From an uncultured delta proteobacterium (GTDB lineage: Bacteria > Desulfobacterota > Syntrophorhabdia > Syntrophorhabdales > WCHB1-27), in the NCBI GenBank assembly GCA_963816715.1, contig CAWFMJ010000027.1, positions 43,173 to 75,172 on the forward strand: a DNA stretch of 32,000 nucleotides. The letters run 5' to 3'. Under the pieces are notes generated by a model, which worked only from the letters and a program-made list of their open reading frames with translations, was not told the DNA's origin and made no database searches. Of this stretch, positions 1 to 32,000 are shown in pieces. The position numbers were made by a program, and so were the translations under genes. How positions within the stretch are numbered: the first letter of the stretch is position 1; the number at the start of each line of letters is the position of its first letter.

Positions 1-1
1 T

Positions 2-2551
2 GTGGCGGCGACCCAATCGCTCATGAACGACTTCTACGCACTCGCCCGTGTTCCCATGAGCATCACCGACGTGAGAGGAAAGGTGCTCGTCGGCGTCGGA
101 TGGCAGGACATCTGCACCCTCTTTCACCGCGTCCACCCGGAGACCCGGAGGCGATGCTTCGAGAGCGACACCGCGCTCACCGAGGGCATTCGCGCCGGTG
201 AGTTTCGCTTCTACAAGTGCGGGAACAACATGTGGGACGTCGCGACACCCATCATCGTGGACGGCAAACGCATGGGCAACATCTTTTCGGGCCAGTTCTT
301 CTTCGAGGGCGAACCGCTCGACTACGACCTCTTCCGCGCCCAGGCAAAGCAACATGGTTTCGATGAAAAAGCGTATATGGCCGCCCTCGAAGCCGTCCCC
401 CGGCTCGGCAGGGAATCCGTCAACGCGGCCATGTCATTTTTCGTGAAGCTCGCCCGGATGCTCTCGGAAGCAGGCCACAGCAACCTGAAGATTGCCCGGT
501 CGCTGGCCGAGCGCGATGCGCTCATGCGTTCCTTGCGCGAACAGGAGGAACAGCTCGCCCTCTTCGTCGAGCACGCGCCGGCTGCCATTGCCATGTTCGA
601 TAGAGAGATGCGGTATATTGCCGCCAGCAACAGGTGGCTTTCCGACCTGGGTATCGAGGGACGGGACATCCGCGGTTTGAATCACTATGAGGTGTTGCCC
701 GGATTGCCGGAACTGTACAGGGAGGCCGACAGCCGCGGCCTGTCGGGGGAGGTGGTGCGACTGGAAGAGAGCCCGTTCACCTGGCCCGACGGAAGGGCCG
801 GCTGGATCAGATGTGAAATGTACCCCTGGAGAAGAGCCGCGGGGGATGTGGGGGGCATCCTCTCATCCGTGGAGGACATCACCGGGCCCAAGCAGGAGCA
901 GGACGTGCAAAGGAGCGCACGCCAAGAGCTGGAGAGACGGGTCGGGGAGCGAACGAAAGAGCTGCGCAGGCAGGCACTCATAGCGGAAAGCGAGAGAGAC
1001 CGGCTGATGACGCTCCTCGACAGTATGACGGAAGGCGTGTGGCTTCTCGATAGGGACTACAAGGTCATGCTTGCCAACCCCGTCGCGAAGGAACAAACGA
1101 TGGAGGTCGGGCTCGATCCGGACGAGCCGGACGGAGCCCTCCTCTTGTCGGGGCTGGAGATAGCCACAGCCAACGGGAAAACTCTTGGCGTCGAACCATT
1201 CACCGACGTGCTCTCGGGCACGCCCATCTGCTCGCTGAAGTGCAGGGTCCGCAACAGAAAGGGCGGCGAGTTCTTCTACAGAAGAATTTCGGCGAACCCT
1301 ATTGTCGACGCCGGGAAGAGAACCGTGGGCATGGTGCTGGCCGTACAGGACATTACCGCGGAGGTCCGGGCGGGACAGGAGAAGGCTTATCTGGAGGAGC
1401 AGCTCCATCAGTCTCAGAAAATGGAGGCTATCGGCACCCTTGCGGGCGGGATAGCCCACGACTTCAATAACATGCTTGCCGTGATCGTCGGCAACGCCGA
1501 ATTGGCTCTTGACGGGCTCGACAATGCCCCCGGCACGAGAAGAAACGTCGAGCAGATAGTCAGCGCCTCCAAACGGGCTGCGGACCTGGTCAAGCAGATT
1601 CTCGCCTTTAGCAGGAAAGCAGAAGCGGGACGTAAGCCGCTCCGGTTGACGCCCCTCCTCGAGGAGACCTACAGGCTGCTCCGCTGCAGCCTGCCGAGCA
1701 CCGTACACATGCGCCTGGACGTGCACACCGAGTGGGACACCGTTATCGGCAACCCTTCCCAGATCCAGCAGGTGCTGATGAACCTGGCTACAAACGCGGC
1801 AGACGCGATGCAGGAGAAGGGCGGGAATCTATCGATCAGTCTCTCCGGCGCGAGGTTCACCGCGGCCGACCGGTTGCCGAACGCGGACGTCAAGCCCGGC
1901 GCGTATTTGAGACTGAGCGTCAAGGACACGGGCGCCGGCATGACGCGGGACGTGCAGGAGAGGATCTTCGAACCCTTCTTCACCACCAAAGAGCCGGGCA
2001 AGGGAACGGGGATGGGCCTCGCCGTCGTTTATGGCGCGGTCAAGGACCACGACGGCGCAATCACTGTGAAAAGCAAGCCGGGCAAGGGAACGACGTTCCA
2101 TGTCTTCCTGCCCCGTGCCGTCGAACGGGTCGTGGAGGAGCGGGAAGACATGGTTGAGACGCCCGGCGGGAGGGAGCGCATACTCCTCGTTGACGACGAG
2201 CCCGTACTCCTCGACACGATGTCGCTCATGCTCGCGCGTTTGGGGTACCAGGTGACGACCGCGCAGAGCGGAACCGAGGCGTGGGACATCTTCAGGGGAG
2301 AACCGGATGCCTTCGACCTTGTCGTCACGGACCAGACCATGCCCGATCTCACCGGCATGAGCCTAGCCGAAAACATGCGAGGGGTGAGAAAGGACCTGCC
2401 CGTCCTCTTGATTACGGGCTACAGCGAGTCCGTCTCTCCGGAAAAAGTAAAGGCGGCGGGCATTGGCGAATTCATCATGAAGCCCGTCGTGAAGCAGGAG
2501 ATGGCGCGGGCCGTCCGGAGGATGCTGAAGAAGAGCGACGGGAGGGAATAA
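2..2551 (+). CDS. Hybrid sensor histidine kinase/response regulator: PocR-like sensory domain, PAS domains, HisKA, HATPase_c, C-terminal receiver (5' end may lie outside the window)
   Basis: N-terminal PocR-like region ([38 protein letters not shown]...[28 protein letters not shown]), PAS motifs, HisKA H-box [18 protein letters not shown], kinase ATP-binding motifs ([27 protein letters not shown]), receiver RILLVDDEP...VVTDQTMPD... Confidence 0.93.
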
Positions 2552-2629
2552 CGCCGGATAGGCCGGGTCATCATGGCAACGAACGCCCAACGCCTCCCGC
2601 CCCCGAGAAAGAAAAAAGAAACGAGAGAG

Positions 2630-3790
2630 CTACAGCCTGAGAAAGCCGTCGGGGAAGACGCTCGTGGCGAGCATTACCATGTTGATATCTCGATGGGCCC
2701 CCCACCCCTCTCCCTGCCGATGCTCAGGCTCAACCCAAAACCCCTCGATCGTCTCCGCCAGCGCCTCGTACGGCCGCAGCGCCGCAATGCGGACCTCTAC
2801 GTCGTCTTCCCCCTGAAACAAGCCCGGGTTCCTCGCGACCACGTCCGACAGCCGGCTGAGCGCATGCAGTCCGATGGATAAACCCAATTCGCGGAAGGCC
2901 AGGCGATCGTCGGCCGGCAATTTCAACAAACCCCGGTCAAGCGCCTCGAGACCGATGAAAGAACCTTCCAGCATGCCGGCAAGCAGGCCGGGTTGCGACA
3001 AGTCCCCCGACGCCGTCAACTGGGCCGCGCGATAGGCGTCGGACAGCAGCCCGCCTATGCCGAGAGGATCGTCGGTTATCCAGCTCCTCCCTTTGCACAT
3101 GGCCGCCATATCGGCGATTTCCGTTTCCAGACCCCTCTGCCCTTCCGGGTTTTTCGCCGCCGTGGCGGCCAATTGCGCATAGGTGATCAAACCGTCGAGA
3201 GGGTCATGGAGGCCCATGGAACGGACCAGGGGGTAAGAAAGGTCCGTGCTCATCTTCCAGTACATCCGCTTCTCCCTGCCGCCGCCCGGCTCGTAGACGA
3301 ACCGAGCGTGGATAGCACGCGCCAGTTCCACGGCCCAGCGGTTGTAGGCCAGCTCTCCGGTTGCCCGCGCGACGCGGTTCAGGGCGTGCATCCATTTTGT
3401 CAGGTAATGAAAATACTGGCCGTCCCTGTCCCATTCTATGCGCTCGTCGAGGGGCTCGGTGGCTTTTCGCTCCCTCAACTGTTTGCCTATCCTTAGGCCC
3501 CCCGCCGTCGGATGAAGCCTGGCTTCCGCTTCCTCGAGCCCGCTGATCCAGCCGGTTCTCGTCTCGCCCTTTCGGTAGCGTCCGAGCGTCTCATGCACCT
3601 GGGAGACGAGCTGCAGCGCCAGTTCCTTGCACTTCTCATCGCCGCTTTCCTCGTAAAGGCCCAGGAAGTTACAGGCGGCGAAAGCGTCAGTCCACAGGTA
3701 TCGTTGAGGCGCGCCGCTTCCCGGCGCAAGACCGGTAAGACCGGCAAACTCCTTCATGATCTCGCTGGCAAACAAACCGTCCTCTCTCAC
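2630..3790 (-). CDS. Hypothetical protein, Trp/His-rich helical, possibly an alpha/alpha-toroid (six-hairpin glycosidase-like) fold
   Basis: Long uninterrupted ORF of 386 aa, with repeated helical blocks such as LTKWMHALNRVARATGELAYNRWAVELARAIHARFV. The fold is inferred from pattern only. Confidence 0.75.
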   Translation of the reverse strand: MREDGLFASEIMKEFAGLTGLAPGSGAPQRYLWTDAFAACNFLGLYEESGDEKCKELALQLVSQVHETLGRYRKGETRTGWISGLEEAEARLHPTAGGLRIGKQLRERKATEPLDERIEWDRDGQYFHYLTKWMHALNRVARATGELAYNRWAVELARAIHARFVYEPGGGREKRMYWKMSTDLSYPLVRSMGLHDPLDGLITYAQLAATAAKNPEGQRGLETEIADMAAMCKGRSWITDDPLGIGGLLSDAYRAAQLTASGDLSQPGLLAGMLEGSFIGLEALDRGLLKLPADDRLAFRELGLSIGLHALSRLSDVVARNPGLFQGEDDVEVRIAALRPYEALAETIEGFWVEPEHRQGEGWGAHRDINMVMLATSVFPDGFLRL

Positions 3791-4180
3791 CTTAGCCCCT
3801 CTCTCCCTCGATCTTGTTTACTTTAGCCGCCAATGACGTCCGTCGTCAATCTGTTTGTTGCGGCGCGCCGTCTTTCCGCCCGCTGATTCACTCTATTTCA
3901 TGAAAATACCAAAGGGAAGAAAAAAATGCAAAGATCCGCGCATGCTCGGGCAGGCCCACAGAATGTGCTCCCCTAGCCCGCTAAGAAGACCTTCAGAAGA
4001 AAACAAAGAACGAGAATTCTGTTGACCTTCACCGGGGCAGGGTGTCAGAATAGGTTGAGCATCCAGTAAGAGAAACCCTGCTAAACATGACAAAAACGAA
4101 GGAAGACCCATAAATGTTGATCTTAAATAGCCGGGGCGAAGAGCCTACAACTTCGCTCTATGGCAATTGGAGGAGACGAG

Positions 4181-6874
4181 ATGGATCGCAAGCCTATCGA
4201 TTTGAAGGATGGAAAACGCACCCTGAAGTCCGCCAGCCTCATGGGGCCTTTGAGCGGGCCGCCCGTTGCCGTCTATTCGGACGGCAAAAAGATCACCCGC
4301 ATACGGCCCTATCATTACGACGAGGACGGTCGCAACCTGGAGGCGCTGAACCCGTGGAAGATCGAGGCGCGGGGAAAGACGTTCTCTGCCCCCACGCACA
4401 CGGTGCCCTCGCCGTTCTTTCTTGCCTACAAAGGGCGCGTCTACTCGAAGAACCGGGTATCCTACCCCCTCAAAAGGGTCGACTGGGACCCTAAAGGCGA
4501 GAGAAATCCGCAGAACCGCGGCAAGAGCGGCTATGTCCGCATCTCCTGGGACGAAGCGGCCCAGCTCATCGCTGACGAGTTGCTTCGGGTCAAAGAGCAA
4601 TACGGCATGTCTGCGGTCCTCTCCGAAGCCGACATGCACGGCGAAGGCAAGCATATTGCGCCTTCCCACGGCGCAGCCAACCGTCTTTTCTCCCTTCTCG
4701 GCGGCTACACCATACAGATGCGCAACATGGACAGTTGGGAAGGCTATTCCTGGGGTTCCAAAAACGTCTGGGGCGGCGAGCCGGTCGGCGAAATGCAGCC
4801 CTCGGGCAACCTCTATCCCGATATTGCCAAGAACTCCGAGCTGTTGCTCTTCTGGGGCTGCGACCCCGAGACGACGCCCCTCGGGGTGGACGGCATGATG
4901 GCAAGCCGCCTGTGCTACTGGCTCACTGAGCTGGGAATCAAATGCGTCTACGTGGACCCCGCCCTCAACTACGGCGCCGCCGTCCACGGGGACAAGTGGA
5001 TACCGGTGAAGCCCAATACCGATGCCGCCCTCTACCTTGCCATCGCGTACACGTGGCTCAGCGAAGGGACGTACGACAAGGAGTACGTCAAAACGCACGT
5101 CGTCGGCGCAGAGCCCTTCTTCGACTACGTGCTCGGCAAAGAAGACGGCGTGCCCAAAACGCCGGCGTGGGCTACCGAAAAATGCGGCGTTCCCGAATGG
5201 ACCATCAAAGCCCTGGCCAGGGACTGGGCCAACAAGGTCACGAGCATCTGCATCGGCAACGGCGGACCCGGCCTGCGAGGTCCCTACGGCACGGAGCCGG
5301 CCCGTCTCCAGTCTATCCTGTTGGGCATGCAGGGCCTGGGCAAACCGGGCAGGCACCAAGCCAAGATGCTCGAATGGAACTGTCATTCCGCCATATTCCC
5401 TCTGCCTTACCAAGGCAAGGGCGTCCCCATTTTCCCGAACAGGGGCGAGATCGTGCGCCCGCCGAAGGCATACCAGCGCTGCGGCTTCGAGGTCATGGCA
5501 GATGCGATGGCGATACCGGAAATCGCCAAACTGCTCGAATGGAAGGAGCCGCCGGCGCAGTCGATACCCAAGTGCCGCATTCACGACGCCATCCTCAACG
5601 ATTCCATCACCTGGTGGGGCCTTCGCTCGTTCTGCGGCCCCGCTCACGAGCAGTGGGTGGAGCATAAGTTCCCCGACGACGGCTGCTCGCGCATCCACAT
5701 GGTCTGGTCCGACTCTCCCTGCATGACCACCTGTTGGAACGACGGCTTCCGCTTCGTCGAAGCCATGCAGAGCCCCGATATCGAATGCTTCGTGGTGCAA
5801 CACCCGTGGCTGGAGAACGACTGCTACCTGGCCGACATCATCCTGCCCGTCGCAACGAAGCATGAGCTGAGCGACATCTCGGACGACACGAACGGCGGCA
5901 TTTTCACCTCGGTCTACCGGGAGACTCCTGCCTGCCCGCCCGTTGGAGAGTCGGTTTCCGACTATGAAGCAGTGGCGAGGGTCTGCAAGAAGATCGGCGA
6001 AAAGCTCGGCGATGAGATCTACCAGCAATTCACCGGCAACGACATGTCCGACGAGAAGTGCATTGATCTGTTCTGGCAGGGCTGCGGCGTGACGCACCTC
6101 GACACGGAGAAGCACTTCGAAAAGGAAGGCATTTTCGTCATCCCCTGCGACCCCGACATCCAGAAGCACCCGCCCGGATTGAGCGAATTCGCCAACGATC
6201 CGGAGAAACATCCCCTCTCCACGCCGACGGGGAAACTCGAATTCACGGCCACGGGCATTCTGGAGCATTTCCCGAACGATCCCGAGCGCCCGCCCTATCC
6301 CAAGTGGGTAGAGCAGGGCGAATCGCACGACGAGCGGGTGAGCGGCGACCGGGCCGGCAAGTATCCGCTGCTTTGCATGTCAAACCACGGCAGATGGCGC
6401 ATGCACGCACAGTGCGACGATATCGTCTGGAACCGCGAACTTGGCGCCATGAAAGTCCGCGGCAAAGACGGCTATCAGTACGAGCCAATCTGGATGCACG
6501 CATCCACGGCTGCCGAGCGCGGCATCAAACACGGCGACATCGTCAAGATCTTCAACGACCGGGGTACTGTCCTCGGCGGCGCCTACGTCACCGAGCGGGT
6601 CATTCCCGGCGTCGCTTACATGGACCACGGCTCGCGCTTCGACCCCATCGATACCAAGGCCATCGACCGGGGCGGCGCCATCAACCTGATCACCCCTCAT
6701 TCGAACACCTCGAAGCACGTCACCGGCATGGCCGTTTCGGGCTTCCTGGTGGAGGTGCAGAAGGTAACGGACGAAGAGATGGACGGCTGGAAGAAGCAAT
6801 ACCCCGAGGCCTTCGCGCGCAAGATAGACAAAGCCTGCGGCGTCTGTCTCGACGGCTGGCTCATCAACAACTAG
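4181..6874 (+). CDS. Molybdopterin oxidoreductase (DMSO reductase superfamily), pyrogallol-phloroglucinol transhydroxylase large-subunit-like
   Basis: Start revised from 4160 to the ATG at 4181, preceded by GGAGGAGA. Motifs WKIEARGKTF, SWEGYSWGSKNVWG, WGCDPETTPLG, DVILP-type NDCYLADIILPVATKHE and C-terminal NDRGTVLGGAYVTERVIPG match the transhydroxylase large subunit as recalled. No N-terminal Cys cluster for a 4Fe-4S centre. Confidence 0.85.
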   Translation: MDRKPIDLKDGKRTLKSASLMGPLSGPPVAVYSDGKKITRIRPYHYDEDGRNLEALNPWKIEARGKTFSAPTHTVPSPFFLAYKGRVYSKNRVSYPLKRVDWDPKGERNPQNRGKSGYVRISWDEAAQLIADELLRVKEQYGMSAVLSEADMHGEGKHIAPSHGAANRLFSLLGGYTIQMRNMDSWEGYSWGSKNVWGGEPVGEMQPSGNLYPDIAKNSELLLFWGCDPETTPLGVDGMMASRLCYWLTELGIKCVYVDPALNYGAAVHGDKWIPVKPNTDAALYLAIAYTWLSEGTYDKEYVKTHVVGAEPFFDYVLGKEDGVPKTPAWATEKCGVPEWTIKALARDWANKVTSICIGNGGPGLRGPYGTEPARLQSILLGMQGLGKPGRHQAKMLEWNCHSAIFPLPYQGKGVPIFPNRGEIVRPPKAYQRCGFEVMADAMAIPEIAKLLEWKEPPAQSIPKCRIHDAILNDSITWWGLRSFCGPAHEQWVEHKFPDDGCSRIHMVWSDSPCMTTCWNDGFRFVEAMQSPDIECFVVQHPWLENDCYLADIILPVATKHELSDISDDTNGGIFTSVYRETPACPPVGESVSDYEAVARVCKKIGEKLGDEIYQQFTGNDMSDEKCIDLFWQGCGVTHLDTEKHFEKEGIFVIPCDPDIQKHPPGLSEFANDPEKHPLSTPTGKLEFTATGILEHFPNDPERPPYPKWVEQGESHDERVSGDRAGKYPLLCMSNHGRWRMHAQCDDIVWNRELGAMKVRGKDGYQYEPIWMHASTAAERGIKHGDIVKIFNDRGTVLGGAYVTERVIPGVAYMDHGSRFDPIDTKAIDRGGAINLITPHSNTSKHVTGMAVSGFLVEVQKVTDEEMDGWKKQYPEAFARKIDKACGVCLDGWLINN

Positions 6875-6876
6875 GC

Positions 6877-6918
6877 ACGGGAGGACGGCCAACGTCCTCC
6901 CGTCTTTCTTTTTCTTTC
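6877..6918 (+). terminator. Intrinsic transcription terminator after the molybdoenzyme gene
   Basis: Perfect 11-bp stem ACGGGAGGACG (6877-6887), loop GCCAA, CGTCCTCCCGT (6893-6903), followed by CTTTCTTTTTCTTTC. Begins 2 nt after the stop codon. Confidence 0.88.
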
Positions 6919-6942
6919 GGCGGGAGGCGCCGGGCTAGGCGA

Positions 6943-6976
6943 TCCGGGATCGAGTTCAACCATGATCGATCCCGGA
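6943..6976 (+). repeat. 34-nt hairpin repeat, copy 1 (REP-like)
   Basis: TCCGGGATCGA-N12-TCGATCCCGGA, perfect 11-bp stem. Its reverse complement matches copy 2 at 33/34 positions. Confidence 0.8.
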
Positions 6977-7230
6977 AGTGGGCCATCATGGGTAAATTGT
7001 TCCGTTGGTCTTACCCGATGCCTGTATGTTCCGTCTACCGGGTAGGAACGGGACCTTCTTATGGCGCTAAAAGCTCCTGGGATTCCGGTTCCCCTATTGC
7101 AAGCTTCGCAGGCGCGGCGGCCGGGGCTCAACGCGCCCGTCGGCGAAACCACAACCGAGCACCCCTCTGACTCTCATCCGATGAAGGCCGGCGGCGCTAT
7201 CGCCGGCCTCCCGCTGACAAACTGGTACAT

Positions 7231-7264
7231 TCCGGGATCGATCATGGTAGAACTCGATCCCGGA
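7231..7264 (-). repeat. 34-nt hairpin repeat, copy 2 (inverted relative to copy 1)
   Basis: TCCGGGATCGATCATGGTAGAACTCGATCCCGGA, compared with the reverse complement of copy 1, TCCGGGATCGATCATGGTTGAACTCGATCCCGGA. Confidence 0.8.
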
Positions 7265-7270
7265 CGTCCC

Positions 7271-7405
7271 GGACTGCGGCTTGGTTGAAATCGTGAGGTC
7301 GGGATGCAATCTGAGCCTCGTAGCCCGCAGGCGTACTGAATGTACGACGGAGGGCACGGGGCGAAGAGGGCGCCCGAGATCGCGATTTCAACCAAGCCGC
7401 AGTCC
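7271..7405. repeat. 135-nt element bounded by a 23-nt perfect inverted repeat
   Basis: GGACTGCGGCTTGGTTGAAATCG (7271-7293) is the exact reverse complement of CGATTTCAACCAAGCCGCAGTCC (7383-7405). The interior is partly self-complementary (TCGGG/CCCGA; CGTAC-TGAAT-GTACG at the centre). Confidence 0.85.
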
Positions 7406-7462
7406 ATCCGACCACACGCCGAACAAAAGAAAAAAAGAGAAGAGAAAAGGAGGAACGCTTGA

Positions 7463-8158
7463 TTACGGGCGGTACTGTTCCAGATAGTCTTCGATATACT
7501 CCCTGACCCGTTCTTTCGTCCGATAGACCCCGAAGTGGCCTTCGCACAGGATGTCGGCCTCCAGGTCGATCAGCGTTTCCATGGAGCGCCGCCAGATGCC
7601 GAGGTCCGCGCCGAATTGGGGAAGAAAGGGGCCATGGATGTCTTGGCCGAAAAGCACCCGCTCTTCGCCCCGGTCTCCGTAAACGGAGAGAGAGCCGGGG
7701 GTGTGGCCGGGCGTGTGGAGGCAAACGAGACTCCATCCGTCGCGGAAGCTCAGCGTCTCTTTCGCCGCCTCGAGCTTCACGTCCACGGATACCGGCGCCA
7801 GATGCAACCCATACAAGGAAGCGCCCGTTTTCACCGGATCAGCCATCTCAACAGCGGCGGCATCGAGGGCGTGCATGATGACCCTGACCCCGAACCGTTC
7901 CTTCAGATAACTCGCCCCTCCTACGTGGTCGATGTGGCAATGGGTAAGGATGAGCGTGGAAAGGCGGGCCGGATCGAGGCCGAGAAGCTCGATGTTCATC
8001 ACGATCCGGGCCGTATTCGCGCCGGCCCCGCTGTCGACGAGGATGAGCTCTCCCGCGTCCACAAGGTAGACGGAACAGTCCTTCTCGTCGGTCAAATCGG
8101 AGCTGCCGACCAGATAAACGCCGTTTGCTACTTTTTCGGGATGCAGAGCATGGCGCAT
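7463..8158 (-). CDS. MBL-fold metallo-hydrolase
   Basis: LVDSGAG, metal-binding motif THCHIDHVGG, HTPGHTPGSLSVY, GQDIHGPF, EGHFG. Confidence 0.93.
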   Translation of the reverse strand: MRHALHPEKVANGVYLVGSSDLTDEKDCSVYLVDAGELILVDSGAGANTARIVMNIELLGLDPARLSTLILTHCHIDHVGGASYLKERFGVRVIMHALDAAAVEMADPVKTGASLYGLHLAPVSVDVKLEAAKETLSFRDGWSLVCLHTPGHTPGSLSVYGDRGEERVLFGQDIHGPFLPQFGADLGIWRRSMETLIDLEADILCEGHFGVYRTKERVREYIEDYLEQYRP

Positions 8159-8247
8159 GCCTCATCCTACCACGCTGCCCTTCGCTGAAGCAACTGAAGT
8201 CGTTCAAAAGACATGCCCGGAAAACCGGCCCGCGCTATCCTGGCCGC

Positions 8248-10857
8248 TCAGGTTGGATTTGACGCGTCATTTTCCCATCGCTCCCACATCCCCCATAGCG
8301 CCGTCTCGAGATGGCGGGCAAAGCGTGGGGCGTCGAAGAGAGGGGAGGCGAGAACCCGGGCGCGCATCGATGACCTCAGCTCGGCCAAACGAGTCAGGTC
8401 ATCGATGCAGGAAACGGCTTTCCTCACATACTCCTCGTCGCTGTCCGCTATCCATTCCGAAAGTCCCGCATTGTGGGCGATGCTTTCGCCTAGGTGCGAA
8501 AGAAAGCGGTCCCCCCGCCGAACAACGGCAGGAATTCCCATCCACAGCCCTTCGACGCTCGTGGTCCCGCCGGGATAGGGAAAGGGACTCAGGATGACGT
8601 CAACGCGATGGTAGGCTTCGAGCATCTGCGGCCGCAGCGAGTAACCTTCGAGGAGAAGCCGGTCGACGGAGACGCCGCAGGCTGCAAAGCGCTCGACCAG
8701 GGCGTCGCGGACGGTGAAATCGTTAAGCTGTTTGGCCTTCAGAAAGAGCCGCGAACGGGGCGTCGCCTCGAGAATCTTCGCCCACAGCGAGATAAGTGGG
8801 GCGTTGATCTTGGCGAGGTTGTTGAAGCTGCCGAAGGTGAAGACACCCGAAGAAAGCGCAGGCAGCGGTCCGACATCAGGAGAAACATCGGGCGGGGCGA
8901 AGCAAAGGTACGTTTCCGGCAAACGCCATACTGCCTCCGTGAAATGGCCCTCTTCTCCGGGGGGCGTCACCCGGGGATCGCCGAGAATGTAGTCCATCGC
9001 CGCAAGGCCCGTAGAGGCGAAGTAGCCGGGCCAGGTCGCCTGGACGGGCGCCGGTCTTCGGACAAACAAAGGCAATCTGTTCTTGGCGGTGTGGCCGGAG
9101 CAGTCGAGGAGCAGATGGACGCCGTCCGCGTGGATCGTCCCCGCAGCCTCTTTATCGTTCAAGCCGCCGAGCAATTTCCAGGAGGAGAAATACGGTTTTA
9201 TGCGGGCGGTCAGCTCATCCTCCAGCGGGTCGACGGGATAGGCGATCAGTTCCATGCGCGACCGGTCAATCTCGGCGAGAGCCCTTTCAAGGATGTAGCC
9301 GACGGGATGACTGTGGAAGTCTCCCGAGACGAGTCCCACACGGAGGCGTTTCGGCCGTCGGGCGCACAGCCAGGAGGAAAAAGGCGTCGTTTTCTTCCCC
9401 GCAACCTCTCCGTACCTTCTCGCTTCATTCAAATACTCCCGAGGCGGTAGGTCCGGAACGTAGCCCAGGGCGAACAGCAGATTGCTGCGACAGTCGAGGT
9501 AATCCGGCTTGATGGAGAGAGCGCGGCGGTAGCTGGCCACCGCTTCATCGAACCGGCCCTGTTCCCTGAGCGCATTGCCCAGATTGCTGTGGGCCCCGGC
9601 AAAATCCGGCTTGATGGAGAGAGCTTGCCGGTAGCAGCTTTCGGCCTCGGACAAACGACCCTGGTCCCAGAGGTCGACGCCCAGATTGTTGTACGTTCCG
9701 GCGGAATCGGGTTTGATGGAGAGGACGCGGCGATGGCACGCTTCGGCTTCGGGCAAGCGACCGCAGCTCCATAAGATGACCCCCAGGCTGTTGAGCGCTT
9801 CGACGTATTCCGGTTTGACGGCAAGAGCGCGGCGAAGGCAGGCCTCGGCTTCGACCGGCCGGCCGCGTTCCATGAAAAGGCTTCCCAGATTGTTGTACGC
9901 CTCGGCGAAATCCGGCTTAATCGAAAGGGCCTGCGTCAAAGAGGCTGCGGCCTCGGATAAACGGCCTTGACCGCGAAGAACCACGCCCAGGTTGTTATAT
10001 GCTTCAGCATAGTCCGGCTTGATCGAAAGCGCCTGCCGGTAATAGCCTTCCGCTTCCGGCGCACGGCCTTGCCTTTGAAGAACCATGCCGAGGTTCGTCA
10101 GTGTTTCGACATGATCCGGTTTGATCAAAAGAAACCGGCGGCAAACCTCTTCCGCCTCCACGAGTCGTCCCTGGTCGCGGAGGACGATTCCTAAATTGCT
10201 GAACGCTTCGATGTATTCCGGCTGAAGCAAAAGCGCTCGGCGCAGACATGCTTCGGCTTCGGACAACTGACCCCGGTCTCGCAGAACAACGCTCAGGTTG
10301 TTGTACGCTTCCCCGAAATCAGGCCTGATCGCAACCGCGCGGCTCAGGCAGGCCTCGGCCTCCGTGAGACGGCCGAGATCCCGGAGGATGACGCCGAGGT
10401 TGTTGTGCGCCTGGGCATAATCGGGCTTGATCGAGAGTGCCTGACGTTGACAGGCCTCTGCTTCCGTCAGGCGGCCTAAATCCCGCAACAGACTCCCCAA
10501 GTTGCTGTGCGCTTCAGCATAATCAGGCCTGATCGCGACGGCTTCACGATAGCAGCTTTCCGCTTCCGCACGACGGCCCTGCTCCCTCAACGCGTTGCCC
10601 AAATTGTTCCGCGCTTCCGGCGAGTCCGGTCTGATGGCGAGAGCCCGGCGAAAGCAGGCCTCGGCCTCGGCGAACCGGTGTTGGTTCCGCAAAACGACAG
10701 CCAAGTCGTTGCACGCCTCGAAACAATCCGGATCGATGTCGAGGAGTTGACGTAAACCCGCTTCAGCCTGAGAAAACCGGCTGGTTCTCCCGGAAACGTC
10801 TTGGGAGTCGTGCTTCGTCCCGTCGGGCGCCTGCTTCTCCAAATGCCGCTGTTTCAT
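8248..10857 (-). CDS. TPR-repeat O-GlcNAc transferase (OGT/SPINDLY-like) family protein
   Basis: Tandem 34-aa TPR units followed by HSHPVGYILER, DCSGHTAKNRLPLFVRRPAPVQATWPGYFASTG, FGSFNNLAKI and GGTTSVEGLWMGIPAVVRRGDRFLSHLGESI, typical of the OGT C-terminal catalytic region. Confidence 0.93.
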   Translation of the reverse strand: MKQRHLEKQAPDGTKHDSQDVSGRTSRFSQAEAGLRQLLDIDPDCFEACNDLAVVLRNQHRFAEAEACFRRALAIRPDSPEARNNLGNALREQGRRAEAESCYREAVAIRPDYAEAHSNLGSLLRDLGRLTEAEACQRQALSIKPDYAQAHNNLGVILRDLGRLTEAEACLSRAVAIRPDFGEAYNNLSVVLRDRGQLSEAEACLRRALLLQPEYIEAFSNLGIVLRDQGRLVEAEEVCRRFLLIKPDHVETLTNLGMVLQRQGRAPEAEGYYRQALSIKPDYAEAYNNLGVVLRGQGRLSEAAASLTQALSIKPDFAEAYNNLGSLFMERGRPVEAEACLRRALAVKPEYVEALNSLGVILWSCGRLPEAEACHRRVLSIKPDSAGTYNNLGVDLWDQGRLSEAESCYRQALSIKPDFAGAHSNLGNALREQGRFDEAVASYRRALSIKPDYLDCRSNLLFALGYVPDLPPREYLNEARRYGEVAGKKTTPFSSWLCARRPKRLRVGLVSGDFHSHPVGYILERALAEIDRSRMELIAYPVDPLEDELTARIKPYFSSWKLLGGLNDKEAAGTIHADGVHLLLDCSGHTAKNRLPLFVRRPAPVQATWPGYFASTGLAAMDYILGDPRVTPPGEEGHFTEAVWRLPETYLCFAPPDVSPDVGPLPALSSGVFTFGSFNNLAKINAPLISLWAKILEATPRSRLFLKAKQLNDFTVRDALVERFAACGVSVDRLLLEGYSLRPQMLEAYHRVDVILSPFPYPGGTTSVEGLWMGIPAVVRRGDRFLSHLGESIAHNAGLSEWIADSDEEYVRKAVSCIDDLTRLAELRSSMRARVLASPLFDAPRFARHLETALWGMWERWENDASNPT
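9508..10731 (-). repeat. Twelve contiguous 34-aa (102-nt) TPR units encoded within the OGT-like gene
   Basis: Hand-parsed register of 12 units of the form PDxxEAxxNLGxxLRxxGRxxEAExCxRxALxIx (codons 43 to 450), all exactly 34 aa, followed by a degenerate capping unit. Confidence 0.88.
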
Positions 10858-11323
10858 TCGGCCTGCCGAATTGGAGAGGGTGATGTGGAACTGGACCTTA
10901 TCGTCGTAACAAAGTCTCTCGAGGGACTGCGCCAGGGGGGGTCCCCATGAAGTCCTGGGCGTTGCCCCTGGCGGCCGATACTATCTCAATGTTTTCCGTA
11001 CCGCACACTGCCTTCATCCTCGCCGGTCCGACAGTCTTGCTGACGGAAAACCGCCCTTGCTGCTGTCGTCGCCGAGTGGCCCTCTCGGCTTACCAAACCG
11101 GCGTTCCCTCTGCCGTTCATTATCGGAGAAATCTCACGGGATTACAACAACTATTTTCACAGCTATTTTCATAAAACCCGCTTTCGTTTGTTGATAAAGC
11201 GGCGTAACGTTGTGTAATTCATCGAACAATTGCAAGAATTGTGGGATGTCGTTTCGCCGTTCACGCTTTTCCCGATTTGTGCGATAATAGGGAGCGTCAA
11301 ATTACCCGCGAAGGCAATCGGCA

Positions 11324-12157
11324 GTGAAAATAGGGTTCCATATCCCCATCGGAAAAGGCTTTGCCCATGCCCATCGGGAGGCAATGCATCTTGGCTGCGA
11401 GGCAGTCCAGATATTCCTGAAGAATCCCCGGTCATGGTCCGAAAAATCGTGGAGAGACGGAGACCGCGAAGTCTTCGGCCGCCTCTTCCGGGACATTCCG
11501 GCGGTCGCCCACCTCACTTACCTGCCCAACATCGCGCGCTCAGATGAAGAGCCGAAGAACCTCGCCGGCTTTTTGCATGAGGCGAAGCTTTGTGCCGAGC
11601 TGGGGATAAAAAGCGTGGTGGTCCACTGCGGGTCGAGACAGGACGTTGAAAAAGGCCTCGACGTGGCGGCGGGGAGCGTGGAGCAGGTTCTGGCCGCATA
11701 TCCCGTTTCCGTGCTTTTGGAAAATGCGGCCGGCCAGGGCAACGCCCTGGGGAAAACGCTGCGGGAGCTGACGGCATTGCGGGAGCGCGCGGGCAATCCG
11801 GAGCGGGTCGGCTTTTGTCTCGACACGGCCCATCTGTTCGCAGCAGGCTACGACGTCAGGAAGCCTGCGACATGGGACGAGATCGTGGGCGAGTTGGAAG
11901 AACGATCGGGTCCCGGCTGCATCCGGTTCTTTCACCTCAACGATTCGAAAACCGCGCTTGGGAGCCTGGTGGACAGGCACTGGCATATCGGCAAGGGGGA
12001 GATCGGCGACGAGTGCTTCCGTTTTCTCGTGAACGACAAAAGGTTTGCCCACCTTGGGGGCGTCATGGAAACCCCAAAGGTGGGCAAAATGGACGAAGAA
12101 AATATGAGAAAGATGAGGTCCCTACTTTCTCCGCTGGTGCCTCGTCCTTCTTCTTAG
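11324..12157 (+). CDS. nfo: Deoxyribonuclease IV / endonuclease IV family (AP endonuclease)
   Basis: MKIGFHIPIGKGF...AVQIFLKNPRSW, VVHCGSRQDVEKGLD, VLLENAAGQGN, VGFCLDTAHLFAAGYD, FFHLNDSKTALGSLVDRHWHIGKGEIG. Confidence 0.93.
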   Translation: MKIGFHIPIGKGFAHAHREAMHLGCEAVQIFLKNPRSWSEKSWRDGDREVFGRLFRDIPAVAHLTYLPNIARSDEEPKNLAGFLHEAKLCAELGIKSVVVHCGSRQDVEKGLDVAAGSVEQVLAAYPVSVLLENAAGQGNALGKTLRELTALRERAGNPERVGFCLDTAHLFAAGYDVRKPATWDEIVGELEERSGPGCIRFFHLNDSKTALGSLVDRHWHIGKGEIGDECFRFLVNDKRFAHLGGVMETPKVGKMDEENMRKMRSLLSPLVPRPSS

Positions 12158-12372
12158 CTTCCGGTACTTATGCTTCCGCATTTTCTTCTTTCTCCACTTT
12201 ACGACGCTGCCCATCCTTCACCTCATTATTTGAATGGAAAAATGACCCTTAAATACGATTGGGAGTCACGGACTCCTATAACATACCGTTCATCCGCCTT
12301 TTTTTCAAGAAGATAATGAATATACCCTCTTCGCAACGCCTCTCAGGCCTCCTCCTCAGCGACAAACAAGCG

Positions 12373-13200
12373 CTAAATGGATAGCGAAGAGAACAGGTCC
12401 AGGACGGCCCTGTTCCAGCCCGCCGGCCCGACGCCCGTCGCCTCGGCGAACCCCCTGCCTTCCAGGCGAGGGTCGTAAGTTCCGTCGGGTCTTCGAACGA
12501 CGATGGGATAGTCGACGCTCTCCAGCATGGAAAGATCGTTCGGACCGTCGCCCAGGGCGGCAAAAACGACCCTCTCGCCGGCGCTCGCTTTCTCGAAGAG
12601 GTCTTTGAAGACGGCGACCGCCCTTCCCTTGTTGTTGTCGCTCATGAGGTGGGATAAGACCCTGCCCTCGGACACGGCAAAGCCCATCTCTTCAATGGCC
12701 CTCACAATCTCTTTTCGGCGGTCCGCGTCCTTTTCCATGAGGAACGGCTCATCGAATTCCCGTTCTTTCGCCATCACTGCCTCGTTGAGCGGAAGAGCCG
12801 TCAGCCCGGCAACCTCCTCCGCCGACATATCGCCGAAACCGGTGACGGCGAAGCCCCGTGAGCGCAACGAGAGAATCACTTCCCGAAGCCGCCCATAGGG
12901 CGCGCCGAGGCTGATGACCTCGAACCGGCATGCCAAGGAGGCATCCGATGAAAACCGACCGCCCGAAGCGTCGAAATACCCTTTCGGCACAAAGACGCCC
13001 CCGCCGTTCTCGGAAGAGAAGGGATCGTCGTTGCGGAGCTTTTTCCTGTAGTAGCCTATTTCACGACGGGTTTTGCTCGAGCAGATCACGCAGGGAACCC
13101 GCGCTCGGGCCACCCGGTCGAGGGCAGGCAGCGCCGCCTCAAAAGAATAAGCTCCGTCAAGCAGAGTACCGTCAAGGTCGGTGAAGATGACGAGGGGCAT
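12373..13200 (-). CDS. HAD-family mannosyl-3-phosphoglycerate phosphatase-like protein
   Basis: VIFTDLDGTLLDG, VICSSKTRREI, SENGGGVFVP, FAALGDGPNDLSMLESVDYPIVVRRPDG. The ORF track starts at 13227; the ATG at 13200 (MPLVIFTDLDGT) puts the HAD motif at the N-terminus and is the more likely start. Confidence 0.88.
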   Translation of the reverse strand: MPLVIFTDLDGTLLDGAYSFEAALPALDRVARARVPCVICSSKTRREIGYYRKKLRNDDPFSSENGGGVFVPKGYFDASGGRFSSDASLACRFEVISLGAPYGRLREVILSLRSRGFAVTGFGDMSAEEVAGLTALPLNEAVMAKEREFDEPFLMEKDADRRKEIVRAIEEMGFAVSEGRVLSHLMSDNNKGRAVAVFKDLFEKASAGERVVFAALGDGPNDLSMLESVDYPIVVRRPDGTYDPRLEGRGFAEATGVGPAGWNRAVLDLFSSLSI

Positions 13201-13409
13201 CAGGAATAAGAATAAGGCAGCCCACATCAGCGAGCAAGGTTAAAGGCTGCTGAAAAACACCTTCAACGTGGTGCGATCCGGTGAGACGAAGACCTCTTTT
13301 CCCTCCGGGTTGACAACAATTTGTGCGGACCTATGTTATTACAAGTGAAGAAGGGCTTTCCCTGGTGGTTGCCCTTGCAGGGTGGCAAAGGCGATAAAAG
13401 GAGGAAATC

Positions 13410-14441
13410 GTGGCAAGAGAAACAATCGGGGATGAAGGGAAGAGAGTGAGTCCGGCCGAGACGGCTCTGGCCGGCCGCATCGGTAGCGAGCCCGAGGCCC
13501 GGGAGGCGGTGGGGCCGTTCAAAGGCGTCGGGCCGAAGGGCTACGCGCGCAGCGACGCCGGGATACGGGATGAGGTTTCCGAGCGACTCATGGAGAACGG
13601 CAACATTGATGCAAGCGACATCGAGGTGAGTGTCCTGAATGCAGATGTTATCCTGACGGGCAGCGTAAGGACTGATGACGAGAGGCGCTCCGCCGAGAGG
13701 ATGGCTTTGCTGGTCCGCGGCGTCCAAAACGTGACGAATAGGCTCCAGGTAAAGCGAGACCGGGCGGCCGGAGAAACCGCGGCAACAGCGCCGGCCGGGG
13801 CAACGCCGGCCGGGGCAGTGGGACAACCGGAACGGCGAGGCCGGGCGGAAGGAACGCGGAAGGTGGGGAGGGCAAATATCGCGGTCTTCGGTATTTACCG
13901 GGACCGGTCGGCGGCGGAAGGAGCAGTCGAAGCCCTCAAGACAGCCGGCTTCCGCAACACGGACCTATCGATCCTCTTTTCGGAAAACGCCGGGACAAAG
14001 GACTTTGCCTTCGACAAGGCGACGAAGGCGCCCGAAGGAGTGGTTGTCGGCGCGGGATCGGGAATAGTCGTCGGCGGTATCCTCGGCTGGCTCGCAAGTA
14101 TCGGCCTCCTTGCCGTGCCCGGCATAGGGCCTTTCCTGGCAGCGGGACCTATCGTTTCGGTTCTGGCGGGAATGGGCCTGGCTGGCACGGTCGGCGGCAT
14201 TGCCGGAGCCCTCGCCGGCATGGGCATGCCCGAATACGAGGCAAAGAGATATGAAGGGCGGGTAAAGAGAGGACACGTGCTGATCTCGGTCCACGCGGAC
14301 GATAGGATATGGGCCGACAGGGCGGAAAAGGTCCTCGACCGTACGGGTGGCGAGGACATCTCCAGGACTGGCGAGAAATCGGCCGACTTCGGGGCCACGA
14401 ACAAGCCGCTGCCGAGGGGGGAAGAGTACCGAGAGGACTAA
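13410..14441 (+). CDS. BON-domain protein fused to a glycine-rich hydrophobic (general-stress-protein-like) domain
   Basis: GTG start preceded by AAAGGAGG. BON-like segment DAGIRDEVSERLMENGNIDASDIEVSVLNADVILTGSVRTDDERRSAERMALLVRGVQNVTNRL, an Ala/Pro-rich linker, then AVFGIYRDRSAAEGAVEALKTAGFRNTDLSIL with long Gly/Ala hydrophobic stretches. Confidence 0.8.
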   Translation: MARETIGDEGKRVSPAETALAGRIGSEPEAREAVGPFKGVGPKGYARSDAGIRDEVSERLMENGNIDASDIEVSVLNADVILTGSVRTDDERRSAERMALLVRGVQNVTNRLQVKRDRAAGETAATAPAGATPAGAVGQPERRGRAEGTRKVGRANIAVFGIYRDRSAAEGAVEALKTAGFRNTDLSILFSENAGTKDFAFDKATKAPEGVVVGAGSGIVVGGILGWLASIGLLAVPGIGPFLAAGPIVSVLAGMGLAGTVGGIAGALAGMGMPEYEAKRYEGRVKRGHVLISVHADDRIWADRAEKVLDRTGGEDISRTGEKSADFGATNKPLPRGEEYRED

Positions 14442-14506
14442 AGGCAGCCTGAGTCGCCAGACCCTGCGGGTCATCGATTGCGAACTGCCGCTCCCGAGTC
14501 TCTCGC

Positions 14507-15388
14507 CTATTTTTTGCTTCCCTCCGTTCCTCCCGATTGGCGGCCCATCTTGCTCAAGTCCAGAAATGGGACGGCGCCGCCGGAGACTTGGGGCAAGGCG
14601 CCGTTCCATTTCTCTATGCCTTTGTACTGCACGAGGATGGGGCTGATCGAGTGCGACAGGGCATCATTGGCCTTCGCCTGCCCCTGGGCTACCACGAGAA
14701 TTGATTCGGCCTCGCCTTTTGCCGTGGCAACCTTTTGCTGGGCCTCGACATCGCGCTGGGCCAGGACCTGTTTCTGGGTTTCCACCTGCTGTTGGGCCAC
14801 CTGTTTGGCCTCGATAGCGCCTTCATATTCGGGAGAGAAACGGATGCTGGCAAAGTAAATGTCGTCGACGATGATGTGGTATCTCGACAGGTTATCCCCT
14901 AATTTTGTCATCGCCCTTCTCCGGATCTCCTCCCTCTTGGGAAGAATCTCCCCGATCGGGTAGGTCGGCACTACTTCCTTGACGAAGTCGTTGAAGGCCG
15001 GGTCGATCACCTTGTCCGCGAAGTCGAGTCCGACTTTCTGGTAAAGATCGTTGACATACGACGGATCGATGTGAAAGTTCATCATTCCCGTCATTTTCAC
15101 CATCTGGTACTCTTTGGAAGAGGCATCGATTTCCTTGAAGGGATGCGGCTGCACCTTTACATCGACCTTGATGACGCTTTCGGCAAGGGGCGTTTTGAAG
15201 TTGAGGCCCTCTCCCATGATCCTCCTCTCTACGCTCCCCCACAAAAGCACCACGCCCCTGTGGCCGGCCGGAACGATCACAAACGTACCCCAAGCAATGA
15301 TCAGGATGATGAGGACCACAACCAGCATTCCAATAGTGCGCAGGTTCGGGAATCTGAATTCAGCGACATCTTCGTCTTTTTCCGGCAT
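14507..15388 (-). CDS. SPFH/band-7 (prohibitin-like) membrane protein
   Basis: N-terminal TM segment (MLVVVLIILIIAWGTFVIV), PAGHRGVVLLWGSV, YFASIRFSPEYEGAIEAKQVAQQQVETQ, ATAKGEAES. Start revised from 15430 to the ATG at 15388, preceded by GGAGAACGAACG. Confidence 0.88.
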   Translation of the reverse strand: MPEKDEDVAEFRFPNLRTIGMLVVVLIILIIAWGTFVIVPAGHRGVVLLWGSVERRIMGEGLNFKTPLAESVIKVDVKVQPHPFKEIDASSKEYQMVKMTGMMNFHIDPSYVNDLYQKVGLDFADKVIDPAFNDFVKEVVPTYPIGEILPKREEIRRRAMTKLGDNLSRYHIIVDDIYFASIRFSPEYEGAIEAKQVAQQQVETQKQVLAQRDVEAQQKVATAKGEAESILVVAQGQAKANDALSHSISPILVQYKGIEKWNGALPQVSGGAVPFLDLSKMGRQSGGTEGSKK

Positions 15389-15696
15389 CGTTCGTTCTCC
15401 TTGTCGGGCATCCTGCCCGAAATGACGCAACTGCCTCAGAGCTAAAAAGCCGGGCTTCCCAAAGGGCTATCCTTAGGCATCTCGGCCCTCTTCTCAGAGG
15501 GTTTGCCCTTTTCTGACTCACCGTTCACCCTGAGTCTATCAAATACGGCGCCCTTGTCAAGCATCTCATTAAAGTCATTCGGGTATAAATGCCTTGACGG
15601 CGGTAGAGTCTTCGTGGGGCGCGCCAGGCAAGCCTACCGACACAGCGCATGGATTCTGAACAACAGAAGGTGCTACAATGAAGCGGTCTGGCTTCA

Positions 15697-16824
15697 TTGG
15701 CCTTCCCGAAACCCGCGGAGGAGTTTTTGACACGACGCAGTTTTATGATGAACCTGCTCGCCTGGGCCAAAATGATCGCTTTGGCGGGTCTTTTCCCAGG
15801 CGCCTTTCTCCGGGTTGTCCGCGCGTCGGAGAGGTCGGAGCCAGTCAGCGCCGGGGCCGAAGGTCTGAGTCTCCGGGAGATCGCGCGACAGAAGATTCAT
15901 CATGGGCACGGCCGTTTCAAGAACCCCTTCGGCAAAACCGCCTCCGGGAGCCCTTGGGAACTGATAAAGTGGAAAGTTCTTTCGGTGAATCGGTTCAAGT
16001 CTCAATACGTTCAAGAGCGCGTTTCACCCGTTTCTCCGGATTGGAAAGCCATCGACGGCAACAGGGGACTCTCCGCGACGTTTCTCAAACACGCCGGCGT
16101 CCTGATCAAGGACCTGGACGACCACATCCTGGTCGATCCCATCTTCTGGAGCGTCTCACGGTACGTCAAGGACTTCACGCCCCTTGCCTTCGACGTCAAG
16201 AAACTGCCCGCGCCGCAGCACATCCTCGTGACCCATGGTCACTACGATCACCTGGACGTTCCGACCCTTTCTTCCTTCAGGAAAGACACCCACGTGATAA
16301 CGCCCCTTGGATACGATGGCGTCTTTGGCAGCCTTGGAATGAACCGACGCACCCGGCTCGACTGGTTCGATTCTTTTAAAGAGGATGGACGGGAAATCAT
16401 GCTGCTTCCGTGCAACCACTGGACCATGAGAAACCCGCTGGAAGGGCCTAACCGGTCTCTCTGGGGATCATACCTGATAAAGACCGCTGCCGGCCCCACG
16501 ATCTATGTCTCCGGCGACACGGCCTGCTTTCATGGGTTTTACGAAATCGGAAAGGAATTCGCCATAGATCTGGCGATCATCAATCTGGGAGCCTATGAGC
16601 CCCGTTGGATGATGGCTGCTCATCACATGAATCCGGCCGAGACGGTGAGGGCTTTCAAAGAACTAGGCGCCAAGAGACTCATGATTGTTCATTGGGGGAC
16701 ATTTCGCCTTGGGGACGAACCCGTCTATCTGCCGCCGATCGAGCTACAACGGGAACTAAAAAAAGAAGGCCTTTTGTCCCGCTTCGTGTCGCTCGAACAC
16801 GGAAGAACCCTCTTTCTGAAGTGA
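15697..16824 (+). CDS. MBL-fold hydrolase of the NAPE-PLD/UlaG-like type
   Basis: LKHAGVLIKDLDDHILVDPIFW, VTHGHYDHLDVPTL, LLPCNHWTMR, GSYLIKTAAGPTIYVSGDTACF, AAHHMNPAETVRAFKELGAKRLMIVHWGTFRLGDEP. The first ATG region may not be the true start. Confidence 0.88.
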   Translation: MAFPKPAEEFLTRRSFMMNLLAWAKMIALAGLFPGAFLRVVRASERSEPVSAGAEGLSLREIARQKIHHGHGRFKNPFGKTASGSPWELIKWKVLSVNRFKSQYVQERVSPVSPDWKAIDGNRGLSATFLKHAGVLIKDLDDHILVDPIFWSVSRYVKDFTPLAFDVKKLPAPQHILVTHGHYDHLDVPTLSSFRKDTHVITPLGYDGVFGSLGMNRRTRLDWFDSFKEDGREIMLLPCNHWTMRNPLEGPNRSLWGSYLIKTAAGPTIYVSGDTACFHGFYEIGKEFAIDLAIINLGAYEPRWMMAAHHMNPAETVRAFKELGAKRLMIVHWGTFRLGDEPVYLPPIELQRELKKEGLLSRFVSLEHGRTLFLK

Positions 16825-16919
16825 CGCTTCGCCGGTCGGCATCGTCGTCGCGCACCGTTGGGCCTCCCGGTCTTTCGATTCTCCTTAGTCGCAGCCCGGA
16901 CCTTTTTGCGCCATTTGGC

Positions 16920-16960
16920 TTGTTTTTTGCAAAATTTAGTGCTATAGTACTGTATACAGT
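16920..16960 (+). promoter_or_regulatory. Candidate sigma-70-like promoter abutting a 12-nt palindrome
   Basis: TTGTTT (16920-16925), 17-nt spacer, TATAGT (16943-16948), immediately followed by the perfect palindrome ACTGTATACAGT (16949-16960). Confidence 0.3.
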
Positions 16961-17216
16961 TAGCGTATACGAGAAAGAGCATCGCCGTCGTCGATTTGCG
17001 CATAGGAAGCGGGCCGTCTTCGAGTAAAAACCTGTTGATTTTCTGATTCCCCCTCGCTCAGTCAAAGCTCCGTTTTCCGTTACCATTCGCGACTCGACAC
17101 TGTCTTTCAAAGCGATATTGCAGCCGGATGGACGCACAACCAACGGAGCGCGAAATCGCCGCTTTGGGGGCCGGCGCCGTGAGGTCGATGACGGCCAGGA
17201 AAGGGAGGAACCTTCT

Positions 17217-17393
17217 ATGGCAGAGAAGCTTGGCATCAAAAGAACGCTCCTCAAAAAAGACGTCGAAGAGTTACAGGAAGAACTGGACATCGCAACGGCG
17301 TTCGGGGAAGCTGAGAACGTGAGAAAATTCAGGATTCGACTTCTCTATCTCGGCGTAAAAGGTCGCGTTGACGCGAAAACGCTGGTCAAATAA
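17217..17393 (+). CDS. Small hypothetical protein (58 aa)
   Basis: ATG at 17217 preceded by AAGGGAGGAA. Product MAEKLGIKRTLLKKDVEELQEELDIATAFGEAENVRKFRIRLLYLGVKGRVDAKTLVK is charged and helical, unlike the Arg/Pro-rich shadow ORFs of this window. Confidence 0.55.
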   Translation: MAEKLGIKRTLLKKDVEELQEELDIATAFGEAENVRKFRIRLLYLGVKGRVDAKTLVK

Positions 17394-17558
17394 GTCAGTC
17401 GAAACTTACAATTCAAGGCTCCTTTTCGAGGCGCTCGATACCCGGGCGACACTCAGACGCTTTTTCCGGGACGCGCGAGGGTACCCGCTACCCGAGCAAA
17501 AACTGGAAGCCTGATTCATCCCGGGGGCGATGGCTGCTGCCTTCAGGGTGTGTTACGA

Positions 17559-18500
17559 CTATTTCCAGTGCGTGCCCGAGTACTTCCGCGCCGGCCCTGC
17601 GGTGAAGACCAGCGTGGGCTTCTTTATGCCGAGGAATTTCCACGGGCAGTGTTTCACGCCTCCCGGCACGCATATAAAACTGCTTTCGGTAATAGTGTGA
17701 ATCTCGCCATCGAGGGCGATGCTCATCGGACCGCCGAGGTCGCGCGGATGCTTGGGGTCGGAGCCAACCATGCCGATCAGTTCTTCCCAGTCGTGGCTGT
17801 GCTCCGGCTCCGGCACAGTGCCTGAACCTTCGTAAATCCAGAGGAATTCCGTATAGAAAGCGCCCTCCACGACGTCCTCGTCAAGGTAGAAAACGCGGGT
17901 GGACTTTATGGTATTGTCAGGAGACCGCGGCGGGGGCGGAGCGTCGCTGTCTCCGGGGTGAACGTAGAAATTCTGCTTGAACTCGGTAATGATCGTATAG
18001 TCAGACAACTTGCTAGTGCTCGGCCCGGGTTCGTCTGCCTCCCCCCGTAAATTCGTCCGGGTGTACGTCGCGTTCGGAGCCATCGTAATCAGGAATATCG
18101 GCCTATCTATCCGGCTCAGCAGGATGGGGCAGTGCTTCGTGCCCGCCCGTACGAATATCAGGCTGCTGTTGGTAAGGACTTCCTCTTTATCATCCAGCCA
18201 GATGCTGACTTTGCCCCCCAGGTCGTACGGGTCTTCGGGGTTGGAGCCCATGAACGCGATTACCTCGTCGAAGTCGTGGAAGTGGGACTCCTCCATGGGA
18301 TATTGCGACTCCCCGCTCCAAAACCAGACGCAATCCGCGTAAAAGAAGTCTTTTACTATTTCGTCGTTCACGGAGAGTAAGTGGGTCGACTGAATAGCAG
18401 ACATCTCCCTAGCGTGTTCCGCCATGCGTTGCTCATCGATTCCCGGCGGGAGCTTGCTCGGTTTGGTAATGATATATTTTGAAGTCTTCAGGTCAGCCAT
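17559..18500 (-). CDS. Two-domain cupin protein (bicupin)
   Basis: Two cupin-like halves: ESHFHDFDEVIAFMGSNPEDPYDLGGKVSIWLDDKEEVLTNSSLIFVRAGTKHCPILL and PEHSHDWEELIGMVGSDPKHPRDLGGPMSIALDGEIHTITESSFICVPGGVKHCPWKF. Confidence 0.85.
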   Translation of the reverse strand: MADLKTSKYIITKPSKLPPGIDEQRMAEHAREMSAIQSTHLLSVNDEIVKDFFYADCVWFWSGESQYPMEESHFHDFDEVIAFMGSNPEDPYDLGGKVSIWLDDKEEVLTNSSLIFVRAGTKHCPILLSRIDRPIFLITMAPNATYTRTNLRGEADEPGPSTSKLSDYTIITEFKQNFYVHPGDSDAPPPPRSPDNTIKSTRVFYLDEDVVEGAFYTEFLWIYEGSGTVPEPEHSHDWEELIGMVGSDPKHPRDLGGPMSIALDGEIHTITESSFICVPGGVKHCPWKFLGIKKPTLVFTAGPARKYSGTHWK

Positions 18501-18605
18501 TTTTTTACCCCCTTTCTTGAACTAGCGGGAAAGACCGCCAACTTGAGATCGGTTTACCTGCGCCGGTATGACCGAAAAAGAGACATGAACCGTTTTTCAC
18601 GGGTC

Positions 18606-19490
18606 CTATGCTTTCCCTATATCTTTTTCCGACATTTTCCAGAAGATTTCTTCCATTTCGGAAGTCAGTTGAGGCATCCCCTCTGTTTGGGCCTCCCTGA
18701 TCCGTAGGTCATATGCTCTTTCGAGCTCCGGCAGGAGGGCTTTCACCGCCGGGGAATCCTCTACCTTTTCGCCGATGAGCTTGCGCTGTTCCAGAGCCTT
18801 TTCAAAATCTTCCTTGCCCAGAGGAATATCATAAAGCAGGTTAAGCGCTTCCATGAGCCTGACCTTTCCCTGGTAATCTTCCTCCAGGGCGACGTAGTGC
18901 GGCAGAGAAACAATGAGGACAACGGACGCGATCCCTGCTTCCCCAGCTTTCTCCGTGATCAGGTGCGTCATGCTCGATGGACCGTGATACTTGCTCCGCA
19001 GGGCGCCTGCCTTTCTTACATCCTGGCGCGCTTCTTTTCCTATTCCGGATCCGCTGACAAGCAATGGTTTCGTATGGGGCGTCATGTCGTGCATGCTCCC
19101 TATCAGTATATATTTCCTTGCCTGCACGGCCTTGAGGAACTTTAAGACGGAATCGGTGTACAACTCCGAATTTGCGTGAGGCTCCAGGAGATGGAGCAGA
19201 ATGATATCGTTGCGCCCCTCCCGTTTGGCGTAGTGAATCGATGTATTAGGAATGGAGAAACCGCGGATGCCGCCTTCGAGATGAATGACGGGCCGGTACC
19301 GTGTGAAGTCATAAAAGCGGCCCGGCGTGGACAGTTGCCCCAATTCAGCGGCGCCCAATCGGGCCTCCACCTCGTTCAGGACCATACTTCCAACGCTGTT
19401 CACATCGATCCAGGGTTTCAGGCAAGCCAGAACGTAGGGCTCGTTGAACTCCGGAACGGGGTCGTGCAATTGGAAACAACCTATCCTCAT
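18606..19490 (-). CDS. PAC2-family-like protein (proteasome assembly chaperone-like fold)
   Basis: Pattern GSMVLNEVEARL...KYILIGSMHDMTPHTKP...AGIASVVLIVSLPHYVALEEDYQGKVRLMEALNLLYDIPL is consistent with the PAC2 family. Confidence 0.65.
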   Translation of the reverse strand: MRIGCFQLHDPVPEFNEPYVLACLKPWIDVNSVGSMVLNEVEARLGAAELGQLSTPGRFYDFTRYRPVIHLEGGIRGFSIPNTSIHYAKREGRNDIILLHLLEPHANSELYTDSVLKFLKAVQARKYILIGSMHDMTPHTKPLLVSGSGIGKEARQDVRKAGALRSKYHGPSSMTHLITEKAGEAGIASVVLIVSLPHYVALEEDYQGKVRLMEALNLLYDIPLGKEDFEKALEQRKLIGEKVEDSPAVKALLPELERAYDLRIREAQTEGMPQLTSEMEEIFWKMSEKDIGKA

Positions 19491-19860
19491 GATGTACCCC
19501 CTGTCGCGTTAGCTCACTCGGCGCTGAGAACGCGACACTCATAATTCTATCATTCCACGACCGGCTCGACAACAACAAGCGACTGCCGGAAAAGCCCTTC
19601 GGATAATTATCCCCATACCAGATGGTTCTCGTAAAAGGAAATGCTCACGGGAAAGAACGATATGTGGCATAAAAGACAATAATTCGTTTCGTATCTCGAA
19701 GGTGCTGCCGGAACATGGCCCGGAAATTGACTTCCCGGCCCTCCGGTAGCGGTACGATAGTTGCATGGAAGCAGTCGGATGGATTAAGCCTCGTTCGCAA
19801 AAAGAGGCTGGAAAACGAGCAAACAATACTGCGCGTACTCAAGAACAGGGAGGACAAAAC

Positions 19861-21429
19861 ATGGGAATAGGAACTTATCAGGCGTACAAAGAGCGGCTAT
19901 TGAAGATGAAGCCGAACGTGTATATCAACGGCAAGAAGGTCGACCGATCGGGCGACTGGATCGACGGCGGCTGCTATGTGATGAAGCAAACCTACGATTA
20001 TGCCAATGATCCCGAATACCAGGATGTCTGTACGGCCGTATCTCATCTGACCGGCGAGAAGATCAACCGTTTCACCCACGTTCACCGGTCGAAGGAAGAC
20101 CTGCTCAACAAGCAGATGATGACGAGGCTGCTCTGTCATCGCGTCGGCGGCTGCACCCAGCGTTGCATGGGCACGGACGCAATCAATGCCCTCGACGTTG
20201 TCACCTATGACATAGACCAGGCGTGCGGCACCAAATACCACGAACGTTTCGAAAAGTATCTCCTGTATTCTCAAAAATATGACCTTGTCGCAAACTGCGC
20301 ACAGACAGACGTCAAAGGGTCCCGCAACCCCAAGTACAAGAGAGCCCATATGCAGCCCGATCCGGACCAGTTTGTCCACATAGTGAAGACAAACGTCGAC
20401 GGCATCGGCCTCGATGGAAAACCATGCAAGGGCATCATCGTCCGCGGCGCGAAGATCTGCAACTCCAACGCCCCCTATGTCGATGAAATAATCGTTAACC
20501 CGACCAAGCTCATGGGCAGAGGCGACGAGGGCTACGCCGTATCCTTTGCGTTGCCGGCCGACTGGGACGGCTTGAAGCTGATGGCCCTTCCGGGGAAACA
20601 TCACAAGAGGACGCACATCACGGCCCCCTTTTCCAATGTCGGCGACGTGGAATCCCTGACTATCTTCGACGATGTATTCGTGCCCGAGGAAAGGGTCTTC
20701 ATGAATGGTTACGATCATCCCGACGTGGTTCAGTACGCAGGCTATCTTGCCCTCATGTTTGCCCATTTTCACCGTCATTCCTATACCGGCTGCAAGACCG
20801 CCGTCTCCGAGGTTATCGCGGCCCAGGCAGCCCTCGTTGCCGACGTGAACGACATCGCGCAGGAACACCACGTCCGTGAAAAACTCTGCGAGATCATCAG
20901 CACCGCGGAACTGGTGTTCGCTGCCGGGCAGGCCTCAGCTTTTCGTGCGGTGGAGTTTCCCAATGGTTCATGGGTGCCGGACGAGGTGCTCACTAACGCG
21001 GGACGAAGGCTTGCCGGCCACAAGATCTACGAGGAATATGCAACACTGGCAGACCTGACGGGCGGCATTTGCGCGTCGCTTCCCACGGAAGAAAGCTACT
21101 ACGCTCCGGAAACGGCCGAGCTGTGCAACAAGTACATCATACGAAACCCCGCATATACCGCCGAAGAGACCCACAGAGTCATGCGCATGATGGAAAACAA
21201 GCTCTGCGATCCTTTTGAGGGCGCTCAGGCGGTCGCAGGCATGCACGGCGGCGGCTCTCCCCTCATGGAGACCATCACCATGATGAGCCGGTATGACCTC
21301 GAGCCGCTGAAGAACATCGCGAAGTTCCTCGCCGGTTTCAAGGATGCGAAGCTCCCCCGGTACGAACGTCCCACCGCGACGCCGAGGGCTATGCTCGACA
21401 AGTTTAAGAAGCTGGAAAAGAAGGACTAA
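19861..21429 (+). CDS. 4-hydroxybutyryl-CoA dehydratase / vinylacetyl-CoA isomerase-like protein (AbfD/HpaB superfamily)
   Basis: Motifs CTQRCMGTDAINAL, GTKYHERFEKYL, DVKGSR, FHRHSYTGCKTAVSEV and FEGAQAVAGMHGGGSP. The Cys-x3-Cys and His-x6-Cys spacings match the 4Fe-4S ligands of AbfD. Start revised from 19765 to the ATG at 19861, preceded by GGGAGG. Confidence 0.88.
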   Translation: MGIGTYQAYKERLLKMKPNVYINGKKVDRSGDWIDGGCYVMKQTYDYANDPEYQDVCTAVSHLTGEKINRFTHVHRSKEDLLNKQMMTRLLCHRVGGCTQRCMGTDAINALDVVTYDIDQACGTKYHERFEKYLLYSQKYDLVANCAQTDVKGSRNPKYKRAHMQPDPDQFVHIVKTNVDGIGLDGKPCKGIIVRGAKICNSNAPYVDEIIVNPTKLMGRGDEGYAVSFALPADWDGLKLMALPGKHHKRTHITAPFSNVGDVESLTIFDDVFVPEERVFMNGYDHPDVVQYAGYLALMFAHFHRHSYTGCKTAVSEVIAAQAALVADVNDIAQEHHVREKLCEIISTAELVFAAGQASAFRAVEFPNGSWVPDEVLTNAGRRLAGHKIYEEYATLADLTGGICASLPTEESYYAPETAELCNKYIIRNPAYTAEETHRVMRMMENKLCDPFEGAQAVAGMHGGGSPLMETITMMSRYDLEPLKNIAKFLAGFKDAKLPRYERPTATPRAMLDKFKKLEKKD

Positions 21430-21476
21430 CCGCTTCATAGACCCTTCGGCCTTCGGAAAATTCAAAATCTTGGTCC

Positions 21477-21516
21477 AAATCGGACCCATCGGGTAAACTC
21501 CGAATGGGTCCGATTT
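21477..21516 (+). terminator. Strong hairpin downstream of the AbfD-like gene, probable terminator
   Basis: AAATCGGACCCAT (21477-21489) pairs with ATGGGTCCGATTT (21504-21516), 13 bp, with an additional inner CGG/CCG. It starts 47 nt after the stop codon at 21429. Confidence 0.7.
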
Positions 21517-21587
21517 ACGTTGTCCGGTGACGCCATTGAGGATTCTTCTTTGATGCTTCACTAGAGTCCAACACGCACAAAGGGAGC

Positions 21588-22157
21588 CTAGAGTCGTGGT
21601 TTGCAGATGATTTCTCTGATTTTTGTGTTGAAGAATGTATGCGTATTGGCGGCTGTCAAGACCAAGGCGGCGTCCGCTCCTCCCGCAGAGCCTGCGATCG
21701 CGACGACGTCCTCATTTGTTCTGATTAAACCTGCATCCGCGGCCATACAGGTGATTTCACAGGAGACTTTCACGCCTTGTCCGAATAGTCTGAGGACATG
21801 GGCGATAATCTCGTCAACCTGAATTGTGTTGAATCTGTTGTTTACGGCCCTGCCCAGACCGCCGAAGGAGTGGGCCGCGTGGAGTATCCTGCCGCCGTTC
21901 CGCTCGATCGCAGTGCGGTTTTCAGCCAGAAGCATGGTTGTGTTCGGTTCCTTGAATCCGACCACCCCAGCCACTACGATCAGGTTGACGCCTTTGAACA
22001 TTTCTGAGGCTTTAGCCCCGGTAAGACCGCTGTAGGAGGCTACGATGATATTCTTGACGCCCAGTTGTTCGGCTCTCTCCTTCGCGAGTTTAAGGGTCGC
22101 GTCGGTGTTCCTGCTTCCGGGATGCTCGAAATAAGTGGTTTTACACGCTACATCCAT
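21588..22157 (-). CDS. Stand-alone pyruvate kinase C-terminal (alpha/beta) domain-like protein
   Basis: TLKLAKERAEQLGVKNIIVASYSGLTGAKASEMFKGVNLIVVAGVVGFKEP...NRTAIERNGGRILHAAHSFGGLGRAVNNRF resembles PK_C-like stand-alone proteins. No pyruvate kinase catalytic barrel is present. Confidence 0.8.
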   Translation of the reverse strand: MDVACKTTYFEHPGSRNTDATLKLAKERAEQLGVKNIIVASYSGLTGAKASEMFKGVNLIVVAGVVGFKEPNTTMLLAENRTAIERNGGRILHAAHSFGGLGRAVNNRFNTIQVDEIIAHVLRLFGQGVKVSCEITCMAADAGLIRTNEDVVAIAGSAGGADAALVLTAANTHTFFNTKIREIICKPRL

Positions 22158-22291
22158 GTGTTGATCCTTCTGATGTTCTGTATGGCCTCCATCGACTTCT
22201 GTGTGCTTCCCGCGACGTAGAGGCGCGGCACGCAGCGCTGCCGGCCGCTGAGTTTCGCCGCCTTCTCGAACTCTTTGCCGCTTTCTTTCAT
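22148..22291 (-). pseudogene. Truncated kaiB remnant (kaiB4, 47 aa), absent from the supplied ORF track
   Basis: Manual translation: [47 protein letters not shown]. The segment RLYVAGSTQKSMEAIQNIRRI aligns to the N-terminus of the neighbouring KaiBs. Its ATG overlaps the kaiB3 stop (ATGA) and its 3' end overlaps the start of the 21588..22157 ORF. Confidence 0.8.
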
Positions 22292-22617
22292 GCCGTCCCC
22301 TTGCCCTTCACGCGCAGGTCGAGTCCCACCAGGACGCGCTCCGTGTTCGACAGATCGCCGATGATCTTGCGCACCGGCTCGGGGAGCTTCCTCACGAGGG
22401 TGGGAATGGCGAGGATCTGGTCGCCCTTGGCGAGGGTGGGGTTTTCTAAAAGGTCGATCACCTCGATGCGATACTTCCCTTTCAGGTGCTCCTCGCAGAG
22501 CTTCTTCAGGTTAGAAAAGGCAACGAGGGACTTCGGCGTTTGACCGGCGACGTAGAGGCGAAGCTCCCAGAACTCTTCGCCTGAGGCTGCTTTCCTGATC
22601 ACGCGCTCCTCCTTCAT
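22288..22617 (-). CDS. kaiB: KaiB-domain protein (kaiB3)
   Basis: [84 protein letters not shown], classical KaiB pattern. Confidence 0.94.
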
Positions 22618-24317
22618 GTCGTCCCGTCAGCCTGCCGGCGGCGAGCCATCTCCTTGCGCTGCTCGTTGAGCGCTGATCGGCGGCGCTCCACCTGCTGGGC
22701 GAGTTTGCGCATCTCTTCCTCGTCCGCCTCGATGCCTGCCCGTATCGCGGCGATCTGCGCTTCCGCCAAAAGCCGCTTCCGCTCCAGCTCCCGCTTCCTG
22801 CGGTCCGTTTCTTCTTTCAGGTCCTCCTCTGCCATGCGCTCTTTCGCCTCCTGGGCGGCGCGGGCAGAACCGGTAAGCACGCCTGAAGGGCCGAGGTAGA
22901 CGTCCTGGAGCTCGATGCCAGAATCGGTGAGGAGGAACTCGCGTATCTGGTTGGAGTGCGCAATGCCGCGGGCTTTCAGGATCATGAGGCCCCGGTTGCG
23001 CTCGCCGCTCGACTCCAGGTCGCGCAGCACCATCCACGCGTCCATGAGCGAGGAGATGCCCACCTCTGTTCGTTCGAGACTTTCGCCTCCGGCAGTGAGG
23101 CTCGTGAACAGGGCGGTTATGCGCTCCGCTTTTAAGTAATCGATGAGACGAGTGAGCATCGATTTCACTTCCTGCTCGTTGCCGACGCTGATCAGGTTGG
23201 TGATGGGATCGAGGATGACGACGCTCGGCTTGAAGGCCTCGACGGTCCGGTGAATGTGGGCGAGGTGCGTCTCGAGCCCGAAGACCGTCGGGCGGGAGGC
23301 TTCAAAAAGAAGAAGGCCTTTGTCGATGCAGGGCTGGAGGTCGATGCCGATCGACCGCATGTTGCGGACGATCTGGCTTTGGGATTCCTCGAAGGCGAAG
23401 TAGACGGTCTTCTCTTTGCGCTCGCAGGCCGATTTCGCGAAGGCGGCGGCGACGCTCGATTTGCCCGTGCCCGCCGTGCCGGACAGGAGGATGGTGCTTC
23501 CCCGGTAGTGCCCCGCGCCTGCGAACATTGCATCGAGCCGGGGGATGCCGGTGGAGATGCGTTCTTTCGAGGCCGTGTGTTTCAGGCCGAGCGAGGTGAT
23601 AGGCAGCACGCTGATGCCGCGTTCCCCGATGAGGAAAGGGTACTCGTTGGCGCCGTGGGAGGAGCCGCGGTATTTCATGACGCGCAGGCGCCGGGTCGAG
23701 AGCTGCTCGGCGACGCGGTGGTCGAGGATGATCACGCAGTCGGCGACGTACTCTTCGAGACCGTGGCGGGTTACCTTATCGACGCCCCGCTCGCCGGTGA
23801 TGACGGCAGTGACCCCTTTCTGCTTCAGCCAGCGGAAGAGGCGCCGCAGCTCGGCCCGCAGGATCGCCTCGTTGGGGAGGCTGGCGAAGAGCACTTCGAT
23901 GGTGTCGAGGACGACGCGCTTTGCCTTGATCGAATCGATGGCGTGGCCGAGCCTGACGAAGAGGCCTTCCAGGTCGTATTCGCCCGTCTCCTCAATCTCG
24001 CTCCGCTCGATGTAGACGTAGTCGATGGAAATCTTCTTCTCTTTGGTCAGCTTCGCCAGATCGAACCCTAAGGACTTGACGTTCTTGGTCAAGTCTTCGG
24101 CGGTCTCCTCGAAGGCCATGAAGACGCCCGGCTCATTGAAGGCTTCGGCGCCGTGGACGAGGAACTCCATCGCCAAAAGCGTCTTGCCCGCGCCCGGTCC
24201 GCCGGCCACGAGGGTGGGGCGGCCTTTCGGCAGACCGCCGCCGGTGATCTCGTCAAGGCCTTTGACGCCTGTGGGCGCCTTCGGCAGCGCGCCGGGGTCT
24301 GAGAGCTTCCTTGCCAT
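22614..24317 (-). CDS. kaiC: KaiC-family double ATPase (kaiC2) with C-terminal charged coiled-coil-like extension
   Basis: Two P-loops ([15 protein letters not shown] and [19 protein letters not shown]), tandem catalytic Glu motifs (MAFEETAED and FAFEESQSQ) and R-rich C-terminal tail. AAGGAGG precedes the ATG. Confidence 0.95.
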
Positions 24318-24519
24318 GCCTCAACTCCTCCTTGCCGCGGCGATGTCGACCGGAAAGAAATGGCGCGCTTGCCTGTTTCTGCGGACCGGTCTCGAAGGTT
24401 CGTTCACCTCGTCCTTCCCGGAAAAGCAATTAAGCATGAAGATGGATGCAATAACCGACACTCATTATTCTACGACTGTTGATTTTGGCTGTAAAGCGAT
24501 AAAAGCTGCGCGCGCGTCT

Positions 24520-24936
24520 TCAGACGCCCTCTCGGGCGTCCTTCAGCGCTCCGGCCTGGGGCTTCGGCTGCAGATCGAGCCCTATGAGGATGGTCTCGAT
24601 ATCGGTCATACCGCCGATGAACCGGCGCAAAGGCGGCGGCAGCTTCTTTATCAGCGTAGGCACGGCAACGATTTGTTCCCCCCTGGCGAGGACCGGCTGC
24701 TGATAAATGTCGATCACCTGCAGTTTGTAGCGTCCCTTCAGGTGCTCCTCGCAGATGCGCTTTATGTTGGTGATCGCCTGGTTCGATTTCGCCGACGTCC
24801 CCGCAATGTACAGCTTGAGCACATAGTTTTGCTCCTTGACCCCCTTGGCGGCCCGTTCGGACAGCTCTGGCCCGTTCCCCGGTCCTTCCGTCGCGGACTT
24901 CGGATCAACGCTGTCTTTTCGGCTTCGCTTTGTCAT
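24520..24936 (-). CDS. kaiB: KaiB-domain protein (kaiB2)
   Basis: [85 protein letters not shown]. Overlaps the 3' end of kaiB1 by about 32 nt (exact start uncertain). Confidence 0.93.
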
Positions 24937-25261
24937 TCGTCACTTCCAGGGTTAATGGCCGGGGTTTCAGATCGAGACCCACGAGCACGCGCTCCGTGTT
25001 CGACAGGTCTCCTATGACCTTTCTTATGGGGGTCGGCAACTTTCGTACAAGGGTCGGGATGGCGACGATCTGATCGCCCTTCGCCAGAAGCGGCTTTGCC
25101 AGGAGATCGACTACCTCGATGCGGTATCGACCGGCAAGGTTTTCCTCGCAGATCCTCTTGAGGTTCTCGAGTGCGGTCCACGATTTCGGCATCGATCCCG
25201 TCACGTAAAGGCGAAGCTCATAGATCGGGGCCGGCTGTTCCTCTTTTTTTGCGGCCCTCAT
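24905..25261 (-). CDS. kaiB: KaiB-domain protein (kaiB1)
   Basis: [89 protein letters not shown] overlap with the kaiC1 stop. Confidence 0.94.
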
Positions 25262-26973
25262 GCTTCTGCCTTCGCATCCGCCTGACGGCGGCGCGCCATC
25301 CCCTCCTGTTGCTCCTGGATCGCTCTCGCGCGGTTCTCATCCTGCCGGGCTATCCTCCTCATCTCCTCAACGTCGGCCTCGATGTTTGCCCGTATCGCTG
25401 CTATCTGCGATTCGGCCACGGCCCGTTTCCGCTCTAAATCCCGCCGCTTGCAATCGAGATCATCCTTCGACGCCGCCTCGGCCGCCCTCTCTTTCGCCTC
25501 TTGCTGTGACCGGGCCGAGCCTGTCAGGACCCCTGACGGGCCGAGGTAGACATCCTGGAGCGCAATGCCCTGGTCGGTGAGGATGAACTCCCTGATCTGA
25601 TTCGAGTGGGCCATGCCGCGAGACTTCAGGATCCACAAACCCCGGTTTCGTTCGCCGCTTGACTCGATGTCGCGGAGGACCATCCAGGTATCCATGAGCG
25701 AGGAGATGCCCGCCTCCGTCTGCTCGAGGCTGTCGCCTCCCCGTGTGAGGCTCGTGAAGAGCGTCGTGATGTGCTCGGTCTTCAGGTAATCGATGAGGCG
25801 CGTCAGCATCGACTTCACCTCGTGCTCGCTGCCTACGGTGATGAAATTGGTGATCGGATCGATGAGGACGACGCTCGGTTTGAAGTCTTCGATGGCCCGG
25901 TGTATGCTGGTAAGGTGCGTCTCGAGACCGAACGCCGTTGGGCGGGACGCGTCGAAGCGCAGCAGGCCTTTCCCGACGGAAGGCTTGAGATCGACGCCGA
26001 TCGATTCCATGTTGCGGACGATCTGGCTCTGAGACTCCTCGAAGGCGAAGTAAAGCGTTTTTTCTCCCCGGTCGCACGCCGATTTGGCAAAGGTCGCCGC
26101 CACGCTCGATTTTCCCGTACCTGCCGTCCCCGAAAGGAGTATGGTGCTTCCCCGGTAAAACCCGTCGCCTGCAAACATCGCATCGAGGCGGGGGATGCCC
26201 GTCGATATTCGTTCACGTGAGGCCACGTGCTTCAGACCGAGGGAGGTAACGGGCAGGACGCTGATGCCCTTGTCGCCGATAAGGAAGGGATACTCGTTCG
26301 TGCCGTGGGACGACCCCCGGTACTTGACGATCCGGAGCCGCCTCGTGGAAAGTTGCTCGGTGACGCGATGGTCGAGGACGATCACGCAGTCGGCGACGTA
26401 TTCCTCCAGACCCTGGCGGGTCAGCGTCTCCGTCCCCCGCTCGCCGGTAATGACCGTTGTGACCCCCTTATCCTTGAGCCAGCGAAAGAGGCGCCGCAAT
26501 TCGGCCCTCAGGATCGCTTCGTTGCGCAAACTCGAGAAGAGTACCTCTATCGTGTCGAGGGCCACCCGCTTTGCCTTGATGGAATCGATGGCGTGACCGA
26601 GCCTCACGAAAAGTCCGTCGAGGTTGTATTCCCCCGTCTCCTCGATCTCGCTCCGCTCGATGTAGACGTAATCGACCGACATTTTTTTTTCGCGGCCGAG
26701 CTTCTCAAGATCGAAGCCGAGGGACCTGACGTTCCTGGTCAGCTCCTCTGCCGTCTCTTCGAAGGCTATGAAAACGCCCGGCTCGTTGTAGTCCTGCGCG
26801 CCGTGAACGATAAATTCCATAGCCATAAGAGTCTTGCCCGAGCCCGCTCCGCCGGCGACGAGCGTAGGCCGGCCCTTCGGCAACCCCCCGTTCGTGATCT
26901 CGTCGAGACCCCTGACGCCCGTCAATGCTTTCTCAAGAGCTCTTGAATCGCTTGACGCCTGTCGTGCCGCCAT
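25258..26973 (-). CDS. kaiC: KaiC-family double ATPase (kaiC1) with C-terminal charged coiled-coil-like extension
   Basis: P-loops [15 protein letters not shown] and [19 protein letters not shown], with EE catalytic motifs. Start revised from 27003 to the ATG at 26973, preceded by AGGAGG (AAAGGAGGTTGCGCAATG). Confidence 0.95.
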
Positions 26974-27120
26974 TGCGCAACCTCCTTTTTGCAAACCGCG
27001 CAAGATGGTTTAGAGCTCAATGCTTTCGCGGCCCCATAGCCGCACACCGCCGCAACGCCGGGACGGTTTCATCCACGAACAGAGAATTCCTGAGAGGTCT
27101 ATCCCGATCGGTTTGGCCGG

Positions 27121-27152
27121 CCCGCCGCCATGATACGCCGCAAAGCGGCGGG
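27121..27152. repeat. GC-rich inverted repeat with two mutually exclusive pairings, upstream of kaiC1
   Basis: CCCGCCGC (27121-27128)/GCGGCGGG (27145-27152), or the alternative CGCCGC (27136-27141)/GCGGCG (27145-27150). Confidence 0.6.
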
Positions 27153-27162
27153 AGAAGCATTT

Positions 27163-27205
27163 TGGCGTGCGAAATCCATACTCTTGACATGGATTTCGCA
27201 CGCCA
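27163..27205. repeat. 17-bp perfect inverted repeat (9-nt loop) between the PocR-LuxR gene and kaiC1
   Basis: TGGCGTGCGAAATCCAT (27163-27179), ACTCTTGAC, ATGGATTTCGCACGCCA (27189-27205). Confidence 0.85.
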
Positions 27206-27292
27206 TGGCTTCCTACTAGATCATCCTCGTAATCACCATTGTACAGCCTCAATAGAGACGAGTCAATAGGATAATAAGGACAAACAGGATTT

Positions 27293-28252
27293 TCAGGTTA
27301 TGGATATGAGGTGGCTGCGCAGATTTGTCTTGTGGTCAAGGACCAATTTCTTTCGGATGTTGTAACGGTGATACTCTACCGCTCTCAGGGATACGCCCAA
27401 AAGCTCTGCAATCTCGGCGGTAGCCCGGCCCTCCTTCAACAGCAAGGCCACCGCGAGCTCCCTTGCCGTAAGGCCAAGGGTCTGCATCTTTCGCATGACG
27501 GGGGACATTATATCCTTCAGACCGGACTCGAGCATGTCGACGGCGCTCGCCTGCTCGCGAGACAGCCGGCTCTTCTTCAACTTCTCCAGATAGGGAAGGA
27601 CGCGTTCTTTCATATTGGCGGTGATATCTTCCTCGAGCTGGCTTCTTTCATTTTCCTTTTTTCCCGGGGCTGCTCGCGGCGGCGTACCGACCTTCTCCGG
27701 AAAGCGGGAGCCGATGGCCCGTCCCTTCTGAGGCGTCGCATCGGCGAGCCCTTGCACGACCGTGCCGCCCAGGTCGGCAAGAAGCGAGAAACATTGGAGA
27801 AATGCGCGGACTTTTGATTCATCCACTACGGCGGCCTTCGATAGCGCTTCGGCAAGGGCCGACTCGCTGAGGCCGAATCGCCCCTCCTTGTGTTTGAATG
27901 AACCCATATCGGGAGGATCCGTGAAAAACGGGCCGGCCACCAGGGCGCCGACGCGCTCCCCGAGGACGGCAACGGGCGCCGACGCACAGGCCAGGCCGTG
28001 CCCGCATTTTTCAATCGAGTACTTTGGGCGGGCTTTCTTCTTGAGGGCAACGCCCCCATCGCCTCGTTCGCACTTTTGCACCGCCTGCCGGTCCGGCCCG
28101 CAAAGGCGACGAATATCCGGCCCATCCGATTTCGCGAGGATCGAGCCCTCGGGGTCAACAATGGAAAGCGGAATGCCGGTCGCCTTATAGAAAGTGTTCG
28201 CGAACGTCTTTAGCCTGGCGGCGTCGACGAGGTGGGAAAGCTTGTGTTCCAT
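27293..28252 (-). CDS. PocR-like sensory domain protein with LuxR-type HTH output
   Basis: N-terminal FANTFYKATGIPLSIVDPEGSIL...KCGHGLACASAPVAVLGERVGALVAGPFF (PocR-like, Cys-rich); C-terminal LTARELAVALLLKEGRATAEIAELLGVSLRAVEYHRYNIRKKL (LuxR HTH). Confidence 0.9.
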   Translation of the reverse strand: MEHKLSHLVDAARLKTFANTFYKATGIPLSIVDPEGSILAKSDGPDIRRLCGPDRQAVQKCERGDGGVALKKKARPKYSIEKCGHGLACASAPVAVLGERVGALVAGPFFTDPPDMGSFKHKEGRFGLSESALAEALSKAAVVDESKVRAFLQCFSLLADLGGTVVQGLADATPQKGRAIGSRFPEKVGTPPRAAPGKKENERSQLEEDITANMKERVLPYLEKLKKSRLSREQASAVDMLESGLKDIMSPVMRKMQTLGLTARELAVALLLKEGRATAEIAELLGVSLRAVEYHRYNIRKKLVLDHKTNLRSHLISIT

Positions 28253-28354
28253 AGCAAAGGGTTCTCTGCCTCTTCCCTATAAGATTATCCTCATTGCGAG
28301 GCATTTTCCTTCTATAAATATACACTCATACTACTATGCTTTTACACGTATGTT

Positions 28355-29347
28355 TTATCGTATGGACGACAGGTGGGATCGCAGATTCATCTTCTTCCGG
28401 TTCAGTCCGAGTTTCTTTCTGATCTTGTATCGGTGGGTCTCGACCGCCCGTGGGGAAACGCCCAGCAATTCCGCGATCTGCTTCGTGGTTTTGCCGGCTT
28501 TCAAATAGGCCACGACTTCGATCTCCTTGGGAGTGAGATCGAAAGCTTGTATTCGCCTGATGATAGGCGACGTTATCTCCTTCAGGTTAGCCTCGATGAT
28601 CTCGACGCTGCTGGCCTGGGCAGTATCCAGCCGGCTCTTTTTCAACCTCTCCACGTAGGGGAGGATCAGCTCCTTCACGTTTGAAAGGATATTCTCTTCA
28701 AGCTCGCTCTTGTCCGCCTCCCTCTGCTTCAGCAGGACGCGGAGCGCCGTATTGGTCTCTTCGAGGGTCCGCGACTTTATATCGAGGGTTTCCTCTGCCC
28801 ATTTTCTCGCTGAAATGTCGGTCGCCACGATGCAACTGTTGCGCGCGTCGTGAAGCTCGCACCCGCCCGCAAGGTGGATATAAAGTTCTTTGCCGGACGC
28901 CGTCTTGAGAGGGATCTCCTGCAAGGATTTCTCTACGTGGCTTCGGTTTATAAACGCGGTAAAGGTGTCCCGACAGCCGGCGGGCACGAGGTCCAGGAAC
29001 GAGGAGCCGACGAGCTGTTCCATGGGAACGCCGATCATCTCTGAAAAAAAAGCGTTGCAGTACAAGATGATATACTCGCCGTTCAGGGTCACCGCGCCGG
29101 AGGCCATCGTCTCGACGATGCTGCGGTAAGGAAAATCAGGGCCCTCCAGGGTGTATACCTGAGGCCTTTCGCCCTCGATGACCAGTGCATCGACATCGCC
29201 GTTCCGGATCGCTCCGATGGTCTGCTCCGCCTCTTCGAGCCGCGCCCGTAACTCCTTATTCTGCTCCAGAAGACGTTCCAGGCCGACATCGCTGCTCGTC
29301 GTGGTCTCCTTATTCACCGCGCACCCCCCGCCGTCCTTGGCATGCAT
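28355..29347 (-). CDS. PAS-domain protein with LuxR-type HTH output
   Basis: PAS-like VETMASGAVTLNGEYIILYCNAFFSEMIGVPMEQLVGSSFLDLVPAG; HTH LTPKEIEVVAYLKAGKTTKQIAELLGVSPRAVETHRYKIRKKLGL. Confidence 0.9.
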   Translation of the reverse strand: MHAKDGGGCAVNKETTTSSDVGLERLLEQNKELRARLEEAEQTIGAIRNGDVDALVIEGERPQVYTLEGPDFPYRSIVETMASGAVTLNGEYIILYCNAFFSEMIGVPMEQLVGSSFLDLVPAGCRDTFTAFINRSHVEKSLQEIPLKTASGKELYIHLAGGCELHDARNSCIVATDISARKWAEETLDIKSRTLEETNTALRVLLKQREADKSELEENILSNVKELILPYVERLKKSRLDTAQASSVEIIEANLKEITSPIIRRIQAFDLTPKEIEVVAYLKAGKTTKQIAELLGVSPRAVETHRYKIRKKLGLNRKKMNLRSHLSSIR

Positions 29348-29710
29348 CTAAGCCAGATTATAGCATCATCTTTACCGGAACCGCCATGAAACCCCTAGGC
29401 CGGTGGGCGAAAACCGGGCCATTTCACTGCCCCTTGGAAAACGCGGCATTCACGCAGTCCGGTCACGGCGAAGGCGCCTTGATTCGTCCCCGCTGACGTT
29501 GGGCGCCGCTGCCCGCCGTGAAGGCCCTGCAATGGGCTTATCGGGATCGTCCCCTCGTGTTCCTTAAATGCGACCGCATTGACTATGATCTTGCCTTTCT
29601 TGCGCGGTCGGGCAGGGTTTGCTTCAATCACCCTGCCCTTTTTTGGACCCTGAGAACCTGTCGAGGCGTAAGTTTCGGTAATCATAGGGTAAACAGAGTC
29701 ATACTAATCA

Positions 29711-29740
29711 TAGACTTTCAGCTTAAAACTTGGTTATACT
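29711..29740 (+). promoter_or_regulatory. Candidate sigma-70-like promoter upstream of the secreted-protein gene
   Basis: TAGACT (29711-29716), 18-nt spacer, TATACT (29735-29740), about 78 nt upstream of the ATG at 29818. Confidence 0.3.
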
Positions 29741-29817
29741 CGTCTCGCTCGTGAGGAGCGCCCAAGGAAAGGGGCAGGGATGCAACGGCGGTCAACAAGA
29801 TTTTGGGAAGGTGATTT

Positions 29818-31359
29818 ATGAGAAAAATGGCGTTTGTTCTGATTTCGCTACTTTTGTCAGGCCTGGCCTGCAGCATTGGTCATGCCGCCCCGCCGGGCTA
29901 TTACGGCTCCTGCGTTGCAATGGACGCGCTGGCAAATCTCACGATCGGTCCTGACGGGCAGATAGACGTGAGGTTTCTGTGCGAGCACAGCGGAAGCATA
30001 GACAAGATCGTCCAGCAGTACCAGAACGTGACGCCCGGCTACATGGGCGGCACGGGCGGCCAGATTAAGTGGGAGCTGAGGACCGATGATGGAACCGCGA
30101 ACCATTTCCCTTCGACAAAGGTTTTATGGACGGCCACCGACACGAATCCGACGAAGACCGCGAGCGGCACGGTGATACAGTATTTCTCCGTCGCTCCCGC
30201 CGTTCCGGTAACGGCCGGCACACTCTATCACCTCGTCTACACCAACGTCGATCCCAACCCTACGGTCAACTACGTCTCCTTCGACGGCATTTATACGTCA
30301 AAGAACAGTTCTCCGGTCCAGCCGTGCTACAGCGATGACAACCTCATGACCCTCTGGAGCGGGCCGAACTGGCAAAAGAACCTGCACATCACGCCCGACT
30401 TCAACGTGCACTACACGGACGGCTACGCCCAGGGGACCGGCTATGTCGATTCTACGAGCATAAGCGGTCCCGCCACGGAGACTTTCACGGTAAGCGGCGG
30501 CAACAAGGTCGTCACCAGCGTTTCAGCGGCGGGCAGCAACCTTTCGTTTAAGTTGAGCGCCGGCGCAACTCTCCTGGCGTCCGGATCGGGTTCCGCAGCA
30601 GTCTATCCGGGATGGCAAACCTACCAGTTTCCCTCCCCCATAACGCTGACTAACGGGCAAACCTACAGTCTCGTCATCGGCGGGTCCGTTGGACGCGCGG
30701 TACAGAAGGGCAACCCCTACGGGATGTACACGTCCTTCCCCGACGGCCGCTATACCGGCAACAGCGCCTATGACCTACAGTTTTATTTCTCCATGAACCA
30801 GCTCCCCGCGCCGACGAATCTCGCCATTCTCTCAAGCACGAGCAGCCAGGCGACGCTTGGCTGGAGCGCGCCCACAGGCTTCGCTCCGTCGGGATACAAG
30901 ATCTACTGGGGGACGTCGAGCGGCAGCTACACCCAGAACGTCAACGCCGGCAATGTGACCCAATATACGGTGTCCGGCGTGACAGCCCCTTTATACTTCG
31001 TTGTGACCGCGTACGACAGCGCCGGCGACGAGAGCCCCTATTCCAACCAGGTCTCATGGACAACAACGTCGCCGTCTTCGGCATGCACGTATACGATATC
31101 GCCCACGAGCCAATCGTTCGGCTCGGGCGGCGGCAGCGGCAGCGTATCCGTTGTCGCGAACGGCAGCAGTTGCTCGTGGACCGTGTCCGGAATGCCCTCC
31201 TGGATTGCCGTCCTTTCGGGCAACAAGGGCGCCGGCAACGGAATTGTGACCTATTCGGTGACAAGTAACCGCACTGGAAGCTCAAGGACTGCCGGTTTGA
31301 CTATCGCCGGCCGGACGTTCACCATCGACCAATCAAGCTCGTACGGAGGCCGCTGGTAA
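29818..31359 (+). CDS. Secreted modular protein with beta-sandwich N-terminal regions, fibronectin type III domain and C-terminal BACON-like domain
   Basis: Signal peptide MRKMAFVLISLLLSGLACSIGHAA; FN3 APTNLAILSSTSSQATLGWSAPTG...YKIYWGTSSGSY; BACON-like CTYTISPTSQSFGSGGGSGSVSVVANGSSCSWTVSGMPSWIAV. Confidence 0.85.
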   Translation: MRKMAFVLISLLLSGLACSIGHAAPPGYYGSCVAMDALANLTIGPDGQIDVRFLCEHSGSIDKIVQQYQNVTPGYMGGTGGQIKWELRTDDGTANHFPSTKVLWTATDTNPTKTASGTVIQYFSVAPAVPVTAGTLYHLVYTNVDPNPTVNYVSFDGIYTSKNSSPVQPCYSDDNLMTLWSGPNWQKNLHITPDFNVHYTDGYAQGTGYVDSTSISGPATETFTVSGGNKVVTSVSAAGSNLSFKLSAGATLLASGSGSAAVYPGWQTYQFPSPITLTNGQTYSLVIGGSVGRAVQKGNPYGMYTSFPDGRYTGNSAYDLQFYFSMNQLPAPTNLAILSSTSSQATLGWSAPTGFAPSGYKIYWGTSSGSYTQNVNAGNVTQYTVSGVTAPLYFVVTAYDSAGDESPYSNQVSWTTTSPSSACTYTISPTSQSFGSGGGSGSVSVVANGSSCSWTVSGMPSWIAVLSGNKGAGNGIVTYSVTSNRTGSSRTAGLTIAGRTFTIDQSSSYGGRW

Positions 31360-31366
31360 GCTTCAA

Positions 31367-31397
31367 GGGTTCGGGGCAGGCATCCTGCCCCGAACCC
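31367..31397. terminator. 14-bp perfect hairpin between convergent genes, candidate bidirectional terminator
   Basis: GGGTTCGGGGCAGG (31367-31380), CAT, CCTGCCCCGAACCC (31384-31397). No strong T-tract on either side. Confidence 0.6.
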
Positions 31398-31411
31398 GAA
31401 AGAGAAAACGG

Positions 31412-32000
31412 TCAGGGTTGGGCCGCTTTTCTTACCCATAGACTGGTAGTGCCCGGGTGCCCCTTTAGCGTGGGGGCCGTTAGGAGCTTCGGCATCAATT
31501 CCCGAAGCATTCCCGAATGGTACAGTGCCATATAGGAGGTGAAATAGAGAATTTCGAATTCAACGCTGTTTTGCAAAAGAGCGCGTAAGAAATAGGTTTC
31601 ATTCCAGGCTCGTCCCAGCCGAAACCAGCTTGCCGGGTACTCGAAGGGCCATAAAACATCATGAAAATGAATTATGACTCCTTTCCTGAGAAGGGGAAGG
31701 ATATGGAAAATTATGTGCAGCACGTCGCTCCCGCACTTTGCCGTATGGCTGGAATCAACGAAGAGGATGTCGTTTGCCTCGAGGGAACCAAACATGTTTA
31801 GCTCTGTTTCTTGCACCGGCTTTGTTTCAAGCCTGATCCTGTTTTTGTCGCTGTCCGTCAAAAGGGCCCGCAGTCGGTCGGGAAAGGGTTCAATGAAGGT
31901 AAAGTCAATCGCACTGTTCAGGAACAGATCGTTTGTGTCGAGCATCAAGGCAGAGGAATAGCCGGAGCCTATTTCGATTATCCGCCTCGGAGCGAAGCTT
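31412..32000 (-). CDS. Class I SAM-dependent methyltransferase-like protein, partial (5' end beyond the window)
   Basis: The ORF track starts at 31948, but the same frame is open to the window edge and reads ...FAPRRIIEIGSGYSSALMLDTNDL, with motif I (EIGSGYSS), followed by DFTFIEPFPDRL and DILFVDSSH. Confidence 0.78.
   Translation of the reverse strand, partial: SFAPRRIIEIGSGYSSALMLDTNDLFLNSAIDFTFIEPFPDRLRALLTDSDKNRIRLETKPVQETELNMFGSLEANDILFVDSSHTAKCGSDVLHIIFHILPLLRKGVIIHFHDVLWPFEYPASWFRLGRAWNETYFLRALLQNSVEFEILYFTSYMALYHSGMLRELMPKLLTAPTLKGHPGTTSLWVRKAAQP

Follow-up and report, generated by a model that had tools for sequence, protein, structure and literature searches.

Organization of the kai locus

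The kai genes lie on the minus strand of the window, meaning here the whole 32,000-nt stretch of DNA that was analysed, in the order kaiC1, kaiB (B1), kaiB (B2), kaiC2, kaiB (B3), a 47-codon kaiB stub (B4) and a PK_C-like gene. This order had been read from the sequence in an earlier note on the same DNA, and Pfam and profile searches place each gene where that note had it. The kaiC1 ORF reaches position 27003 by way of an upstream TTG, and the ATG at 26973 is the likely true start; the resulting 571-aa protein C1 (25258..26973; two Pfam KaiC domains, E = 1.4e-113) is identical to database protein P0012. It is followed by B1 (24905..25261; Pfam KaiB, E = 9.5e-26) and by B2 (24520..24936; E = 1.1e-25), which carries a 38-aa N-terminal extension. 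The second unit begins with kaiC2 (22614..24317), whose 567-aa product C2 (Pfam KaiC, E = 1.1e-111) is identical to database protein P0001, and continues with B3 (22288..22617; Pfam KaiB, E = 4.2e-28) and B4 (22148..22291), which has no Pfam match and was recognized with our own KaiB profiles. The PK_C-like gene (21588..22157) encodes a 189-aa protein with a pyruvate kinase C-terminal domain (Pfam PK_C, E = 3.7e-9). The 4-nt ATGA start/stop overlaps described earlier at the C1/B1 and C2/B3 junctions are real, and a further one is found at B3/B4.

One promoter-like site, also on the minus strand, precedes each unit: TTGACT-17-TACAAT upstream of kaiC1 (27238..27266; 10/12 matches, a consensus match only) and TTTACA-17-TAGAAT (24467..24495; 10/12 matches) in the 202-nt gap between B2 and kaiC2, where no kinase remnant was found. 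Further upstream on the same strand are two LuxR-type regulators, a PocR-GerE protein (27293..28252; Pfam PocR, E = 2.2e-25, plus GerE) and a PAS-GerE protein (28355..29347; Pfam PAS and GerE). On the plus strand at the far end of the window, and cut by its edge, is a PocR-PAS hybrid histidine kinase (2..2551; Pfam PocR, PAS, HisKA, HATPase_c and Response_reg). The earlier note had seen no kaiA, and a Pfam scan of the 27 larger ORFs of the window (10 at E <= 0.01 and 17 at E <= 1e-4) likewise found no KaiA domain.

KaiC type

C1 contains both Walker A motifs ([16 protein letters not shown]), the EE pairs, a Ser-Ser phosphorylation site in the motif GISSLMD, and a charged C-terminal tail of ~70 aa; no catalytic or phosphosite motif is missing from C2, which is intact. 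The best solved relative of both proteins is the Rhodobacter sphaeroides KaiC (8DBA), which aligns to C2 with 634 bits over residues 11-544, tail included and with the Ser-Ser sites in register, against about 334 bits for the Synechococcus elongatus KaiC. By their Ser-Ser site and coiled-coil tail, C1 and C2 are both of the KaiA-independent R. sphaeroides KaiC2 type. In R. sphaeroides this tail confers KaiA-independent autophosphorylation, and the KaiC ATPase is accelerated by KaiB (PMC10076222), so the absence of KaiA here needs no special explanation.

Two types of KaiB

Two kaiB genes of different type follow kaiC in a fixed order in 61 of 79 related loci, which span many phyla of Bacteria and Archaea; the first and second types are named T1 and T2 here. 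In the KaiB tree, a single clade holds 66/68 second-position proteins and 3/87 first-position proteins (Fisher p = 2e-37), with low bootstrap for the exact T2 bipartition (21/200) and with some KaiBs of single-kaiB cassettes intermediate between the types. A natural T1-T2 fusion protein is encoded on three independent contigs, with kaiC on one side and a PAS kinase on the other. T2 is a second KaiB that diverged from T1 long ago, comes after it in nearly all cases and in some is joined to it as a fusion, and kaiC-kaiB-kaiB with two different kaiBs is the usual gene order of a KaiA-free cassette that is widespread.

B1 and B3 are T1 proteins and B2 is a T2 protein. B1 scores 158.7 bits with the T1 profile and 131.8 bits with the T2 profile, and is a divergent member of its type (median identity to database T1 proteins, 71%), whereas B3 (176.5 vs 134.8 bits) belongs to the slowly evolving mainstream and is among the best-conserved T1 proteins, sharing 77-93% identity (median 87%) with 117 database T1 proteins. 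B2 scores 151.7 bits with the T2 profile and 129.9 bits with the T1 profile, is placed in the T2 clade, and finds only T2 proteins (109/109) among the single-domain proteins in its best 120 database matches. The R. sphaeroides KaiB leans toward T1 (132.7 vs 121.2 bits).

The likeness of B1 to B3 and of B2 to B4, from which the earlier note predicted a local tandem duplication, is therefore genuine in itself but reflects the ancient T1/T2 split, and any two such cassettes would pair likewise. The same survey shows that the order kaiC-kaiB-kaiB is not unusual, and of the odd stoichiometry suggested for the locus only the tandem arrangement of two units stands, one KaiC with two KaiBs being the norm for a single unit. 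What sets this locus apart is the presence of two tandem units, the lack of an adjacent histidine kinase and the retention of a kaiB stub.

The truncated kaiB and the PK_C-like gene

The B4 ORF ([47 protein letters not shown]) keeps the N-terminal motif, strand beta-1 and part of helix alpha-1 of KaiB. It scores 30.1 bits with the T2 profile and 23.5 bits with the T1 profile, and in a comparison of fragments of equal length these scores fall within the range of T2 but not within that of T1; the T2-specific F-E-x-A motif is in register, I16 and I19 are T2 states, and T2 proteins account for all 16 of its top pairwise matches. The end of B4 overlaps the start of the PK_C-like gene, whose Shine-Dalgarno-like sequence, GAAGGA, sits in the B4 codons AGA-AGG-ATC.

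The truncation is real and is common to two populations: an independent contig from another sample (L085), ~93% identical in DNA, has its genes arranged in the same way, down to the 47-codon stub and the PK_C-like gene, so that the truncation cannot be put down to the assembly of the window. Among the 81 sources searched, only the window has a PK_C-like gene tied to kai genes, and L085 shows it again. Between the two contigs the B4 ORF is kept, with 4 synonymous and 3 non-synonymous codon differences; the PK_C-like gene has 11 synonymous and no non-synonymous differences, and the KaiB domain of B2 is without amino-acid change.

Relationship of the two units

The two units are homologous kaiC-kaiB-kaiB cassettes, as the earlier note held, with amino-acid identities of 79% for C1/C2, 67% for B1/B3, 55% for B1/B2, 50% for B2/B3 and 51% (over 35 aa) for B2/B4. 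Both KaiCs fall in one family-level clade with 100% support, within which their own subclade is star-like and not resolved; in these neighbour-joining trees, built from simple distances, C1 and C2 do not resolve as sisters (19-50% bootstrap). The comparison with homologs that the note had called for groups B1 with B3 and B2 with B4 as kinds, T1 and T2, but makes neither pair closest relatives. The units thus appear to be old, diverged cassettes that are not each other's closest relatives, and we favour, with a probability of about two in three, the reading that the locus consists of two old paralogous copies, arranged head to tail, of the widespread KaiA-independent KaiC2-type cassette (kaiC, T1, T2), each working as outlined below.

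An unlikely alternative is a separate acquisition of unit 2, which would have reached its place beside unit 1 by horizontal transfer or by moving within the genome from another kai locus; its cognate kinase would have been left elsewhere, and its T2 gene clipped by the insertion or by a later deletion. That the cassette is mobile is clear: Methanoperedens, Bathyarchaeota, Acidobacteriota, Bacteroidota, Planctomycetota and other groups have KaiCs with 61-68% identity, a related cassette (L083) adjoins the conjugation genes TraG, TraH and TraF, and transposases or integrases flank the kai genes of three further loci (L081, L084 and L089). In addition, the nearest relatives of C2 (L082 and L086) both have a kinase upstream of kaiC, and the window kinase, 58% identical over 530 aa to that of L082, is ~20 kb from the kai genes. 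The placement of B1 in a T1 subclade that excludes B3 (96% bootstrap) would also fit. However, the shared KaiC clade speaks against a separate source, no mobile-element genes or repeats were found flanking unit 2 within the window, and two relatives carry a second partial unit directly after a LuxR-linked one. The gene order is PAS-GerE, PocR-GerE, kaiC, T1, T2, a second T2 and a PAS-module remnant in L089, and PAS-GerE, PocR, kaiC, T1, T2, a transposase and then T1 and T2 in L084. Because these loci have a second partial unit at that place, an old two-unit locus fits better than a new insertion.

A recent in-place tandem duplication of one kaiC-kaiB-kaiB unit, with the last kaiB now decaying, is somewhat less probable again and is already strained by the evidence. 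It would account for units that are directly adjacent in the same order on the same strand, and for the 76% DNA identity over kaiC and the first kaiB (26922-24968 vs 24272-22315). C1 and C2 do pair weakly in one reduced neighbour-joining tree (45% bootstrap), and KaiC residues ~241-320 are most alike between them (89%, vs at most 84% to others), a pattern that gene conversion or a later common origin might explain. Against this, synonymous divergence has come close to saturation or reached it (dS about 1.0 for C1/C2, saturated for B1/B3), and C1 and C2 are each 77-82% identical to KaiCs of other genomes, four of which (P0002-P0005) are closer to both than C1 is to C2. B1 and B3 separate in the T1 tree, and all 117 database T1 proteins compared are nearer to B3 than B1 is. 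The nearest T2 of B4 is not B2, which is outranked by the T2 proteins of other genomes that make up the 13 best full-length matches of B4. The DNA similarity is confined to coding parts: leaders and flanks share nothing, and none was found between the B2-kaiC2 gap and the kaiC1 leader. The second-unit remnants of L084 and L089, at the same place, also argue against a recent event.

Finally, it is very improbable that all of unit 2 is a functionless pseudo-cassette in decay, with the B4 truncation as its first visible lesion, for although it has no PAS partner of its own and the kaiC2 region of L085 is split into several partial ORFs, the L085 assembly is noisy (49 gap openings in 6.7 kb, with an unrelated HpaB gene broken too), kaiC2 is intact in the window, dN/dS for C1/C2 is 0.14, B3 is highly conserved, and the first 37 codons of the stub have no amino-acid change alongside 4 synonymous ones.

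Under the preferred reading of two old paralogous cassettes, a deletion in unit 2 would have removed two-thirds of its T2 gene from the 3' end, together with anything further downstream, and joined the B4 stub to the PK_C-like gene; what is left of the T2 gene would be a short ORF that overlaps the start of the PK_C-like gene.

The PAS partner and a proposed mechanism

In the cassettes compared here, the gene after kaiB encodes a kinase or a GGDEF/EAL protein, and this usual fourth gene begins with a conserved PAS module. In 78 of 80 loci, the protein encoded directly downstream of the last kaiB has an N-terminus that matches residues ~24-192 of the window PAS-GerE protein, with full-sequence E-values as low as 2e-41 and best-domain scores reaching about 118 bits, and the same module matches the kai-adjacent kinases of L081-L088 with 95-137 bits. 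The PocR-GerE and PAS-GerE proteins have paralogous C-terminal halves (130 bits), and orthologues of the pair adjoin kaiC in L089, L084 and L081, the last with two LuxR genes beside two tandem cassettes and the kinases still present. From this homology, and from adjacency in four loci, the PAS partner would seem not to be missing but to lie upstream, in the PAS-LuxR regulator. The window kinase, which also shares 46-49% identity with the kinases of the L081, L084 and L003 cassettes, is a member of the family found with kai cassettes elsewhere, and might have a functional link to this locus.

The biochemistry of the locus can be projected from the R. sphaeroides system, whose KaiC is about 55-60% identical by alignment count. 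KaiC hexamers would pair into dodecamers through the C-terminal coiled coil, and the tail would keep the A-loop region open, allowing phosphorylation of the Ser-Ser site without KaiA. T1, as the counterpart of the R. sphaeroides KaiB, would switch fold and bind the CI ring, and its binding would accelerate ATP hydrolysis and drive dephosphorylation; the outcome would be an hourglass-like timer or a sensor of the ATP/ADP ratio, not a free-running clock. T2 presumably acts on the same KaiC particle as T1, and may couple KaiC to a partner protein with an N-terminal PAS module. In this lineage that module would be carried by the upstream LuxR-type DNA-binding protein, next to its PocR-LuxR paralogue, which suggests that output is probably direct transcriptional control and not a histidine kinase. 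The AlphaFold model of T2 (pLDDT 50.8) was too poor for use, leaving a distinct T2 role without structural support. Of the features of this locus, the second KaiB is the more interesting lead.

Comparison with known Kai systems

The closest characterized counterpart is the R. sphaeroides KaiBC hourglass timer (8DBA, 8FWI, 8FWJ; PMC10076222), which resembles the locus in its KaiC tail and Ser-Ser pair and in having no KaiA, and whose KaiB is the best solved match of B1 (8FWJ, 105 bits) and B2. It has one KaiB where two anciently diverged KaiBs are found per cassette here, and it differs as well from the tandem cassettes, from a PAS partner with a LuxR DNA-binding domain in place of a kinase, and from a host that is probably a non-phototrophic, Syntrophorhabdales-like anaerobe. 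A probable third KaiC is encoded on the same contig as the window.

An operon of kaiC, kaiB and a PAS/histidine kinase has been described in Rhodopseudomonas palustris and R. sphaeroides (PMC4794148), and kaiC contexts were surveyed by De Luca et al. 2011 (PMC3164672). These share with the cassettes compared here the succession of kaiC, kaiB and a PAS signalling protein, a KaiC C-terminus about 50 aa longer than the cyanobacterial one, and a downstream kinase or GGDEF/EAL protein; they are described with one kaiB, whereas the window PAS protein is upstream, has a GerE output domain and is without an adjacent kinase. The same kaiC-kaiB-kaiB order is named in passing as 'kaiCBB' in the Thiodictyon syntrophicum Cad16T genome report (PMC5944118), in which no analysis of two KaiB types, duplication or functional data was found. 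By its defining features, the Ser-Ser site and the joint presence of KaiB2 and KaiC2, the locus falls in the same subgroup as KaiB2/KaiC2 of Synechocystis sp. PCC 6803; Schmelling et al. 2017 (PMC5520375) reported this co-occurrence, including in Archaea and Bacteroidetes, but did not separate two KaiB2-like types or report a fixed order.

The cyanobacterial KaiABC oscillator is more distant: its KaiC and KaiB are homologous, but it has KaiA, a Ser/Thr pair in place of Ser-Ser, and no coiled-coil tail. The AlphaFold model of B3 (pLDDT 68.7) nonetheless takes the cyanobacterial ground-state KaiB fold, with a TM score of 0.76 to 2QKE and only about 0.4 to fold-switched KaiB.

Gene content and organization of the kai locus

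Seven genes or gene remnants are located on the minus strand between 21588 and 27003. The first unit is composed of kaiC1 (25258-27003 as an ORF; an ATG at 26973 gives a 571 aa product, C1, corresponding to database protein P0012), which matches the Pfam KaiC family over two domains (E = 1.4e-113), followed by the kaiB genes B1 (24905-25261, 118 aa, Pfam KaiB, E = 9.5e-26) and B2 (24520-24936, 138 aa, Pfam KaiB, E = 1.1e-25). The second unit is composed of kaiC2 (22614-24317; 567 aa product, C2, database protein P0001; two KaiC domains, E = 1.1e-111), B3 (22288-22617, 109 aa, Pfam KaiB, E = 4.2e-28) and B4 (22148-22291), an ORF of 47 codons with no Pfam match that overlaps a PK_C-like gene (21588-22157, 189 aa, Pfam PK_C, E = 3.7e-9). 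The KaiB domain (PF07689) is full-length in B1, B2 and B3, covering profile positions 1-81 of 82 with E-values of 1e-25 to 4e-28. The duplicated kaiC-kaiB-kaiB gene set described in the earlier note is correct in every detail of its genes, order and strand, and the 4-nt ATGA start/stop overlaps reported there at the C1/B1 and C2/B3 junctions are real, with a third present at B3/B4. The truncation of the last kaiB is likewise real, and shared, since L085, an independent contig from a second population in another sample (~93% DNA identity), carries the identical junction and the same 47-codon ORF. The stated lack of kaiA also agrees with a Pfam scan covering the window's 27 larger ORFs, in which no KaiA domain was found, in contrast to the cyanobacterial KaiABC oscillator, which has KaiA; this protein has been reported from cyanobacteria only (PMC5520375).

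The B2 ORF starts 32 nt ahead of the B1 stop codon (24905-24936). B2 differs from its L085 counterpart at 8 amino-acid positions, all in the first ~33 residues and the C-terminal tail, and because the differences are concentrated there its true start codon is uncertain. In the gap between B2 and kaiC2 (window position ~24504), ~118 nt of L085 (1255-1373) do not align to the window; the L085 assembly is noisy, and this segment may be either an insertion or divergent sequence left unaligned.

Two KaiB types in a widespread cassette

With one genome scanned per species, 548 confirmed KaiC2 relatives were obtained, the best 80 of which, 61-68% identical, were analysed. Their hosts include Methanoperedens, Bathyarchaeota, Methanosarcinaceae, Acidobacteriota, Bacteroidota, Planctomycetota and Chloroflexota, as well as several proteobacterial classes, Desulfobacterota, Verrucomicrobiota and others. 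Two kaiB genes lie directly 3' of kaiC in 61 of the 79 informative loci, one in 16 and three in 2. In a neighbor-joining tree of 161 KaiB domains, one clade takes 66 of 68 second-position proteins and 3 of 87 first-position proteins (Fisher p = 2e-37). The exact bipartition was recovered in only 21 of 200 bootstrap replicates, and the division into two kinds, here called type 1 (T1) and type 2 (T2), is therefore argued from the agreement between position and clade. T2 proteins are distinguished by an extended N-terminus, in which a conserved F-E-x-A motif lies 14 to 11 residues ahead of the first strand, and by I at position 16, L at 33 and Y at 39 (within IDIYQQP); the corresponding states in T1 are F, I and L, with IDLLxNP. 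Both the tree and the profiles assign B1 and B3 to T1 and B2 to T2, and the KaiB of Rhodobacter sphaeroides leans toward T1. Both units of the window show the order kaiC, T1, T2 with tight or overlapping spacing, the T2 of unit 2 being truncated. Across the best 80 of the 548 related loci, the commonest form of the KaiC2 cassette is one with two distinct KaiBs in fixed order.

Age and relationship of the two units

DNA similarity between the two units (76%) is restricted to 26922-24968 versus 24272-22315, which comprises kaiC and most of the first kaiB. Their leaders and flanks showed no shared sequence in the DNA comparison, and the two upstream regions have no 9-mer in common and no 13-mer at up to 2 mismatches. 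C1 and C2 have a dS of ~1.0 with a dN/dS of 0.14, and the synonymous sites of B1 and B3 are saturated. In neighbor-joining trees with bootstraps, ~36 database KaiCs form one clade (100%), whose few labelled members or near relatives bear the names Syntrophorhabdaceae or Syntrophorhabdales. C1 and C2 (79% identical) fall in a star-like subclade in which all members are 77-82% identical pairwise, and four database proteins (P0002-P0005) are nearer to C1 and to C2 than C1 is to C2; a sister relationship of C1 and C2 is not resolved in the KaiC trees (19-50% bootstrap). The T1 tree places B1 in a subclade with 96% support, together with the T1s of the related loci L082, L086, L087 and L089 and one T1 of L084, with B3 outside it. 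The identity of B3 to 117 database T1 proteins ranges from 77 to 93% (median 87%), against only 67% to B1; the median for B1 against the same proteins is 71%, making B1 the divergent member. At KaiC residues ~241-320, C1 and C2 are 89% identical to one another versus at most 84% to other proteins, a local likeness that could be a trace of gene conversion.

In relatives, too, the kai region is old, multi-copy and under active rearrangement. L089 has the order PAS-GerE, PocR-GerE (the two LuxR-type regulator genes that also lie upstream of kaiC1), kaiC, T1, T2, a second T2 and an 83-aa remnant of a PAS module. L084 has PAS-GerE, PocR, a frameshifted kaiC (split or fused with the next kaiB), T1, T2, a transposase, T1 and T2; its dense, rearranged kai region (9881-21719) also includes a pair of kaiC with T2 only and, on the opposite strand, an orphan group of T1, T2 and kinase. 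In L081, both LuxR genes and a transposase accompany two tandem cassettes with kinases retained. The source genome itself has a probable third KaiC outside the window, P0015, 78% identical to C2, which belongs to the other KaiC subclade and is nearest to the unit 2 KaiC of L081. Tandem or clustered cassettes are thus a lineage-wide feature, and the losses differ from genome to genome. In a further locus, L083 (1-7018 and 9447-9743), the cassette adjoins conjugative-transfer genes (TrbC, TraF, TraH and TraG), a setting which hints that the cassette travels on mobile elements, and an extra, divergent orphan kaiB lies immediately upstream of kaiC.

Taken on these comparisons, units 1 and 2 are best read as old paralogues, and an old two-unit locus fits better than either a fresh duplication or a fresh insertion. 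Unit 2 may also have come from a different kai locus. The tandem duplication of an ancestral C-B-B unit predicted in the earlier note is rejected as a recent event, as the copies are not each other's closest relatives, many database proteins are closer than the paralogue, synonymous divergence is high (dS ~1 or saturated) and the predicted pairing of B1 with B3 is broken at 96% bootstrap. The resemblance of B1 to B3 and of B2 to B4 is true as observed but is no sign of local duplication, because the T1/T2 split far predates this genome and any two such cassettes would produce it. The ratio of KaiC to KaiB is not unusual either, one kaiC with two kaiB genes being the norm (61 of 79 loci), and the overall claim of a recently duplicated triad with unusual stoichiometry does not stand.

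The truncated T2 and the PK_C-like gene

B4 spans ~40 of the ~104 positions of the KaiB profile and is a remnant, outside KaiB membership. The stub scored 30.1 bits against the T2 profile versus 23.5 bits against T1, a difference of +6.6; in fragments of equal length, the minimum for T2 proteins was +3.4 and the maximum for T1 proteins +1.4. The F-E-x-A motif is in register, T2 states are found at positions 16 and 19, and all 16 of its best pairwise matches are T2; B4 is a truncated T2. Thirteen T2 proteins of other genomes match it better than B2 does, at odds with the B2/B4 pairing that had been predicted. KaiB homology stops after ...NIRRI, the four codons that follow, together with the stop codon, overlap the start of the PK_C-like gene, and the Shine-Dalgarno-like sequence of that gene, GAAGGA, consists of kaiB codons.

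Between the window and L085, the stub differs by 4 synonymous and 3 non-synonymous codons, with codons 1-37 free of amino-acid change, and the PK_C-like gene by 11 synonymous and no non-synonymous differences. That B4 is a mere decay product is questionable, as the conservation of the stub in L085 speaks against free decay, with only 7 differing codons on which to judge. The stub may instead have been kept as a short leader ORF, a suggestion based on the same small numbers.

KaiC2 type and predicted KaiBC cycle

Both C1 and C2 have the two tandem RecA-like KaiC domains, CI and CII (PF06745, two stretches each), and the sequences and their alignment to 8DBA, a structure of the R. sphaeroides KaiC (KaiC-RS), place a Walker A motif and the catalytic Glu-Glu in both domains of each protein, with FEES in each. 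GISSLMD of C1 and C2 aligns with GLSSLMD of 8DBA, with Ser-Ser in place of the Ser/Thr pair; in KaiC-RS the phosphorylation site is S413/S414, the defining Ser-Ser feature (PMC10076222). The best solved relative of C2 is 8DBA (634 bits, residues 11-544), with Synechococcus elongatus KaiC at ~334 bits, and the HMMER alignment to 8DBA includes the C-terminal tail, ending at query residue 544 and chain residue 537. At 567-571 aa, both proteins appear to carry a C-terminal extension of ~50 aa of the coiled-coil type. These features place C1 and C2 in the KaiC2 subgroup, R. sphaeroides type, with independence from KaiA as the prediction. The tail of KaiC-RS pairs two hexamers through a coiled coil and permits autophosphorylation without KaiA, and fold-switched KaiB-RS binds CI and speeds ATP hydrolysis, giving an hourglass timer that senses the ATP/ADP ratio (PMC10076222). 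By analogy, each unit of the window would run the same basic cycle of KaiA-free autophosphorylation and KaiB-stimulated ATPase activity and dephosphorylation, with T1 as the likely counterpart of KaiB-RS.

The AlphaFold model of B3 (pLDDT 68.7) resembles ground-state KaiB (TM 0.75-0.76; 0.76 for 2QKE) more than fold-switched KaiB (~0.4), which would be compatible with a KaiB that switches fold, and that of B2 (pLDDT 50.8) is too poor to judge its fold state. The G and D of the GLD motif, whose residues have a role in KaiB fold switching (PMC5520375), are kept in B1, B2 and B3.

The second KaiB and the PAS-module protein

T2 is under strong constraint: the KaiB domain of B2 has no amino-acid changes between the window and L085. 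The T2 family is large: among the best 120 database matches of B2 are 109 single-domain proteins, all of them T2. An in-frame T1-T2 fusion of 239 aa, P0126, occurs on three contigs of independent assembly, with kaiC on one side and a PAS kinase on the other (e.g., L090, 1822-2541 and L091, 1711-2430), and P0125 is a second likely fusion; the order of the fused domains follows that of the genes, which suggests that both proteins act together on one complex. Most other database proteins of 190-240 aa that appear to be double KaiBs are garbled in their central part and resemble products of frameshift errors, and only P0125 and P0126 look genuine. The KaiC beside P0126 is only 494 aa in length and may be without the long tail.

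The gene 3' of the last kaiB varies in its output, which may be a hybrid kinase, a GGDEF-EAL protein or PAS alone, whereas its start is a constant module of ~170 residues. The ~170-residue N-terminal module of the window's PAS-GerE protein (28355-29347, upstream of unit 1) is a conserved PAS module that matches this downstream gene in 78 of the 80 loci (full-sequence E down to 2e-41), with best-domain scores of up to ~118 bits, and of 95-137 bits for the kai-adjacent kinases of close relatives. In several Bacteroidota loci (L013, 4773-5498; L026, 8402-9100; and similar), the gene after the two kaiBs encodes only ~235 aa, consisting of the conserved PAS module with no recognisable output domain. 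Downstream of unit 1 and unit 2 a PAS-module gene is absent and the gaps hold no remnant of one, nor were kinase remnants found in the B2-kaiC2 gap, the kaiC1 leader or downstream of the PK_C-like gene. As PAS-GerE contains the module, the usual partner is present in the window, encoded upstream and equipped with a DNA-binding output, and signal output in this locus has apparently passed to a DNA-binding protein. The PocR-PAS hybrid kinase encoded at 2-2551 shares 58% identity with the kinase located directly upstream of kaiC in L082, and may be the displaced partner of unit 2.

We hypothesize that T2 links KaiC to the PAS module. In its full form, to which we assign a probability of about one in four, T2 would be no spare copy but the obligate second subunit of a four-part module (KaiC2, KaiB-T1, KaiB-T2 and a PAS-module protein) spread across Bacteria and Archaea, with its conserved N-terminal F-E-x-A extension relaying the state of the KaiC ring to the PAS partner, and in the present anaerobic lineage the module would have multiplied to at least three KaiCs and exchanged kinase output for direct LuxR-type control of transcription. 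If so, one cell would contain several coupled non-photic timers or energy-state sensors.

Relation to known KaiBC systems

Non-cyanobacterial KaiBC systems are studied as models for an hourglass timer that preceded the circadian clock. To our knowledge, the studied examples (R. sphaeroides, R. palustris, Legionella and Synechocystis KaiB2C2) have one KaiB each, and current models of the "primordial" timer would be incomplete should the second KaiB prove to have a role of its own. The conserved second KaiB is the more interesting lead, reaching beyond the window: over the 80 related loci examined, the partner protein of the cassette combines a conserved PAS module with interchangeable outputs, and T1 and T2 are occasionally fused. 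The window itself is a natural experiment, with two adjacent cassettes, one lacking most of its T2, and an output apparently on a DNA-binding protein, in a host with no obvious need to track daylight. What is unusual in it is the tandem arrangement of two old paralogous KaiC2-type cassettes, the LuxR-type partners replacing the kinase, and a T2 stub that persists, joined to the beginning of an unrelated gene. A kaiC-kaiB-PAS/kinase operon is known from purple bacteria (PMC4794148), a 2011 survey covered kaiC neighbourhoods containing kinases or GGDEF/EAL proteins (PMC3164672), a 2017 study described the KaiB2/KaiC2 subgroup, which extends to Archaea and Bacteroidetes (PMC5520375), and "kaiCBB" is mentioned in passing in one genome report (PMC5944118). 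No analysis of two KaiB types per cassette, of a fusion between them or of the PAS module that the partner proteins share was found in the open-access literature searched.

The kaiC1 leader and surrounding genes

In the kaiC1 leader, two 16-bp arms (GGCGTGCGAAATCCAT...ATGGATTTCGCACGCC; 27164-27204, minus strand) form a perfect inverted repeat around a 9-nt loop, placed downstream of a promoter-like site and with an RNA fold of -31 kcal/mol. Seven related loci lack the repeat in the region upstream of kaiC, and comparison of 21400-29600 with Rfam found no family, with one chance match below threshold on this hairpin. The repeat may serve the LuxR-type regulators as an operator, or it may act as an RNA hairpin. 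The kinase at 2-2551 and the LuxR-type regulator beside kaiC1 have a PocR domain in common. Other genes in the window encode a molybdoenzyme with a pyrogallol-hydroxytransferase-like first domain (4160-6874) and a protein of the HpaB/4-hydroxybutyryl-CoA-dehydratase family (19765-21429); together with the kinase at 2-2551, these surroundings suggest an anaerobic degrader of aromatic compounds.
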